This document shows, one piece after another, positions 1 to 64,000 of a stretch of 64,000 nucleotides of DNA. A program made the position numbers and the translations under genes. Below the pieces are notes generated by a model. The model saw nothing but the letters and a program-made list of their open reading frames with translations, was not told where the DNA came from and searched no databases. Source of the stretch: a virus (Duplodnaviria; Heunggongvirae; Uroviricota; Caudoviricetes); IMG/VR virus record IMGVR_UViG_3300017917_002560, positions 74,096 through 138,095 of that record. One strand, written 5' to 3'. Each line of letters begins with the position of its first letter. Within the stretch, counting starts at the first letter, position 1.

Positions 1-13
1 GTACAATGCATCT

Positions 14-3000
14 GTGCCTACTGTAGAAATTCTAGGATTCCAGAACATCTATGCAGTTCCATTGGGTTATAGATATCTAGTAGATAGCGACGTTAACAAC
101 CGTGGCTTGTGGACCATTTATCAAGTTAGTCCAAACCCCACAATCTTGGACAGCTTTACCAGCACTGGTTCTAGTATCAGTGGTAACACACTGAACATTG
201 GCACATTGACGTCTGGCACTATTACTCCTGGTCAACTAGTAACTGGCCCTGGTATCGAAGGCGGTGTAATTATTGTCAACAATCTCAGTGGCGGCTCTGC
301 CAGTGGATCGGTTTGGGTCATTAACAAGATTTTAAGTGTTGCAACTACAGATATTGATGGTACTGCACCTCGCGAGCTTATACTGTATCGTGTGCAAAAT
401 TACAATACAGCAGACTATTGGGACTACATTAACTGGTACCAACCTGGGTATAACAGCAGTATCAAGCCTGTTGCAGAAGTACCTAACTTCTCAGCACTGA
501 CAACACTGGATGTTCCAATTGGCAGCAGTGTTCGTGTCACTGCCAACGCACAGGGTAAGTTTGAAATTTACCTTAAAACTAACTTAGGCTTTGAGCGTGT
601 TGGTTTACAAGACGGTACCATTGAAATTTCTGCTGAAATTTATGACTACAATCTAGGACGTTTTGGTTTTGACGTTGAAGTGTTTGACGCACAGTATTTT
701 GACCAAGAGCCTGTGATTGAAACTCGTAAAATTATTCAAGCCATTAACGAAGAATTGTTTGTTGGCGACTTGGAAATTGAACGTAATCGTTGCTTGGTGT
801 TGATGTTCAACTATGTGTTGAGTGAATTCTCCGCACCTGAGTGGTTGGTCAAGTCATCGCTGATTGACGTGGATCACAGAATTCGTGAACTGTTGCCATT
901 CCAGAATTACAGCCCAGACAATCAAGAATTCGTTGTTGACTACTTGCAAGAAGTTAAACCTTATCACGTACAGGTGCGTGAATTTAACTTGCAATACTTT
1001 GGTAACGATAGATTCTTTGGTGACTTAACAGATTTTGACTTACCAGCATATTATGACACCAGCCTTGATGTGCCACAGTTTGTAAGTCCAGTTCTAACTC
1101 CTTACAAGATTGCCACAAGTGATGTCAGCAATGTATTGAGCAATACTCCGCCCAACAGTTTGATTTGGGAAGATTGGCCATACAACCAGTGGTACTCTAA
1201 TTTCTTGTTAGTGCTAGAAAGCATCAAGGTCACAAGACTTGGTTCTGGTTATACCACAGCACCGCAAGTTACTTTGAGTGGTGGTGGAGCAACAACACAA
1301 GCCACAGCAGTGGCAGTGATCAACAGTGTTGGCCAGGTAGTTGCTATCAACGTGTTAACAAGTGGCAGTGGATACCGTTCACAACCTGTAATTACTATTG
1401 CTGGCGGTAACGGCAGTGGCGCCGAAGCTTACGCAGTGCTTGAAAATCCGCTGGTGCGTGAGTTCAAGACCACTATTCGCTACGACCGCTTCCAATTCAA
1501 GCCCAGCGTGGTTGAGTGGAACGGTCAATCAACATACCTAAATGGTACATTAGTACGTTACGAAAACCAAGTATGGGAAGCTGACAGCAATGACGGCAGT
1601 TCAGCGGTAACCGGACCAACATTCAATCTAGAAGATTGGAAACTGGTCAATGCCGCAACATATCAATATCCTGGTTCTAGTCAACCCACTGGTTTGACTG
1701 GTATTGACCGTACTGTTGGTTTGTATGTTCCTGGCTTTAACAACCCTGGATTAGACTTGCCACTGCTGGTTGACGGTATTGATTACCCTGGCGTGCAAGT
1801 ATGGGGCGATTACTTCACTGGTATTGAACAGCTTGACACAATTTATCAAAGCAGTTTCAGTGATGTATTCTTGGGCACTCGTCCTACAGACCTTGTGATT
1901 GACGGTGGACAATTCATTGGTCCATATGAAGGGCATGCTCCTGAAGAACTAGTCAACGGTGCCGAATACGACACACTTGATTTGCGTGTTTACACTCGTC
2001 CTGGCAGCGACTGGCAATTTGACGGTCATGGGTTCCAAGTCAACAGTGTTAACTACATCTATCAGCCTGTAACCAACTATATTTTGAGTTACGCTGATCA
2101 GGTTGAACACCCAGTTGAACTAATCGTTAGCAATCAAACATCAGGCAAAGTATTGGCCCTGGGCATTGACTACTTTATTGATTATGTTGATCTCACTGTT
2201 GAAATTGTTACTGGCAAAGCCAGTGCTGGCGATATTATCAACATCAGTGTGTATGAACTAGGTGGTGGCGCACAACTCTATCGTGCAAACTACACTGGTC
2301 CAGAACTTAGCTCAGGCAACTTCTTGATTCCGGTCAACAGCGCAGAAATTTCCACAATTGCTGTGTTTTACAACGGTTCTGCTGAAGCTATTCCTGCATG
2401 GACTCCTTATGTTGAAGCTCCTGCTTGGAACATATTGAGTACGTATGCTATTAATGATATTGTTGAAAACAGCAACACTTATTATCAAGCGGCTCAAGCA
2501 GTTCCTGCCGGTACATCAATTGCTGACACAGCATATTGGACAGTTTACGTGCCAACGCTACAGTCTAAAGTAACACTGGCAGTTCCCCCAACGTCAGTTG
2601 AAGGTGTAAGTGTAGTAGTACTAGGACAAAACTACGTCAATGCAGATCAACTAATTATTGGTCGTGAATACACCATTAGTACTTCGGGCAACACACCGTG
2701 GCTCACACTTGGTGCAGCCAGCACCGCTGTGGGAACAACGTTTACTAGAAACAATGTACAGTTGGGCGGATACGGATCAGGCATTGCAACTACCAACTAC
2801 AGTTGGAGCACTCCAATTACTCAGCAAGCTGTGGTAACACCACAAGTAATTAACGATGGTGGTTTCCAACTAGAAAACAGTATGCAAGGCACAAACCCTG
2901 TTAACATTGTGGTCAACATCAATGGTTTCAGACTTAATCCACCAGCTGGCATTGAGTGGATAGGTGACGGCTCAAGCACTAGCTTTGGCTTGCCACAGCG

Positions 3001-4393
3001 CATGGGCCCAAGCTTCTTGCAAAGCTCGATTAACGCACTAAACGACATACAAGTTTGGGTTGATAATATTCCGCAAACACAGAGTTTTGGTAGTGTTAAC
3101 GGAGACTACAGCGTTACTAACTGGGACGGTAGTAATACTCCAGGTCGACAAGTGGTGTTTGATACCCCGCCCGAGCCTGGCGCAAGAATTCTAATCACTG
3201 TTAGTACGCTAGCAGATTACAGTGTTGTTACAAACAACCTTGGACCATTCTTGCAATTGTTTGTGGTACCGTTGATTGGCGATCTTGCAACTGTAACAAG
3301 TTGGAATGATACCAGCCAACAAAACCTCCTGACACAAATCTTTGTTGGTCCTATTGTTTTGGGAACAATCATTGATGAACCGTTTGACAGCACAGACTTT
3401 GACGCTGGTTTGATCACTGGATCTCCGGGATCATTTGACTACAGCACTGGTGCAAGTATCGCTGTGAACCAATTCTATCTTGACACACCAGACATTAGCG
3501 GTAACAGATTGTGGGTCACATTGAACGGGCGTAGATTGTTTGAAGGCCAAGACTTTACAATTGTTAACAACGAATTGGTGTTGGCTGCTGGTGCAATTGG
3601 ACTTAGCGACGTCCTTGCAGTGACTCAGTTCACTACTAGTATTGTTCCCGAAGCATGTGCATTCCGCATATTCCAAGACATGCGCGGCACACAGGCCACC
3701 TATAGAATCACTGGCAGCACATCAACTGTGTTGGCAAGAGACTTGTTGGCCATGGATGACATTGTATATGTTGAGGATGCTAAAAAACTAAGTGAGCCAA
3801 ACTTAACTGCTGGTCGTTTAGGTGTTATTACAATCAACGGCGAACGTATCATGTATCGTGTGCGTGACATAATCAATAACACTCTAAGTGGATTGCGTCG
3901 TGGCACAGCTGGTACAGCAGCCGCAGACCACGAAATGGGCACAGATGTATATGATCAAGGGCGCGGAAATATCCTGGCCCAACAGTATCAAGATTACATT
4001 GAAAAAGATGTCAATTACGGCGACGGCAGCACCACAGTGTTTGATGCACCAAGCTTGACAACATTTGACTTTGGCGACAGCTCAAGTATCTTTGTTGAAA
4101 GTGTGGAAGTATATGTGGGCGGAGTACGCCAGTATCCCGTGGGACCAAATAGATTTGGTGATATTATCCCTTGCAGTCACCCATACACTGTGGTTGACGT
4201 AAACCCTGTGACCATAGAGTTTTACACAGATAATGACCCTGAAACACCAATTTTACCACCTGCTCCTGGAGTAGAGATTGTGATTCTACAGCGCAAGGGC
4301 ACTGGTTGGTACGGGCCCGGGGTCAAAGAAACCACTGGTTTTGCACTGCAAGAAACTGATACTGCCCAAGCAAGGTTTTTGACGGATAGATAA
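14..4393 (+). CDS. Large tail fibre / baseplate-associated structural protein (1459 aa), probably 5'-truncated at window start
   Basis: Long ORF open from window edge; Gly/Thr/Asn-rich beta-rich composition typical of phage fibre proteins; same strand and cluster as other fibre-like genes and late promoter box downstream. Confidence 0.6.
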   Translation: MPTVEILGFQNIYAVPLGYRYLVDSDVNNRGLWTIYQVSPNPTILDSFTSTGSSISGNTLNIGTLTSGTITPGQLVTGPGIEGGVIIVNNLSGGSASGSVWVINKILSVATTDIDGTAPRELILYRVQNYNTADYWDYINWYQPGYNSSIKPVAEVPNFSALTTLDVPIGSSVRVTANAQGKFEIYLKTNLGFERVGLQDGTIEISAEIYDYNLGRFGFDVEVFDAQYFDQEPVIETRKIIQAINEELFVGDLEIERNRCLVLMFNYVLSEFSAPEWLVKSSLIDVDHRIRELLPFQNYSPDNQEFVVDYLQEVKPYHVQVREFNLQYFGNDRFFGDLTDFDLPAYYDTSLDVPQFVSPVLTPYKIATSDVSNVLSNTPPNSLIWEDWPYNQWYSNFLLVLESIKVTRLGSGYTTAPQVTLSGGGATTQATAVAVINSVGQVVAINVLTSGSGYRSQPVITIAGGNGSGAEAYAVLENPLVREFKTTIRYDRFQFKPSVVEWNGQSTYLNGTLVRYENQVWEADSNDGSSAVTGPTFNLEDWKLVNAATYQYPGSSQPTGLTGIDRTVGLYVPGFNNPGLDLPLLVDGIDYPGVQVWGDYFTGIEQLDTIYQSSFSDVFLGTRPTDLVIDGGQFIGPYEGHAPEELVNGAEYDTLDLRVYTRPGSDWQFDGHGFQVNSVNYIYQPVTNYILSYADQVEHPVELIVSNQTSGKVLALGIDYFIDYVDLTVEIVTGKASAGDIINISVYELGGGAQLYRANYTGPELSSGNFLIPVNSAEISTIAVFYNGSAEAIPAWTPYVEAPAWNILSTYAINDIVENSNTYYQAAQAVPAGTSIADTAYWTVYVPTLQSKVTLAVPPTSVEGVSVVVLGQNYVNADQLIIGREYTISTSGNTPWLTLGAASTAVGTTFTRNNVQLGGYGSGIATTNYSWSTPITQQAVVTPQVINDGGFQLENSMQGTNPVNIVVNINGFRLNPPAGIEWIGDGSSTSFGLPQRMGPSFLQSSINALNDIQVWVDNIPQTQSFGSVNGDYSVTNWDGSNTPGRQVVFDTPPEPGARILITVSTLADYSVVTNNLGPFLQLFVVPLIGDLATVTSWNDTSQQNLLTQIFVGPIVLGTIIDEPFDSTDFDAGLITGSPGSFDYSTGASIAVNQFYLDTPDISGNRLWVTLNGRRLFEGQDFTIVNNELVLAAGAIGLSDVLAVTQFTTSIVPEACAFRIFQDMRGTQATYRITGSTSTVLARDLLAMDDIVYVEDAKKLSEPNLTAGRLGVITINGERIMYRVRDIINNTLSGLRRGTAGTAAADHEMGTDVYDQGRGNILAQQYQDYIEKDVNYGDGSTTVFDAPSLTTFDFGDSSSIFVESVEVYVGGVRQYPVGPNRFGDIIPCSHPYTVVDVNPVTIEFYTDNDPETPILPPAPGVEIVILQRKGTGWYGPGVKETTGFALQETDTAQARFLTDR

Positions 4394-4412
4394 CGCGGAT
4401 AAATAATAGACC

Positions 4413-4568
4413 ATGCCAAATACAGTACCTAATCAAAATAACACACAGCCTAAAGAACAGGCTCAACCTGCTCGCCGCCCCAATGAAGCTGGGGCTTTTC
4501 ACGTTGAAGGTCATGTGAAGATTTTTGACCCAGCAACCAAGAAAGTTTTTGTGGAGAAGCGAGCATGA
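4413..4568 (+). CDS. Small ORF (51 aa) overlapping start of next gene by ATGA; N-terminal motif HVEGHVKIFDP resembles GHVKIHDP of downstream protein
   Basis: ORF read directly; ATAAATA-like box at 4392-4398 upstream; not in ORF track (<60 aa). Confidence 0.25.
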   Translation: MPNTVPNQNNTQPKEQAQPARRPNEAGAFHVEGHVKIFDPATKKVFVEKRA

Positions 4569-5170
4569 TACAACCAGGACTAGCTAAAATTTCCGGACAT
4601 GTTAAGATACATGATCCCAAAAGCGGTGAGATCTTTTACAACGATCACAACGCTATTCACTATGAAAATATCAGTATAGCACTGGCACAGTCGCTCAGCG
4701 ATAGAAACCTTGGATTTATCTACAGCATGGCATTTGGTAATGGTGGTTCTAGTGTAGATCCTACTGGGGTTATTACATATCTACCGCCCAACACTACTGG
4801 TCAAAACGCTGACTTATACAACGAAACATACAGCAAAGTTGTAAACGATAACTCAGCGGCTAATACAGACCCAGAAAACAACAAGATGACGGTGCTACAC
4901 ACTCCTGGCAACGTTTACACAGATATATTGGTTTCTTGCTTGCTAGACTATGGCGAACCGCCTGAACAGCAAGCATTTGATAACAGCACAAACTTCAATG
5001 GTGAATTTGTGTTTGATGAGTTGGGGTTAAAAGCCTGGAACGGCGCAGTAGATAATCTGCGCTTGATTACCCATGTGATTTTTCACCCAGTGCAAAAGAG
5101 CTTGAATCGTCAGATTCAAATTGACTACACTTTGCGCATCCAAACACTCAGCAACATTAACGCTGTATAA
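4565..5170 (+). CDS. Hypothetical structural protein (201 aa)
   Basis: ORF in late structural cluster; no recognisable motif. Confidence 0.5.
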   Translation: MIQPGLAKISGHVKIHDPKSGEIFYNDHNAIHYENISIALAQSLSDRNLGFIYSMAFGNGGSSVDPTGVITYLPPNTTGQNADLYNETYSKVVNDNSAANTDPENNKMTVLHTPGNVYTDILVSCLLDYGEPPEQQAFDNSTNFNGEFVFDELGLKAWNGAVDNLRLITHVIFHPVQKSLNRQIQIDYTLRIQTLSNINAV

Positions 5171-5172
5171 AT
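5165..5172 (+). promoter_or_regulatory. T4-type late promoter box TATAAATA
   Basis: Exact TATAAATA 28 nt upstream of ATG at 5200, with GGAACAGG RBS-like sequence in between. Confidence 0.6.
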
Positions 5173-5199
5173 ATTGGTAACTAGGAACAGGTAACTGAC

Positions 5200-6999
5200 A
5201 TGGCATATACAATTACATTAACTGATGGTACGCTGTTTGCTACTGTCGCAGATGGTACAGTAAACCAGACTGCGGGATTTGCAAGCACAGCACCACTTAC
5301 TTTGGTCGGCAAAAACTACGCTGGCTACGGTGACTTTTTGAACGAAAACTTTATTCGTTTGTTAGAAAACGGTAGCAATACCACTGCACCCCCTACTCCG
5401 CTGACTGGTCAGCTGTGGTGGGACAAGGGCAACAACTTGCTGAAAGTTTACAACGGCTCAACATTCAAGACAATTTCAGCCGCAACAGCAAGTTCAACAG
5501 CTCCAGCTTCTAATGTGGTGGGTGACCTTTGGTACGACACAGTAAACCAGCAGTTGAAAGTTTGGACTGGTAGCACGTTCCTGGTTATTGGCCCTGCATA
5601 TTCAGCTGGTCAAGGTACATCTGGTGCTGTTCCTGAAACTATTACAGACGCAGTTGGTGCTACAAAGTTTATCACCAGCTTGTATGTCAACAACAACCGA
5701 GTTGGTGTAGTATATGACGCAAGTTCGTTTGTGCCACAAGCCAGCTTGCAATCAACATTCCCAACGATTTATCCTGGTATTACGCTGACTACAACCAACA
5801 GCGCAACATTTGCCGGTACAGCTAATAACGCAACATTCTTGAACAGCTTGACATCAAGCCAGTTCATGCGCAGTGATATTAACACAACAACTGCGGGCAC
5901 ATTGCGTGTGCTAAACAACGCAGGTTTGTTTGTTGGTACTGGTAACGCTACTAACATTACACAAAGTGGTAATGATGGTATCATCAGTGGCACAATTTCA
6001 ACTGGTAACGTTGTAATTCAAGCCAACGTTGGTGGTACACCGTTTGTAGTTGCTACAGCACAAGGTGCCAGCGGTAACTTGGCAATTGGTAATGCTGCCA
6101 CAGTGGGCACAACCCTTAGTGTTGGAGGTAACATCACTGGTGCTAACTTAGTCACTGCTGGTATTGTTACATCAGTTGGTAATATCACTGGTGGTAATAT
6201 TATTACTACAAACTTGGTACAAGGTGGTAACATCAGTGCAGTTGGTAACGTAACTGGTGGTAACTTACGTACTTCTGGTTTGATCAGTGCCACTGGCCAA
6301 ATTACAACAGCGGCCAACGTTGCCGGTACTTACTTTATTGGTAACGGTAGTTTGCTAACTGGCTTGAGTTCAGCTGTTAGTGTACAGAAAATCTCTAACG
6401 GTACATCAGAAGCCAACATTGGCGTACCTGGTGGTAATGCAAACATCAGTATTGCTGGTACATCTAACGTTGCTGTGTTTACAACAACCGGTGCTATCTT
6501 TACAGGCATCACTGTTCCCAGCATTGACAAAACTGGTACAAACGCTATTGGTAACATTGGTAGTTCGAGCAACTACTTCAACCGTGTGTTTGCTACTGCT
6601 ACCACTGCACTTTACGCTGACGTTGCAGAACGTTTTGAAGCCGACGAAGTCTTGGAAGCTGGCACAGTGGTTGAACTTGGTGGTGCCAAAGAAATTACAC
6701 GTGCTCGTAGCGAACTTAGCGAAAGTGTGTTTGGTGTGATAAGTACACGTGCTGCCTACTTGATGAACGGTGGCGCAGGCAACGATGACACGCACCCACC
6801 AGTGGCAATGACAGGTCGAGTTCCAGTACAAGTTATTGGACCTGTGCGCAAAGGTGACAGACTGGTGTCAGCTGGTAACGGTTTAGCTAGATCAGCTAAT
6901 CCTGGCGAAGCAACAGCTTTCAACGTAATTGGACGAGCTTTGGTCAATAAAGCCACAACAGATCTAGGTACAATTGAAGCAATCGTTACAATAAAATAA
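5200..6999 (+). CDS. Tail fibre protein (599 aa) with repeated GNxTGGN(L/I) motifs and putative C-terminal intramolecular-chaperone-like domain
   Basis: Tandem GGNITGANLVT/GGNIITTNLV/GGNLRTSGLI repeats; C-terminus ...YADVAERFE...GG...THPPVAMTGRVPVQV reminiscent of fibre/tailspike autoproteolytic chaperone domains. Confidence 0.6.
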   Translation: MAYTITLTDGTLFATVADGTVNQTAGFASTAPLTLVGKNYAGYGDFLNENFIRLLENGSNTTAPPTPLTGQLWWDKGNNLLKVYNGSTFKTISAATASSTAPASNVVGDLWYDTVNQQLKVWTGSTFLVIGPAYSAGQGTSGAVPETITDAVGATKFITSLYVNNNRVGVVYDASSFVPQASLQSTFPTIYPGITLTTTNSATFAGTANNATFLNSLTSSQFMRSDINTTTAGTLRVLNNAGLFVGTGNATNITQSGNDGIISGTISTGNVVIQANVGGTPFVVATAQGASGNLAIGNAATVGTTLSVGGNITGANLVTAGIVTSVGNITGGNIITTNLVQGGNISAVGNVTGGNLRTSGLISATGQITTAANVAGTYFIGNGSLLTGLSSAVSVQKISNGTSEANIGVPGGNANISIAGTSNVAVFTTTGAIFTGITVPSIDKTGTNAIGNIGSSSNYFNRVFATATTALYADVAERFEADEVLEAGTVVELGGAKEITRARSELSESVFGVISTRAAYLMNGGAGNDDTHPPVAMTGRVPVQVIGPVRKGDRLVSAGNGLARSANPGEATAFNVIGRALVNKATTDLGTIEAIVTIK

Positions 7000-7011
7000 C
7001 AGGAACATAGA

Positions 7012-7977
7012 ATGACGTATTCAGTTGGTGGCTTGATTCAAGCCACAGATTATAATGGATTTGTTAGTACCACAGCAGGGGCAAACGTTAATGCCACTTG
7101 GAGTACTGGTACCACCGACGCTGGCTACGGACAAAATGCAGTGGGTACTGTGGCTGCACAAGGTACAGTAACAGCAACACAGTGGGCCAGTTTGGTTAAT
7201 ACAATTGCCGCGATGGGAAGCCACCAGGGCACTACAATTACATCACGTTCAGCGCCTACCACAGGAAATTTGATTCAAATTTTTTCTAATGTAAACACAG
7301 ACCTTGCCAGTTGTTACAACAACCGAGGAAATGCGTCTGCATCTGGACCACAGTACACAACTATTTCTGGTACAAACTCAAAAACTACAACAACATCTGG
7401 CGCTACTTGGACTATTACTTTTACCAATACTATTACATTTGCATCAGCTGACGCCGCACGTTACTTTTGGAACGCAGGCGGCCTTGTTAAAATTGACGTA
7501 AGCAAAACTGCCACAGGGGAAACCGGTGACCCAGAATGGAATGACTTGGCCAATACATTGTGCGGAGACATTTGGATTTCAGGACGTGTAGCAGGAGCCG
7601 CACAAGTGATTGGTGGTGTTACATACACTGGTGTAACCAAAATTGGCGGCACAGGTACACCCAACACATTAACAACAACCACAGGTTGGTATCAGCTTTC
7701 TACAACAGATACTATCATTTACAAACAATTTGCTGATACTGCCCCTTATACCAGTAACTTTATTCAGCATTCAGCAAGAACAGCTGGTGCTGGTACACAG
7801 CTAGTTATTACCACAGTTTGGAGCGCCAGCGACGGCGACCCAATTTCTGGCGGTACTGCTAGTTCTGGCGCAACACCTGGTACAGCACCAACCACAATTG
7901 TTACATATTTCCCTCCAAGCACAACTTACTTGACTCCAACTTGGGGTGTGCCAACAGTAACAGCTACAACTGTTTAA
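7012..7977 (+). CDS. Thr/Gly-rich structural (fibre-like) protein (321 aa)
   Basis: ORF with RBS-like aggaacat upstream; composition similar to fibre proteins. Confidence 0.5.
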   Translation: MTYSVGGLIQATDYNGFVSTTAGANVNATWSTGTTDAGYGQNAVGTVAAQGTVTATQWASLVNTIAAMGSHQGTTITSRSAPTTGNLIQIFSNVNTDLASCYNNRGNASASGPQYTTISGTNSKTTTTSGATWTITFTNTITFASADAARYFWNAGGLVKIDVSKTATGETGDPEWNDLANTLCGDIWISGRVAGAAQVIGGVTYTGVTKIGGTGTPNTLTTTTGWYQLSTTDTIIYKQFADTAPYTSNFIQHSARTAGAGTQLVITTVWSASDGDPISGGTASSGATPGTAPTTIVTYFPPSTTYLTPTWGVPTVTATTV

Positions 7978-7980
7978 CCA

Positions 7981-8000
7981 AAAGGGCCACTAGGCCCTTT
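7981..8000 (+). terminator. Hairpin aaagggcc-acta-ggcccttt after structural gene
   Basis: 8-bp perfect stem, 4-nt loop immediately after stop at 7977; weak T-tract follows. Confidence 0.45.
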
Positions 8001-8032
8001 ACCTTTACTGCGTTTTCACGTATAATCAAAAG

Positions 8033-8341
8033 ATGAATACCGACGATCTAGTTAACCACGCCCGTGCCCGTTTTGATCATGCATCTGCTCGACGGGTACT
8101 CAAAGAAAAATACCAAGCCAAAATGTTGTTTGCCTATCAAGGCGGAATGTGGCGTGCTGGCCCAGAACTGCTGACATTGTTACAGTCCATACCAGTAGAA
8201 GATGATGTTATACTGTTGGATTTGTACGAAACTCCGGTACAGATCAATCCCTTGGAACTGCAACACTTGGCATTTGACCGCTGGCAAGAGCAAATGACAG
8301 CTTGGATGCTGGAATACAACGAGCTCAATAAAAAACGATGA
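8033..8341 (+). CDS. Hypothetical protein (102 aa)
   Basis: ORF; stop overlaps next start (ATGA). Confidence 0.45.
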   Translation: MNTDDLVNHARARFDHASARRVLKEKYQAKMLFAYQGGMWRAGPELLTLLQSIPVEDDVILLDLYETPVQINPLELQHLAFDRWQEQMTAWMLEYNELNKKR

Positions 8342-9141
8342 CCACTGGCGCACTTATTTTTGCCTTTAACAACGAGCAAACTGATTATGTTCGCATGGCT
8401 GCATGGAGCGCAGACAATATTCATCGGCATCTTGGTATTCCGGTAGCAGTGGTCACAGATGATCCCACCAATCCAAGGCTGAAAGATATTGATCAAATCA
8501 TTTACTCAGTCCCGGCCTCTGGCGGCACTAGATACTTTGATGATTATCAGTCCACAGTTACATGGAACAATGCCAGTAGAGTAAATGCTTATGACTTGTC
8601 CCCTTGGGATAGAACACTGGTGTTAGATGCCGACTATGTTGTAGCCAGTGACACATTAAAAACTTGTCTAAGCATACCACAAGATTTTCTTTGTTATAAA
8701 GATGCATATGATATTACGCTGAATTCAGATTTTGGTAGATTAAACACTTTTGGGGCACACAGTATGCCCATGTGGTGGGCCACAGTAATGATATTCAACC
8801 GCACACCACAAACAAAATATATCTTTGACAGCATGCAGATGATTCGAAACAACTGGCAACACTACAGAGATCTATACGGTATCCAAAAGAAAACTTATAG
8901 AAACGATTTTGCTCTGAGCATTTCATTGGGCATTGTGAGTGGTCACACTTGGCGCATTGACAGCCTGCCCGGCATGCTTGGTAGCGCAATGCCAGACCAT
9001 GAATTGACGTTGTTGGATCAAGATCATTACATGATTCAATTCCGTGACCGTGAAAGTATATTACGGCAAATGAGTTGGGCTGGCTTGGACTTTCATGCCA
9101 TGGGCAAAAGTCACTTGGAGAAAATAATTGCGTCCTATTGA
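8338..9141 (+). CDS. Putative nucleotide-sugar glycosyltransferase (GT-A-like, DxD motif LDADYV)
   Basis: N-terminal GALIFAFNN...YVRMAAWSADNIHRH...AVVTDD resembles GT8-like Rossmann start; DAD motif; paralogue of next gene. Confidence 0.45.
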   Translation: MTTGALIFAFNNEQTDYVRMAAWSADNIHRHLGIPVAVVTDDPTNPRLKDIDQIIYSVPASGGTRYFDDYQSTVTWNNASRVNAYDLSPWDRTLVLDADYVVASDTLKTCLSIPQDFLCYKDAYDITLNSDFGRLNTFGAHSMPMWWATVMIFNRTPQTKYIFDSMQMIRNNWQHYRDLYGIQKKTYRNDFALSISLGIVSGHTWRIDSLPGMLGSAMPDHELTLLDQDHYMIQFRDRESILRQMSWAGLDFHAMGKSHLEKIIASY

Positions 9142-9880
9142 AGAACAAGGATATTTGATCATAGGGTCAGGCGACTATGTACGCAATGCTGTGATGCTGG
9201 CGCAAAGCCTACGAAAGTTTCATCCTGACGCAAGAATTTGTTTGCTAACTGATCAAGAATTCACTGATCCTGTGTTTGATCATGTGCGGTTGTTAGATAA
9301 CCCCAACACAGAAAATCCCTGGGTCAATGACTGGCAGGTGGTTCGCAAAACACCGTTTAGAGAAACTATTAAACTAGAAGCTGATATGTTAATCGCCAGT
9401 CCTGTTGATCACTGGTGGACTATGTTTAGACATCGAGATGTTGTTGTCAGCACTGGTTGTAGAAACTGGCGCGGCGAAGTTAGCACAGCAAGAAACTATC
9501 GACGTGTGTTTGACGAGAATGGGTTACCGGATGTTTACAATGCTGTAACATACTGGCGACTGAGTCAAACCGCACGGGATTTCTTTTTCTGGGTACACAC
9601 TATTTTTGATAATTGGAGTGATTATAAAAAGCTAATTAAATTTCCTGAAGAGACGCCTAGCACAGACTTGGTGTACGCCATGGCCGCAGTGATTGTGGGA
9701 CCGCATTTGGTTACATTACCGTTTGTAGACTACCCTCAAATTGTACACATGAAACGACATCATGCAAGTACTCAAGACGAAGATTGGACTCATGAGTTAG
9801 TTTGGGAACACGACCCTTTGCGTATCAATACTGTAGCGCAGTGGGGTGCCTTTCATTACTACAAAAAGGATTGGGAATGA
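9128..9880 (+). CDS. Putative glycosyltransferase, paralogue of 8338..9141
   Basis: Shared N-terminal pattern (IIGSGDYVRNAVMLAQSLRKFHPDARICLLTDQ vs FAFNNEQTDYVRMAAWSADNIHRHLGIPVAVVTDD). Confidence 0.45.
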   Translation: MRPIEEQGYLIIGSGDYVRNAVMLAQSLRKFHPDARICLLTDQEFTDPVFDHVRLLDNPNTENPWVNDWQVVRKTPFRETIKLEADMLIASPVDHWWTMFRHRDVVVSTGCRNWRGEVSTARNYRRVFDENGLPDVYNAVTYWRLSQTARDFFFWVHTIFDNWSDYKKLIKFPEETPSTDLVYAMAAVIVGPHLVTLPFVDYPQIVHMKRHHASTQDEDWTHELVWEHDPLRINTVAQWGAFHYYKKDWE

Positions 9881-10209
9881 CACCTGAAGAGCTAATTAGT
9901 TTATTACAAGACATGCCAGAGCCAGAGCCAGTTTTTTATAGACTGTATCATGACAACAATGGCAATCCATTGTTTTACAGTATGGCAGATGTACCTGGCA
10001 CATACGTTGAAATTGACCGAGATACCTATGCCAAAAATAGTATGCGAGTCAAAGTAATCAATGGACAGTTATTAGAAATTACTTGGAAAACAGTTGACAA
10101 ATTAGTACCCAGTGACACCGGCACTAATTGTGACACCCGTGATGTGTCGGTGGTAGTTAGCTATGAGTCCAATTCAAAATGGAGCAAAAAAAGTTATGTA
10201 TTCAATTGA
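9877..10209 (+). CDS. Hypothetical protein
   Basis: ORF; ATGA overlap with upstream stop at 9878-9880 suggests start at 9877 rather than 9802. Confidence 0.4.
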   Translation: MTPEELISLLQDMPEPEPVFYRLYHDNNGNPLFYSMADVPGTYVEIDRDTYAKNSMRVKVINGQLLEITWKTVDKLVPSDTGTNCDTRDVSVVVSYESNSKWSKKSYVFN

Positions 10210-11119
10210 CGTTGCAGATTTAGACTGCATCTACCTTAGTTACGACGAACCACAAAAAGAAGAGTTTTGGGTTAAAATTAAGAACATGGTTCCTTGGGCC
10301 AAGCGTGTGGACGGAGTCAAAGGATCGGACGCCGCACACAAGGCCGCTGCCGAAGCCAGCGACACTGAGCGTTTTATTCTTATTGACGGTGATAATATAC
10401 CCAACCCAACGTTTTTCAACGTAACATTAAACATGCCAACTGAAGAATACCAACGTGCAGTGTTTCGTTGGCGTGCTAGAAATCACATCAATGGGTTAAT
10501 GTACGGTAACGGTGGATTGAGTTCATGGACAAAAGAATTTGTTATGAACATGAAAACTCACGAAAACACAGACGGGCGCACTGAAACAGAAGTAGAATTT
10601 TGCTTTGATCCACTGTACTGGCCCATGTACGATTGTTATTCTACTACCTATCCCAATGGATCGCCTTTCCAGGCCTGGCGTGCTGGATTCCGTGAAGGTG
10701 TTAAAATGTGTTTGCAACGTGGTCGTAAGCCCACTGTTGAAGAATTTAAAAATCAAGTGTTACGCAATCTTGACAACTTGACTATTTGGCACAATATTGG
10801 ATCAGATGTTGAACACGGAGAGTGGGCTATTGCTGGTGCAAGACAAGGCACATACATGACTATGCTGACTAATTGGGACCATCGTGAAGTACAAGACTTC
10901 GATAAACTTGCAGAATTGTGGAAAACAGTGGAAAACAGCAACCCAAGGTTGTTGAGTAATCAATTAGGTCCTGAGCTAGGTGGCCAGCTTGATTTGCCAA
11001 TGGCCATCTTAGAAGCAGAGCAAAGTGCATTTTTTAAATACCACTATCGTTCAAACTGGCACAACCAAGGTGCCATGGTTCGTGAAATTGATGTAATACG
11101 CAAACAAGAAGGTTGGTGA
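10163..11119 (+). CDS. Hypothetical protein with SYDEP(E/Q)xExxW domain shared with C-terminus of 27670..30687
   Basis: IYLSYDEPQKEEFWVKIKNM...VDGVKGSDAAHKAAAEAS aligns with VIFISYDEPEAEQNWEILKQR...VHGVAGMELALEAAADAS of the repeat protein. Confidence 0.5.
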   Translation: MSPIQNGAKKVMYSIDVADLDCIYLSYDEPQKEEFWVKIKNMVPWAKRVDGVKGSDAAHKAAAEASDTERFILIDGDNIPNPTFFNVTLNMPTEEYQRAVFRWRARNHINGLMYGNGGLSSWTKEFVMNMKTHENTDGRTETEVEFCFDPLYWPMYDCYSTTYPNGSPFQAWRAGFREGVKMCLQRGRKPTVEEFKNQVLRNLDNLTIWHNIGSDVEHGEWAIAGARQGTYMTMLTNWDHREVQDFDKLAELWKTVENSNPRLLSNQLGPELGGQLDLPMAILEAEQSAFFKYHYRSNWHNQGAMVREIDVIRKQEGW

Positions 11120-11120
11120 C

Positions 11121-11735
11121 ATGATTGACTATGCTAGACCATGGCACGTGTTAGACATTGATACCACTAATGCGTTGAATCCGCAGTTTGATCCATACAA
11201 GCTACGTGCTGAATCAACTCAAGCTGACGCACCGGTGAGTTTGTGGAAAATTCACGGCAACGAAGTGTACAGCGTATTCAACAAAGATTGGTTGGAACAA
11301 CTAGAAGCACGTGGTATTTCAATGTCATCGGCGATGCTGTTCTATAGAGATGCATACCATGTGCATCCAGTTATCCACATAGATGTATTCAAGGACGGCA
11401 CACCGTGCATATATGCATTTAACTGGGTAATATCACCAGTTGACAACAGTCCCATGGTTTGGTATGATATTGAAATTGGCACCGGCGAAGTAACTGAAAA
11501 CGTAGCCAGCACCAAATATCAATATTGGAGCATGGAAGAGTACCAGCACACTGAAGTTGCAAGAAAAATTATTGGCAACGAGTTGACCATGGTCAAGATA
11601 GGAATGCCGCATACTATTATTGTCAACGAGCATCCACGTTGGTTGATGAGTATTAGATGTACATTCAATGAGAATATCAAAGACTGGAACAGTGCAGTGG
11701 ACTACTATTCACATCTTTTTAAAAGAGTTGACTAA
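11121..11735 (+). CDS. Hypothetical protein (204 aa)
   Basis: ORF, tightly packed operon. Confidence 0.45.
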   Translation: MIDYARPWHVLDIDTTNALNPQFDPYKLRAESTQADAPVSLWKIHGNEVYSVFNKDWLEQLEARGISMSSAMLFYRDAYHVHPVIHIDVFKDGTPCIYAFNWVISPVDNSPMVWYDIEIGTGEVTENVASTKYQYWSMEEYQHTEVARKIIGNELTMVKIGMPHTIIVNEHPRWLMSIRCTFNENIKDWNSAVDYYSHLFKRVD

Positions 11736-12661
11736 TGTTTAGGATAGGCGGAACCAGCGATCGATTCTGGAACAAAACTGAGTTTGTTAAATTTCTAGTG
11801 GATAATCAACACAAAGAAATCAACATCACAGTTGACCCCGAAGCAATTTGCCTGCGGTCGTTAGGTGTGTACGACCTGCTGGATATGTTTGCGTTTGAAT
11901 CAGTTACAGTGCATACATGGAATCCTTTGGAGGCTCACCCCAACTACTGTGTAAAGCTGAACGGTCCAAACTTTTGGTTTGATAGAACAGCCAATATTGA
12001 TCCAATGTTGCATCAGTGGGATTTGTCACATGTTTTTTTATGCATGTATCATCGACCCACTGCTGGCCGCCTTGGCATTGCCAGTTATGCCTCACAGTAT
12101 AATACCTTGATGCACTTTTCTAGCGATCACAACCCTGACGAGTTGGTTCAATACGAGTTAGATAAACTTTTACAATACGATGTTGCTAGTGTGGCACGTG
12201 CTGGAGAGTTTTTGCAGAACTTGCCAATACTGCAAAGCTCACGAGACACGCTAACTAAATTCAATGGATATGATTATCGTGATCCGTTGACTGCATTGTA
12301 CCGTAAATGTTTTGTTGACTTAGTAGTTGAGTCGCACACAACTGGGCAAACATTTTTTCCTACAGAAAAAACCATTAGGCCCATACTGCTTAAAAAGCCG
12401 TTTATTGTGTTTGGCTCTGTCAGCTACTTGGATTACTTGCATCAAATGGGATTCCGTACATTCAGTGACTTCTGGGATGAGGATTATGATGGTTACGAAA
12501 AGGGCGATCGTCTACGACGCATCTATAGTCTAATAGACAGCATCGCCAAAATGCCAATCAACAAGCTTGAAACAATGTATTATGACATGCAGTATTCACT
12601 GGATCACAACTATAATTTGTTGATGAACAAAACTTTTAATAGAACAATAACACCAATATGA
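11735..12661 (+). CDS. GT10 (alpha-1,3-fucosyltransferase)-like glycosyltransferase-fold protein, paralogue 1 of 5
   Basis: Motif FFPTEKTIRPILLKKPFIVFGS...FWDEDYD matches FucT signature (ENSxxxxYxTEKxw...VPVVLG); shared by 14015, 19380, 25409, 26580. Confidence 0.55.
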   Translation: MFRIGGTSDRFWNKTEFVKFLVDNQHKEINITVDPEAICLRSLGVYDLLDMFAFESVTVHTWNPLEAHPNYCVKLNGPNFWFDRTANIDPMLHQWDLSHVFLCMYHRPTAGRLGIASYASQYNTLMHFSSDHNPDELVQYELDKLLQYDVASVARAGEFLQNLPILQSSRDTLTKFNGYDYRDPLTALYRKCFVDLVVESHTTGQTFFPTEKTIRPILLKKPFIVFGSVSYLDYLHQMGFRTFSDFWDEDYDGYEKGDRLRRIYSLIDSIAKMPINKLETMYYDMQYSLDHNYNLLMNKTFNRTITPI

Positions 12662-14058
12662 CCAAAGGCGATCAAAGTACTTTTATGAGTTCTGCTGAGC
12701 AGATGAAATCTGCTCTAGGGCCAGCCATGTGTTTGGCCAAGTGGAAACAGGTGAGCTTACATTTGCCCACTGGGCTTAACAATAGTTGTTATCATCCCCC
12801 GTTGCATGAAATTGATGCCAGCTTGTTGGCCAGCAATCCCAGCACATTGCATAACACACCGTACAAAAAACAACAGCGTAAAATCATGTTGCGTCAAGAG
12901 CGCCCACAAGAATGTGGATACTGCTGGGCCATGGAGGACAACAACAAACTCAGTGACCGTCACTATCGATCAGGTGAACCCTGGGCAGCCAAAGACTTTG
13001 ATAGCATTGTAAACTCAACTGGAGATGAAGATGTCTTACCTAGTTACGTTGAAGTTAATTTTAATCACGCTTGTAATCTTAAATGTAGTTACTGTAGTCC
13101 TCAATTTAGTTCAAGTTGGCAACAAGAAATGGATCACTTTGGCGCTTACCCTACTAGCACTAAACACAATGATCCTAGCCACTTCGTGGGTCGTAATAGA
13201 CCAATCCCAGTGCGCGAGCACAATCCCTATGTAGAAGCATTTTGGCAGTGGTGGCCCACACTGTATCCAGAACTAGAACATTTCCGTATGACCGGTGGCG
13301 AACCACTCATGGACAAGAATACATATCGTGTGTTTGATTATGTGCTGGAGAATCCTAGCAAAAAATTGCACCTCAATGTTACAAGTAACTTCAGCGTAGA
13401 TGAAAACCTGTGGCGCAAGTACAAGGACTATGTCAAGCGATTATGTGACACCGACGACGTAAAGCTAGAACATTTTATGCAGTATGTGAGCCTTGACGGT
13501 TGGGGTACACAGGCAGAATACATGCGACATGGGTTGGACTTTAATTTGTTATGGGATCGGGTCAATCAGTTCTTGGAAGAAATACCATACCGCAACAGCT
13601 TGACATTTATTGTCACAATGAACAACCTTTCAGTTACCAGCTTAGAGCATTTGTTTGCTGGTATCTTAGGACTGCGTAAAACATACAGTAAGACATATCA
13701 ACGTGTTTGGTTTGATACTCCGGTGTTGCGACAGCCGCATTGGCAGAGTTTGCAAATACTGCCAGAAAGCTATGCAGAACGTTTAGAGTATCTGTGGGCA
13801 TGGATGGTGCGCCAAACCGAAACACCCGAGGATCCATTCCATGGATTCAAAGATTATGAGATTGCACGCCTGGATCGAGACATTGCTTGGATGCGTGATG
13901 GGCAAAAGCTAGACCCTGCACAGCTACAGTTAAGGAAAGCAGACTTCTATCGTTTCTTCAATGAGCATGATCGACGCAGAGGCACAGACTTTTTGAAAAC
14001 ATTTCCAGAAATGCGTGAATGGTGGAAGGAGTGTGAATACCATGCTCGGCAATTATAA
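12658..14058 (+). CDS. Radical SAM protein, paralogue 1 of 5 (CNLKCSYC)
   Basis: CxxxCxxC motif; conserved N-terminal C..HPP...NTPxKK...ECGYCW module shared with 15108; no C-terminal SPASM-like Cys clusters seen. Confidence 0.65.
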   Translation: MTKGDQSTFMSSAEQMKSALGPAMCLAKWKQVSLHLPTGLNNSCYHPPLHEIDASLLASNPSTLHNTPYKKQQRKIMLRQERPQECGYCWAMEDNNKLSDRHYRSGEPWAAKDFDSIVNSTGDEDVLPSYVEVNFNHACNLKCSYCSPQFSSSWQQEMDHFGAYPTSTKHNDPSHFVGRNRPIPVREHNPYVEAFWQWWPTLYPELEHFRMTGGEPLMDKNTYRVFDYVLENPSKKLHLNVTSNFSVDENLWRKYKDYVKRLCDTDDVKLEHFMQYVSLDGWGTQAEYMRHGLDFNLLWDRVNQFLEEIPYRNSLTFIVTMNNLSVTSLEHLFAGILGLRKTYSKTYQRVWFDTPVLRQPHWQSLQILPESYAERLEYLWAWMVRQTETPEDPFHGFKDYEIARLDRDIAWMRDGQKLDPAQLQLRKADFYRFFNEHDRRRGTDFLKTFPEMREWWKECEYHARQL

Positions 14059-15157
14059 AATTATTGTTGACGAGTGGGCCGAAGTGTGGGACTTGTTAAA
14101 GCCTTATGCCGACGCTAGCTTTTGGCGCTGGCAAGACGTTGAGTTAGACCCTTCAAACATTTACATTGTTGGCCGTGTGGTACTAAAAGAAAATTGGCAA
14201 GCCATAACCGACTGGGCCACACAGCATCCAGGGCGAATTGTGTTCTCAAACCCAGCAGAAGGAAGCCAAACAATATTGTTGCAGTTACAAAGGTTGCGTA
14301 TCACTGACTATGTACGTGACGGCCGCATTGGATTGTTGACATCGGGTGACCTAGAACCGGGCATTGCTTACTGCAAAACTGATTGCTATTTTAGCAACAT
14401 TGTAGAGTACACCGAAAACAAAGCCGCACAATTGATGTGCGCCCTGGATTACAAAGAACGTAGGCCTTATGAATTTTTGTTTTTAAATGGACGCTTGCGC
14501 CCACATCGCAAGTACATGATAGATCACATGCGTGAATTAAATCTATTGGATCATGCGCTTTGGAGTAATCTTGGTTCGCAAGTTGAAATGTCGTTTACAT
14601 CTGTACTGGAAACCAAGAAGCTAGAACCTATTAGACTACTACCCCCTGAATACGAAATTGATCGTGCAAGGCCAAATCTCAAGCCCAGCTTGTACACCGA
14701 TGGCGGATTTGTTAAACATCAGTTGTTCAACAACACTTGGGGAGACGCTATTGTAAATCATCAATGCTACACAGACACATGGTTTAGTGTAGTAACAGAA
14801 ACCATATTTGACTACCCATATACTTTCCGCACAGAAAAGATTTGGAAGCCCATACTAATGGCACATCCATTTATAGTGGCTGCTAATCCTGGTTATCTGC
14901 GTGATTTGCGCAACGCTGGGTTTAAAACTTTTGCACACTTGATTAACGAAAGCTATGATGAAATTGACAGCCCGTGGGACAGAATTGATCGTGTAATAGA
15001 CACTATAAGCGAAGTTTCTGTCAGTGGAGCCGCTGATTTTTGGGAGGCCTCCCGCGATGTCTGTAAATATAACCAACAACACTTGGTAGAGCATAATCGT
15101 CAAGAACGTGCCTTATTACCTTATAACCTTGAAAAATATCTCAATGAACGATCTTGA
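14015..15157 (+). CDS. GT10-like glycosyltransferase-fold protein, paralogue 2
   Basis: FSVVTETIFDYPYTFRTEKIWKPILMAHPFIVAA...INESYDEID; true start may be 14042. Confidence 0.55.
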   Translation: MNGGRSVNTMLGNYKIIVDEWAEVWDLLKPYADASFWRWQDVELDPSNIYIVGRVVLKENWQAITDWATQHPGRIVFSNPAEGSQTILLQLQRLRITDYVRDGRIGLLTSGDLEPGIAYCKTDCYFSNIVEYTENKAAQLMCALDYKERRPYEFLFLNGRLRPHRKYMIDHMRELNLLDHALWSNLGSQVEMSFTSVLETKKLEPIRLLPPEYEIDRARPNLKPSLYTDGGFVKHQLFNNTWGDAIVNHQCYTDTWFSVVTETIFDYPYTFRTEKIWKPILMAHPFIVAANPGYLRDLRNAGFKTFAHLINESYDEIDSPWDRIDRVIDTISEVSVSGAADFWEASRDVCKYNQQHLVEHNRQERALLPYNLEKYLNERS

Positions 15158-16478
15158 ATTTCGACAACAAGTACTAGATACCAAAAGCGCCAGCTTTTGC
15201 GCAGCCAAGTGGTACAATGCTACAATATGGCTAGGGTCAGGAATGACCACTAGCTGTCACCATCCACCAGCTCATTTAGTGGACATTGATAAAGTTCAGA
15301 CTAACCCTAAGCTGTTGCACAACACGCCGCAGAAAAAAGATGATCGAAAGAAAATGTTGGCGGGAGAACGTCCCAGTGGTTGCGAATACTGCTGGAAGAT
15401 TGAAGACATGGGCCGTGATGCTATCAGTGACCGTGTGTATAAATCAAAAATTTACCCTATAAAGGCATTAGATGAAGCATACAATACACCAGTTGACGCA
15501 GACGTTAACCTCAAAACTCTCGAAATCGCATTTGATCGCACTTGCCAATTTGCTTGTAGCTATTGTAACCCTGCTTTCAGTAGCACATGGGTTAATGATA
15601 TCAAGCGCAACGGTCCTTATGAGCGTCTGGTGTCTGACGGGCGTAACCACTTTACTCACACTCACGATAGTGCTCAATTATACCGCTTTGGCGAAACTAA
15701 TCCGTACATTGAAGCGTTCTTTAAATGGTGGGAGTCAGACCTCCACTCAACCTTAGACGAGTTACGCATCACAGGTGGCGAGCCACTCATGAGTGGTTAT
15801 ACATGGCAACTGCTTGACTGGTTCCAAAACAATAGCGGACGATCAAAAACCCGGCTAGCTATTAATTCAAACTTGGGCATGGAGTTTGATGTTGTAGAAC
15901 GTTTGCTAAAATCAGCCAACGGTGTTGAATTAGACTTGTACACATCCAATGAAAGTTTTAGTGTTCATGCTGAGTATATTCGTGACGGATTAAGTTGGCC
16001 CCAGTGGGTTTACAATATGCGCAAAATCATGGGCTCTAAAAAGCTTCGTGGCTTGCATGTTATGTGTACTATCAACGCATTGTGCTTAGAAAGTTTGCCT
16101 GACTTCCTAGACCAACTCATGGTGTGGAAGAGTGAATACGGAACAGACTTTCCTAATTTCACTCTCAACATACTGCGCTTTCCAAGTTTCCAGTCTCCGC
16201 TGATTTTGCCTGACGAAATTAGAACACAGTACAAGGATAAGTTACAGCAGTGGCTGGATCGGTGGACCAACAACATTTCATTACAAGAACACGAACGCAA
16301 TCATGTACAGCGACTGATTGATTATCTTGACGTTGTTAAGACTCCCCACAGCGAAGCGTTTGACCGCCCTAAATTATTAAACGACTTTAAACAATTTTAT
16401 ACACAGTACGATCAACGTCGTGGCAAAAACTTTGCAGAAACATTCCCTACACTAGCCAACTGGTACAACACACTATGA
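15108..16478 (+). CDS. Radical SAM protein, paralogue 2 (CQFACSYC)
   Basis: CxxxCxxC; N-terminal CHHPPAHLVDID...LHNTPQKKDDRKKMLAGERPSGCEYCW nearly identical architecture to 12658; start may be 15144. Confidence 0.65.
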   Translation: MPYYLITLKNISMNDLEFRQQVLDTKSASFCAAKWYNATIWLGSGMTTSCHHPPAHLVDIDKVQTNPKLLHNTPQKKDDRKKMLAGERPSGCEYCWKIEDMGRDAISDRVYKSKIYPIKALDEAYNTPVDADVNLKTLEIAFDRTCQFACSYCNPAFSSTWVNDIKRNGPYERLVSDGRNHFTHTHDSAQLYRFGETNPYIEAFFKWWESDLHSTLDELRITGGEPLMSGYTWQLLDWFQNNSGRSKTRLAINSNLGMEFDVVERLLKSANGVELDLYTSNESFSVHAEYIRDGLSWPQWVYNMRKIMGSKKLRGLHVMCTINALCLESLPDFLDQLMVWKSEYGTDFPNFTLNILRFPSFQSPLILPDEIRTQYKDKLQQWLDRWTNNISLQEHERNHVQRLIDYLDVVKTPHSEAFDRPKLLNDFKQFYTQYDQRRGKNFAETFPTLANWYNTL

Positions 16479-18172
16479 ACATAACTCAACAATTAGACCA
16501 ACTAAGACAGCAGTACAATATTGTTGCTGTAATAGACTTGGACCCATGGTACGATACCCCTGACTATAAAAAGAAAAACTGGTTCCGTGACTTAATACAA
16601 CCAGTTTACAAAGAAGTATACGAAAACAACGACAGAATTGTTTTTACGCTAAGTCATGGCGACCGGTATGTTAGTGAAAACGATACAGCTGGCTATATCT
16701 TAACACAACTGCAACGAAGAATAAACGAAATTGATGTTAGCAATTTTTTTGTAACACTGTTAACCACTGATCAAACCCAAGCTGACAGTTATGCATCGGC
16801 ACTACCAATTATCAGCACAGATCCAGTACCTATTACAATAACAGTTTGCGAACCTCGAATCGAGCATAGACAATTATTCTCACCAAAAGCAGGATACAAT
16901 TACAACAGCAAAGACCCAATTAAAATTGATGTCAATGAGCTTGATGACAAGGAAAAGTTTCTTTTAACTGAGTCCAAACGTTTTTGTATGTTGCCTTGGA
17001 TACACATTCATGCCTACCCCAACGGTAAAACATACCCTTGCTGTGTTGGTGATATGCAGTTTCCAATTGGTGACATGCACACTCACACTATTCGCGAAAT
17101 CTGGAACCAAGCACCCATGCGAGAAATACGCCAAGCAATGTTGAGCGAAGCACCTGTGGATGCCTGTTCAAGATGTTACGAGCAAGAAGATGTTGGCTTT
17201 ATGAGTATGCGAAACAGTGCCAACAAGCATTATGGGCATCACATCAAACGAGTACACAAAACTAAAGAAGATGGCACACTGGATCAATTTGAATTAGTGT
17301 ACTGGGATATTAGATTCAGTAACTTGTGCAATCTACGTTGCCGTAGTTGCGGGCATATCTTTTCAAGCCAATGGTATCAAGATCAAGCTGAACTCAGTGG
17401 CCCAGACTGGAAAAAGACACACAAGGTGCTGAACTATGCTGGCCGTCACGAAATTGATGCATACGATCAGTTAGTTGAGCATTTGGATTATGTTGAACAA
17501 ATCTACTTTGCCGGCGGCGAACCGCTACTAATGGAAGAACACTATCGTATTCTCGACGAGCTAGTTCAACGCAAACGCTTTGATGTGCGTTTGATTTATA
17601 ACACAAACTTTACGCATACCGATCTCAAGGGCAAGTCGGTGTTTGAATACTGGAAACAGTTTGAGTCAGTTAGCATTGGCGCAAGTCTTGACGATATGGG
17701 CCCACGAGCAGAGTATATTCGCAAAGGTACCAACTGGGCAGTGGTTGAACAAAATCGTAAAGACATGATGGCAATTTGCCCCCAGGTTGATTTCTATATT
17801 AGTCCCACACTGAGTATCATGAACGCACTACACTTGACAGATTTTCATCGTGATTGGGTTGAAAAAGGATTAATCCGTGCGCAGGACCTAAACGTAAATA
17901 TCTTACAAGATCCTCCCTACTATAGAATTGACATCGCTACGTCTGACTATAAACAACAGATTGTTGAAAAGTTTCAAGCTCACATTGAGTGGCTCAAAGA
18001 TAAAGATCCGCTACAACGAGCCACAGTAGGGTTTGCATCTGCTATTAACTTTATCAACAACACTGATAACACACATCTTATTGAAACATTCTGGAAAAAG
18101 ACTGAAGAGCTTGACAGAATACGAAAAGAAAACATCCTGGATATTATTCCTGAGTTAAAGGCACTGAAATGA
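16475..18172 (+). CDS. Radical SAM protein, paralogue 3 with ~180-aa N-terminal extension (CNLRCRSC)
   Basis: CxxxCxxC at residues ~285; preceding CCVGD...C.RC Cys-rich module as in 18169 and 20368. Confidence 0.6.
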   Translation: MNITQQLDQLRQQYNIVAVIDLDPWYDTPDYKKKNWFRDLIQPVYKEVYENNDRIVFTLSHGDRYVSENDTAGYILTQLQRRINEIDVSNFFVTLLTTDQTQADSYASALPIISTDPVPITITVCEPRIEHRQLFSPKAGYNYNSKDPIKIDVNELDDKEKFLLTESKRFCMLPWIHIHAYPNGKTYPCCVGDMQFPIGDMHTHTIREIWNQAPMREIRQAMLSEAPVDACSRCYEQEDVGFMSMRNSANKHYGHHIKRVHKTKEDGTLDQFELVYWDIRFSNLCNLRCRSCGHIFSSQWYQDQAELSGPDWKKTHKVLNYAGRHEIDAYDQLVEHLDYVEQIYFAGGEPLLMEEHYRILDELVQRKRFDVRLIYNTNFTHTDLKGKSVFEYWKQFESVSIGASLDDMGPRAEYIRKGTNWAVVEQNRKDMMAICPQVDFYISPTLSIMNALHLTDFHRDWVEKGLIRAQDLNVNILQDPPYYRIDIATSDYKQQIVEKFQAHIEWLKDKDPLQRATVGFASAINFINNTDNTHLIETFWKKTEELDRIRKENILDIIPELKALK

Positions 18173-19380
18173 CAATACCACATGACAAGTTTTGCGTACT
18201 GCCTTGGATCAGCCTGGAAGCCAGCCCCATTGGTACTGTGCGTCCATGTTGCTTAGCCGACGATGAAATTGTAGACGATCATGGGGAGAAGTTTAGTTTA
18301 ATGACGGCTAACTTTTCACAAGTACAAAACAGCCAGCACATGCAGAAATTACGACAAGAATTTTTAGATGGCAAAAAGCCACAGACTTGCCGCAAGTGCT
18401 GGAACGAAGAACGCAGTGGCCGTACCAGCAAGCGCATGCATACGCTGAATAGGCTCAAGCACATTGTGGCAGATCAAACGTGGACAGCGGATGCCAAGCC
18501 CTTGATGTTCTTGGATCTTAAGTTAGGCAACATTTGTAATTTAAAATGTCGCATTTGCGGGTCGTGGAGTTCAAGCCAGTTTGCGACAGAAGAACTCAAT
18601 GATATGCCCATTGAAGCTGATAAGAAAACAACTTTTCCTTATCAAATGCTACGTGCCGGTGCATGGCCCAAAGAGAATCAACAATTCTGGGATCAAATTG
18701 ATCAGCATTTGAGCGACATTCGCTATATTGAATTCACTGGTGGTGAGCCTTTTATGATCAGTCAACACTTTGATATGTTGCAAGGTATCGTTGATCGTGG
18801 AATTGCACACAACGTAGAAATTCATTACAACACCAATGGCACAATGTTTCCAGCCCGCGGACCGGATATATGGCAACACTTTAAGACTGTGGAAATTGCA
18901 CTTAGTATTGACGACTTGGGTTCTAGATTTGAATATCAACGTAGCAATGCAGTATGGACAGAAGTGGTTGATAACTTGCGTCTATTCCAAGAATTGCGCA
19001 GCCGCATGTCCAACATTCAGTTGCAATGCTGTAGCACTGTAAACATATTCAATGTTCGTTACATTGACGAGCTTGCACGTTGGGTGGCACAACAAAATTT
19101 TGACTTTGTGTATTGGAATATGATGCACGATGCATGGTACTTCTCTATTGCTACGTTGCCTAACTCTGCCAAGACATTGCTTACACAGCACTTAGAATCT
19201 GCAGAAATACCACAACAGTATCAAGAAGAGTTTCAACGTATTGTTGATTTTATGAATCGTGGTGCAAGTACCGATGGATTTATGATGCGAATGAAAATAG
19301 CAGACTTAGATCGTAAGCGCAGTCAAAGCCTTGCTGACATCGAACCTGAGTTTGCTGAAATCATAGGATACACAAAGTAA
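18169..19380 (+). CDS. Radical SAM protein, paralogue 4 (CNLKCRIC)
   Basis: CxxxCxxC; N-terminal CCLADDE...CRKCWNEE module. Confidence 0.65.
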   Translation: MTIPHDKFCVLPWISLEASPIGTVRPCCLADDEIVDDHGEKFSLMTANFSQVQNSQHMQKLRQEFLDGKKPQTCRKCWNEERSGRTSKRMHTLNRLKHIVADQTWTADAKPLMFLDLKLGNICNLKCRICGSWSSSQFATEELNDMPIEADKKTTFPYQMLRAGAWPKENQQFWDQIDQHLSDIRYIEFTGGEPFMISQHFDMLQGIVDRGIAHNVEIHYNTNGTMFPARGPDIWQHFKTVEIALSIDDLGSRFEYQRSNAVWTEVVDNLRLFQELRSRMSNIQLQCCSTVNIFNVRYIDELARWVAQQNFDFVYWNMMHDAWYFSIATLPNSAKTLLTQHLESAEIPQQYQEEFQRIVDFMNRGASTDGFMMRMKIADLDRKRSQSLADIEPEFAEIIGYTK

Positions 19381-20387
19381 TGAGCCGGTTGGTTTTTATG
19401 TATTACCCTGGACACGAGCCCGAGCATCTAAGACGATTCTTGCCCAAAGGTTTCAAAATTGAAGTGTTTGATCCTATACAACAGTATCCAGCTGACACAG
19501 TGTTTTATTACGACATGTACGGTCCGTACGAAGATCACATTTTAATTCATTTGGATCAAGGATACAAGGTAGTGTACGATGCCAAAAACGAACACTATAT
19601 ACACTTTCGACGCCACTACATTTTTTACAGTTTCCTACAACATCCAGGTCAAGGATGTATTATTATTTCTGGTGACCGGCCTAACAACGTTCCCGGTGTT
19701 GACATTATTGCAACTCCATACTGGTACTGGATACTAGATCAAAAAAGTCTAATAGATAATGGTGTTGACCAACAAGTACGAACTTGGGACACCAACAAAA
19801 AGTTTTTTATGAGTCTAGGATTACACCGCGTAGAGCGCGACTACCTGTTTGATAATCTTGGTAATTTGTTAAATGACAGTTTGTACAGCTACCGTCATCG
19901 AGGAATGTTTCTCCCTGATGATGCGTCAATGGATGTAAATTGGCAACGGTATGTAAACCCTACATGGATGAACACTACTGCATTTACATTGGCTGTAGAA
20001 ACTTGTGTAATGGATGATGTCAAGTATGGATTCAGCCTGACGCTTGACGATAATCATTTTTTATGTGAAAAAACATACAAGCCCTTGGCAGCACAACATC
20101 CGTTGTTATTGGTGTCAACTCAAGGCAATTTAGCATACATGCGAAGTCAAGGGTTTGAGTCATTCCCTGAGTTGTTTGACGAAAGCTACGATAACATATC
20201 AGATTGGCAAAAGCGTATTGACCGTATCATTGAAATAGTTAGAGACTTTGATGTTGGTTTGGTAAACCAGCCCATTGTGCAAGAAAAAATAAAACACAAT
20301 CGAGATCATTTTTTTAACATTGATCTTGTAAATCAACTGGCACAAGACACTATTCAGCAACCTTTGTTTGAGTTCATCAATGGATAA
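19380..20387 (+). CDS. GT10-like glycosyltransferase-fold protein, paralogue 3
   Basis: HFLCEKTYKPLAAQHPLLLVSTQGNLAYMRSQGFESFPELFDESYD. Confidence 0.55.
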   Translation: MSRLVFMYYPGHEPEHLRRFLPKGFKIEVFDPIQQYPADTVFYYDMYGPYEDHILIHLDQGYKVVYDAKNEHYIHFRRHYIFYSFLQHPGQGCIIISGDRPNNVPGVDIIATPYWYWILDQKSLIDNGVDQQVRTWDTNKKFFMSLGLHRVERDYLFDNLGNLLNDSLYSYRHRGMFLPDDASMDVNWQRYVNPTWMNTTAFTLAVETCVMDDVKYGFSLTLDDNHFLCEKTYKPLAAQHPLLLVSTQGNLAYMRSQGFESFPELFDESYDNISDWQKRIDRIIEIVRDFDVGLVNQPIVQEKIKHNRDHFFNIDLVNQLAQDTIQQPLFEFING

Positions 20388-21687
20388 ACAAAAACCAGAC
20401 ACAATGTGCCTTGCCCCGTGGACGCACACATACCTATCGCCGCAGACCGAGCGACGATTATGCTGTGCGTCAAGAGAACCTGCACAAAACTTTCAGCAAT
20501 ACATTGATACTAAATCTGGTACTGGGCAATACATTCCCATTACACTAGAACAACACTGGAACAGCGATCACATGCGCAGTGTTCGTCGACGCATGATGGC
20601 CGGTGAAACACTGCCAGAATGTGATGTATGCAACAACAAATTGCTTAACACAGATGTGTATCGCGATTACTTTACACATTTGTTCCGTCACAAGTTACCA
20701 GAGATATTTGCATCTACTGCCGAAGATGGCAGTACAACAATGCAACCAGTGAGTTGGGATTATCGCTTCAGCAATTTGTGTAACTTCAAATGTCGCATGT
20801 GTGGCGATATGTTAAGTAGTAGTTGGGAAAGTGAACAACGCCAGCATAACATGATTAACTGGGCAGACTCAAAAAATAATTGGATGCTGCCAGCAGTGCG
20901 TAATCAAATATCGCAGTTTCAAGATCAACAAATTGAAGCAGAGTTTGCCAAAGCTGTAGAAGAACATCGTGTAGAGGAAATTTACTGGGTAGGCGGAGAG
21001 CCACTCATGTATGAACAGCACTGGCGCTACATGCAGAGGATCGTAGAACTAGGAGATGGACCACGTGTATATGCAAGATACAATACCAACCTTAGCAGAA
21101 TTGATTATCGGGGGTGTAACCTTTACAGCGATATTTTGGCTAATATACGAGATTGGCAAATTTGCGCAAGCCTTGACGGTACTGGAGCAGTTGGTGAGTA
21201 CATTAGAACAGGCCTTGACTACCAAACATTCTGCAGAAACTTTGAAGCTGGATTGCAACACCAACGCAATCGACGACAAATGCGACTAGACTTTACACTG
21301 ACATTGCCAGGCTTGTTTGAAGTAGAAGCCATGCAACAACTGGCCAATCGGTATGGCGTAGAAATGTTGGCCAAAGTAGTGTTTGGGTTCAGCCCAGACA
21401 TTGTAATGAGCCCATTGGCATTGCCAAGGTCAATCCTGGAAAGAAAAGTTCGTGAGCTATTGCCAATAACTACTGGTGCGATGCATGATGTGTTGCAACA
21501 ATTGTTGGCTCGTCCTACATTTGAAGAACAATGGCCTGACACTTACAGCAAAAGTATTGCACGTGGAAAGCAACGTATATTAAAGCTAGAAAGTATCAGA
21601 CAACAATCTATTACGTTTGAAGAAATTTGTCAACAGGATAAAGAAATTTATGAGTGGTGGAAAAATATTAGACCAGCTAACGATTAA
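20368..21687 (+). CDS. Radical SAM protein, paralogue 5 (CNFKCRMC)
   Basis: CxxxCxxC; N-terminal CCASREP...CDVCNN module. Confidence 0.65.
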   Translation: MSSSMDKQKPDTMCLAPWTHTYLSPQTERRLCCASREPAQNFQQYIDTKSGTGQYIPITLEQHWNSDHMRSVRRRMMAGETLPECDVCNNKLLNTDVYRDYFTHLFRHKLPEIFASTAEDGSTTMQPVSWDYRFSNLCNFKCRMCGDMLSSSWESEQRQHNMINWADSKNNWMLPAVRNQISQFQDQQIEAEFAKAVEEHRVEEIYWVGGEPLMYEQHWRYMQRIVELGDGPRVYARYNTNLSRIDYRGCNLYSDILANIRDWQICASLDGTGAVGEYIRTGLDYQTFCRNFEAGLQHQRNRRQMRLDFTLTLPGLFEVEAMQQLANRYGVEMLAKVVFGFSPDIVMSPLALPRSILERKVRELLPITTGAMHDVLQQLLARPTFEEQWPDTYSKSIARGKQRILKLESIRQQSITFEEICQQDKEIYEWWKNIRPAND

Positions 21688-22768
21688 GCTAGGTGGGGTC
21701 AACAGTGAATTAACTGTGTATGTTGATGTATGGGATCACTCGCTAGGACGCAAGTGGCTCGGTGCACTGAATCAACTGTTGGATCAACAGTATCATCTTG
21801 AAAAAAATTATTGCTTCTTTGGCTTTCCTGACGGCCCTAGAAATGGTAGATTGATTGTTGAACAAATTAACAAGAGTATTGTAGCCATCAACGCCGCAGA
21901 CTTGGGGTATCAAATCAATGATTACTTTACATTGGAAAACAGTTTGGTGCCCGGGGAGTTAGATCAACCAGTGTCGTTAGATCAGCAACGCCCGCCAGCA
22001 TTGCCCGGCGAAGTTGACCATGCCCACTTTAATCAGTTGCACAGATACTTTGAAGATCTGCAAGGGGTTAGCGGTGCAATATCTGAATATTACAACCGTG
22101 CCGATAGTGCTACACGTTGGCACATACGCCAGCTGAACTTGCTGTGCCATGAATTCGAGTCCTGGGCTTTAAGTAACAGAAAGAAGCATACAGCACCTAT
22201 GTGGATGCGTCCTAGTCAGCTTATGTGTTGGCTCAATGCCCCAAGGTTTGATCTAGATGCCGGAGATTTTGAAATGTTTGGCATTGAAACAATGAATCGT
22301 CCTTTGGGCGGTGTTTACGTTGGAGTTAACAAAGCTATCGGAAAACATCATTGGGAAGTATTTGTTGACGAAGCACATTACAACCCCAACATGATTGTTG
22401 ATAATTTGACTACAACCACAATGCGTGGACAATTAGAAGCGTCGGGCGACTTTGATATAGAGTGGGCCAACAATCCTGGCGATTATGAGTGGCAGAAAAA
22501 ACACTTAGCCGACTTTAGACAGTGGCTAATCAACAACAAGTTTGACCCCGATGACAAAAGCCTGACTATCGGGCATCCGCAAGTGGGCCAAGTTGATTTA
22601 ATGCGCAGTTTTGGCACAACAAACTACCAAGAAATTTGGAGTCAGCTTGAACAGCATCTCAATGTACTCAGTATAAAAACCAGTAGCAGTTACGCAGAGT
22701 ATAATTACAATTGGAGCGATGACAATTTCATTGATCTCCAAGTAGAAAGAATTACCAAAGGAAATTGA
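21617..22768 (+). CDS. Hypothetical protein (383 aa)
   Basis: ORF in same operon; start uncertain (21617 or 21650). Confidence 0.45.
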   Translation: MKKFVNRIKKFMSGGKILDQLTIKLGGVNSELTVYVDVWDHSLGRKWLGALNQLLDQQYHLEKNYCFFGFPDGPRNGRLIVEQINKSIVAINAADLGYQINDYFTLENSLVPGELDQPVSLDQQRPPALPGEVDHAHFNQLHRYFEDLQGVSGAISEYYNRADSATRWHIRQLNLLCHEFESWALSNRKKHTAPMWMRPSQLMCWLNAPRFDLDAGDFEMFGIETMNRPLGGVYVGVNKAIGKHHWEVFVDEAHYNPNMIVDNLTTTTMRGQLEASGDFDIEWANNPGDYEWQKKHLADFRQWLINNKFDPDDKSLTIGHPQVGQVDLMRSFGTTNYQEIWSQLEQHLNVLSIKTSSSYAEYNYNWSDDNFIDLQVERITKGN

Positions 22769-22867
22769 TATGAAATGGATTCGCAATTTAATTGAGCGTA
22801 TTCGGTTAGAGATACGTTATCGTAAAAAGTTAAAAGAGCTACGCAAAAGAGATCCGTTCATTTACAA

Positions 22868-24364
22868 ATGAGCAACATACTGGGAATATCTGCTGGGTTC
22901 CACGATGCCTCGGTGGCATTGGTTGATCGTCACGGCGAGATACTGTTTGCCGGGCATAGCGAACGTTACAGCAAAAAGAAAAATGATGCTGGGCTAGACC
23001 CACATCTATTGCTGGACGCCTGGGACTACGGGTCAATCAATCACATTGCATACTATGAGCGTCCGTGGGCCAAACAACTGCGTCGATTGCGCAGTGGTGA
23101 AGGCATACAATGGGATCAACTCACAGTAACACAGATATTAAACAAACAGCTAGGCCCAGGCTCATGGCCAACTATTAGTACATATAATCATCACCTTAGT
23201 CATGCGGCAGCTGGGTTTCAAACATCACCGTATGATCGAGCCACAGTTGTAGTAATAGATGCCATAGGAGAGTTTGATACTATATCAATATGGGGTGCAG
23301 AATATGATCGAAAAGGTCGTGCAGTTTATAAGAGACTGTGGAGACAAACTTACCCACATTCAATTGGGCTGTTTTATAGTGCAGTCACTGGCCGCGTTGG
23401 CCTTAAGCCACTAGACGAAGAATACATACTCATGGGCATGGCTGCCTATGGTGATCGTGGGTTTGGTACGCTGATGAAACAAGATCTGTTGTCTGACACA
23501 TGGGAAATGAAGTTCAAAGAAAACTTACACATAGGACTAGCACAAAAATATCTGTCCTATGTTGGTGACATGGACATTGCTGCCGGCGCACAAGACTTGG
23601 CAGAAGATCTCATAATGAACGTAATGATTCGTGCCAAGGGGTTTGGCTGGAGCAACAATCTTGTGTACATGGGCGGTGTTGCATTGAATTGCAGTGCTAA
23701 CCGTAAGTTGGGAAGTTGTTTTGATAATATCTGGATTATGCCTAATCCTGGCGATGCTGGCTCTAGCCTTGGTGCCGCCGCGCTGGCATACGGTCATAGG
23801 CTTAATTGGCGTGATGCTTTTCTGGGCCACGATATTGCAGGCCCTTACCCTGTTAATGCCATTTTGGACGAGCTTGTGTCTCGTCGTATCGTTGGTGTCG
23901 CTAGCGGCCGCGCTGAGTTTGGTCCGCGAGCGTTAGGCAACCGCAGTTTGTTGGCCGACCCTCGTGGACCTGAAATAAAGGATCAAGTTAATGAAATCAA
24001 ACGTAGACAAAAATTTCGACCATTTGCGCCAGTCATTCTGGAAGAGCATGTTCATGATTATTTTGACATGCCTCCTGGCTGGAGTGACAGTAGGTATATG
24101 CAAACAATCGCTACTTGCCGGCATCCTGAGCTATTTCCTGCTATCGTTCATTTTGATGGGACTAGTCGTGTTCAAACAGTACCAAAAGCCAGACCCGGAG
24201 AGCAACAATCCGGAATCCGAGAGCTTTTGGAGAAATGGTTTGTTTTGACTGGTTGTCCAATGTTGCTCAATACCAGCTTGAACATACGCGGCGAGCCCAT
24301 GGTAAACGATCGTGCAGATGCAGATCGCTTTGAACAATTATACGGAGTGAAAGTTTGTAGTTAA
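22868..24364 (+). CDS. NodU/CmcH-family carbamoyltransferase
   Basis: N-terminus MSNILGISAGFHDASVALVDRHGEILFAGHSERYSKKKND is the canonical carbamoyltransferase start; C-terminal YqeV-like domain length consistent. Confidence 0.8.
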   Translation: MSNILGISAGFHDASVALVDRHGEILFAGHSERYSKKKNDAGLDPHLLLDAWDYGSINHIAYYERPWAKQLRRLRSGEGIQWDQLTVTQILNKQLGPGSWPTISTYNHHLSHAAAGFQTSPYDRATVVVIDAIGEFDTISIWGAEYDRKGRAVYKRLWRQTYPHSIGLFYSAVTGRVGLKPLDEEYILMGMAAYGDRGFGTLMKQDLLSDTWEMKFKENLHIGLAQKYLSYVGDMDIAAGAQDLAEDLIMNVMIRAKGFGWSNNLVYMGGVALNCSANRKLGSCFDNIWIMPNPGDAGSSLGAAALAYGHRLNWRDAFLGHDIAGPYPVNAILDELVSRRIVGVASGRAEFGPRALGNRSLLADPRGPEIKDQVNEIKRRQKFRPFAPVILEEHVHDYFDMPPGWSDSRYMQTIATCRHPELFPAIVHFDGTSRVQTVPKARPGEQQSGIRELLEKWFVLTGCPMLLNTSLNIRGEPMVNDRADADRFEQLYGVKVCS

Positions 24365-24367
24365 GAA

Positions 24368-24397
24368 AATGCCCCTTTAAGGGGCATTTTTTATAGG
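24368..24397. terminator. Bidirectional intrinsic terminator (aaaatgcccctt/aaggggcatttt)
   Basis: 12-bp perfect hairpin followed by TTTTTAT on + strand and preceded by T-run equivalent on - strand; sits between convergent genes. Confidence 0.7.
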
Positions 24398-25416
24398 TAT
24401 GTTTCTAATCCGCCACGTCGTACAAGGTCCTGTGTACAGCAACTAATGCCACCGTCCCAAAAGTAACTGTGACGCAGTTCAGAGATAATAGGATTGATAC
24501 GATGCTTGCGACAGTAGTCAAATACTTCTTTGTTGTATGCTGAGAAAATTACGTTCTCTTCGTCTAACACAAGACAGTTGACATCAAACACAGTTTCAGC
24601 AACAAACCCAGTCCACTTATTCAGGTAAGTGTTAACGAAGTCTGTAAACTCAGGAGTGGGGGTTTGTCCTTGTACATACCAAGCCCCGGGACTTTGTTCG
24701 TACTTGAACTTGCCTACTTCCATGGCTGCCCAGATACTTGAGTCCCACACTTTGCAAACGTCCCAGCCAGGGAAGTCTCGACCCAAGTCTAAGTTTACGT
24801 CATGCTTGCTTGATAGTATAACACCGGGTTTGAGAATAGCAAACACAGCATCACCGTGTCCGTCTGTTACGGCTTCGTGTATGCGATATCGACTATCCAA
24901 ACAGTTATCTACAATCCACTGAGTTTGATCTGGACGTAAAAAGTCTGAGTTATCAAAAAATACATCAGTGCCCACACGCACAATACAGCTAGCCGACGCA
25001 CCATTTAAGATGCAATCTGGATCCCATGTGCTTTTGTGAGGGTTAACCACAGACTCTTTAAACTTCTCACACACAGAGTCAAGCTCGGGCATGTTAAGCA
25101 CACGCAATAGTTTATCGCCCAAGGTGATTTGCCAGTCGCGTGGTGTCAGTGGCGGCAGCGGAGCACCTCCTCCTTCGGTTTGAAACCAAACAAATTGATC
25201 TTTGTTGGGTAAGTCAGGGCGATGCACTCGTGCGCCGTACTGCTCAATTGTTCGTTGCAAGTTATCAAGATCTTCTTCGGTCTCGGCTAAAATTTGCTGT
25301 AGCTGATTACGTACTTGAGGATTGTCAATAAAGTCAAAGTAATCAGGACTGTATGCACGGCCTACAATAACTTCTTCCAGGGGTTGCCAGCTGGTGTATG
25401 AATTAACTTTAGTCAT
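24391..25416 (-). CDS. Amidinotransferase-superfamily protein (C-terminal GGISCCTQDLVRRG active-site Cys motif)
   Basis: C-terminus matches glycine/inosamine amidinotransferase catalytic Cys segment (GGxxHCxTxDxxRxG). Confidence 0.55.
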   Translation of the reverse strand: MTKVNSYTSWQPLEEVIVGRAYSPDYFDFIDNPQVRNQLQQILAETEEDLDNLQRTIEQYGARVHRPDLPNKDQFVWFQTEGGGAPLPPLTPRDWQITLGDKLLRVLNMPELDSVCEKFKESVVNPHKSTWDPDCILNGASASCIVRVGTDVFFDNSDFLRPDQTQWIVDNCLDSRYRIHEAVTDGHGDAVFAILKPGVILSSKHDVNLDLGRDFPGWDVCKVWDSSIWAAMEVGKFKYEQSPGAWYVQGQTPTPEFTDFVNTYLNKWTGFVAETVFDVNCLVLDEENVIFSAYNKEVFDYCRKHRINPIISELRHSYFWDGGISCCTQDLVRRGGLETYL

Positions 25417-26596
25417 GAATTTTCCAATGTAGGGTATTTAATCTTGCCAGTTTTGAGCCAGCAAATAGTTTTTGATTGTGGTCAAGATCCTTGATAGATT
25501 TTTTGTACAGTTTGTCTAGGCCTTGCTCCTGGGCTTTCTTTATGGCATCCAAAAGTTTAATCCAACGTTGTGTATGGTTTGGTTCAAGATCATAGCTGTT
25601 GTCTAACACATCGTCAAACACACAATACCCTAGATCACGTAGTTGTTGCAAACTACCTGCACCGCCAGCAACAAAGAACAACTGTCCGTGCTTGATGGGT
25701 TTGAATGTTTTTTCTGTAATAAACGCACCGCCGCTTTGATCAACGTCAAATTGACTTTCTAACACAATGTTGCAGTAACTATCCAAGTGATATTTGAATA
25801 CAGTGATACCGTGATCGTTGCGCTGATCCTGAGTCAAGTCATCACTGTAGTAAGGCGCACCTTGTGCAAACTTTTCCAAGTCCCAACGCAGTCTTGAAAT
25901 AGCATCAATTTCAATGGGGTTGTCTTTTGTAAATTCTTGATCCTTGGGGGCTTCGCAGTAGCTCCAGTAACTGTTCTCTAGGATACTATTACGTTGCATG
26001 TCGGCCATGACAGTGGCACGCCACCACTTGTGCAGCCTTGACAACACTGTGAAGTTTTTGCTACGTGATTTGGTATGCATAGGCAGTGGCACTTCTCGGT
26101 TTCTAGCATAGTACCATAGTTCAAAATCTACAAAGCTTACAAAGTTTTCTAGATGGTCTGCTTGACTATTGGAACTAACAAACACATAGCAGTTCTTTGG
26201 CAAATTGTGTTGCGTTACTAAAGAGTCAAGTCTGTTTTTAATGTTGACAGGGTTGTCTCCTTCGTGATAGTAAAACAACACACGAAGTTTTTGTTCTTGC
26301 AATTTGGCAATCACAGCACTGCTCATAAGAGAGAAGTAATCTATCTCAAAATCAAAAAATCCTAGCCCAATAGGGTAAAACGTATGAGCTGGTAGCTCAT
26401 CGTTGATATCAAAGATGTTGATCTTGCCACCGTGTGCCTGGCAGTACTCTTCTAGTCGCAACGGAGTAGTGTATGGCCAATGCTGACCAAACTCTCTCCA
26501 GCTAGTGGTATAAGGGCGACCTTGATGTCTAGCAAACGCTGGATATATTTTTCCCTTGATAGTGCGATCAGCTACAAAATTAAATTCTAAACTCAT
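25409..26596 (-). CDS. GT10-like glycosyltransferase-fold protein, paralogue 4
   Basis: AFITEKTFKPIKHGQLFFVAGGAGSLQQLRDLGYCVFDDVLDNSYD. Confidence 0.55.
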   Translation of the reverse strand: MSLEFNFVADRTIKGKIYPAFARHQGRPYTTSWREFGQHWPYTTPLRLEEYCQAHGGKINIFDINDELPAHTFYPIGLGFFDFEIDYFSLMSSAVIAKLQEQKLRVLFYYHEGDNPVNIKNRLDSLVTQHNLPKNCYVFVSSNSQADHLENFVSFVDFELWYYARNREVPLPMHTKSRSKNFTVLSRLHKWWRATVMADMQRNSILENSYWSYCEAPKDQEFTKDNPIEIDAISRLRWDLEKFAQGAPYYSDDLTQDQRNDHGITVFKYHLDSYCNIVLESQFDVDQSGGAFITEKTFKPIKHGQLFFVAGGAGSLQQLRDLGYCVFDDVLDNSYDLEPNHTQRWIKLLDAIKKAQEQGLDKLYKKSIKDLDHNQKLFAGSKLARLNTLHWKIHD

Positions 26597-27671
26597 TTAA
26601 CATTCCTAATAGTTCTTGCCATAGAACATCGGTAAAGCCGCCGTTGTAAAAATGGTTAAAGTTATGTTCAACAATTGGCAAGCATTGTTGATGTATATCC
26701 CAGCGTTGGCTAGGTGTTAGTTCGTCTAACTGCTTTAACAATTTTACTACTTTTTCAATGCGAAGTCTATCGTCAGTTTCTTCATCATAGCTTTCGTCAA
26801 ACACTGACGCAAACGTTTTGAATCCGTATTCACGCATGTATGCCAGACTGCCGGCTGGTGCCACAAGTACAAATGGCATTTCCAAAGCAATGGCTTTGAA
26901 TGTTTTTTCTGTAATGTGTTGCCTACGCCCAAAGTACACTGTTTCTGTGGGCACATATACCAAACTGTCAGAGGCCTCATCAAAGTTGGTAAGCCAACAT
27001 GATGCCATTTCCTGTGTTTCTTCTCCAGGGAACAATCGCGGCAAGTCTGCGGACTCAAACACTTGCTCTATGTCTGGATATATGCTATTATACTTAGATG
27101 CTACAACAGATATATCTACGTTCTCATATACACAGGTTCTTGGCGCACTGATCCAGTTATGCTCAAGACCCTGCTTGAACACGTTATACAAAAACAGCAC
27201 ACGGTGATCACGTTTGCCAGCAACAATTCGGTTGGGGCTAATGAAAGTGCGTGTGGGCTGTCGGTCTCTAGCACGTGGAATCAAAAAAGTTTTGTCGTAA
27301 CCACGGAACCAGTCCTGACAGGCCCAGCCATGAAAGAAATAGTAGTGTGGAGTCCAACCATATTTTTCGCACAACTTGTCAACAAACTCGCCACGTTCGC
27401 TTACAATAATGTGCCCAGTAGGTTTGCAAAAGATATCATCGTTGCGCCGTATTACATCTTTAAACAGTGGCTCGTGCAAGTCCAGGTGTACAGGTTCTTG
27501 ATCATGCAAATACACGTAGTCGTTTTCTATGATGTTGTCCTGGCCCAAGTTAAATAGATGTTCTGCATCAGTAAACCCAAATGGATCGCAAAAGAATACT
27601 CTAGTACCTGGACGATTTTTAGCAAACCAGGGCCAAAAAGTATTATTGTAAATTTCATCTATTCTAATCAT
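26580..27671 (-). CDS. GT10-like glycosyltransferase-fold protein, paralogue 5
   Basis: VYFGRRQHITEKTFKAIALEMPFVLVAPAGSLAYMREYGFKTFASVFDESYDEETD. Confidence 0.55.
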   Translation of the reverse strand: MIRIDEIYNNTFWPWFAKNRPGTRVFFCDPFGFTDAEHLFNLGQDNIIENDYVYLHDQEPVHLDLHEPLFKDVIRRNDDIFCKPTGHIIVSERGEFVDKLCEKYGWTPHYYFFHGWACQDWFRGYDKTFLIPRARDRQPTRTFISPNRIVAGKRDHRVLFLYNVFKQGLEHNWISAPRTCVYENVDISVVASKYNSIYPDIEQVFESADLPRLFPGEETQEMASCWLTNFDEASDSLVYVPTETVYFGRRQHITEKTFKAIALEMPFVLVAPAGSLAYMREYGFKTFASVFDESYDEETDDRLRIEKVVKLLKQLDELTPSQRWDIHQQCLPIVEHNFNHFYNGGFTDVLWQELLGMLNEFRI

Positions 27672-30600
27672 GTTTGACGTTTTTTATTCAGGACCTAAAC
27701 CTAATTTGTTCGCACACGAGCAACAGGCCTCGGATATTGACCATGCTCAGAAGTTAAGCCGTACTAGGTATTTTTGGTGGATCACATACTTAGCGGATTT
27801 GCAGGACTGGGATTTTCTTTGGGAACCGGCGCCGTGGCAAGCTGAGTACATGCATGTTTGGCCCAGTGAAGTTGAAGGATACGCCGCAGTAAAACTGATT
27901 CCGCGCGACACAGTTGACCCACAGCCACACTATCACAACATAGTTGTAAAGTCTTTGCCTAGGCTCAACAACTATCGTACCCTGGTGCCTTGTGACTTTG
28001 ATTACTCATGGTTACCTAGTCCGTTTGATCCCCCGTTCATTTATGTGTTTGGTAACCAACACTGGCCAGCAGAACAACAGCCCACAGTAGAATATCATGC
28101 ACCGGGCGCAACGGAACGCAAATATCTAGAGTGGCCACAAGCAACTCTATTGCCCGACCGTACACATTGGAAAGTGTTGGAGCAGATCAACGAAGCACAC
28201 TGGGACTGGTCATGGAGGCCTGATCCGGGCGATCCACCTTACATCTATGTGTTTGGTAACCAGTGGCACCCAGCAGAATTCAAGGCCAGTGTAGAGTATC
28301 ATGTGCCCGGGGCAACAGAGCGTAAGTACATGGATCCACGCACTGAGAGATTGCCGTGTTATGATAATCGCTGGCGTGTTCACCAGTCTGTGGAAGAATT
28401 TGATTATTCGTGGGAGCCCGACCCATTTGACCCGCCTTACATTTACGTATTTGGTAACCAATGGTATTCTGCCGAAGTGGAAGCTACAATAGAGTATCAT
28501 GTTCCCGGTGCAACAGAGCGCAAGTATGTTCACGATATTATAGCTCGTGTACAGTCTAACACAACCAACTACTATCAACACTGTGCAGTGGAATCTTTTG
28601 ACTATTCTTGGCATCCAGATCCTGGCGAACCACCGTACATTTACGTATTTGGTAATCAGTGGTACCCAGCAGAGATCATGCCCACTGTGGAATATCGTGT
28701 ACCTGGCGCAACAGAAAAGAAGTACATGGATGCACCCCGAGCAACATTGCCACAGCGTCATGACAATCACTGGCACACTATAGAGGATTGCAACTGGGAT
28801 TACAGTTGGGTACCTGATCCGGGCGATCCACCTTACATCTATGTGTTTGGCAATCAGTGGTGGCCCGCAGAAAAATGGCCTACTGTAACATATACAGTGC
28901 CCGGCGCTACTGAACGCAAGTACATGAACAGTCCACAAGCTACATTACTGCCCAACAACGATCACTGGGTTAGCTTGATTGACCGTGGGTTTGAATTTGA
29001 TTATTCTTGGCAGCCTGATCCCGGAGATCCACCTTATCGCTATGTGTTTGGTAACCAGTGGCATTCGGCTGAAGTTATGCCTACATTGTCATGGACTCAC
29101 CCCAACGCAGACAGCAACACGCCCACAAAATACATAGACTGGCCACGTGCTACTCTATTGCCTGACGCTACAAACTGGACACTGCCTGCTGGAGTAACAC
29201 CTGACAGTGTGGACTTCAGTTGGGTACCTGACCCTGGTGAGCCGCCATACATCTATCAGTTTGCCACACAGCACCAAAAAACAGGCGGTCCGGTGTACAC
29301 AGTGCCCGGTGCTACAGAAACAAAGTACCTTGAGTCAGTGGAAATCAAGATTGAAGTAGAAACAGTGCCCATTGTGGAAATTGATCACTTGGATGGCAAT
29401 GCTGGCAACATAGCCAATGTTGTTAAACGTGTGAGATACTTTGACAACTACCGTGACACGCTGATTCGCATTGCCAAGAGCCTTGTGGGTCAACATGAGT
29501 TTGTTTGGATCTGTTCTAGCGTATGTGATTACACTGACTTTGATTTTACATGGCACCCAGAAAAATGGCAACAAACTATGTTGCATGTATTTGCCAGCAA
29601 TGAACAAAAGTTTGGTGATACATTTTACATGCATGTTCCTTCGTTTGCAGAACGTGCAGAAAAGAAAGCTCTACTGGAGTGGTACGCAGTAAACTATGTA
29701 CCACGCAAACGGGTACCGCGCAGACTCATGCCAGTGTTTGAACACACGCATGATACACATGTGGGCACAGTTAAGAGTACAGACTGGACTGGCCCACTAG
29801 CACTGTTTACTACCAATGGCGTGCCTGCAACTATTCCAGCTGTGCCACTGTGGCGTTCAGAAGTTAAAACCATTGTGCCATTAAGCTCGGGTGCCGGGGC
29901 AGTGGTTGTACCCAAGGTTGCTCGTGGAGATATCAAAACACAGTTATACGACTATCCTTACATTGACAAAACACAACAAAGCACACATCCACCGCAGTTA
30001 CAAGATGTAATATTCATCAGTTACGATGAACCCGAAGCTGAACAAAATTGGGAAATACTAAAGCAACGTTGCCCAAGAGCACAACGAGTGCATGGTGTAG
30101 CTGGCATGGAACTGGCATTGGAAGCAGCCGCCGACGCTAGTACCACGCCGTGGTATTTTGCTGTGTTTGCAAAAACAAGATTGCATGATAGTTTTGATTT
30201 TTCGTTTGTACCTGATTACATGCAACAGCCCAAGCACTACATTTTCAACTGTCGCAATGCCAGCAATGGATTAGAATACGGACACATGGGCATGGTATTG
30301 TATAACTGTGCTGGAATACGTAGTACCAACCGTGCTGGCAATTTTGGTCTTGATTATACCTTGAGCTTCCCACACGAAAGTATTCCGTTGTTGAGTTGCC
30401 ATGGTGAATTTGCTACCACACCATATCATGCATGGCGCACAGCATTTAGAGAGACTGCCAAGTTAGCGTACTTTGAAAGTGTAGACCCCACAGTTGATAA
30501 TCAGTACCGACTCAACGTTTGGTTAAATCGTGCAGACGGCAACAACTCTGAGTGGGTGTTACGTGGTGCGCAAGATGGCTATGACTTTTACACAGCCACA

Positions 30601-30687
30601 CAGGGCGAGCTTGACAAGCTCAAGCAGAGTTTTAGATGGGAATGGTTACGTTCTTACTTTGAAGAACGCTACGGCGATTTAAAGTAA
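27670..30687 (+). CDS. Repeat protein (1005 aa): eight ~80-aa tandem repeats (W.PDPGDPPYIYVFGNQW.PAE...YHVPGATERKYM) plus C-terminal SYDEP domain
   Basis: Repeats read directly from translation (residues ~100-560); C-terminal 300 aa paralogous to 10163..11119. Confidence 0.6.
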   Translation: MFDVFYSGPKPNLFAHEQQASDIDHAQKLSRTRYFWWITYLADLQDWDFLWEPAPWQAEYMHVWPSEVEGYAAVKLIPRDTVDPQPHYHNIVVKSLPRLNNYRTLVPCDFDYSWLPSPFDPPFIYVFGNQHWPAEQQPTVEYHAPGATERKYLEWPQATLLPDRTHWKVLEQINEAHWDWSWRPDPGDPPYIYVFGNQWHPAEFKASVEYHVPGATERKYMDPRTERLPCYDNRWRVHQSVEEFDYSWEPDPFDPPYIYVFGNQWYSAEVEATIEYHVPGATERKYVHDIIARVQSNTTNYYQHCAVESFDYSWHPDPGEPPYIYVFGNQWYPAEIMPTVEYRVPGATEKKYMDAPRATLPQRHDNHWHTIEDCNWDYSWVPDPGDPPYIYVFGNQWWPAEKWPTVTYTVPGATERKYMNSPQATLLPNNDHWVSLIDRGFEFDYSWQPDPGDPPYRYVFGNQWHSAEVMPTLSWTHPNADSNTPTKYIDWPRATLLPDATNWTLPAGVTPDSVDFSWVPDPGEPPYIYQFATQHQKTGGPVYTVPGATETKYLESVEIKIEVETVPIVEIDHLDGNAGNIANVVKRVRYFDNYRDTLIRIAKSLVGQHEFVWICSSVCDYTDFDFTWHPEKWQQTMLHVFASNEQKFGDTFYMHVPSFAERAEKKALLEWYAVNYVPRKRVPRRLMPVFEHTHDTHVGTVKSTDWTGPLALFTTNGVPATIPAVPLWRSEVKTIVPLSSGAGAVVVPKVARGDIKTQLYDYPYIDKTQQSTHPPQLQDVIFISYDEPEAEQNWEILKQRCPRAQRVHGVAGMELALEAAADASTTPWYFAVFAKTRLHDSFDFSFVPDYMQQPKHYIFNCRNASNGLEYGHMGMVLYNCAGIRSTNRAGNFGLDYTLSFPHESIPLLSCHGEFATTPYHAWRTAFRETAKLAYFESVDPTVDNQYRLNVWLNRADGNNSEWVLRGAQDGYDFYTATQGELDKLKQSFRWEWLRSYFEERYGDLK

Positions 30688-31560
30688 TTCTTTAACACGG
30701 TCAATTACACGGGCAACTGCCTTGGCTGACTCAAGTCCGGTTGCCGGTTGTTGTCTGGTTCGAACACAGTTGACCCAGTGTTGTAGTTCAGTTTCCAATG
30801 GCGTCAGTGAGTGAGTATATGTAATCACACGTGGGTTGGTGTCTGCTACAGCACGTCGATCTTGAATCTTGTTCCAGGTCACAGTCACAGTGTTTGCATC
30901 CTGGTCCCAGATAATTTGCCCGTCGGTGCCCATGATAATTGTCTGTCTAGTGCGTACAGGCCAGTGCCAGCTTACATCAATATCAAATGTTACTTCAGTA
31001 TTGCAAGCACCTGAAAACCAAACACGATCTGGTTGTGCATTGTTACTGTAATTCCAACCCTGTGCTTGTTGGATCAAAGGTTGATCGCCAACAATGGCCA
31101 GCACAATGCTGATGTCATGTGTAGCCAAGCTCAGCAAAGGATCTGTCTTGGTTTGATAAATCCCCCAGTTGAGTCTACGACTAGATATGTGTGTTAATTT
31201 ACCAATAGCACCGCTGTCAAGTATGGCTTTGATTTCGGCCAGTTGTGGGTGATGCACAAACAAGTGTCCCACCATAAGCAACTGCCCGGGCATGACGTAG
31301 CTACCAATGCCCAATACTTGATTGAATGTTTCAGCCATGGGCTTTTCAACATATACATCATGCCCACGACGCAACAGTTCACAAGTTTGCTCGTGATGTT
31401 GCCACAGTGGGGTTGCTAGCATCACGGGATCCATAGTATCGATATCTGCAATACTTTGTCCGTTGCGGATGTCAATGACTTGAGCAGTGACATCAAACTT
31501 TTTCAAACTGTCCAACAGTTTGCTACCCCAATAACCGGCACCAACTAGCCACATATTCAT
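30679..31560 (-). CDS. Gfo/Idh/MocA-family NAD(P)-dependent oxidoreductase
   Basis: N-terminal Rossmann MNMWLVGAGYWGSKLL; length and EKP motif (VYVEKPMA) typical. Confidence 0.6.
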   Translation of the reverse strand: MNMWLVGAGYWGSKLLDSLKKFDVTAQVIDIRNGQSIADIDTMDPVMLATPLWQHHEQTCELLRRGHDVYVEKPMAETFNQVLGIGSYVMPGQLLMVGHLFVHHPQLAEIKAILDSGAIGKLTHISSRRLNWGIYQTKTDPLLSLATHDISIVLAIVGDQPLIQQAQGWNYSNNAQPDRVWFSGACNTEVTFDIDVSWHWPVRTRQTIIMGTDGQIIWDQDANTVTVTWNKIQDRRAVADTNPRVITYTHSLTPLETELQHWVNCVRTRQQPATGLESAKAVARVIDRVKELL

Positions 31561-32648
31561 GCAAAGAACTCCTGTACAGATTTGATCACGTGTTCAACTT
31601 GCGCTGGTGTCATGCTGTACCAACAAGGTAAGCTTAGAATTTCATTGACAGTGCGCTCAGCAATGGGGCAAGGTGTGTACCAAGAACGATACGCAGGCTG
31701 AGTATGTGTGGTTGTTGCATAATGCACATTGGTACCAATACCGCAACTTTCTAAATGCTGTTTAAGAGCATCACGTTTGGGAGTCTGTATCACATACACA
31801 TAGTATCCGTGTCCAACACCAGGCTCGTGTTTTATGGTCTTGACCACACCACTCAAGGCTTGATCATACTGTTGACAAATTTGTGTCTTGCGTTCAATCC
31901 ATTCAGTTAGTCGCGGCAATTTGGCCAATACAATATTGGCCTGCATGTTGTCAATTCTGGCATTGTAACCTAGTTCATTAAATTCATATCTTGATGTACG
32001 TCCGTGATCTCTAAACACACGCACACGATCCATGTTGACTTGACTACCGGTAACACACCCGGCGTCACCCATGGCACCTAGATTTTTTACAGGGTTGAAA
32101 CTAAAGCAAGTATAATCAGCTTGGTGTCCTATACGTTGTCCTTGCCATGTTGTGCCTAAACTATGTGCCGCATCTTCAATCATTATTAGGTGATAGCGAT
32201 CACATATTTCTCTCAATCTTGATAAATCAGGGCATTGGCCATAAATGTCCACAAACAATACTGCTCGTGTCTTTATAGTGATCTTGGCCACAAGCTTTTC
32301 CAAATCAATTAAATGTGTGTCAGGGTTAATGTCCACAAACACTGGTGTGGCACCTACTATGGCAATGGCTTCAGTTGTGGCAACAAACGTATGCGGAGTA
32401 GTCAATACTTCGTCACCGTGTCCAATGCCTGCGGCTTTGAGGGAACAGATCAGTGCTGTGGTACCTGAACCAGTGCTGGCGCAGTCTTCAGCGCCAACAT
32501 ACTGAGCCATTTCTTTTTCAAATCGTGTGACGTCTAAGCCAGTGATAAAACTGCTGGATGCAATAGTGTCAGCAATAGCTTGATCAATCTCAGTTCGGCA
32601 ATCTACGTATTGTTGGTAGAGATTGGTAAAAGGAATATCAATTTTCAT
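31557..32648 (-). CDS. DegT/DnrJ/EryC1/StrS-family PLP-dependent sugar aminotransferase
   Basis: DAAHSLG...SFNPVKNLGAMGDAG lysine/PLP motif. Confidence 0.75.
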   Translation of the reverse strand: MKIDIPFTNLYQQYVDCRTEIDQAIADTIASSSFITGLDVTRFEKEMAQYVGAEDCASTGSGTTALICSLKAAGIGHGDEVLTTPHTFVATTEAIAIVGATPVFVDINPDTHLIDLEKLVAKITIKTRAVLFVDIYGQCPDLSRLREICDRYHLIMIEDAAHSLGTTWQGQRIGHQADYTCFSFNPVKNLGAMGDAGCVTGSQVNMDRVRVFRDHGRTSRYEFNELGYNARIDNMQANIVLAKLPRLTEWIERKTQICQQYDQALSGVVKTIKHEPGVGHGYYVYVIQTPKRDALKQHLESCGIGTNVHYATTTHTQPAYRSWYTPCPIAERTVNEILSLPCWYSMTPAQVEHVIKSVQEFFA

Positions 32649-33612
32649 TTATTTTATTTTGCCAATAGGTACTGTTACTGAGCCACTTGAAATATTCGCG
32701 GAATCCTTCTTCTACGTCAACTTGAGGATTGTATCCAAAGTCTCGTTGTGCGGCTTCAATATTAAGAGCTCCGCGGCTGGGGAAGTCTGCATCTTTGCCA
32801 CGTATTTCTACAGAGCCTTTGCCAACAATGTTAACGATCATATTGGCAGCCTCAAGCAAGCTCACTGAGTGGCTTTTGGTAATGTTGTATGTGTTATTTA
32901 CAGCAGTGTCACTGAGTGCAGCCGCAACAATGCCATTGGCTGCATCGTCAACATAGGTAAAGTCCAAGGTTTCGCTGGCACCGTTGACTTTTAGCGTACC
33001 CCCACGCATGGCACTGAGCATAAATTTAGCAACCACTCGGTCTTCCACGTCCAAGGGCCCGTAAACAGCACTGGGCCTAATAATAGTATAATCAAAACAC
33101 TCACGACGAGCATAGTCTTTAACAATATCTTCTCCTGATAATTTCATAATTCCATATTGCCCCTGTGGGCGACATACTGCATCTTCTCGCACTTGGTCAT
33201 CAAAGTCACCGTACACCATTGAGCTAGAAATATAAACAAACCGTTTGACTCTGGCGTTTTTGGCACTCTCGCAAAGATTAATCAAGCCTTCCATCATAAC
33301 CCTAGCACCATGGCCAGGGTTAGCATTGACAACTTTTTGTCTAGGAAAGCTGGCCATGTGTATAATGACGTCAGGTTCTTGACTGCGAATCAACCAATCA
33401 ATATCTTCTTGTTCAGTAATGTCAATTCTGTAAATTCTATCTGTAGCAATCTTCTTACGACGCTCATGCATCAAGTAATCTAACTCGTCTTGTGGAATAA
33501 TACCGTAGGTGGTTTGCGAGTCAGTGATAACAACTTCGTGGCCCAAGGTTTCTAATCTATCAACAACATTGTGTCCAATGAGTCCTAGGCCGCCTGTAAC
33601 TAAAATTTTCAT
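32638..33612 (-). CDS. NAD-dependent sugar epimerase/dehydratase (SDR family)
   Basis: VTGGLGLIGHNV Rossmann motif, YGIMK catalytic YxxxK. Confidence 0.75.
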   Translation of the reverse strand: MKILVTGGLGLIGHNVVDRLETLGHEVVITDSQTTYGIIPQDELDYLMHERRKKIATDRIYRIDITEQEDIDWLIRSQEPDVIIHMASFPRQKVVNANPGHGARVMMEGLINLCESAKNARVKRFVYISSSMVYGDFDDQVREDAVCRPQGQYGIMKLSGEDIVKDYARRECFDYTIIRPSAVYGPLDVEDRVVAKFMLSAMRGGTLKVNGASETLDFTYVDDAANGIVAAALSDTAVNNTYNITKSHSVSLLEAANMIVNIVGKGSVEIRGKDADFPSRGALNIEAAQRDFGYNPQVDVEEGFREYFKWLSNSTYWQNKINEN

Positions 33613-33885
33613 TTATTTCCCCCACTTCATTTGGAACCATGCAAATGTTTGTTCATCCATGATCCAGAAATTACCAGTGACGCTGTAGTCCCATCTTGGC
33701 CCTCTAGGCCCAAACGTTTCAAACAACCATGTTTTTTGTGCGTCATTTAGTGAACCATTTCGTTTGTACAACGTTACTGGTACAAACTTCTCTCCGTCCC
33801 ATATTTGTTTCTTTACAGGAGGTGGCGGTATTACTTCTGCGTCAACGTATTCTATTTGTTGAGTCCACCCCATTTGAGCCTCCAA
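33613..33885 (-). CDS. Small protein of WFxLKW C-terminal-motif family
   Basis: C-terminus FAWFQMKWGK; paralogues at 33852, 41105-42363. Confidence 0.45.
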   Translation of the reverse strand: MEAQMGWTQQIEYVDAEVIPPPPVKKQIWDGEKFVPVTLYKRNGSLNDAQKTWLFETFGPRGPRWDYSVTGNFWIMDEQTFAWFQMKWGK

Positions 33886-34199
33886 AAAGTTTCGTTTTGC
33901 TCGGACATTCGAGCCATGACTCTGTATATGTGTGCGTATGCGGAAATATCCATATGCCGTATCCAGTACGGAGTTTCTTCTGCATTACTCATAATCCACC
34001 GTCCGGCTTCACTGGTTTGCCATTGTAACAAATGCTCGGCCACCATGATGTCTGGATCTTCAACATCACTCATGCGTATGGTATGCACACATACATCGCG
34101 AAACCGCACTGGGCAACCGTTAATTAATTTAACTTCTTCAGTCTTCCAGTGCGAGAGCTTCGCAGTTTCGTAATCGTGTGCCATACTATAGTATAGCAA
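33852..34199 (-). CDS. Small protein of WFxLKW family (ends FWRLKWGGLNK)
   Basis: ORF; start possibly 34186 because promoter-like element overlaps 34190-34218. Confidence 0.4.
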   Translation of the reverse strand: MLYYSMAHDYETAKLSHWKTEEVKLINGCPVRFRDVCVHTIRMSDVEDPDIMVAEHLLQWQTSEAGRWIMSNAEETPYWIRHMDISAYAHIYRVMARMSEQNETFWRLKWGGLNK

Positions 34200-34218
34200 A
34201 TTGATTAATCTTTTGCAA
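34190..34218 (-). promoter_or_regulatory. Possible sigma70-like promoter (TTGCAA-17-TATACT)
   Basis: Read on minus strand; weaker match than other early promoters; overlaps thyX stop. Confidence 0.3.
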
Positions 34219-34897
34219 CTAAATCGGTGGCCATGGGGAAAATGTTGGCAATGACTTCGGCACAGGCACGTGCAATTTCCATGTGCTCTTTTTGTGTACC
34301 GTTGCCGCTACGCAGTTCGATAAAGTGTACCCAGCTACGCAGTGTGCCATTCATGTACATGCGACTCACTGTAAGACCTTCGGGCAACACAGCACGGGCT
34401 TGTTCTTTGGCAATACCGTTTTTGATGGCCCAGGAATATTCTTGTTTGACTGAGAACAACACACGCTTTTGAGCACGTTCCCACTCAATTGCCAATAGTC
34501 GTTGTTCTTCGTTGCTGTGATCAAGCTCTACACTGTTCTGTCGATTCTTTGTGTCCTGGAATCTTGCCTCACGTAACACAAACGCTTCGTCAAGTTCAGC
34601 TGTAGGATCAGCATATCGCTGGGAGAACTCTTGGAATGAGAAACTTCTGTGACGTAGAATCTGTCGTGCAATGTCACGGGTGGTTGTGATTTCGCAACAG
34701 GCAGACACCATTTCGAGTGGGCTCCAGTGCTTGTGTTTAACAAGGTATCTAATGAGCTTTTCGCTTGTTTCGGTATTGAATTGATTGGCTGGATTGGAGA
34801 CACGGGCACAATACGCAATGAGTTCTTGCGCATCTTCGATGCCCATGTCTCTAAACTCACCAGTGGGCTGGGAGTAAGAGACAAGTTTAACATTCAT
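34205..34897 (-). CDS. thyX: Flavin-dependent thymidylate synthase ThyX
   Basis: ThyX signature ILRHRSFSFQEFSQRY (RHRx7S...S.RY). Confidence 0.8.
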   Translation of the reverse strand: MNVKLVSYSQPTGEFRDMGIEDAQELIAYCARVSNPANQFNTETSEKLIRYLVKHKHWSPLEMVSACCEITTTRDIARQILRHRSFSFQEFSQRYADPTAELDEAFVLREARFQDTKNRQNSVELDHSNEEQRLLAIEWERAQKRVLFSVKQEYSWAIKNGIAKEQARAVLPEGLTVSRMYMNGTLRSWVHFIELRSGNGTQKEHMEIARACAEVIANIFPMATDLVAKD

Positions 34898-35199
34898 TTT
34901 AGGCTACTTAAAAGTTTGTCAGTTTCGGGTTGTACAATCTCGGCCACAGCAGTGACATCAACTACAAAGTCTAAGTCAATCACTGTGTCACCAAGTTCGT
35001 AAAGTGTGCGGTTTAGAACAATTTCGATCTCGTCTAAGTCTAAACCTTGGCGACGAAGTGTATGCAAATTAATGGTCTTCTGTCGACGACCACGTGTTTT
35101 GATAATAACCTTCTTGATGCACTCAAGGGGAACTTCGGTCTTGTTCACTTCGTTGATGATGTGTTCCCATTTTGCCAAGAACTCATCACTGAACTGCAT
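34894..35199 (-). CDS. Hypothetical protein (101 aa)
   Basis: ORF, ATGA overlap with thyX. Confidence 0.45.
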   Translation of the reverse strand: MQFSDEFLAKWEHIINEVNKTEVPLECIKKVIIKTRGRRQKTINLHTLRRQGLDLDEIEIVLNRTLYELGDTVIDLDFVVDVTAVAEIVQPETDKLLSSLK

Positions 35200-35914
35200 C
35201 GGCAGCCACCGCTTTCTTGCGAGTACGTGCCTTTGTGGCAGTTGGTTTGGCTGTTTCTTTTGCGTCAGACTTGTTGACTGAAGGGAACATCTTTTCAGCT
35301 TCTTTCTTCATACGTGCGGCTTCGGCAATAAGTCCCTTGGCTTCGGCTTCCATGCGTTGAGCTTGTGTCAACATGTTAGCAGCCAATGAGCGATCGTCTA
35401 GTGCGCCATCTGTAGGGGCCTGAACTGGCACTTCGCCACGTGCGCGAGCCGCGGCATCTCGTTCCAACTGTTGGCGTTTAAACTGTTGTTCGGCAGCTCG
35501 CTTTGTGGCTGGGTCAACAATGCCCTGGCTAGCATCAAGCTGTTCCATCTTTTTACGAGCTTCGTCACCGCTTTCCATTTCACGAACAATGCGATTGAGT
35601 TCGTCAAGCTTGACTGAACTTGTGGCAGTTGGGGTAACAATGACTTGGCTAGTTGGAACTTTCTTAAGCATACCTTCGCGGTGTAACGCTTCTAGAATAA
35701 CACGACCGTCGGGCAATAGGTTACGATGTAGCGCATTGGCCAAGGTGTTTTCTTGTTGGCCGCTGGGGCTTTCGATGACCTTCATAATGGTGTCGTGAAT
35801 ATGTGTTGGTAGCACTTCGGGGTAAATCACGAGACACATGTGATCCTCGCCAGGAATCTCTCTAAAAATGATAGCAACCTTGCGGTCACCATGTCTACCG
35901 ATATGTTTAAGCAT
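35186..35914 (-). CDS. Hypothetical protein with Ala/Lys-rich C-terminus
   Basis: Start assigned to MLKHIG preceded by AAGGAGAAAATA RBS; longer ORF to 36046 lacks RBS. Confidence 0.45.
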   Translation of the reverse strand: MLKHIGRHGDRKVAIIFREIPGEDHMCLVIYPEVLPTHIHDTIMKVIESPSGQQENTLANALHRNLLPDGRVILEALHREGMLKKVPTSQVIVTPTATSSVKLDELNRIVREMESGDEARKKMEQLDASQGIVDPATKRAAEQQFKRQQLERDAAARARGEVPVQAPTDGALDDRSLAANMLTQAQRMEAEAKGLIAEAARMKKEAEKMFPSVNKSDAKETAKPTATKARTRKKAVAADAVQ

Positions 35915-36110
35915 TATTTTCTCCTTGTGCTTGTTGAGTTTGATTCTGTTGCAGTTGAGCTTGAGCTTGCTCGACAAAATAAGCCAACTTGTCATACAGC
36001 AAGCCCACAGTACTAAGCTCGCCCATTTTAAATGCACCTCGTGCATGAGCGGCTTCCAGCAGAGCCTTTAAACTGGCTATGTCAGATACAGTGAGTTGTT
36101 TGTTTTCCAT
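35907..36110 (-). CDS. Hypothetical small protein
   Basis: ORF MENKQLTV...; start uncertain. Confidence 0.3.
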   Translation of the reverse strand: MENKQLTVSDIASLKALLEAAHARGAFKMGELSTVGLLYDKLAYFVEQAQAQLQQNQTQQAQGENNA

Positions 36111-36191
36111 ACTGATATTTAACGGCAAAGATCGTGTAGCACAAATAAAAACACCTCGTTTAGAGGTGTTTTGGCAAAATTGACCTGAAGT

Positions 36192-36677
36192 TTATTCAGT
36201 TTCATTATGTTCTTCTTGACCCTGAATTTGCTTTTTGAAAAATTCTAGTTGGTCAATTATGTTCTGTACGCCCTGTGCGTTCATGGTGATTTCACTGTAT
36301 CCCATTTGGAAGCTAACTCGATTGTCGCTGGTGATGCCCAATCGGTAGTAAGTCACTGCGGGTTTTTCTTTCTCAGCAAGCGGCACCGGGGCAGAATAAC
36401 CAGAACTAGGCACTTCAGGAAACGGAACAATCTTGCCGTCGTCCTTGCTTTTGTTTTTAAACCAATCAAACATTTTACGATCCCATTCAATATCTAAGTT
36501 AAGCCAACGCCCAAAGCTTGGAACTGCAAAGGGCAACAACAAACACGTTAACCAGAACAACTGCACGGATGCCGCTGGTACTTCCTTGAAGTAAAATGCA
36601 CAGGCCGCCCCAGCTGTCAAATAAACCGCAGACGTCCAGAACAACCAGTGACCACTTGTGCGTTCAAACAGTTTCAT
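36192..36677 (-). CDS. Putative membrane protein (two N-terminal hydrophobic helices)
   Basis: Hydrophobic stretches WLFWTSAVYLTAGAACAFYF and LFWLTCLLLPFAVPSF. Confidence 0.45.
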   Translation of the reverse strand: MKLFERTSGHWLFWTSAVYLTAGAACAFYFKEVPAASVQLFWLTCLLLPFAVPSFGRWLNLDIEWDRKMFDWFKNKSKDDGKIVPFPEVPSSGYSAPVPLAEKEKPAVTYYRLGITSDNRVSFQMGYSEITMNAQGVQNIIDQLEFFKKQIQGQEEHNETE

Positions 36678-36828
36678 GAGTAGTGTTTACCAAACAAGCA
36701 ATACACTGCAAACCATTTGCTGGGCGGGTTCTCAAGGAAGTAAGGATTAACACGGAATGTTATTTCCCAGTCCCTTGAGAACTGAAAGTGGCGCACCCCA
36801 AATCTGATGTTGAACCAAAGATTGCTCA

Positions 36829-37626
36829 TTACTTAGGCAACATCAAGCTAGTCATGTTGCTGGGAACAACGATAGTCTGCACCTTGCCGTTCTTGATACC
36901 TTCGGAGATGTTAAGTGCGGCCTGTGCGTTCATAAACGCAATTGAGCTAGAACTGTTGTTGGCAAGAGCAGCCATTCTGCGAGCTTCTGCTTCAGCAGTT
37001 TTAACTTCAATTTCTTTTTGCTTGAGTTCGTTCTTGCTACGAACCAAGTCATTGGCACTGGCAACAACTGAGTCTGCCGGAGTCACATTACGAATCATGA
37101 CCTGACTGATAGTGATTGAACCGTCCAGCTTTTCTTCGGCAAGGTTGCGAATCATTTCTTCCTTGATGAAGTTTTCCATGTTGTCGCGATTATCTGCCAT
37201 GTCAAGAGCTTCATATTTGCGAGCAGCCTTGTAGATAGCGTTACGAGCATTTTGAACAACATAGTTGTACATCAAATACACGTCGCCTTTGTGCTCGGCA
37301 TGGAAGCTACGGTTTTTAGAACTATACAGTTCGGCAACCTGGGCTTGGTTGATGTTGTAAACAATCACAGCATCAACGTCTTTCATGGTTGAGTTGTCCT
37401 TGGCCACAGGAGTCATGTTTTCAATCACAACGTTGACGTCCTTGTAAGGGAAAGTCAACACATCACCAATCAACACCTGATTGAAAGAGCCGGGTAGCAG
37501 TTCTCCAGGCTTGACTTGTTTGTCAAAGCCCACACGCACACCAACTTCGCCAGTCTCAATTCGAGTACATGCAGAAGTAGCGGCAACCACAGCAGCCACA
37601 ATAGCCAGTTTTGCAAAACGATTCAT
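36829..37626 (-). CDS. SPFH/band-7 (prohibitin/HflC-like) domain lipoprotein
   Basis: Lipobox-like LAIVAAVVAATSAC; SPFH-type core (ETGEVGVRVGF...); coiled-coil Ala/Glu-rich C-terminus. Confidence 0.6.
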   Translation of the reverse strand: MNRFAKLAIVAAVVAATSACTRIETGEVGVRVGFDKQVKPGELLPGSFNQVLIGDVLTFPYKDVNVVIENMTPVAKDNSTMKDVDAVIVYNINQAQVAELYSSKNRSFHAEHKGDVYLMYNYVVQNARNAIYKAARKYEALDMADNRDNMENFIKEEMIRNLAEEKLDGSITISQVMIRNVTPADSVVASANDLVRSKNELKQKEIEVKTAEAEARRMAALANNSSSSIAFMNAQAALNISEGIKNGKVQTIVVPSNMTSLMLPK

Positions 37627-37636
37627 ATATTTTCCT

Positions 37637-37825
37637 TTAAAACAAGATTACGATCAAACTCATGATTGCTGTTGCTAGCAATGCAACAATTATACTATAG
37701 CCTAGATTTTTTGTCAACGACCATCGTTCCTTACCACTGAGACTGCGCCAAGCCATGATACCAAAATGTATCAACACAGCCAACACAACAAAAATAACAA
37801 ACAGTCTAAACATGTTAACCTCCAA
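37637..37825 (-). CDS. Small membrane protein (62 aa)
   Basis: Two hydrophobic segments. Confidence 0.4.
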   Translation of the reverse strand: MEVNMFRLFVIFVVLAVLIHFGIMAWRSLSGKERWSLTKNLGYSIIVALLATAIMSLIVILF

Positions 37826-38099
37826 AATCTCGAATGATCAAGTCCAAGGCATCAATTCTGCGGATGTTGCCAGCAACGTCTTCGGGGTGTAACCAGACAC
37901 CTTCGGGGTTGTTGTCTGACCTTGGATTAACACGCCATGCGTCAAGTTCGCCCTGTAGGTAGCTTTGATAATCTTTGAGCACTGCTACGGCAATACCATC
38001 GCCTACTTCGCTGGGTATCACATAACCGCCAGACGCATGCTGGTGTTCGTTTTCAGTCTTTACCAGTTTGTTTTTAGCTTTTTGATTTTTGACTTTCAT
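37815..38099 (-). CDS. Hypothetical protein
   Basis: ORF. Confidence 0.4.
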   Translation of the reverse strand: MKVKNQKAKNKLVKTENEHQHASGGYVIPSEVGDGIAVAVLKDYQSYLQGELDAWRVNPRSDNNPEGVWLHPEDVAGNIRRIDALDLIIRDFGG

Positions 38100-38335
38100 T
38101 GCAAGTTCCTTGGTTCGTCGTCGTCACCAAGCATACGCATCAGTGCTTCGGCCATGTCTGGATCATCGTCAATCAATTGATCAATGTCCACAGGCTGACT
38201 ACGTTCTTGTAACTCACCTGATTCGGCCATGCGTCGAATCTCAGCTACAAGTTCGTCCAGCTCTTCTTGTGTGCCGTCAAAGTTGTCAAAACACCCTGGG
38301 GCAAACTCAATTTGGATTTTCTTTGGTTCAGTCAT
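38096..38335 (-). CDS. Hypothetical acidic protein
   Basis: ORF. Confidence 0.4.
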   Translation of the reverse strand: MTEPKKIQIEFAPGCFDNFDGTQEELDELVAEIRRMAESGELQERSQPVDIDQLIDDDPDMAEALMRMLGDDDEPRNLQ

Positions 38336-38651
38336 TCGAGACTTTCACGTCAGTTACGTTGTCAACTCGGAAACTACGCCACTCTTTTTTGTCCAGGCAC
38401 CAAACGCTGAGCACAGCGGGATTGGCTTTCTTTGTACGGGGGAAATCCACTGGATTGTCAGTGTTGGTGACATGCACAGGCACTGGAGGCAACATGCTTT
38501 CCTTGAGCGTACACGGCATCACTCGTGTAGAGCCATCCACCTTGGTAAATGTAACCTCGCACACGTTGGTGCGAAGCATTTCAGTCAGTTGTTCTCGATT
38601 GTAAGTTGCACTCATATAGTCACCTGCTGTGGTAAATTTCATGTCGTTCAT
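38328..38651 (-). CDS. Hypothetical protein
   Basis: ORF. Confidence 0.4.
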   Translation of the reverse strand: MNDMKFTTAGDYMSATYNREQLTEMLRTNVCEVTFTKVDGSTRVMPCTLKESMLPPVPVHVTNTDNPVDFPRTKKANPAVLSVWCLDKKEWRSFRVDNVTDVKVSND

Positions 38652-39935
38652 TTAGTTTGCTTTTTCTTCATAGTAAGCATATTGACCCCAGGGAGGAACA
38701 ATGGTAGTAGTACCATGCAAGATCCACACAGTGTCGGTGTAGTTTTCATCGCCCCAGCTACCAAACGGGTAACCGTCAGTGAAAACAACCAGTCGCTTGG
38801 GCTCAATTTCTTCCTCTTTGAGGTAGTTAAAAATAGCAGTAAAGTCAGTACCGCCACCACCCATGGGGTCGTAGTTGGTAATGTCCTCCAAGTTCTCGCT
38901 GTCAAACTGTTGCGGGTTGTACACTTCGGTATCAAACGTAAACACATGGATGCGATACGAATTGAATTGTTCCATGATGCCGGCAATTTCGCCTAGAAAA
39001 TCCTTCAGCATCTTTTCACCAATTGAGCCCGAGGTATCAATTGCTACAGCAATATCAATCATCTCATCGTTCTTCATGCCGGGCATGACAGCATCCATGT
39101 GCCAACCGCGTCGGCTTGCTCGCATCCAAGTAAAGTCACTCTTGATAGTAGACTCCAACTGCATACGAAGCAGTTCTCGCCAGTTCAGTTTGGGCTCAGT
39201 AAGTTGCTGAATGATGCGCTTGACACCAGCAGGCAAGTTACCTGCACCGTCCACAGTAGCGGCAGCCGCCAACATGGCTTCTTTGATCTCATCGCGAATT
39301 TTAGCACGATCCTCGGCGCTGAGTCGTGGACGACCTTTGCCTTCACCGTCGCCATCGCCATCGCCACTACCGTCGTCATTGCCGTCCAAGTGATCGTCGA
39401 TCAGTTTGTTCAGCAAGTCGTTGATGTTGATCTTTTCAGCGTTTTCGTACAAGATATCGTAGACTTCTTCTGCACTCATGCCTTCGTATTTGCTGTCGTA
39501 CAAGCAAGGCACTGTGGTAATCTTCTCACCCACACGATGCTTGATCAAGTCGCCGTTGACACAGTAGTCGTCAGCGATGTTCCACAGTTGCGGATCACGT
39601 TCGCCGCGACGACCAAAGTGATCATAAACACAGTGCAGAACTTCGTGACCAAACAAGAACTCAACCTCTTTGGGCTTGAGCATTTGAATGAATCGGCTGT
39701 TGTAATAGAAATGACGACCGTCTGTGGCCGCAGTGGTACACCATTCGTCGGCGTTGACAAGCTTCAAACGAGTTGCAAGGTTACCAAAGAAGCTGGCTTT
39801 GAGTAGCAGACCCACACGAGCTGTGATGAGCTTTTCGCGCATTTCGCGATCCAGCTTGGGGTCAGTAGGGCCCAAAAGGTTAGCAAACTTTTTGGCGTCG
39901 TCTTTGTTTGTGGTAGTAGTGCTGGCTGTGCTCAT
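38652..39935 (-). CDS. VWA-domain protein with N-terminal HExxH metallopeptidase-like domain (MoxR partner type)
   Basis: HEVLHCVYDHF zinc-binding-like motif; C-terminal DTSGS MIDAS-like motif (AVAIDTSGSIG); Asp/Gly-rich linker. Confidence 0.65.
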   Translation of the reverse strand: MSTASTTTTNKDDAKKFANLLGPTDPKLDREMREKLITARVGLLLKASFFGNLATRLKLVNADEWCTTAATDGRHFYYNSRFIQMLKPKEVEFLFGHEVLHCVYDHFGRRGERDPQLWNIADDYCVNGDLIKHRVGEKITTVPCLYDSKYEGMSAEEVYDILYENAEKININDLLNKLIDDHLDGNDDGSGDGDGDGEGKGRPRLSAEDRAKIRDEIKEAMLAAAATVDGAGNLPAGVKRIIQQLTEPKLNWRELLRMQLESTIKSDFTWMRASRRGWHMDAVMPGMKNDEMIDIAVAIDTSGSIGEKMLKDFLGEIAGIMEQFNSYRIHVFTFDTEVYNPQQFDSENLEDITNYDPMGGGGTDFTAIFNYLKEEEIEPKRLVVFTDGYPFGSWGDENYTDTVWILHGTTTIVPPWGQYAYYEEKAN

Positions 39936-39961
39936 GTTGTGTCCTTTGTTACTATACCATT

Positions 39962-39990
39962 ATTATAGCAAAACTCAAATAAATGGTCAA
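39962..39990 (-). promoter_or_regulatory. Early sigma70-like promoter TTGACC-17-TATAAT (extended TGn)
   Basis: Minus-strand read: cggTTGACCatttatttgagttttgcTATAATaa, 27 nt upstream of VWA gene start. Confidence 0.6.
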
Positions 39991-40127
39991 CCGTGCTTAT
40001 TTGTACTCTTCTTCGGCGGCCAGTAGGATTAGGTGGGCAAAATTTTGGCAAAAAATGTTAAACCAAAGGGTATCTAGTACATCTTCAGGGGCACCGGCTT
40101 CTACTGCAATTGCTCTTAATTCTTGGT

Positions 40128-40382
40128 TCATTCTTCAACTCCGAAATCTTTATTGATAGCCCGAATGTAATCTTCCGATGTAGGCTTCTGTCCTTTTTCT
40201 TCCATAATCACATCAGTGATTAAAATGCTTGCGATTACTTTGCGGTGCATATCCTTTTGAATCAACTCAGCAAACTTATTCATAAACTCAACTTCTCTTT
40301 GCCAAGAACCCAAGTTAGGATCTTCTCTCTGCCTGCCAATCTCTGCGGCTTGGTTCCAAATCTGGTTGATTCGTTCGGTCAT
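40128..40382 (-). CDS. Hypothetical protein ending FGVEE
   Basis: Tandem paralogue of 40379..40633. Confidence 0.4.
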   Translation of the reverse strand: MTERINQIWNQAAEIGRQREDPNLGSWQREVEFMNKFAELIQKDMHRKVIASILITDVIMEEKGQKPTSEDYIRAINKDFGVEE

Positions 40383-40633
40383 TCTTCAACTCCGAAATGT
40401 TTCAAAATATTGTTATGCACCCGCTTCATAATAGCATCCAGGTCATCACCATCTTCAACGCTATCTAAGCCAACTTCAGCACATTCTCGAACAATCAACT
40501 CGGCGAACTTGTCTTCCCAGGCTTTGCCGTAGCCATTGGTTTCTTCGCTAAACTGTTCGGGGATGTTCTCGTCACACCACACAGAAGCCTGGTTTTTAAG
40601 TAGTTTAATTATCTCGTTCATTTTAGAATCCAT
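40379..40633 (-). CDS. Hypothetical protein ending FGVEE
   Basis: Tandem paralogue. Confidence 0.4.
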   Translation of the reverse strand: MDSKMNEIIKLLKNQASVWCDENIPEQFSEETNGYGKAWEDKFAELIVRECAEVGLDSVEDGDDLDAIMKRVHNNILKHFGVEE

Positions 40634-40708
40634 CCTTCACAACAATTGCCAGGCCCATGATGATCGCAGGCATTAGCACGATGACAAGATTAGTGATTGC
40701 GGTCATTC
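40621..40708 (-). CDS. Possible 28-aa hydrophobic micro-protein (MTAITNLVIVLMPAIIMGLAIVVKDGF)
   Basis: Short ORF overlapping downstream start; speculative. Confidence 0.2.
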
Positions 40709-40827
40709 AATGCTCCAAATATATGCAGGGGGATATCCAGCAAGACTATTTCTTACCTGCTCATAAGTTCCATGACGCTGGAATTCTTGTGTAGAATATC
40801 CATCATAAACTTTTACCGTCCAGTTTC

Positions 40828-41028
40828 TCATTCCAATTCTCCTGTAGCATCGTTGACCCTGCCATGGTACACAGCCTTGAAACCACCTTGGGAACCTAGG
40901 TTGTATGATTCAACATACAACTCAGCCACTCGCTGGGTGTCAAACTCTTTTTCGTGCTTGACCTTATACAGGTTAGGCTCACCAAGTTCTACGGGGTGGA
41001 CTTGGACGATGTGTACATATTTTGTCAT
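40828..41028 (-). CDS. Hypothetical protein (66 aa)
   Basis: ORF downstream of promoter at 41054. Confidence 0.4.
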   Translation of the reverse strand: MTKYVHIVQVHPVELGEPNLYKVKHEKEFDTQRVAELYVESYNLGSQGGFKAVYHGRVNDATGELE

Positions 41029-41053
41029 TGCTGTTGCCCTTTGCTATGTTTCT

Positions 41054-41082
41054 ATTATAGCAAAAGAGCAAATTCAGGCCAA
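41054..41082 (-). promoter_or_regulatory. Early sigma70-like promoter TTGGCC-17-TATAAT
   Basis: Minus-strand read cgtTTGGCCtgaatttgctcttttgcTATAATag. Confidence 0.45.
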
Positions 41083-41104
41083 ACGCAAAAGTAGTACTTG
41101 AGTA

Positions 41105-41416
41105 TTACAGATTTAGATATTTTAGCTGAAACCAGCTCTGCGTAGCTTCATTGAAGAAATCCAAATGCACTTGATCTTCGTAGTAGTAGCGATGGTCCAA
41201 CTCGCTGGTCAGATCAGATGGTTTTCTTGGCACCAAGCCCTTGTGACGGCGCACAGTAAAGCCTAGCTCACGTTTGAGCTTCCAGGAAATTGCAATGCTG
41301 GGGCCATGTTCGTGAATCAACTGTTGATGAATTGCTTCCCACTCTTCGGGTCGATGAAAGATTATGAGATTGCGTTTAACGGTAACTTTCATTTCCCCCA
41401 CCTTAATGCAAACCAC
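41105..41416 (-). CDS. WFxLKW-family small protein
   Basis: C-terminus SWFQLKYLNL. Confidence 0.45.
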   Translation of the reverse strand: MVCIKVGEMKVTVKRNLIIFHRPEEWEAIHQQLIHEHGPSIAISWKLKRELGFTVRRHKGLVPRKPSDLTSELDHRYYYEDQVHLDFFNEATQSWFQLKYLNL

Positions 41417-41652
41417 ATTGCTTCTTCATCGTCTTCGAACTCAATGAACTTTTGTGTCAAATACCCAGGACTGCGATAGTAAGGTTTACGGCAGTTAGCC
41501 TCAAGCCAAGCATCAACCAAGTGGTCCTTGTAACTTCTTTGATATGCCGCCAATGTGCCGTCCGTGGTTTCACCGTAAACTACTCTGTGCAGTTTAGGAA
41601 ATTTTATTCCCGGCCAGGCATCGTTTGTTTTGTATGTTACAGTCATTTCCAC
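41389..41652 (-). CDS. WFxLKW-family small protein
   Basis: C-terminus AMWFALRWGK. Confidence 0.45.
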   Translation of the reverse strand: MEMTVTYKTNDAWPGIKFPKLHRVVYGETTDGTLAAYQRSYKDHLVDAWLEANCRKPYYRSPGYLTQKFIEFEDDEEAMWFALRWGK

Positions 41653-41894
41653 TTTAATTCAAACCACAGCGCATCTTTGGACTCGGCAAATCTGTAAACA
41701 TACCTACCAAGTTGGCGGTCTGGTCCATGGCCTGCCCAGAAACAAGTCCACGTACCGGTTCGATTATCCAAGGCGTTCCACTGCTCACCAAACGATTCAA
41801 CACACCAAGGCTTAATGGTATGTGGTTCAATGTTGCTATGGACTTTGTAGTCTAGCTGGCGTGATCGTGTGCGAACTTGAGTCACGATGCCCAC
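41643..41894 (-). CDS. WFxLKW-family small protein
   Basis: C-terminus ALWFELKWK. Confidence 0.45.
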   Translation of the reverse strand: MGIVTQVRTRSRQLDYKVHSNIEPHTIKPWCVESFGEQWNALDNRTGTWTCFWAGHGPDRQLGRYVYRFAESKDALWFELKWK

Positions 41895-42205
41895 CGCAAT
41901 GCAAACAAGGTAAGATGTTGTGGCTCTTTGAATGCAAAAGTAGTGTTGCCAAACATGCTATGCATGATCCAGATTTTGTCTTGTAATCCAGCCCACTCTT
42001 TGGGACTGGTATAACTCCAACCTCCGGGGCCAATGTTGTTTCTGCACCAACTAGCCATTTCTTCTTGTTGGTGGTATCTGTCTTTGCCAAAAGTAATTTC
42101 CATCTTGTACCAATCTTGGGCCAAATTTTCAAACAAAATTGATTGATCAATATCCTGGGCCACGCCCTGAGCCATTTTATTCAGTATGATTTTTTCTAGA
42201 TCCAT
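41882..42205 (-). CDS. WFxLKW-family small protein
   Basis: C-terminus LTLFALRWAS. Confidence 0.45.
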   Translation of the reverse strand: MDLEKIILNKMAQGVAQDIDQSILFENLAQDWYKMEITFGKDRYHQQEEMASWCRNNIGPGGWSYTSPKEWAGLQDKIWIMHSMFGNTTFAFKEPQHLTLFALRWAS

Positions 42206-42363
42206 TTCAATGAAAACACCAGAGCGTCTTGAGCCTTGCCAAAGTAGTAAACAATCTTACCGCTGGGGTCAGCTTGGTTAGTAATGTAGCTAGGACAATA
42301 TCTCTTGGCCCACGTCAGTGCAAGCCAGCAAGGATCATACGGCAATGTTACTGAAGTACTCAT
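42196..42363 (-). CDS. WFxLKW-family small protein (start trimmed to MSTSV)
   Basis: C-terminus ALVFSLKWI; ATGA overlap with upstream stop argues for 42363 start rather than 42459. Confidence 0.4.
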   Translation of the reverse strand: MSTSVTLPYDPCWLALTWAKRYCPSYITNQADPSGKIVYYFGKAQDALVFSLKWI

Positions 42364-42713
42364 ACAGTGCTCTGCGAATGACTCAGTACAAACCAGTTCA
42401 GCGTAGCTTCGTCTTTGATGTAGATGCGATATTCGTTGTATTTGATACTGTACGCCCACACTGGATTGTAATCTGTGGGTTGATCAAAACAAGGCAGGTG
42501 CCCGGCACTCAAGGCCTTGACAATGTCTAATTGTGTTTCTACGTCTTGGCTCCAGCCAAACTTTTCGTTGAACCAACGTCGACTACGATCATAATCTAGT
42601 ACGCCGGACTTTTTTGTTTGTTGCCAGTTACTGTAGCGATTGAACTCAATCATGTACGCATAGCTGGCGTGGTAGCTATGTCGTCGATCAAGTTTGGTTA
42701 TTGTGTAGTTCAT
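42360..42713 (-). CDS. Hypothetical protein (related, ends NWFVLSHSQSTV)
   Basis: ORF. Confidence 0.4.
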   Translation of the reverse strand: MNYTITKLDRRHSYHASYAYMIEFNRYSNWQQTKKSGVLDYDRSRRWFNEKFGWSQDVETQLDIVKALSAGHLPCFDQPTDYNPVWAYSIKYNEYRIYIKDEATLNWFVLSHSQSTV

Positions 42714-43047
42714 ATCGCCTCGCTGACTGTAAATGATATTTCATGGCTGCTCCAGAAAAGAATCGATCATCAGCATCAAACCTAACACCATTTAAGAAAA
42801 AAGTTTTCAAAACAATGTCGCCGTTCCATGACTGTCGACTGCACTGAATATATCCTTGCTCTTCAAGTTGATTGCGCAGGGCTTTGAATTCTTTGCAGTC
42901 GTCTGACCCAATGCTTCTACAATTGCCTTTGCCACGAAGCACCTCCAATAAATCTTCAGAGGTAACAGTGTGTTTTCTCAAGTAACTGTTCCACTCTCGA
43001 TGCACTGTTGGGTGCCATTCTAGAGTTTCGTCAAGTTCAAATATCAT
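42688..43047 (-). CDS. Hypothetical protein
   Basis: ORF. Confidence 0.4.
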   Translation of the reverse strand: MIFELDETLEWHPTVHREWNSYLRKHTVTSEDLLEVLRGKGNCRSIGSDDCKEFKALRNQLEEQGYIQCSRQSWNGDIVLKTFFLNGVRFDADDRFFSGAAMKYHLQSARRYELHNNQT

Positions 43048-43060
43048 AGTTTAAAAAGGC

Positions 43061-43110
43061 GGGAGGGCAGTGCGAACACAGCCCTGTGATTCGTAGCCCA
43101 CTGCCCTCCC
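43061..43110 (-). terminator. Intrinsic terminator for minus strand (12-bp GC-rich stem gggagggcagtg...cactgccctccc)
   Basis: Hairpin immediately after MoxR stop; on minus strand followed by GCCUUUUUAAAC. Confidence 0.6.
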
Positions 43111-43116
43111 TAACTG

Positions 43117-44205
43117 TTAGCTGGCCGAAGCCTGCAGGATGTACTTGCCAAAACGCTGATGGAACTCATCAAAGTTCTTCATCTTGGTGGGCAGGAAAGG
43201 AAGACCGTAAGTAGTCAGCGCAATCCGAGCACCCATCACAGTGAGCTCAGTTTCAAAGTTCTTCATCATGTAGCCCAGGAAGTTGTCAGCCATTTCGTGG
43301 AACTGTTTGTCCGGTACTTTGGCTTCCACAGCAGCCTTGAGCTCGTAGCACATGCTGATAACCAGCGAGTACATGGCACTGACTTCTTTGACGTCAAGAT
43401 CCTTGACCTTGCCCGACAGGATGTCAGCCGGGTTAGGCATACGACCTGCAATCTTGCGGTGAGCCATAAACTTCACAGCCAAGCCTTCGCCAACAGTACC
43501 TGCAATCAGGTTCATGATAGTGTCGTCATCACCGTCTTCGTCTTCCAAGAGTTGGCTAACGAATGTCCAGCTACGTGGAGTAGCAAATGCACGGCTCGCA
43601 GATTTAGCGTCAAAGTCGTACAGGTCTTGCTTGGCAAAACTCAAGTAACCCACAACGTCTTTGTGGATTTGGTTCTGCACTGCCCATTCTTGCCAGCTTG
43701 GAAAGTCCACACGCATTTCTTGGTGAACAAAACGGTTTGCCAGCGGAGTAGGCATACGGAACGTAACACCTTTGTCGCTTTCACGGTTACCTGCGGCAAC
43801 CATAACAACGTTCTCGGGCAAGTGATACTTACCGATTCGGCGGTTCAGGATCAGCTGGTAGGCAGCCGATTGCACCGAGGCAGGGGCCGAGTTCATTTCA
43901 TCCAGGAACAGCACCACGATAGGATACTGAGCGGCAGTTTCTTCATCGGGCAAGTCCACAGGGGCGGCCCAATCCATCTTGCCATTGTCCTTGTTGTAGA
44001 ACGGGATACCACGAATGTCAGTGGGCTCCATTTGACCCAGTCGCAGGTCATACATGATACCACCAAGTTCTTGAGTGATACCCTCCACAAGTTCACTCTT
44101 GCCAATGCCGGGAGGACCCCACAAGAACAGAGGGCGTTGTTTGCGGAAAGCTTTGAGAATACTTTTACGAGCTTGCGTAGAAGTTACGGTACGTGCGTCT
44201 GACAT
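43117..44205 (-). CDS. MoxR-family AAA+ ATPase
   Basis: Walker A LWGPPGIGKS, Walker B VLFLDEMN; length typical. Confidence 0.8.
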   Translation of the reverse strand: MSDARTVTSTQARKSILKAFRKQRPLFLWGPPGIGKSELVEGITQELGGIMYDLRLGQMEPTDIRGIPFYNKDNGKMDWAAPVDLPDEETAAQYPIVVLFLDEMNSAPASVQSAAYQLILNRRIGKYHLPENVVMVAAGNRESDKGVTFRMPTPLANRFVHQEMRVDFPSWQEWAVQNQIHKDVVGYLSFAKQDLYDFDAKSASRAFATPRSWTFVSQLLEDEDGDDDTIMNLIAGTVGEGLAVKFMAHRKIAGRMPNPADILSGKVKDLDVKEVSAMYSLVISMCYELKAAVEAKVPDKQFHEMADNFLGYMMKNFETELTVMGARIALTTYGLPFLPTKMKNFDEFHQRFGKYILQASAS

Positions 44206-44255
44206 GGGCTGTGTTCCTTTAAAAAGTCAGTGTTGAAAAATTGCGTTATGTATGT

Positions 44256-44284
44256 ATTGTAAGCGATTGTGATTTAATGGTCAA
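44256..44284 (-). promoter_or_regulatory. Early sigma70-like promoter TTGACC-17-TACAAT
   Basis: Minus-strand read cgtggTTGACCattaaatcacaatcgctTACAATac. Confidence 0.55.
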
Positions 44285-44290
44285 CCACGA

Positions 44291-44551
44291 TCAGTCAAGC
44301 AAAACAAAGTATTCTTCCGGATAGTTGCGGCTGAACCAATCCAGACCTGCTTGGACAGTTTTGTAGTCGCCCAGCATCTCGGCACCTTTGATGACATCGT
44401 ACACTGCCACGGCTTCCGGGGTAAGAGTACACGTTTCACCTGAGTACGGATTCTGCACTTGCACTGGCCCTTGATCCAGTACTTCTACATCAAACGGTAA
44501 CTTCATTGTTGACCTCATGTTGTTTACTATAACTCTATTATAGCAAAACAC
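44291..44551 (-). CDS. Hypothetical protein (86 aa)
   Basis: ORF. Confidence 0.45.
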   Translation of the reverse strand: MFCYNRVIVNNMRSTMKLPFDVEVLDQGPVQVQNPYSGETCTLTPEAVAVYDVIKGAEMLGDYKTVQAGLDWFSRNYPEEYFVLLD

Positions 44552-44565
44552 GAATAATTGGTCAA
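44537..44565 (-). promoter_or_regulatory. Early sigma70-like promoter TTGACC-17-TATAAT
   Basis: cggTTGACCaattattcgtgttttgcTATAATag. Confidence 0.6.
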
Positions 44566-44570
44566 CCGCG

Positions 44571-45248
44571 CTAGGACAGCGTGGAATGCCGGTAGATGCG
44601 AGTCATGTGCCGACTCAGTGACACTTTTTCGCCGGGCAGTACATTGCGAGCAACATGCAAACAAGGGCCAATATTGGCGCCATCGCCAATGGTAATATCA
44701 TTATCATCACCTACCACGGTTGACGACATACTGATATAAACATCAGCGCCAACTTGTGCATGAATTAAAACTTGTCGTTGTAAAACTGAATTCTCACCAA
44801 TGAAATTATGATGCCCAACAGTACAGTTTCCCCATATAGTAACAAAATCTTTAATGGTAGTATATGGCTCAACATTTACACCTGGGCCAATAAAAATATT
44901 AGTACCTAAATCAGCAAATTTACTTACATAACTCTTGGGATCTATTAAGTTAATGCACGGTAGATTATGTTTTCGAACCAATTCAATAAACATTTTTCTT
45001 TTGGGAATATCGCGTCCTGCTTTGGGATTCCAATTAACACCTACAAAAAAAACATAATCCTGGTATTTCCCAGGATCAGTATTGAAAATTTCTTGAGAAT
45101 CCAATAAAGGAAGGCCTGCGAACGAGTCTCGGTTACCAAACCAATCGCCGTCAATAATTCCAGCAATAGGTTGTTCTTGACGTTCGCATGCCTCAATGTG
45201 ACGTTCCAGTACGCCGTTGGTTCCTAGAAAGATCAACTTCTTCATCAC
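44571..45248 (-). CDS. NeuD/PglD-like sugar N/O-acetyltransferase (hexapeptide-repeat left-handed beta-helix)
   Basis: N-terminal Rossmann-like KLIFLGTNG...AGIIDGD plus C-terminal hexapeptide repeats (IGPGVNV...IWGNCTVG...IGENSVL...VGADVYI). Confidence 0.6.
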   Translation of the reverse strand: MMKKLIFLGTNGVLERHIEACERQEQPIAGIIDGDWFGNRDSFAGLPLLDSQEIFNTDPGKYQDYVFFVGVNWNPKAGRDIPKRKMFIELVRKHNLPCINLIDPKSYVSKFADLGTNIFIGPGVNVEPYTTIKDFVTIWGNCTVGHHNFIGENSVLQRQVLIHAQVGADVYISMSSTVVGDDNDITIGDGANIGPCLHVARNVLPGEKVSLSRHMTRIYRHSTLS

Positions 45249-45850
45249 ATTGTGGGTCCGTTGCCATTCTTGAAACCAACAGTGCCGCCTTCTGCTTCAA
45301 TGCGCTTTAACACATCTTCAAACAAGATAGGCGCAAAGTCCGGTGTTTGTTCCACGCATACACAGTGGTAGCGAGTGTCAATTTCGTCACCGTACAACAC
45401 AGCGCCAGTTCTGGCATCCACACCACGTGCCCGCTTGACACGACTGGCGTGCAAGTGACCATGGATGTTGACACCAAAGCGGCCCAAGCTGGCTTCATGC
45501 ACTGGGATGTGACTCAAGATCATACCGTTCATGACATGGTATGCACGTAATTCACGAAAGTACTGACTGTACTCAGTGTCACGGAAAATGTCATGGTTAC
45601 CACGGATCAACACCTTGTCGCCGTTTAATCTCCGCAATGTGCCCAAGGCCTTGCGGTTGATCACAACATCTCCCAAATGGTACACTTTGTCTGTGGGACG
45701 AACACGTTCGTTCCAAGCCTTGATCATGGCTTCGTCCATTTCCTCGGGATCGTCCCACGGGCGTAACTTAGTAAAGCCATCTTCACGCATAAAGCGACAC
45801 ACTCCGGCATGTCCAAAGTGCGTGTCGCTAACTAACCAAACTGCTGGCAT
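45245..45850 (-). CDS. Calcineurin-like metallophosphoesterase
   Basis: VSDTHFGH, GDVV, GNHD motifs. Confidence 0.65.
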   Translation of the reverse strand: MPAVWLVSDTHFGHAGVCRFMREDGFTKLRPWDDPEEMDEAMIKAWNERVRPTDKVYHLGDVVINRKALGTLRRLNGDKVLIRGNHDIFRDTEYSQYFRELRAYHVMNGMILSHIPVHEASLGRFGVNIHGHLHASRVKRARGVDARTGAVLYGDEIDTRYHCVCVEQTPDFAPILFEDVLKRIEAEGGTVGFKNGNGPTM

Positions 45851-45860
45851 AATTGCCTCC

Positions 45861-46028
45861 TTAATGTACTGGTGCGGTTTCTGTTACTTCGCACTCGATG
45901 ACCCAGTTCTTGAACTGAGTATATTTGTCTACATCTACACCCAAACCCACTGCTTCATTTACAAAATGTTGCAGTAGAACATTGTAAAGTTCATCGGGCA
46001 TAGTTTCCTTATCAAAACGAATTTTCAC
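45861..46028 (-). CDS. Possible small protein (GTG start, AGGAGA RBS)
   Basis: ORF VKIRFDKETMPDELYNVLLQHF...; not in ORF track. Confidence 0.3.
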   Translation of the reverse strand: MKIRFDKETMPDELYNVLLQHFVNEAVGLGVDVDKYTQFKNWVIECEVTETAPVH

Positions 46029-46037
46029 GATCTCTCC

Positions 46038-46433
46038 TTAAAACCACACAGGTTCAACAGCACGTTTGCCTTGCAATGTCATCCAAGTTTCTTGCTTGGT
46101 GTCATACACTAGGCCACACTCTTGTAACACAGCCCTACGAGCTTCACTGCTCATACCACACCACTTTTCAACAGCTTCGTAACTGCCATAAGCTTGGTGC
46201 GGCATAGCATCTCTGATCCAGCCACTCAGCGCCTTGAATGCCTGGACAGTATTGACAGGGTGACTGCGTTGCATAGCCATGTAAAAATCATTGGCCAATA
46301 CAGACGTAAAACAACTGCCAGGCTCGTAACCATACACCAGGTAATTGTAAAAAGCATCAGCGAAATCTTTTGGAACGTCCCAGTGGTGTAAGGTTGTCAT
46401 AATACGAGCACGACTGTATTTTGACAGTTCCAT
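46038..46433 (-). CDS. Hypothetical protein (131 aa)
   Basis: ORF. Confidence 0.45.
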   Translation of the reverse strand: MELSKYSRARIMTTLHHWDVPKDFADAFYNYLVYGYEPGSCFTSVLANDFYMAMQRSHPVNTVQAFKALSGWIRDAMPHQAYGSYEAVEKWCGMSSEARRAVLQECGLVYDTKQETWMTLQGKRAVEPVWF

Positions 46434-46921
46434 TAGATATCCCCTTCGTAGTTCTTGGGAACAATAATACCACTGTCTAATACCACACCGTTAATAGTAT
46501 GAGGTTCGTTCTCGTCGTATGTCCAGCCCAAGACTTTCATCATCTTGTGCTTGACCATCAAGTTGGGACTACGATATGCTTCAGCATCTTGGAATCCCAT
46601 CATAACACCAACTTCGGCTACTGCACCACTGCGGCATACGCCAGCAACACAGTGAACAACCACATCCATGCGATTGTCTTTTGCATGCTGGAGCAAGCGA
46701 ACAAGTTCAGCGGCCTGCTCATCAGTGACTTTGAATTCCTCACCCCAAGGATCATTTTCTTCAAGGTCAAGAAACTCAAACTGATGCACTTCTTTGAACT
46801 TGTGCCTGGGAGTAGGAAACTCCATGGCCGGGTCCACAATTTGGATCAGCATGGAATTCTCGTCCACACGAATGTGATGTCCTTTGGGGATATCAGCCAG
46901 CGATACGTTTTGAATCCACAT
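46433..46921 (-). CDS. Dual-specificity/tyrosine protein phosphatase-like protein
   Basis: P-loop VVHCVAGVCRSGAV (HCxxGxxRS). Confidence 0.6.
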   Translation of the reverse strand: MWIQNVSLADIPKGHHIRVDENSMLIQIVDPAMEFPTPRHKFKEVHQFEFLDLEENDPWGEEFKVTDEQAAELVRLLQHAKDNRMDVVVHCVAGVCRSGAVAEVGVMMGFQDAEAYRSPNLMVKHKMMKVLGWTYDENEPHTINGVVLDSGIIVPKNYEGDI

Positions 46922-46940
46922 CTTATTCTCCTAATGTTAT

Positions 46941-46969
46941 ATTATAGCATCAGGAGAATAATTGGTCAA
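46941..46969 (-). promoter_or_regulatory. Early sigma70-like promoter TTGACC-17-TATAAT
   Basis: ggTTGACCaattattctcctgatgcTATAATat. Confidence 0.6.
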
Positions 46970-46971
46970 CC

Positions 46972-48261
46972 TTAGTATCTGTATGTGTCGGGTTTGTATG
47001 GCCCGTCAACATTAACACTAATGTATGCGGCTTGTTCTGGGGTAAGAGTTGTGAGTTTTGCACCTACTTGAGCCAAGTGTAATCTAGCCACTTGCTCGTC
47101 AATGTGCTTGGGCAACAGATACAATTTGCCATCCTCATAACGGTCAGGATTGTTGTACAATTCAATCTGTGCCAATACTTGGTTGGTAAAACTGTTTGAC
47201 ATCACATAGCTGGGGTGTCCTGTGGCACAGCCCAGGTTTACCAATCTACCTTTGGCCAGCACAATAATCTTGGTGCCATTGCTGAGTGTGACATGATCCA
47301 CTAGCGGCTTGATCTCGTCCCAGTGGCAGTCTTTTAAGCCAGCAATGTCAATTTCGCTGTCAAAGTGACCAATGTTACACACAATGGCATTGTTTTTCAT
47401 TTGCAACATATGGTAGTGAGTGATAACATCAATGTTGCCTGTGGCAGTGACAAAGATATCGGCTTCACGACATGCTTCGTCCATTGTGACAACACGGTAT
47501 CCTTCCATGGCGGCTTGTAGAGCACAGATTGGATCAACTTCAGTAATCCAGACTTGCGCACTCAACGCACGTAGGGCTTGAGCAGAGCCTTTGCCCACAT
47601 CGCCATACCCGCACACCACAGCAATCTTGCCAGCAATCATAACATCAGTAGCACGTTTAATAGCGTCCACTAAGCTTTCTCTGCAACCGTACAAGTTATC
47701 AAACTTGCTCTTGGTAACTGAGTCGTTGACGTTGATAGCAGGCATTTTGAGGGTGCCGGCAGCTACACGTTCCAAGAGCTTGTGAATTCCTGTTGTAGTT
47801 TCTTCTGTTACACCAATAATGTCCGGTAGTAGATCTGGCCTGCGATCATGCACGTATGCAGTTAAATCATGCCCGTCGTCCAGCAACATGTTGGGGCGCC
47901 AACCATTAGCACCTTCCAGCGTTTGTTCAATACACCACCAGTATTCTTCTTCTGTTTCCCCCTTCCATGCAAACACAGGAATACCACGAGCGGCAAGTGC
48001 AGCCGCGGCATGATCTTGTGTAGAGAAAATGTTACAGCTTGACCAACGCACCTGGGCACCTAGGTCAATCAAAGTTTCTACTAGTACAGCAGTTTGAATA
48101 GTCATGTGCAAACTGCCGGCAATCCGAGCGCCTGCCAAGGGCTTCTGTCCAGCATACTCACGACGTACTGCCATGAGCCCAGGCATTTCACTTTCTGCAA
48201 TTAAAATTTCTTTGCGGCCCCAATCGGCCAGGGTAATATCTGCTACTTTATAATCACTCAT
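46972..48261 (-). CDS. ahcY: S-adenosyl-L-homocysteine hydrolase
   Basis: [19 protein letters not shown] start, NAD-binding [15 protein letters not shown], conserved HxTxQTAVLIETL-like block; ORF track start at 48375 lacks homology so start set at 48261. Confidence 0.8.
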
Positions 48262-48508
48262 TATCGGTCCATTTTTTAGTTTGGTCAAATCGTCGTTCTT
48301 GCATGGTGCGCTCTTTAAAGAATTTTCTAGGGTTGCCACACATTGCGCAATTTGAATCACCACATGTAGTGGCATGAATTTTACTTAGCCTATGTTCTGG
48401 GCCAGTGGGAAATCCGTGTGCTTTGGCAATACGTTTTTGCTTTTTTATTGCGGCTTCCTCGCGAAGAAGTCGGCGGCTGTGTTTAAAACGTTCAACTTGA
48501 TTGCTCAT
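48254..48508 (-). CDS. Hypothetical basic protein with [14 protein letters not shown] Cys cluster
   Basis: ORF downstream of promoter 48529. Confidence 0.45.
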
Positions 48509-48528
48509 GATTGCTCCTTGCTTGTTAC

Positions 48529-48557
48529 ATTATATAGTAGCCAATAACTCAATGCAA
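48529..48557 (-). promoter_or_regulatory. Possible sigma70-like promoter TTGCAT-17-TATAAT
   Basis: gcagTTGCATtgagttattggctactaTATAATgt. Confidence 0.4.
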
Positions 48558-48609
48558 CTGCAAACGGCCATGAAAAAGGCCACCCTACAGTGGCCTAAAT
48601 TCAAATAAA

Positions 48610-49125
48610 TCAGTTGTTTAGCACTTTGCTTACACTGTTGATCACTGCGGCAATGCGTCCAATATCACGCAATTGCTCTACTGAATAACCTTCTTGCTTC
48701 AGTGTGTCGTAGTGTGCTTTTACGCAGAAGTGACACTTGCCAATGATACTGGCAGCCAAACTGTAGGCTTCAAAACGAGCCTTGGTTGTACCACCATGGC
48801 TTGCAATAGCGTTCATGCGCAACTGTGCCGGCAAGCCTTTGAGACTTTCGTCGTTGGCCATTTCGACGTATGGATACCAAACGTTGTTTTGGGCCATAAT
48901 GCTTGCGGCTGTCAAGGCCGCATCAGCTTCTTTGCGATCTGCAATTACACTGTGTACCCAAGTCCAAAACTTGGTATTACCTGTAGCAAATGCGGCCGCA
49001 ACTGCAATAGCTTCGGCTTCCTCCACTGGCAGTGTGCTACGCTTGATCACTGCATCAATATTGAGCTTGGTGTCCTTGGCGTAGTCAGGGATTGTTTCCT
49101 TGAGTTGATCTACCCATGCAGTCAT
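48610..49125 (-). CDS. Carboxymuconolactone decarboxylase/AhpD-like protein (CxxH motif GKCHFCVKAH)
   Basis: AhpD-core-like length and CxxH. Confidence 0.55.
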   Translation of the reverse strand: MTAWVDQLKETIPDYAKDTKLNIDAVIKRSTLPVEEAEAIAVAAAFATGNTKFWTWVHSVIADRKEADAALTAASIMAQNNVWYPYVEMANDESLKGLPAQLRMNAIASHGGTTKARFEAYSLAASIIGKCHFCVKAHYDTLKQEGYSVEQLRDIGRIAAVINSVSKVLNN

Positions 49126-49195
49126 TTCTTATCTCCTTGTGTGTTACAAGATGGGCAATGCCATCTTTTCAAATACCAAAATTGTTCTTGATAAT

Positions 49196-49606
49196 TCATT
49201 TTGTTTGCTCCGATATTGATCTGTACCCTTTGTGTGTTGGGTGAACGCTGTCAGGGCTGAGTGCATGACTTCTTGAGTCAATCACTATGTCATTGTACTT
49301 TTTTGCAACTTGTTGAACATCGTCTCTTTTTATGTCCTTGATAGCTGGCAAGATCCAATACACACGATCAGCTTTTACCAACTGTCTTAATGTATCCAGC
49401 TCTTCGTAAGTATTAATTTTTTGAGAATCGTTAGAGCCTAAACTAATGATCACATGCTTGGCTTGTGTGTTGCCCTGAGTATGCAATACATGCCTATTCA
49501 CATAGTCATAGCTGTTGATTCCGCTCTTGGCTCGAGTCACACATTCTGTACGAACTTGACCGATACCAACTGCAAGGCTGTCGCCTAGAATCAAACAATC
49601 TAACAT
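49196..49606 (-). CDS. GDSL/SGNH-family hydrolase-like protein
   Basis: N-terminal LILGDSLAVG (GDSL block I), SLGSND later. Confidence 0.5.
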   Translation of the reverse strand: MLDCLILGDSLAVGIGQVRTECVTRAKSGINSYDYVNRHVLHTQGNTQAKHVIISLGSNDSQKINTYEELDTLRQLVKADRVYWILPAIKDIKRDDVQQVAKKYNDIVIDSRSHALSPDSVHPTHKGYRSISEQTK

Positions 49607-49739
49607 GTCATCCCCAAAAAATCTTATACAAAATGATACACTGTAACGTAATAATTACAACTGGTGCAATGCTTCTTAGCAATTCGAGACGATAATGATA
49701 CTGCCTTATTTTTTTCTCAAATTCCTTGCCAGTCATTGA

Positions 49740-50069
49740 TTACTTGCTCCTTGCATATTCTTGAAGCCACTCTATGTTTAGAGTTAGCGGGCGCCCAATC
49801 CATCTTGCACCTTCGGTGTGATCACGCACATCATCGCCTGTGTCTTCATGTAATAGGATATGAAGTTTAGCTTTGTATAACAAGGTTTCAACTTCTTCTG
49901 CAATACTGCTATTGTAGTTTACCTGATACATGGCATAAGGATGAGGTCCAACGGGTTCTTCGTGTATTGAACCTACTTTACACCCCATCTCTCTAAGAGG
50001 CTCTCGTAGGTGCAATGCTTCAAACCTCTGAGCTTCATTCTGCCAGTAGATGTGTGCGTGATAGCGCAT
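49740..50069 (-). CDS. DOPA 4,5-dioxygenase (YgiD)-family-like protein
   Basis: ~110 aa with N-terminal YHAHIYW; weak, by resemblance only. Confidence 0.35.
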   Translation of the reverse strand: MRYHAHIYWQNEAQRFEALHLREPLREMGCKVGSIHEEPVGPHPYAMYQVNYNSSIAEEVETLLYKAKLHILLHEDTGDDVRDHTEGARWIGRPLTLNIEWLQEYARSK

Positions 50070-50602
50070 TACAGTGTCTCGCCGCCTACAGTACGGTTAC
50101 ATGCACATAGCTCGCCAGTTTGCAATGCGTCGAGCACACGCAATGTTTCATCTGGGCTACGACCAACGTTCAAGTTGTTGACAGTAACGTGCTGGATAAC
50201 GTTGTCTGGGTCAACAATGAATGTTGCACGAAGTGCGGCACCTGCTGGAGCATAGAATACACCAAGCTGTTCAATCAAGCTCAACTCACCACGCTGTGTG
50301 TCGGCAAATTGGATGTGCTTGATCTTCTTGAGATCTTCGTGTGCGGCTTGCCATGCAAGTTTGCAGAACTCGTTGTCTGTTGAACCTGTGAGCAATACTG
50401 CATCACGGTCAGCAAAATCTTGGAACAGTTTGTCGTACGCAACAATTTCTGTTGGGCATACGAATGTAAAGTCCTTGGGGTAATAAACAATCACTTTCCA
50501 CTTACCAGCAAATGATTCATCTGTGATAGTAAAGAAGTCATCCTTACCTGGGTTAACGCCGGTAACGGCAAATTTTTCTAGCTTGTGACCAACTGTTTTC
50601 AT
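50069..50602 (-). CDS. Peroxiredoxin (AhpC/Prx family)
   Basis: FTFVCPTEI peroxidatic Cys motif. Confidence 0.75.
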   Translation of the reverse strand: MKTVGHKLEKFAVTGVNPGKDDFFTITDESFAGKWKVIVYYPKDFTFVCPTEIVAYDKLFQDFADRDAVLLTGSTDNEFCKLAWQAAHEDLKKIKHIQFADTQRGELSLIEQLGVFYAPAGAALRATFIVDPDNVIQHVTVNNLNVGRSPDETLRVLDALQTGELCACNRTVGGETL

Positions 50603-50652
50603 AATATCTCCTTGAGTTAAAAAATGGTGCTCAGTGTTACTACTGAGTGTTA

Positions 50653-50681
50653 ATTGTAATAGTATATACCTATAAAGTCAA
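50653..50681 (-). promoter_or_regulatory. Early sigma70-like promoter TTGACT-17-TACAAT upstream of peroxiredoxin
   Basis: gcTTGACTttataggtatatactatTACAATtaac. Confidence 0.5.
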
Positions 50682-50744
50682 GCAAAATAATAGGTTTTTC
50701 CTGAATATTTTTTAATAACGATTATAGGAAAAATCAATAACGAT

Positions 50745-51188
50745 TTAAAAAAGTCTGGCAGTGATGCTGACTCTAAGATCAGTTATATTGACAACTTCGT
50801 GAGGGGAATCGGCTTTGAACACATGCCATTGCTGAGGCTCAATTTTGTAAGATGCTACTTTGGTGATGTAATCATGATCGTAAAATATTGTTTCTGTATC
50901 ACTGCCACCAGTTGCGATTATGTAATTAATTTTGATTTTGGTTCCAATATCCGTGTGTATAGGGACATGGCCGGTCATTAACTGCACACCAAAATATAAG
51001 TCTTGGCCAATGTTAGTCTTGCCCCAGTCGTTTAACTGTTGGGTGCCAAAGTCGCTCCATGTGTATGTGTCATACAAACTGGCATTGTGATGTTGTTGAT
51101 GAACATCAACATCCATTACAATGGACTTTAAAATTTCTTCGGGAATTTTGGGTAAATTTAAATACTGAACATATCTAGGGTCATACAT
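50745..51188 (-). CDS. Hypothetical protein, possible cupin/2OG-Fe(II) oxygenase-like (HTD...H)
   Basis: HVPIHTDIG motif; low specificity. Confidence 0.35.
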   Translation of the reverse strand: MYDPRYVQYLNLPKIPEEILKSIVMDVDVHQQHHNASLYDTYTWSDFGTQQLNDWGKTNIGQDLYFGVQLMTGHVPIHTDIGTKIKINYIIATGGSDTETIFYDHDYITKVASYKIEPQQWHVFKADSPHEVVNITDLRVSITARLF

Positions 51189-51352
51189 CAGCGCCCTCTC
51201 CCGGTAGCTTTCTTGACTGGTCGTCCGGTAATAACTGGAATTGGTTTGATTTTGGATTTTTTGTCAGAAGTGGATGCATCAGCACCGTCGACATGATGCT
51301 GGCCTTTTTTCTTGGCCAGTGCTGATTTAAGCGTGTCAGTAAATTTGGTCAT
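51188..51352 (-). CDS. Possible small basic protein (54 aa)
   Basis: ORF with TGATG stop/start overlap onto downstream gene. Confidence 0.3.
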   Translation of the reverse strand: MTKFTDTLKSALAKKKGQHHVDGADASTSDKKSKIKPIPVITGRPVKKATGRGR

Positions 51353-51361
51353 AGTGGCCTT

Positions 51362-51556
51362 TTACTTGACAGTGGCTTCTTGGATTTGTTTAAGAGCGTC
51401 GATGCAAGTGATCAAACGATCGGGGTTGTTGTTTTTGCGTTTGAGTTCGCGAGTGAGTTGTGCGGCCGCAATAACTAGATCATAACGACTGCCAACATTT
51501 TCGACACATTTCTCAATGTCAATGATTGAGTTACGACTATCTTCAAGACGTTTCAT
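51362..51556 (-). CDS. Hypothetical protein (~64 aa, start MKRLEDSRN)
   Basis: AGGAGT RBS 7 nt upstream of this ATG; longer ORF would overlap promoter. Confidence 0.4.
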   Translation of the reverse strand: MKRLEDSRNSIIDIEKCVENVGSRYDLVIAAAQLTRELKRKNNNPDRLITCIDALKQIQEATVK

Positions 51557-51580
51557 AATGACTCCTATTTGTAATGTTAC

Positions 51581-51609
51581 ATTATAGCAGAAGTTCGTTA
51601 CTGTGTCAA
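51581..51609 (-). promoter_or_regulatory. Early sigma70 consensus promoter TTGACA-17-TATAAT
   Basis: gcTTGACAcagtaacgaacttctgcTATAATgtaa. Confidence 0.6.
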
Positions 51610-51691
51610 GCTGTTTTGGTGCTCCCAACTGGTAACGATCCAGTGTTTCTACATTACCAATGTAGTGTAATACCTTTATACTATGAGAGCG

Positions 51692-53251
51692 TTAGGTCAA
51701 ATTTAATTGTGAATACAATGCCTGTTTGTATTCCTGAATTTTTTTCTCTTTTTTTAGAGTAACACTGTGCCAATCAAATGTACTGACTGATTGATTTATA
51801 ACAGTCTTGGGATCAATGCCTAGGCTACTCATGTACAGTACATCATTGCTTCTTACTTTTAACAAATCTCGTTTTATACTTTCTTGATGGTTCTGACTTG
51901 CTAACATTTTACACTCGTCAAAAGAAGTTAGATCGTTTTCCCATACCAATGACTTGAGCTCGTTGTCAAAGCCAGTTATCCTGTATCCGTATTTTTTGTA
52001 ATTTTTGTCAATGTCACTGCTGAATATCGCAGTTTTAGAAGACCTAATTATCAAGGGATGACAATACCAAACATCAAGTCCAGTTTCGTTATTAACAAGC
52101 TGTTCGTGAGTTTGTTTTATACTGTTGACATCTTCGTAAGGAAGCCCAAAAATAAATCCAGCATGCAACGTTACTGAATTACCGTATTGGTTTTTAATTT
52201 TTTTAACAGTTGCAATTAACTTTTCTCGACTACCGCCCTTGCCAATAAACGACCCAGCTTGTTTGTTAAACGTTTCAATGCCAAAGAAGTTTGCAATACA
52301 TCCGCTACCATACAAAAGATTTATGGTTTCAGGATCAGCAGCCAATAAATCTAGTCTAACATAAGCCCAATATTCTAACTTAAATGGTAGCTTTTTTGAT
52401 ATGTCGTAAATGGCTTGTAGTTTTTCCTTTGAGTCGTTAAATGTGTCGTCAGTAAACACATAACGTGTGGTTCCAAAGCGTTCGTAGTTGTCAATTAGTT
52501 CTGCATACAACACATCTGTGTGTTTGATGTAGTCATTTTTTTCTTGCCGTTTAACGGAAATGAACAGAACTTGCATTGAAAAATACAGCCGCGCCCAATT
52601 TCAATTGGAAGAGTTTCGTTGGGCAACACAATATCGTGTTCATGATATTTCATTTGTGTCCCAACAAAGTCGTAGCCTTTTGCAGTGGGGTCATCAATTA
52701 CAGTAAATTTAAACACACTCTTTCTACTGTTATTAAGAGCATCTCCAAATGCCAGGTGCCGTGCCAAATTGACAGCAGATATATCAGCTAGGCCCTGCAC
52801 AACATAATCGTAATCTGAATTGAAGTCAATGTCTTCTGCATCCGGTCCGCCTAGTACAATTTTACAATTAGGCGATATAGAACGAATCAGTTGTTTGATA
52901 ACTGTATTATATTTTTTTCCGTGGGGCAAAAAAGAACCGGATTCTTTAGGAGAGAATTTTATGCCGCCTTTTTCCCAGTGATTTTCGGCATTGTCAATTA
53001 TTTGTGCGTTATCTACTCCTTGATAAAAAATTGAATTGAATCCAATATACAAGGTTTTATCACTCACAGCAGAATTAAGTATTTGGATAATCTCTTCTAT
53101 AGAAAAAATATGTAAATGGTTGATCACCAACACTTCAAATCCTTCATTGCGCAGAGAATCAGCGACCTTGGTGACTCCCAATAGCCGTTGCAAAAACAGC
53201 GGATGACTGTAATCGGTCATCAGGATGATATTGTGCTTGGTTTTATCAAAC
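51692..53251 (-). CDS. Cobalamin-binding radical SAM protein, apparently split by a frameshift near 52495-52576
   Basis: Upstream ORF (52495..53251/53280) has B12-binding-like N-terminus and IGRGCIFQCKFCSF (CxxxCxxC); downstream ORF (51692..52576) continues rSAM fold; frames overlap 82 nt around an A/T homopolymer. Confidence 0.5.
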
Positions 53252-53296
53252 ATGTTAATATGTATATGCGTTTGAATCAAAAAAAATATTTATTGT

Positions 53297-53378
53297 TGGT
53301 ACCCCTGCTCGGATTCGAACCGAGAAACCGCGGCACACCTTTTGAGAGTGCTGACTTTACCAATTTGTCCACAGGGGC
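53297..53378 (-). tRNA. tRNA-Leu(CAA)-like, long variable arm, CCA encoded
   Basis: Hand fold: T arm ctcgg/attcgaa/ccgag, anticodon loop cucaaaa, acceptor 6 WC+1 GU. Confidence 0.5.
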
Positions 53379-53379
53379 G

Positions 53380-53453
53380 TGGTGGGTTCGACAAGAATTG
53401 AACTTGTGTCTTTGCCATGTCAAAGCAACGTTCTACCATTGAACTACGAACCC
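53380..53453 (-). tRNA. tRNA-Val(GAC)
   Basis: T loop uucaauu, anticodon loop uugacau, perfect acceptor. Confidence 0.55.
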
Positions 53454-53459
53454 AATGAG

Positions 53460-53537
53460 TGGTCGGAATAGCAAGATTCGAACTTGCGACCCCTGGTCCC
53501 CCAGACCAGTGCGCTAACCAGACTGCGCTATACTCCG
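53460..53537 (-). tRNA. tRNA-Pro(GGG)
   Basis: Anticodon arm ctggt/cccccag/accag, D stem gcgc. Confidence 0.55.
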
Positions 53538-53622
53538 TTATATGGCAGGCCCTTCAGGAATTGAACCTTCGACTCCGGCGGTTGGAATGCCGAGAGATCT
53601 GCCAGAGTGAGCCCATAAAACT

Positions 53623-53820
53623 TTATCGACGTTTGCGCCAAGTGTATTCTACACCGTCAGGGCACACACCGTCCTTGATACTATCGGCACCAAAGTGCCC
53701 TACAATTTCCATTCCGTTACCACGAATGGTAACAAAACAATCTAAAACTTTAGCTAGATCCATTGCGGCTTGTAAATCTATTACTTCGGTTTCTTTTTCG
53801 CCGCATACAACACAATACAT
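53623..53820 (-). CDS. Hypothetical small protein (65 aa) within tRNA island
   Basis: ORF between tRNA groups. Confidence 0.35.
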   Translation of the reverse strand: MYCVVCGEKETEVIDLQAAMDLAKVLDCFVTIRGNGMEIVGHFGADSIKDGVCPDGVEYTWRKRR

Positions 53821-54057
53821 TTATTTTTCTTCGTCTCTCTTCAACAACAATGAATTTGCAAACAATCCGGTTTCGCCAGGGCGTGTAGCTGTAAACTATC
53901 GACACAGGGTAGAGCTTACTTCATCCTGCAATAGATAATCCTTGACACCGGAAACAGTCCGGGACCTCTCATCCCAGCAACTGATCCATAGAAGATGCGC
54001 ATTACTGCACAGAGCCTCAAGGGGTATTGCCCCTGCACGAGTCCTTGCTTGCAAAAC

Positions 54058-54140
54058 TGGTGCCCAGGGAGGGACTCGAACCCTCACGGTTTCCCGCCGG
54101 ATTTTGAGTCCGGTGCGTCTACCTATTCCGCCACCTGGGC
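54058..54140 (-). tRNA. tRNA-Leu(CAA), class II
   Basis: Perfect anticodon stem ccgga/tccgg with loop cucaaaa; 11-nt variable arm cgg-gaaa-ccg. Confidence 0.6.
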
Positions 54141-54144
54141 AATT

Positions 54145-54219
54145 TGGTGGGCCCACTAGGAATTGAACCTAGACTCAAGCGATTATGAGTCGCCTGCTTT
54201 ACCATTAAGCTATAGGCCC
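54145..54219 (-). tRNA. tRNA-Met or Ile2 (CAU)
   Basis: Anticodon loop cucauaa; 1-72 paired so elongator-type. Confidence 0.55.
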
Positions 54220-54226
54220 AAAACTT

Positions 54227-54478
54227 TTATTTCTTTGCATCCATTCCGTCTAACACCCAGACTTGAATTGCGTCTAGCTTGTTGGGAGATTCAAATACTT
54301 CTGGGCATTTATGAGCCACTCGATCCAAGTCCCAAGAACCTGGATAATGACGCAACACTGCCAGGGCACGTTGTCGAACAACTTTGGGAACCCGCGGCGT
54401 CTTGGCGGGATTGCAAAGGTCCATCAAGAACTGCTCTGCTGACCTTACTGCTCGATAACGTTCGTCCGGTAGTGTCAT
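54227..54478 (-). CDS. Hypothetical protein (83 aa)
   Basis: ORF downstream of promoter 54506. Confidence 0.45.
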   Translation of the reverse strand: MTLPDERYRAVRSAEQFLMDLCNPAKTPRVPKVVRQRALAVLRHYPGSWDLDRVAHKCPEVFESPNKLDAIQVWVLDGMDAKK

Positions 54479-54505
54479 GATCCTTGCTCTTTAAACTATA
54501 GATGT

Positions 54506-54534
54506 ATTATAGCAATCTAGTATTTAATTGTCAA
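54506..54534 (-). promoter_or_regulatory. Early sigma70 consensus promoter TTGACA-17-TATAAT
   Basis: ctggTTGACAattaaatactagattgcTATAATac. Confidence 0.6.
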
Positions 54535-54659
54535 CCAGTGCTGTGCTTCTTGCTTGTGGGTCAGTATGCATTTTCTAAAAAAGAATCGCTGTAAAACGTT
54601 CTGTTGGTGAAAAATGCATACTTTGGTTTACCTTTTCTGCAAACAACAGTATTACCTTT

Positions 54660-54736
54660 TGGTACCCTGGACGGGACTCGAACCCGTAGAACCTGCGACC
54701 TCAACGCAGTGTGTCTGCCAATTCCACCACCGGGGC
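54660..54736 (-). tRNA. tRNA with anticodon GAG (Leu-type) but class I (short variable arm) shape
   Basis: Perfect anticodon stem ctgcg/cgcag, loop uugaggu; acceptor has one C-A mismatch. Confidence 0.45.
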
Positions 54737-55078
54737 TTATAACCAATACTCTCGACGTGGCTTGCTTTCAATCATGACCTCATGGTCGGGATCACGCTGG
54801 TAACGATGCAGTTCTCGACGTGCTCGCACTTTGTACGGCTTTTGTGAGAACTCGCGATGAAACCAACTGGGCCCACGGTAGTTCATCCAGTGATCTTTTT
54901 TGTCACTGTGGAACTCGGCTAGCTTTTTACGACCTTCTTTACTGTGCGCATCGATTCGCTGATACGCCCAGCGATATGGAGCAGTACGAACTAGCTCTCT
55001 CAACACGTCAGCTTCAAGCCAACGATGTTTCTTAAAACGATATGTACGACTCATCTTTCCTCCTATTGTGATAGTCAC
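54737..55078 (-). CDS. Hypothetical basic protein (113 aa)
   Basis: ORF ending exactly at tRNA 5' end. Confidence 0.45.
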   Translation of the reverse strand: MTITIGGKMSRTYRFKKHRWLEADVLRELVRTAPYRWAYQRIDAHSKEGRKKLAEFHSDKKDHWMNYRGPSWFHREFSQKPYKVRARRELHRYQRDPDHEVMIESKPRREYWL

Positions 55079-55119
55079 AATCGGTGGAAAGTCCTTTTGT
55101 TTTTCTTGATATACATGTT

Positions 55120-55494
55120 TTACCTTACTGCTCGTGCTCGAGCATCAATTACATCATTCATGTCGCATTTGACAACGACATTAGTGTATGTATCAACAAA
55201 TCCGCTGGCATGATCTGTTACGCGGTTGTCGGGTTCGTGATATGTTCTAATACGTTCCTGCCCAGCAAGATACCGTTGTGTATCTTCGTGAAAGTGGGCC
55301 TGCACTCTGCTCAAACAAGTAATGTATGCCGCACGTCGATTGTCTTCTCGACTGCGACTGTTAGTACCATTGGCTTGAATGCCAGTGGGCTCGTGTATGC
55401 AACGGCAACAGTTTTGATGCTTGTTGCGATGCTGTCCGCCTTTTCCTGTGCCCGAGAACCACTCAAAGCGGAATTGGTCTTCTGTGATTTTCAT
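55120..55494 (-). CDS. RF-1/ArfB-like GGQ-domain peptidyl-tRNA hydrolase
   Basis: SGTGKGGQHRNKHQNCCRCIHEPTGI matches class I release factor/ArfB GGQ domain (SGxGGQHVNK...HxPTGI). Confidence 0.65.
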   Translation of the reverse strand: MKITEDQFRFEWFSGTGKGGQHRNKHQNCCRCIHEPTGIQANGTNSRSREDNRRAAYITCLSRVQAHFHEDTQRYLAGQERIRTYHEPDNRVTDHASGFVDTYTNVVVKCDMNDVIDARARAVR

Positions 55495-55502
55495 GGCATT
55501 CC

Positions 55503-55883
55503 TTACAGTAGTGGTAGAGTGCCTGTAACAGCGTCTACGCGGTCTTCACGGTCTGGGCCAACAGCAACGGCGGTATAGGTTTTTACACCACCAAACTCTG
55601 TGAGCCCAGCGTCTTGGATTAAGCTAGCAACAAGTCCTGCCGCTAGTGCCTGATTGTGTATGGCCAACAGCTCTTGTTCACTGTTGACATATACACAGAT
55701 TTTTTTAAAACGTCCTGTAAGCCAAGGGCGCACACGATCGTCCATTTTTAATTCCAGCATGTCATTCTTTACTTGACACAGACCTAGGATAGCACCCATG
55801 GAGGCATGAGCACCTTGTGCTACCATTTTGCCTTTGCGCATGTTTAAATCTTTGCGTAACACTATGACTTGTTTGTGTTCCAT
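55503..55883 (-). CDS. PTH2-family peptidyl-tRNA hydrolase
   Basis: KQVIVLRKDLNMRKGKMVAQGAHAS resembles PTH2 N-terminal block. Confidence 0.65.
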   Translation of the reverse strand: MEHKQVIVLRKDLNMRKGKMVAQGAHASMGAILGLCQVKNDMLELKMDDRVRPWLTGRFKKICVYVNSEQELLAIHNQALAAGLVASLIQDAGLTEFGGVKTYTAVAVGPDREDRVDAVTGTLPLL

Positions 55884-55897
55884 GTGTGTCTCCTTGT

Positions 55898-55973
55898 TGG
55901 TGCCGCCCCCAGGGATCGAACCTGGTTCCTCGGTGCTTCAAACCGGTGCTATGACCACATCAGCTAAAGCGGC
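55898..55973 (-). tRNA. tRNA-Phe(GAA)
   Basis: Anticodon loop uugaagc. Confidence 0.55.
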
Positions 55974-55978
55974 ATGTT

Positions 55979-56053
55979 TGGTACATCCTCACGGTTTCGA
56001 ACCGCGGACCCTTTCCGTGTAAAGGAAACGCTCTACCCCTGAGCTAAGGATGC
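55979..56053 (-). tRNA. tRNA-Val(UAC)
   Basis: Anticodon arm tttcc/gtgtaaa/ggaaa. Confidence 0.6.
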
Positions 56054-56058
56054 GTTAA

Positions 56059-56150
56059 TGGTACTCCCGGGGAGAGTCGAACTCCCATTAGCGGCTTATC
56101 TAGCACTTACCCGTTATAAGCGGGCCGTTTTACCATTAAACTACGGGAGC
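56059..56150 (-). tRNA. Class II tRNA (89 nt) with apparent anticodon UAU; isotype unclear
   Basis: Good acceptor, D arm gttt/taccatt/aaac, T arm; 22-nt variable region; anticodon loop cuuauaa. Confidence 0.4.
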
Positions 56151-56158
56151 CTTGTTGT

Positions 56159-56234
56159 TGGTTGCGGGGCTTGGATTTGAACCAAGGATGGCAAAGGCTT
56201 ATGAGACCTCGCTGGTGACCGGACCCTCCCCGCG
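56159..56234 (-). tRNA. Initiator tRNA-fMet(CAU)
   Basis: 5' CGCGGGG with C1·A72 mismatch, T loop UUCAAAU, anticodon loop cucauaa, as in bacterial tRNAfMet. Confidence 0.65.
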
Positions 56235-56241
56235 CCAGTTG

Positions 56242-56808
56242 TTACAGTAGGCCCACTTCCTTGAGTGAACTTACTATGTCTTCGGTCAACTCAATTTCTG
56301 TGCGAACATTGAGTTCAAGAATTTCGTCGTTGAGCTTTTGTTTTTGCTTCTTGAGGTGCAGTACTAGAGCCTTGAATGTGTCAATTTGTTCTTGACGCAG
56401 TACACCAGTGTTCACAGTGTCACCGTAGCCGTAAATGCGGCTCTTGGCTTCAACATTGCGAAGCTTTTCCAGCTTGCCGTTGATGAGACCCAGTGCTTCT
56501 TGCACATCGGCCTTGGCTAGCTCAGTCATGTGACCAATGCGCTTGTCCAAGTAGGCGCATTCAGCCAACTTGTCTGTGACACCGCACTGTGCATTGGCCA
56601 TGCCAATCATGCTACGAATGCGATACAAGATACGTGTGAGTCGGTCACGTTGGTCGTCACGTGCCACCAACTGAGTGTTGAGAGCAAACAACACCACTTC
56701 TGCGTCCTCAAACTCGTTGAGTGTAGCAGTGGATTTGATTTCAATACCACGGATGAACTCTTGGATTACAGTTTGCAGGGCATTGGCTTTACGCAGAGTG
56801 ATTTTCAT
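56242..56808 (-). CDS. Hypothetical coiled-coil protein (188 aa)
   Basis: ORF downstream of promoter 56829. Confidence 0.5.
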   Translation of the reverse strand: MKITLRKANALQTVIQEFIRGIEIKSTATLNEFEDAEVVLFALNTQLVARDDQRDRLTRILYRIRSMIGMANAQCGVTDKLAECAYLDKRIGHMTELAKADVQEALGLINGKLEKLRNVEAKSRIYGYGDTVNTGVLRQEQIDTFKALVLHLKKQKQKLNDEILELNVRTEIELTEDIVSSLKEVGLL

Positions 56809-56828
56809 TTTGAATTCCTTAAAAAATA

Positions 56829-56857
56829 ATTATATGCTGAATCAATGTGTTAGTCAA
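56829..56857 (-). promoter_or_regulatory. Early sigma70-like promoter TTGACT-17-TATAAT
   Basis: ttgTTGACTaacacattgattcagcaTATAATtatt. Confidence 0.55.
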
Positions 56858-57142
56858 CAAAAAACGGATAAAGAAACGGCAAGTAAATAGCCGGACAACA
56901 TGCAACAGTCAATCGCCCCAGAACACTAATCTCGAGCTAACAACTATCAAAAAACAGAGGACTCAATATCTCCAAGGATCAACAAACAGGGCTATTACGC
57001 CGGACTACCTTGGATCTCTGAGTCACGGAGGCTGTGCAAGCCAATTGTCAGTAATTCCATTTTCACATGGATTACCGTTTTGCTACTCCTCATCTCCGCT
57101 TCTTCAACCGGTTGGTTTTGCAAAAACCAACAAAACAAAACT

Positions 57143-57217
57143 TGGCTCCCCAGCGTGGGCTCGAACCACGGACCAAAGGATTAACAGTCCTCTACTCTAC
57201 CTCTGAGCTACTAGGGA
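57143..57217 (-). tRNA. tRNA-Asn(GUU)
   Basis: Anticodon loop cuguuaa, acceptor 6 WC+1 GU, G73. Confidence 0.65.
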
Positions 57218-57241
57218 ATGGGTTAACACAGTATTTGTCCT

Positions 57242-57270
57242 ATTATACTCCCTGTGTTATGGAGAGTCAA
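57242..57270 (-). promoter_or_regulatory. Early sigma70-like promoter TTGACT-17-TATAAT driving tRNA-Asn
   Basis: TTGACTctccataacacagggagTATAATagg. Confidence 0.55.
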
Positions 57271-57276
57271 CTGTTA

Positions 57277-57708
57277 TTATAAAAAAGCGTACTCGTAATT
57301 GACCGATTCTTCGTTGTCGCTCAGCACAGTTGCGCCGTTTTTCAAGTGGAATCGTCGAGCCATTTCGGTCTTGGGACTCAAGGTCACAAAACGTGTGATT
57401 TCAGGAAACTGTCTACGTATCTCTTCTACAGTGGCACGTAACAGTTCTGCGCCGGCACCAGGAGCATAACTCCATATGGTGTAGAAAACCGCAGTGTTAG
57501 GGTTCTCTGCGTCACCTAAGTCGCTGACTCGAGTAGGAACTCGATCCAGCAGGTTCACGCAGACCATGGCACGTGGGCGGTCTTCAACTAGAGCACTGAC
57601 AAATCGATTCTTACCAACCCTGAACTCTCTAGAGATTTCTGGTCTAACAGGATCATCTTTGACGTACTCCAGTAGTGGATCTAGTGGGTTCGCTACAAAC
57701 GTCAACAT
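57277..57708 (-). CDS. Hypothetical protein (143 aa)
   Basis: ORF. Confidence 0.45.
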   Translation of the reverse strand: MLTFVANPLDPLLEYVKDDPVRPEISREFRVGKNRFVSALVEDRPRAMVCVNLLDRVPTRVSDLGDAENPNTAVFYTIWSYAPGAGAELLRATVEEIRRQFPEITRFVTLSPKTEMARRFHLKNGATVLSDNEESVNYEYAFL

Positions 57709-57761
57709 AATATTTGTATATATCTCAGATGCTGAATTTTTGTATTACAGCAATATTACAA

Positions 57762-57837
57762 TGGAGCGGGTAGCGAGATTCGAACTCGTCTCTTGAGGTT
57801 TGGAAGACCGCCGTGCAACCGTAAACACTTTACCCGC
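57762..57837 (-). tRNA. tRNA-Gly(UCC)
   Basis: Anticodon loop cuuccaa, U73 discriminator, perfect acceptor gcgggta/tacccgc. Confidence 0.6.
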
Positions 57838-58131
57838 ATCTTAGTGAAACACTCTAAAGGTTTTCTTCCCGGGACCCAGATCCACCTTAAACTGGTCGAT
57901 GTTTTGTAGAATGTTTCATTAAGATGTTTAGCTACTCTCACCACAAGAGCCCTAAACTGGGTGGTTACCCCGTCCACGTTCTTTTCCATTTAGACGGGCA
58001 ATCGTCCCCGCCTTTGTGATTTCTCAAGTCGCCCATGTAAGCGGGCCTTGCAGTAGATCCAATGCACTGTGTCTTTTATGGTACAGACAATTGACCCCCG
58101 TTTACTAACGGCTACGGGATGCCGGGTTGTT

Positions 58132-58215
58132 TGGTGCCCCAGGGGAGACTCGAACTCCCACGCCTTTCGACAATGGCTTCTAAGACCATCGTGTCTACCA
58201 TTCCACCACCAGGGC
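58132..58215 (-). tRNA. tRNA-Leu(UAG), class II
   Basis: Anticodon loop cuuagaa, 13-nt variable region. Confidence 0.55.
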
Positions 58216-58239
58216 ATTTGTTATATTATAACAAACTCA

Positions 58240-58713
58240 TCAAGCATTTGCAACCTTTAATCCACGCATACGGTCAGCGGCATAGCTTGCGGCAAATGCG
58301 TCGGGCTTGACCATGGGAATAATGTTGCAAGTGCCTCGAATGTAACCAATGGCTTGTGCAATGACATTTGAACTCTTGTGCATATCGTTGGGGTTTAAGT
58401 CCAAATGCACTTCAACATGTCGTCCTTCAAGGACATCGGCTAATTTTAGATACAGTTCGCTGACTTTGTAAACTTCAGTCATCAAACGTGTGTTGGGTTT
58501 GTCAACTCGATCGTAATCGCGTTCTTTGGTAATCTCACCAAACAGTTTGCAACCATTGTTACCATTGACGTGAACAACGATGGCGGCTGTGTAGTAGGCC
58601 CAAAACTCTCCTCCGATCTTTACACGTTCGCTATCGCAACCAAGATACACACGAGTATCTGGGCTTTGTGCTAGAATAAATTCACGCACTACATCAATGT
58701 CAAACTTCTTCAT
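58240..58713 (-). CDS. Hypothetical protein (start MKKFDIDV)
   Basis: ORF between tRNAs; longer N-terminus to 58767 unlikely. Confidence 0.45.
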   Translation of the reverse strand: MKKFDIDVVREFILAQSPDTRVYLGCDSERVKIGGEFWAYYTAAIVVHVNGNNGCKLFGEITKERDYDRVDKPNTRLMTEVYKVSELYLKLADVLEGRHVEVHLDLNPNDMHKSSNVIAQAIGYIRGTCNIIPMVKPDAFAASYAADRMRGLKVANA

Positions 58714-58734
58714 GATTACCTCTCGTAAAAATCT

Positions 58735-58808
58735 TGGCATCCCACCAGGGACTCGAACCCCGACCAACGGTTTTGGAGACCGCTATGCTGCCATTACACC
58801 AGCGAGAT
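58735..58808 (-). tRNA. tRNA-Trp(CCA)
   Basis: Anticodon loop cuccaaa, D arm gugu/aauggca/gcau. Confidence 0.6.
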
Positions 58809-58820
58809 ATTTTGTATATA

Positions 58821-58894
58821 TGGTAGCCAGTACAGGTAACGATCCTGTGTCGCACGATTATCAGTCGTGTGCTCTACCTTTGAGCTAACCGGCT
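58821..58894 (-). tRNA. tRNA-Ile(GAU) with unusual T loop AUCGUUA
   Basis: Perfect anticodon stem cacga/tcgtg, loop cugauaa. Confidence 0.6.
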
Positions 58895-58930
58895 ATGAAT
58901 TTTTGTGCAAGTTTTTAAAGAACAGCTTGT

Positions 58931-58959
58931 ATTATACAAGAATGTTGCTTTATGGTCAA
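58931..58959 (-). promoter_or_regulatory. Early sigma70-like promoter TTGACC-17-TATAAT driving tRNA-Ile block
   Basis: TTGACCataaagcaacattcttgTATAATac. Confidence 0.55.
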
Positions 58960-58962
58960 GCT

Positions 58963-59037
58963 TGGTGGTAAAGGTGAGATTCGAACTCACACCGGGCACC
59001 GTATGAAGGTGTTGCACAACCATTATGCTACTTTACC
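58963..59037 (-). tRNA. tRNA-Met or Ile2 (CAU), second elongator-type copy
   Basis: Anticodon loop uucauac, perfect acceptor ggtaaag/ctttacc. Confidence 0.55.
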
Positions 59038-59160
59038 ATATAAAAACATTTTCAATTTCAGTTCAATGCTGGCACAAAGAACCTTTCGCCACTGCCAGGT
59101 GACCGAAGAGATTACTCGCTCTAATTGCGAGGTCTGTCCGTCAAAAATGTTTTTATATGG
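59036..59160. repeat. 17-bp perfect inverted repeat (ccatataaaaacatttt / aaaatgtttttatatgg) enclosing a 91-nt hairpin-rich spacer between two tRNAs
   Basis: Arms 59036-59052 and 59144-59160; right arm includes CCA of tRNA-Lys, left arm abuts 5' end of tRNA(CAU). Confidence 0.7.
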
Positions 59161-59235
59161 TAGGAGCACTGGGATTCGAACCCAGACCTGGCGGATTAAA
59201 AGTCCGCTGTGCTAAACCGTTGACACTATACTCCC
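59158..59235 (-). tRNA. tRNA-Lys(UUU)
   Basis: Perfect anticodon stem gcgga/tccgc, loop cuuuuaa. Confidence 0.65.
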
Positions 59236-59365
59236 GTTTGTCTTTCATCTTACTATCGCGTCTTAGAGCTTTGTTGCTCTTGCGGTGCGAGCCCGCCTTC
59301 CGTTTGCTTGCCAGTACGGCAAATATGTTACGAGGTTTCACTTCGTTTCTCCTTAAAAAATAAAT

Positions 59366-59444
59366 TGGTCCGAGTAGAAGGATTCGAACCTTCGATCTCC
59401 TGCTCCCAAAGCAGGCGGATTAAACCAGACTTTCCTACACTCGG
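59366..59444 (-). tRNA. tRNA-Pro(UGG)
   Basis: Perfect anticodon stem cctgc/gcagg, loop uuuggga. Confidence 0.6.
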
Positions 59445-59450
59445 ATATTA

Positions 59451-59525
59451 TGGTGGACCGTACCGGGATCGAACCGGTCCTTAAGGCTTGCAAAGCCCTC
59501 GTGCCCCCAACAACACTTACAGCCC
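59451..59525 (-). tRNA. tRNA-Ala(UGC)
   Basis: Anticodon loop uuugcaa; G3:U70 wobble present. Confidence 0.65.
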
Positions 59526-59540
59526 ATAATACTAACTAAC

Positions 59541-59615
59541 TGGCCCGGCGTAAGGGAATCGAACCCCTATTCGCACTTTAGAAGAATGCTGTCCTATCCA
59601 TTGAACGAACGCCAG
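59541..59615 (-). tRNA. tRNA-Arg(UCU)
   Basis: Anticodon loop cuucuaa. Confidence 0.55.
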
Positions 59616-59622
59616 AATAACT

Positions 59623-59698
59623 TGGGGTGTCCAACCGGTATCGATCCGGTACTACCGCTTTCACAGAGCAGTGTGCAGGCCACTACACTATGGACACC
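59623..59698 (-). tRNA. tRNA-His(GUG) with encoded G-1 and C73
   Basis: Anticodon loop cugugaa; extra 5' G opposite C73; T loop AUCGAUA. Confidence 0.65.
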
Positions 59699-59867
59699 AT
59701 TGATAAATTTGAGTAAATGCTACAGGATTCGAACCTGTACCTGCGTCCGCCTTCGCCGCTTACTAAGTCTGCAAACTTTTCGTCGGGTACTACCTTCTGC
59801 TGTGCTTGCCAGTACACCACGCAACCTGTCATAGTTCATTGCAGTGCCCTATGAGCAGTCTCAAAAT

Positions 59868-59943
59868 TGGCATCCCCACCAGGAGTCGAACCTGGGACTA
59901 GACCTTCGCAGGGTCTAATGATTTCCTATTTCACCACAGGGAT
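59868..59943 (-). tRNA. tRNA-Arg(GCG)
   Basis: Perfect anticodon stem agacc/ggtct, loop cugcgaa. Confidence 0.5.
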
Positions 59944-59950
59944 ATAAACT

Positions 59951-60027
59951 TGGCCGGCCCTGAGGGATTCGAACCCCCAACAATCAGTTTCGAAGACTGA
60001 TAGTCTATCCAATTGACGTAAAGGCCG
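59951..60027 (-). tRNA. tRNA-Arg(UCG)
   Basis: Perfect anticodon stem tcagt/actga, loop cuucgaa. Confidence 0.55.
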
Positions 60028-60087
60028 AATTGTTATAAGGTGCTCGTGTTGGCGCTTGAATCCGCGATAGCCCCTCTCTTCACGGCT

Positions 60088-60900
60088 GGTCCTTGCGCTG
60101 TCTAGAATTGGCAAGTATTTCAGTTGTTCCGCTGTAGCTACTACACAAGCAAAATTACTATTCTGAAACACACTATGCCACGCTTTGAACCTGGACTCTT
60201 AGTAATGTGTTTTAGAATAGTGCTAACGCTGAGATTACACGTTAGCCATAAGCACCTCTAGCATTATAGTCCGCCTTGCGAGCAAACCTTCTCTAGACAT
60301 CCACATAAGCCCTTGCGGTACCTACGTCTGCTTACAGCATCGCCGTTTTTAAAGACAGGCAGTAGTCTTGTCGCCATATGCTATTCTACGCTATCTACTC
60401 CGTTGACCTTGCGAGCCATTCACAGTCGCTAAACCGTTACGAAACTTCCAGCATAAACCAATTTCACCTTGCGAGCTACGTTGGACTTGATTCACTTGCG
60501 TGTCAAGTATTAGATGCTTTTCACATATGACCGAGTCAGTCTTTGCATTTTATTGTTAGAAGGAGTCGAACCTTCAGTCTATTCTTTAACAGAGAATTGG
60601 CCTACCATTAGCCTATAACGAACCTACTGCGATGTGCTGACTCAGTTGCCGCATACTCTTTTGGAATACACGATACAACACACCACGTACCTTTTGCCTC
60701 GCGAGCTACTCAGTAGTCTTTCGCGACCAATGTAACAACGTTTCGCAACGTGTCCCATCAACCACTAAAACTGCATACAAGCCCTTGGGAGCGACCCCTC
60801 GGACACGTACACTACCCTTTCTCATACCAGTTGACTGATTGGTTTGTATGGAAGTCAGCACCACCTGTTACTTTTCATTGCCCCGTGTTCCTTGCGGCAC
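60088..60900. repeat. Dispersed copies (>=8) of CCTTGCGAGC-like motif in ~1.1-kb noncoding stretch
   Basis: Copies at ~60090, 60274, 60311, 60415, 60475, 60697 (palindromic CCTCGCGAGC), 60783, 60890; irregular spacing. Confidence 0.55.
60551..60622 (-). tRNA. tRNA-Asn(GUU)-like, probable pseudogene (two acceptor mismatches, no CCA)
   Basis: Good T arm, anticodon arm attct/ttaacag/agaat, D arm; acceptor 5/7. Confidence 0.35.
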
Positions 60901-61276
60901 GTCGAACAATGTTCTTTCCTCATACATCAGCTTCGCTGTTACATCCACCGGTCTTATCAGTGAACGCTACCTCACGGTAGTGAGCAGGCTTGTCTAAACA
61001 GACCATTACTGGCGGAGTTATGTAGGCATACCTCCTTTGGCTGTGTCACCACAGTTATCTTTCATACACGGCAAGCCGTGTATAGGATGTTAAACCACCC
61101 TTGAAATCTTTTGTCTAATAGACATACTACTGCACACTCACAGGAATCGAACCTGCCAACCACACCAATGGGCGAAGCTGTTTCCGCAACATCGGCCTGC
61201 GCATTTAGCCTTTGTGTGCATGAGTATATCTACTATTTTTTAAAGAACGCTTTAGTTAATTTCTAACTAAGCATGT

Positions 61277-61305
61277 ATTGTAGCATCACATGAATAATGT
61301 GTCAA
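61277..61305 (-). promoter_or_regulatory. Early sigma70 consensus promoter TTGACA-17-TACAAT at head of tRNA/noncoding block
   Basis: gtggTTGACAcattattcatgtgatgcTACAATac. Confidence 0.55.
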
Positions 61306-61306
61306 C

Positions 61307-61382
61307 CACAAAGACCTGGTACACCGTATGGGAATCGAACCCATCTTACCAACGTGAAAGGCTGGTGTCCTAAACCGATAGA
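61307..61382 (-). tRNA. tRNA-Glu(UUC)
   Basis: Anticodon loop cuuucac. Confidence 0.55.
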
Positions 61383-61559
61383 CGAACGGTGCATTGTATA
61401 GGTTTTTGAGAGCCTAACTATCCTCCTGGGAGGACTCGCTAGATTGTCTCGAATAGTCAAGTTTAACCAACCGACTTCAGTCATACTGTAGTGTCAACAC
61501 AGTCAACCCCACTGTGCCTAGACTGGCAGGGACTCTAAACTATCGTCTATCTCAAAACT

Positions 61560-61636
61560 TGGAGCACAGGGTGGGACTCAAACCCACGAATCAACGGATT
61601 TGCAATCCGCGCCATTAGTCGCTCTGGTACCTGTGC
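61560..61636 (-). tRNA. tRNA-Cys(GCA)
   Basis: Anticodon loop uugcaaa, U73, perfect acceptor; T loop UUUGAGU (U56). Confidence 0.55.
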
Positions 61637-61642
61637 ATTGAC

Positions 61643-61717
61643 TGGAGCAGGATATCGGGTTCGAACCGATGACATTCTCGTTGGCAACGAGACATTCTAC
61701 CACTGAATTAATCCTGC
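61643..61717 (-). tRNA. tRNA-Gly(GCC)
   Basis: Perfect anticodon stem tctcg/cgaga, loop uugccaa, U73, perfect acceptor. Confidence 0.65.
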
Positions 61718-61775
61718 AAATTTTAAAAAGCCTAGGGACTCAAGTCACGTCAGGAGTGGGTATAGGCTATATTAG

Positions 61776-61850
61776 TGGTGCCCCGGGGGTGAATCGAACA
61801 CCCGACCTCGGATTACAAAACCGATGTTTTACCACTAGAACTAACGGGGC
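61776..61850 (-). tRNA. tRNA-Thr(UGU)
   Basis: Anticodon loop uuuguaa. Confidence 0.55.
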
Positions 61851-61859
61851 AAATTAACT

Positions 61860-61949
61860 TGGCCGAGAGTCAGGGAGTCGAACCCTGTCACCGTGTTTCC
61901 ACGATGTACGGATTAGCAATCCGCTGCCTTACCATCCGGCCCACTCTCG
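61860..61949 (-). tRNA. tRNA-Ser(GCU), class II
   Basis: Anticodon loop uugcuaa, G73, 20-nt variable arm with cgug/cacg stem, 3-bp D stem. Confidence 0.65.
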
Positions 61950-61956
61950 AAAGTCT

Positions 61957-61985
61957 ATTATATATGTTAGTTGAACAAGTGTCAA
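61957..61985 (-). promoter_or_regulatory. Early sigma70 consensus promoter TTGACA-17-TATAAT immediately upstream of tRNA-Ser(GCU)
   Basis: TTGACActtgttcaactaacataTATAATag. Confidence 0.55.
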
Positions 61986-61994
61986 CAATAAAAT

Positions 61995-62086
61995 TGGTGG
62001 AAGCGGTGAGATTCGAACTCACGGACCCATTTCTGAGCCGACAGTTTTCAAGACTGTTGCAATAAACCGGACTCTGCCACACTTCC
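61995..62086 (-). tRNA. tRNA-Ser(UGA), class II
   Basis: Perfect anticodon stem acagt/actgt, loop cuugaaa, 18-nt variable arm. Confidence 0.55.
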
Positions 62087-62092
62087 ATATCT

Positions 62093-62168
62093 TGGTCGGG
62101 CATCCTGGAGTCGAACCAGGTTCTCTCGGCTTAAGAGGCCGGACTTCACCACGCAAAGTTTATCCCCG
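62093..62168 (-). tRNA. tRNA-Lys(CUU)
   Basis: Anticodon loop cucuuaa; 4-bp anticodon stem. Confidence 0.5.
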
Positions 62169-62173
62169 AAATT

Positions 62174-62248
62174 TGGTGGAGACCGAGGGAGTTGAACCCT
62201 TCTAGACATTGTGCCTGCCAGGCGCAACCGTAGCCCGCTACTGCCCCC
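62174..62248 (-). tRNA. tRNA-Ala(GGC)-like, aberrant fold (possible pseudogene)
   Basis: T arm and G3:U70 acceptor present, anticodon loop cuggcag, but D arm/variable region do not fold canonically. Confidence 0.35.
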
Positions 62249-62332
62249 ATTAATGAAGCGTACTAGACTGGATCGCCCATCACCTAGTCCAGACGGTGTA
62301 CGTATATGCGAATTAGTACGCTTCATTAATGG
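62247..62332. repeat. 19-bp perfect inverted repeat (ccattaatgaagcgtacta / tagtacgcttcattaatgg) enclosing a 48-nt hairpin-forming core between two tRNA-like genes
   Basis: Arms 62247-62265 and 62314-62332; right arm contains CCA of downstream tRNA-like gene; inner gactgga/tccagac sub-hairpin. Confidence 0.7.
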
Positions 62333-62408
62333 CTCCGAGTATGAGAATCGAACTCATCTAACCATTGATTAACAGTCAAGCCCATGCACCTTGCTCGGGT
62401 TTCTCGGA
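62330..62408 (-). tRNA. tRNA-like gene with Asn-type loop (cuguuaa), degenerate D arm and acceptor
   Basis: Perfect T arm atgag/aatcgaa/ctcat; other arms poor. Confidence 0.3.
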
Positions 62409-62416
62409 ATAGAAAT

Positions 62417-62491
62417 TGGCATCCTGCACGGGTATCGATCCCGTTCCTTCACCTTGAAAGGGTGATGATCTAGCCAGTAATCTAGCAGGAT
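62417..62491 (-). tRNA. tRNA-Glu(UUC), second copy, T loop AUCGAUA
   Basis: Perfect anticodon stem tcacc/ggtga, loop cuuucaa, perfect acceptor. Confidence 0.55.
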
Positions 62492-62497
62492 AAAAAT

Positions 62498-62571
62498 TGG
62501 CACCGGTACCAGGGCTCGAACCTAGAACGACTGAGTCAAAGTCAGTTGTGTTACCATTACACCATACCGGA
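62498..62571 (-). tRNA. tRNA-Gln(UUG)
   Basis: Perfect anticodon stem actga/tcagt, loop cuuugac; 1-72 mismatch as in bacterial tRNA-Gln. Confidence 0.6.
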
Positions 62572-62799
62572 ACAGAAATGAATTTGAGAGTTGTGCCACC
62601 ATCGTTATTGGCACCATTCACCTATTTGCATAAAGCCCGGGCTAGGACTCGGTACGTTACTTGAGATTCATCCAGCCTGTGTGCCATCAGACACCCTGAT
62701 CTTCCGATCAGTCGGGCCTCGAACCCGCGACCTTTTACTATATCAGTAGTTCGAACATACCTTTATAGCGTGATTTCACTTGCTAACACTCTCAAAACT

Positions 62800-62889
62800 T
62801 GGTGGATGCGGTAGGAGTTGAACCTACACAGTCTTATTTGTATGCGGGCGGGTTACAGCCGCTTGAGCTCGCCAATGCTCAGCACATCC
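62800..62889 (-). tRNA. tRNA-Tyr(GUA), class II
   Basis: Anticodon loop cuguaac, long variable arm, D stem gagc/gctc. Confidence 0.6.
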
Positions 62890-62894
62890 ATGTT

Positions 62895-62968
62895 TGGTGC
62901 CCCATGACAGAATCGAACTGCCGTACCCGGATTACAAAACCGGTGTAATACCATTATACTAATAGGGC
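62895..62968 (-). tRNA. tRNA-Thr(UGU), second copy
   Basis: Anticodon arm ccgga/ttacaaa/accgg. Confidence 0.55.
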
Positions 62969-62973
62969 ATGTT

Positions 62974-63058
62974 TGGTGCTCCGAGCCAGAATCGAACTGG
63001 CACGCCCGAGGGCGAGAGATTTTAAGTCTCTTGTGTCTACCTATTCCACCATCGGAGC
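62974..63058 (-). tRNA. tRNA-Leu(UAA), class II
   Basis: Perfect anticodon stem agaga/tctct, loop cuuaaaa; 13-nt variable arm cgccc-ucg-gggcg; perfect acceptor. Confidence 0.65.
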
Positions 63059-63065
63059 AAAAACT

Positions 63066-63140
63066 TGGCGACTCGTGGGAGAATCGAACTCCCGTCTCCG
63101 GATAGACAATCCGGGATAATGACCATTATATGAACGAGCC
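63066..63140 (-). tRNA. tRNA with anticodon GUC (Asp-type) but unusual U37
   Basis: Perfect anticodon stem ccgga/tccgg, loop uugucua. Confidence 0.45.
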
Positions 63141-63146
63141 TAAACT

Positions 63147-63223
63147 TGGCGCACCGTAGGGGACTTGAACCCCTGGCCTCATGCGTGACAGGCATGCGAT
63201 CTAACCAACTGATCTAACGGTGC
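63147..63223 (-). tRNA. tRNA-Asp(GUC)
   Basis: Perfect anticodon stem catgc/gcatg, canonical loop cugucac, perfect acceptor. Confidence 0.65.
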
Positions 63224-63809
63224 GTAATCTTCCTTTGACCCAACCATCTGGCATAGGGTCAGTTTGTTTAATCTTGCGTTCGTGTGTGTTATTATTGATC
63301 CACATCGAACCTAAATTTACTTGCTTTGCTCGATTAGAAAGTTCTTGCTGTAAAACAGAATCTTTGAATACGCTAACTCTGCCATTTGCGTATTGCTGTT
63401 TGTTTAGAGCAGATTTTCTCTCCGATTCGGCATTGCGAAATTCTTCGTCGTTTTCAAGTCGGGATGCGTATGTTTGGCCGCCTTTGAGGTATTGCTTGGC
63501 TTTGTTGTTTTGTCCTGTTTTGTTTAGGTAATCAAAACCGCCTGAGCCACCGCGACGCAAATTATACACATCATCACGCGATAAAAAGTCTTCGGTTACA
63601 ACTTCTTTTTCACGCTTGAACATTTCATCGCTATTCTCAAAAATTTCAAGAATAGTCTTCTCAAAGTTTTCAATGCCATGCTTGTTGATAGCGGCACGTA
63701 TTACTTTACCTGAACCCATGTAACCATCATTCATGTCAGATGTTTTATGAACTCCGACATAAATTTTGCCATTCACTTTGTTTTTGATTTGATACATGTA
63801 GTAAAACAT
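63201..63809 (-). CDS. GIY-YIG homing endonuclease
   Basis: N-terminal YMYQIKNKVNGKIYVGVH...YMGSG GIY-YIG motifs; 3' end overlaps 5' part of tRNA-Asp by ~23 nt. Confidence 0.7.
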   Translation of the reverse strand: MFYYMYQIKNKVNGKIYVGVHKTSDMNDGYMGSGKVIRAAINKHGIENFEKTILEIFENSDEMFKREKEVVTEDFLSRDDVYNLRRGGSGGFDYLNKTGQNNKAKQYLKGGQTYASRLENDEEFRNAESERKSALNKQQYANGRVSVFKDSVLQQELSNRAKQVNLGSMWINNNTHERKIKQTDPMPDGWVKGRLRTVRSVG

Positions 63810-63885
63810 TTTGTTCTCCTACATTTATTTATCAAATGTGCGGCGTATATGGGTAATAGGCTGATGTGCGTCCATGAACACTTTG

Positions 63886-63969
63886 AGACCAAATTGGTGT
63901 ACGTTACGGGATTCGAACCCGCACCTCAAGGTTTTTAGGCCCTGCGTCGTGATGCCCTAACATTTTGAC
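63886..63969 (-). tRNA. tRNA-like gene (G3:U70 acceptor, class II length), isotype unresolved
   Basis: T arm acggg/attcgaa/cccgc and acceptor pair; interior not folded confidently; a further tRNA 3' end appears to begin at 63976 and runs off the window. Confidence 0.35.
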
Positions 63970-64000
63970 CAAACGCACATAATTGGTGGAGTGTAGCAGA

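Follow-up and report, generated by a model that had tools for sequence, protein, structure and literature searches.

An ORF-free stretch of a phage tRNA island very probably encodes a GOLLD RNA with a tRNA-like linker module

The window, by which we mean the whole stretch of DNA analysed, covers 64,000 nucleotides of a Caudoviricetes virus record (IMG/VR record IMGVR_UViG_3300017917_002560, positions 74,096 to 138,095). It encodes phage structural and homing-endonuclease genes together with 39 tRNAs, the latter on the minus strand, which is the strand of the GOLLD RNA gene described below. The phage tRNA genes around that gene share its orientation. Within the tRNA island, positions 60028 to 61130 had been described in an initial annotation as ORF-free and as carrying a dispersed motif, and three readings were put forward: a graveyard of decaying tRNA genes, an array of protein-binding sites, or a long structured RNA. 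The stretch indeed holds no credible ORF, the longest being one of 81 amino acids that overlaps a tRNA and one of 76 amino acids on the opposite strand.

Upstream of the stretch, a promoter-like site of the sigma-70 type is found on the minus strand at 61305-61277, in agreement with the promoter initially marked at 61277. It consists of TTGACA, a 17-nt spacer, a TG and TACAAT, with 11 of 12 consensus matches. Most relatives likewise have the pattern TTGACA-N17-TACAAT 5' of the GOLLD RNA, at a distance from the 5' hairpin of about 190 nt in some and about 20-40 nt in others. Further downstream on the minus strand, another strong promoter first appears at 58959. Judged from its sequence and position, the promoter at 61305-61277 probably drives the transcription unit holding the GOLLD RNA.

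Between promoter and RNA lies a tRNA-derived leader cassette (minus strand, approximately 61131-61222). It has a stem of 7 bp resembling an acceptor stem, its T arm carries GGUUCGAUUCC, and the arm on its anticodon side is long and aberrant. A lone T-arm/acceptor fragment had been reported at 61132-61156; the T arm is present there, but it belongs to this larger tRNA-like fold, which has a folding energy of -39 kcal/mol (z = -2.9). Neither ARAGORN nor Rfam calls the cassette at normal thresholds, and ARAGORN run on 61131-61222 with introns allowed and thresholds relaxed gives no confident tRNA. In relatives the same slot is occupied by variable cassettes within a long-range helix, some of which are called as class-II tRNAs. 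The cassette may serve as a processing signal.

Rfam models were scanned against positions 50000-64000 with E-values up to 1, and against 59900-61400 with E-values up to 10. This Infernal/Rfam search, which the initial annotation had proposed as a check, proved decisive. The minus strand at 60226-60686 matches the GOLLD family (RF02032) with 207.7 bits, compared with a gathering score of 150, at an E-value of about 1e-58 and over model positions 1-416 of 416, so that the match is not truncated. This segment is the conserved 3' domain of the RNA. A long-range pseudoknot of the model (positions 134-143 with 289-298) forms nine of its ten pairs, GGUCAUAUGU with GCAUAUGGCG; the sequence departs from the consensus, and the pairing is therefore maintained by compensation. 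Relative to the model, a 21-nt hairpin, gguuugcucgcaaggcggacu, is inserted at about positions 369-370, and three relatives (L005, L097 and L106) share this insert, cap included.

The 5' domain (minus strand, 60687-61105, about 419 nt) lies outside every Rfam model. Its 5' boundary was set by the conservation profile and by the position of the promoter in relatives, and its structure was predicted by RNAalifold on an alignment of 44 relatives (alignment A1), giving 26 helices. The prediction comprises 114 pairs, 78 of which show compensatory changes on both sides. In the alignment 98.6% of the cells are paired, compared with 82% in shuffled and about 40% in slid alignments, and none of 500 shuffles matched any of the pairing measures. 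GNRA-type caps are found on H5 (GUGA), H9 (GUAA), H12 (GUGA), H19 (GCAA) and H26 (CGCGA), and the GUGGUG loop of H20 is invariant. Helices H2-H4 (minus strand, 61063-61084) correspond to a strong hairpin, acacggcaagccgtgt, that had been noticed before; the hairpin exists, but at 61067-61082 and not at 61066-61081, one base off. Its H4 cap is CUUG, with UUCG in many relatives, and the two alternate across the alignment, while all five pairs of H2 show compensatory changes.

At the other end, conservation runs beyond the end of the Rfam model to about 60157. This clade-specific 3' extension (minus strand, 60157-60222) is a long hairpin of about 18 bp with a fold z-score of -2.9 and a tip variable in sequence and length. 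In close relatives the stem is conserved and the tip inserts vary; there is almost no covariation, because the stem is nearly invariant, and a single compensatory change was seen (L215). In distant relatives an intrinsic terminator takes the place of the hairpin, and in L097 the next tRNA begins 2 nt past the hairpin, which probably protects or defines the 3' end of the RNA. The spacer from here to the next tRNA, a tRNA-Arg (UCG), at 60028-60156, is not conserved and falls outside the structured RNA. Its identity to relatives is 0.07-0.35, it folds no better than shuffled sequences (z = -0.14), and no minus-strand promoter was found in it.

Relatives were collected from IMG/VR by pattern scanning. 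With the 14-mer CGTGTAATCTCAGC, 6 of 120 loci were real and the rest mostly chance matches; two more specific sequence patterns recovered the clade, which comprises at least 85 IMG/VR contigs, many of jumbo-phage size. The phages X1 and phiCbK are further relatives. No close phage relatives were found by BLASTN with the region and megablast with 24 kb against 50,697 phage records, searches that gave tRNA matches and one 153-nt match in Xanthomonas phage X1 and nothing else. A tBLASTN search with a 565-aa ORF gave matches at about 21% identity only. Across 62 non-redundant relatives the block 61105-60157 is conserved at identities of 0.6-0.9, compared with 0.07-0.35 in the flanks.

The 5' and 3' halves are found together in all full-length relatives. 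The Rfam 3' domain scores 179 bits in X1 and 165 bits in phiCbK, and directly upstream, in the right orientation, both are matched by the profile of the 5' domain built from alignment A1 (E-values of 1.6e-4 for X1 and 5e-6 for phiCbK). The same profile found nothing in env-38, a GOLLD RNA of known structure. Global alignment to the 5' half of env-38 scored no higher than shuffled sequences (z = 1.0), which is a weak test, as the 3' halves themselves reach only z = 2.35; short elements such as a hairpin with a GUGGUG loop are all that can be seen in common between the two 5' halves. Since primary-sequence similarity to the env-38 5' domain is not detectable, oligomeric contacts and stoichiometry could differ.

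These data also bear on whether the stretch might belong to another class of large RNA, such as ROOL, a group I or group II intron, RNase P RNA, tmRNA or a novel look-alike of GOLLD. ROOL, too, adjoins phage tRNA islands (PMC12286853), and a 5' half outside all Rfam models leaves room for such a reading. Against it stand the co-occurrence of the two halves, the profile matches upstream of GOLLD 3' domains in X1 and phiCbK, and the permissive scans above, in which the region matched GOLLD and tRNA and nothing else, ROOL included among the models without a match. We give another RNA class practically no chance. A protein-coding gene, an intron, RNase P RNA and tmRNA were each rejected as identities, there being no credible ORF and no such Rfam match.

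The motif that first drew attention, CCTTGCGAGC, reads GCUCGCAAGG on the RNA strand and forms a short hairpin with a GNRA-type loop cap (C-GCAA-G). On the RNA-sense strand of 60157-61105, CGCAAG occurs six times where 0.26 copies are expected from the rest of the window, and YCGCRAGR six times where 0.05 are expected (Poisson P about 3e-11), an enrichment of about 100-fold; YCGCRAGR has no copy on the opposite strand of the region. The enrichment reported in the initial annotation is thus real, but its count of eight or more copies needs up to three mismatches. Just three exact copies exist (starting at 60274, 60407 and 60467), and two more have at most one mismatch (60697 and 60783). The copy at 60783-60792 is a stem strand and not a loop, and one at 60091-60100 falls outside the conserved RNA.

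Most of the copies could be placed in the structure, all on the minus strand. GCUCGCAAGG at 60467-60476 caps a hairpin already contained in the Rfam consensus (ggcuCGCAAggcc, model 192-204); at 60407-60416 it caps another hairpin of the 3' domain (model approximately 254-266), and at 60274-60283 the inserted 21-nt hairpin. Degenerate copies are ACCGCAAGGG at 60311-60320, in a GCAA-capped 3'-domain hairpin (model approximately 340-356), ACACGCAAGU at 60494-60503, capping a 3'-domain hairpin (model approximately 160-185), and GCCGCAAGGA at 60890-60899, in H18/H19 of the 5' domain with its GCAA tetraloop. The pairs of H18 covary strongly (for example GC 14, CG 11, UA 10 and AU 8), and the H19 loop in relatives is GCAA, GAAA or GUAA. 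The copy at 60696-60706, GCUCGCGAGGC, is H26 of the 5' domain, in which pairs 498-500 with 506-508 covary (UA in 30 sequences, CG in 13 and AU in 1). It had been singled out as a perfect palindrome, CCTCGCGAGC; the whole copy is not palindromic and only its core, CTCGCGAG, is.

If an early phage protein or a protein of the host bound the motif at the DNA level, this would account for its irregularly spaced repetition downstream of a strong promoter and for the palindromic core of one copy. Such an array of binding sites is very improbable here. The motif is strictly strand-specific (six copies versus none), every loop-type copy is flanked by pairing, covarying bases, one copy belongs to a GOLLD consensus drawn from unrelated organisms, and the palindromic variant is not conserved, the H26 cap being CGCAA, within CGCAAG, in most relatives. 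A CRISPR-like array had already been excluded, and we concur: the copies are 10 nt long, spaced irregularly at 27-190 nt, and located inside a covarying RNA structure.

Together, the Rfam match and the very strong covariation in the half outside the Rfam model bear out the third of the initial readings, a long structured RNA. We conclude with high confidence that the ORF-free stretch is one minus-strand GOLLD RNA gene (RF02032) of about 950 nt, running from about 61105 to about 60157. GOLLD is a previously described family of giant structured non-coding RNAs, to which the RNA of the window adds another member.

Inside the 3' domain, in the linker after its first hairpin, ARAGORN calls a tRNA-Asn (anticodon GUU) on the minus strand at 60551-60622, within GOLLD model positions of approximately 66-135; the same arrangement is found in relatives. 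The coordinates are those of a tRNA-Asn-like pseudogene in the initial annotation. The call as tRNA-Asn-like holds, but with 60.9 bits against the Rfam tRNA model (RF00005) the element is a well-formed cloverleaf, and in this clade it is a selected tRNA-like module instead of a pseudogene. Five of the seven acceptor-stem pairs form, U1.U72 and C3.A70 being mismatched, CCA is not encoded, and the GC content is 37.5%. In conservation the module equals the GOLLD core, with identities of 0.67-0.85. Among 39 distinct module sequences the D, anticodon and T stems are paired in 37-39, with several pair types, which indicates selection and not decay. The anticodon loop C-U-N-U-U-A-A is likewise conserved, with U33 and A37 kept.

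This bears on the reading of the stretch as neutral debris of old tRNA genes. Defective tRNA pieces are certainly present: the linker element itself, with its two acceptor mismatches and missing CCA, and the leader cassette, with a good T arm and an aberrant body. A further degenerate tRNA-like element lies at 59698-59867 and fits the same idea. Neutral debris would, however, hardly retain a block of 950 nt at the identities given above, far exceeding those of its flanks, nor show massive compensatory covariation in a 5' domain, match a curated RNA family over its full length, or keep the linker stems paired. For the core of the stretch the graveyard is refuted, and as an account of the whole it is extremely unlikely; decay does describe the degraded acceptor stem of the linker tRNA and the upstream cassette.

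A different question is whether the GOLLD RNA carries a genuine tRNA-Asn in its linker, stored in the cage and freed by RNase P/Z ('inhibited storage'), an idea raised for the embedded tRNA-Phe of Mycolicibacterium (PMC12990946). The cloverleaf score of the module and the conserved U33 and A37 would suit such a tRNA. We compared the linker tRNAs, called by ARAGORN in 48 of 63 relatives, with 959 free-standing tRNAs on the same contigs. A full 7-bp acceptor stem is present in 6 of the 48, which storage would allow for, compared with 828 of the 959; stems of just 4-5 pairs are found in 28 of the 48 and in 16 of the 959. CCA is absent from all 48, and their GC content is 0.405 compared with 0.532. 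At the wobble position the base varies between G, U and C, which shifts the nominal identity between Asn and Lys among close relatives. At 57143-57217, moreover, the phage encodes a canonical tRNA-Asn (GTT), complete with CCA and a perfect stem. Elsewhere, the linker tRNA of phiCbK aligns to positions 4-67 only of the tRNA model, and the tRNA-like gene embedded in the GOLLD gene of M. aubagnense was judged a pseudo-tRNA, with expression not detected (PMC6582537). Storage of a genuine tRNA is thus unlikely. In the clade of the window, sequence comparison identifies the linker element as a tRNA-like module in which selection maintains the elbow and the anticodon arm while the acceptor end has eroded; for this reason it is unlikely that the module can be released and charged as a tRNA.

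GOLLD RNAs occur in phages and prophages near tRNA islands and have a conserved 3' region and a variable 5' region, which in env-38 is residues 1-420; the linker lies inside a cage, a 14-mer (D7), and sometimes contains tRNAs (PMC12286853). Other members form 12-mers or 14-mers, and the tRNA-Phe of the Mycolicibacterium GOLLD is located in J13/15 (PMC12990946). The structural exemplars are env-38 (PDB 9MEE, 833 nt, 14-mer) and the GOLLD of Streptococcus agalactiae (PDB 9L0R, 12-mer). Like these, the RNA of the window has a 3' domain that matches at full length, a 5' domain of about 420 nt that folds separately, a linker after the first 3'-domain hairpin and many GNRA-type loops, and its gene has the orientation of the tRNA genes in the phage tRNA island around it. 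Unlike them, it has a total length of about 950 nt, the inserted 21-nt hairpin and a 3' end extended past P27 by a hairpin of about 66 nt, and its linker holds a tRNA-like module of 72 nt in place of the disordered 42-nt loop of env-38. A further trait of GOLLD is expression as a stable RNA that becomes more abundant in phage lytic growth; the corresponding sign in the window is a promoter-like site.

Cultured phages with a related GOLLD are phiCbK, a Caulobacter phage (JX163858) with GOLLD at 105042-105528 in a published alignment (PMC12286853), and Xanthomonas phage X1 (OQ427096), in which GOLLD is located at approximately 138.4-139.1 kb and is unannotated. Both are phages of about 200 kb and, like the window, carry GOLLD in a tRNA-rich region, with DNA identity to the window of about 70% at most and in short stretches only. 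The linker tRNA of phiCbK (Gly) resembles the module of the window in that its outer acceptor stem fails the tRNA model, and differs in its anticodon; the linker of X1 has no tRNA. The GOLLD gene of M. aubagnense (PMC6582537) likewise lies inside a large, horizontally acquired tRNA array adjoining an HNH endonuclease. The mycobacterial GOLLDs cited here are found on a bacterial chromosome or prophage, whereas the window is a lytic-type jumbo phage contig, and the tRNA identities differ; what the present work adds to those reports is a clade-wide, arm-by-arm survey of the linker. ROOL (Rumen-Originating, Ornate, Large) resembles GOLLD in being a phage and prophage RNA of tRNA islands that forms an RNA-only nanocage with a variable internal linker. 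It differs in sequence and fold, which are unrelated, in its length of about 580 nt, and in its intertwined 5' and 3' regions.

From the layout of the locus, the GOLLD RNA would be transcribed from the promoter at 61305-61277 within a polycistronic transcript of the tRNA array, and the leader, the 3' hairpin and the neighbouring tRNAs would provide processing points of the RNase P/Z type and end protection. By homology to the env-38 and S. agalactiae structures, the two halves are expected to fold as separate domains, and 12-14 copies would join by kissing loops and A-minor contacts of GNRA adenosines into a hollow RNA-only nanocage. Cage formation is here extrapolated from cryo-EM of these two distant homologues (PMC12286853, PMC12990946). 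As the linker faces the lumen of the cage in these homologues, the tethered tRNA-like module should do so too. The most likely role we infer is that of a cage expressed by the phage which, during lytic growth, either displays or sequesters modules shaped like tRNAs or captures a host factor related to tRNAs or ribosomes.

A more specific proposal, which we consider speculative and quite improbable as it stands, is that the lumen-facing module is a purpose-built tRNA mimic and not a tRNA, and that the 12-14 tethered decoys of each cage trap a host factor. Purifying selection acts on the L-shape core and on the anticodon stem-loop, the C-U-N-U-U-A-A loop of which is of the Lys/Asn type, while the acceptor end has been released from it. 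Such decoys could act by titrating or trapping a host factor that reads Lys/Asn-type anticodon loops, for example an anticodon nuclease or a tRNA-modifying enzyme. An anticodon nuclease of anti-phage defence is a possible recogniser of loops of this type.

For annotation, a known RNA gene accounts for an 'empty' gap of 1 kb within a phage tRNA island, and the same gap in the cultured Xanthomonas phage X1 is without annotation. From the clade come a deep alignment for the 5' domain, which Rfam leaves unmodelled, and a transcription context defined by promoter, tRNA-derived leader and 3' hairpin; these additions leave the classification as GOLLD RNA unchanged. Measured against free-standing tRNAs, the embedded tRNA comes out as a tRNA-like module that is kept by selection and whose acceptor stem has eroded, a quantitative argument against tRNA storage in its simple form. 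If the decoy proposal were true, GOLLD would be an RNA-only anti-defence device tied to the tRNA arsenal of the phage.

The minus strand of the window carries all 39 tRNA genes called by ARAGORN, and no credible ORF was found in the stretch 60028-61130 within the tRNA island. In an Rfam scan of positions 50000-64000 the only match other than tRNAs was GOLLD (RF02032), a giant structured non-coding RNA, which was found on the minus strand and spans 60226-60686. Its score of 207.7 bits (E about 1e-58) exceeds the gathering score of 150 bits, and the match covers model positions 1-416 of 416. In the RF02032 alignment 9 of the 10 pairs of the long-range pseudoknot of the family are retained, with a sequence unlike the consensus. 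The element at 61105-60157 is a GOLLD RNA, a member of a known family and of a class already described. The initial annotation had proposed an Rfam search and had offered three interpretations, a decaying tRNA graveyard, an array of protein-binding sites or a long structured RNA, of which the last is correct; what it had observed is real, and the details were partly right.

Relatives were gathered by three pattern scans of IMG/VR followed by nhmmer filtering. At least 85 IMG/VR loci are homologous to the region, many of them on contigs of 100-480 kb; a close cultured phage was not found at the DNA level. In a conservation profile of 62 non-redundant relatives, conservation is confined to a single block that spans about 61105 to about 60157 (identity 0.6-0.9). 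Positions 60028-60156 are poorly conserved (identity 0.07-0.35), and 61131-61316 has patchy occupancy. As the block has poorly conserved flanks, the RNA length is about 950 nt. It comprises, all on the minus strand, a 5' domain at 61105-60687, the 3' domain covered by the Rfam model at 60686-60226, and beyond the coverage of the model a 3' hairpin (60222-60157, about 66 nt).

A structured domain makes up the 5' half. RNAalifold, run on an alignment of 44 sequences with pairwise identity under 93%, predicted 114 pairs in 26 helices (H1-H26), and 78 of these pairs have changes on both sides. Standard pairs are formed in 98.6% of the cells, against 82% in shuffled alignments and 35-44% when partners were slid by 1-3 columns; the corresponding covariation scores are 0.514, 0.193 and 0.04-0.09, and none of 500 shuffles matched any observed measure. 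GNRA-type caps are found on H5 (GUGA), H9 (GUAA), H12 (GUGA), H19 (GCAA) and H26 (CGCGA), and the H20 loop GUGGUG is invariant. A strong hairpin pointed out in the initial annotation corresponds to H2-H4, where the cap is CUUG, and UUCG in many relatives.

The dispersed motif first described as CCTTGCGAGC reads GCUCGCAAGG on the minus strand, which gives a short stem with a C-GCAA-G loop, and in the RF02032 consensus itself one hairpin is capped by CUCGCAAGG. The RNA-sense strand of the 949 nt has 6 copies of CGCAAG (0.26 expected) and 6 of YCGCRAGR (0.05 expected, P about 3e-11), while the opposite strand of the region has no copy of YCGCRAGR. Seven motif copies are minus-strand hairpin caps, five in the 3' domain (60274, 60311, 60407, 60467 and 60494) and two in the 5' domain (60697 and 60890); a further copy at 60783 is a stem strand, and one at 60091 lies in the unconserved spacer. 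A similar density of the motif elsewhere would have refuted the initial annotation; within the window, the motif is instead enriched in the region. A DNA site, as in an array of protein-binding sites, is not supported, because the enrichment is strand-specific and most copies sit in hairpin caps; an element of RNA structure accounts for the motif.

The tRNA-Asn called by ARAGORN at 60551-60622 sits in the unstructured linker of the GOLLD model, after the first hairpin. It scores 60.9 bits on the Rfam tRNA model, has U1.U72 and C3.A70 mismatches, lacks CCA and has a GC content of 37.5%; in the free-standing phage tRNA-Asn at 57143-57217 the stem is perfect and CCA is encoded. Among 63 sequences (the window and 62 relatives), a linker tRNA was called by ARAGORN in 48, with anticodons Asn GTT (24), Lys TTT (9), Lys CTT (7) and others (8). 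All seven acceptor pairs are formed in only 6 of the 48, and just 4-5 pairs in 28, compared with 828 and 16 of 959 free-standing tRNAs on the same contigs; GC is 0.405 versus 0.532. Of 39 distinct linker sequences, 37-39 keep the D, anticodon and T stems paired, with several compensatory pair types; at acceptor positions, only some half to three quarters of the sequences form pairs. The anticodon loop of the modules is C-U-N-U-U-A-A, and in the profile the module equals the GOLLD core in conservation. A typical tRNA is rejected by the eroded acceptor stem and missing CCA. The "tRNA-Asn-like pseudogene" of the initial annotation was apt as to likeness and defects, but free decay is rejected by the conservation and the paired arms. 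Since the three arms and conservation are kept while acceptor pairing is relaxed, the linker element is a tRNA-like module under selection, in which the acceptor end has relaxed. Likewise, the linker tRNA-Gly of Caulobacter phage phiCbK (JX163858) matches only tRNA-model positions 4-67. The finding extends earlier remarks on a pseudo-tRNA inside the M. aubagnense GOLLD gene, expression of which was not detected (PMC6582537), on tRNAs sometimes contained in the GOLLD linker (PMC12286853) and on tRNA-Phe in J13/15 of Mycolicibacterium GOLLD (PMC12990946). One relative (L032) has two tRNAs with the amber-reading anticodon CUA, at 2835-2913 and 6491-6565 (+), one of them in the GOLLD linker.

A near-consensus promoter (11/12 matches) lies at 61305-61277 (-). 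In relatives the same TTGACA-N17-TACAAT promoter recurs at one of two distances: either some 20-40 nt ahead of the 5' hairpin, putting the start of the transcript at the position that corresponds to about 61100-61105, or about 190 nt upstream, as in the window. Between promoter and GOLLD 5' end, 61131-61222 (-) folds as a tRNA-derived cassette with an acceptor-like stem, a canonical T arm and an aberrant long arm in place of the anticodon arm. This leader slot holds differing cassettes in relatives, each within a long-range helix; those of two relatives (L137 and L198) are called by ARAGORN as class-II tRNA-Leu or tRNA-Pro. The 3' end is a plain intrinsic terminator in distant relatives and a long hairpin with a variable tip in the close clade, and in one relative (L097) the next tRNA begins 2 nt past the hairpin. 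As the interval from GOLLD to the next strong promoter, at 58959, yielded neither a minus-strand promoter nor a terminator-like site, we infer a polycistronic transcript, which would run from leader cassette through GOLLD to the downstream tRNAs and would be cut by tRNA-processing enzymes, with the 3' hairpin protecting the GOLLD 3' end. The tRNA island (51581-61985) has seven near-consensus sigma-70 promoters, each with 11-12 of 12 matches and each on the strand of the tRNAs (-). Their starts at 61985, 61305, 58959, 57270, 56857, 54534 and 51609 suggest that the island is divided into several transcription units.

Further minus-strand elements were observed in the island. Between tRNA-His and tRNA-Arg, a 170-nt gap (59698-59867) holds a degenerate tRNA-like element with an intact T arm and a weak acceptor stem, called by ARAGORN at a relaxed threshold only, with a 29-nt 'intron'. 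A probable class-II tRNA-Tyr(GTA) with encoded CCA at about 62800-62889 was missed by ARAGORN at the default threshold and gave a weak tRNA-Sec-like Rfam match (32 bits). Two tRNA-like elements absent from the ARAGORN list lie at 62333-62409 and 63898-63978, one an odd 65-nt fold (Rfam tRNA-Sec-like, 26 bits) and the other an Rfam tRNA of 39.9 bits. The tRNA-Ile(TAT) at 56059-56150 (92 nt, CCA encoded) has a long variable arm, unusual for an isoleucine tRNA. No tRNA or Rfam match was found in the 167-nt gap between tRNA-Glu and tRNA-Cys (61393-61559).

The window is clearly phage, with virion structural proteins, radical-SAM and carbamoyltransferase genes and homing endonucleases. A cluster at 12658-24364 (+), in which a Nol-like carbamoyltransferase (PHROG 1601, E 3e-90) is accompanied by two radical-SAM proteins, is a possible auxiliary module for modification or biosynthesis. 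The tRNA island contains a homing endonuclease ORF at 63201-63809 (-), and an HNH endonuclease (PHROG 1314, E 9e-111) lies upstream at 38652-39935 (-); mycobacterial tRNA arrays with GOLLD also have an HNH gene (PMC6582537).

In Xanthomonas phage X1 (OQ427096) the same gap of about 1 kb in the tRNA island, unannotated in the GenBank record, is filled by a GOLLD RNA (2323-~3150 (-) of the X1 locus L267), with a 3' domain of 179 bits (Rfam) and, unlike the window, a linker without tRNA. The 3' domain of phiCbK, a member of the published GOLLD alignment (PMC12286853), scores 165 bits; a permuted tmRNA (RF04321, 71 bits) lies at 1716-2034 (-) of the phiCbK locus L268, some 500 nt upstream of the GOLLD RNA and on the strand opposite to it. 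The 5'-domain profile matches X1 (E 1.6e-4) and phiCbK (E 5e-6) directly upstream of the 3' domain in the correct orientation. It did not match env-38, and global alignment to env-38 was no better than shuffles; in size the domain, about 419 nt, resembles the env-38 5' region, residues 1-420 in the cryo-EM paper (PMC12286853). GOLLDs of env-38 (14-mer; PMC12286853) and S. agalactiae (12-mer; PMC12990946) form RNA-only cages that enclose the linker and are held together through A-minor contacts and kissing loops, and by homology the window RNA would form a similar cage around its linker. To the known family this clade makes modest additions: a tRNA-like module in the linker whose acceptor stem is eroded, a leader cassette slot and a 3' hairpin.
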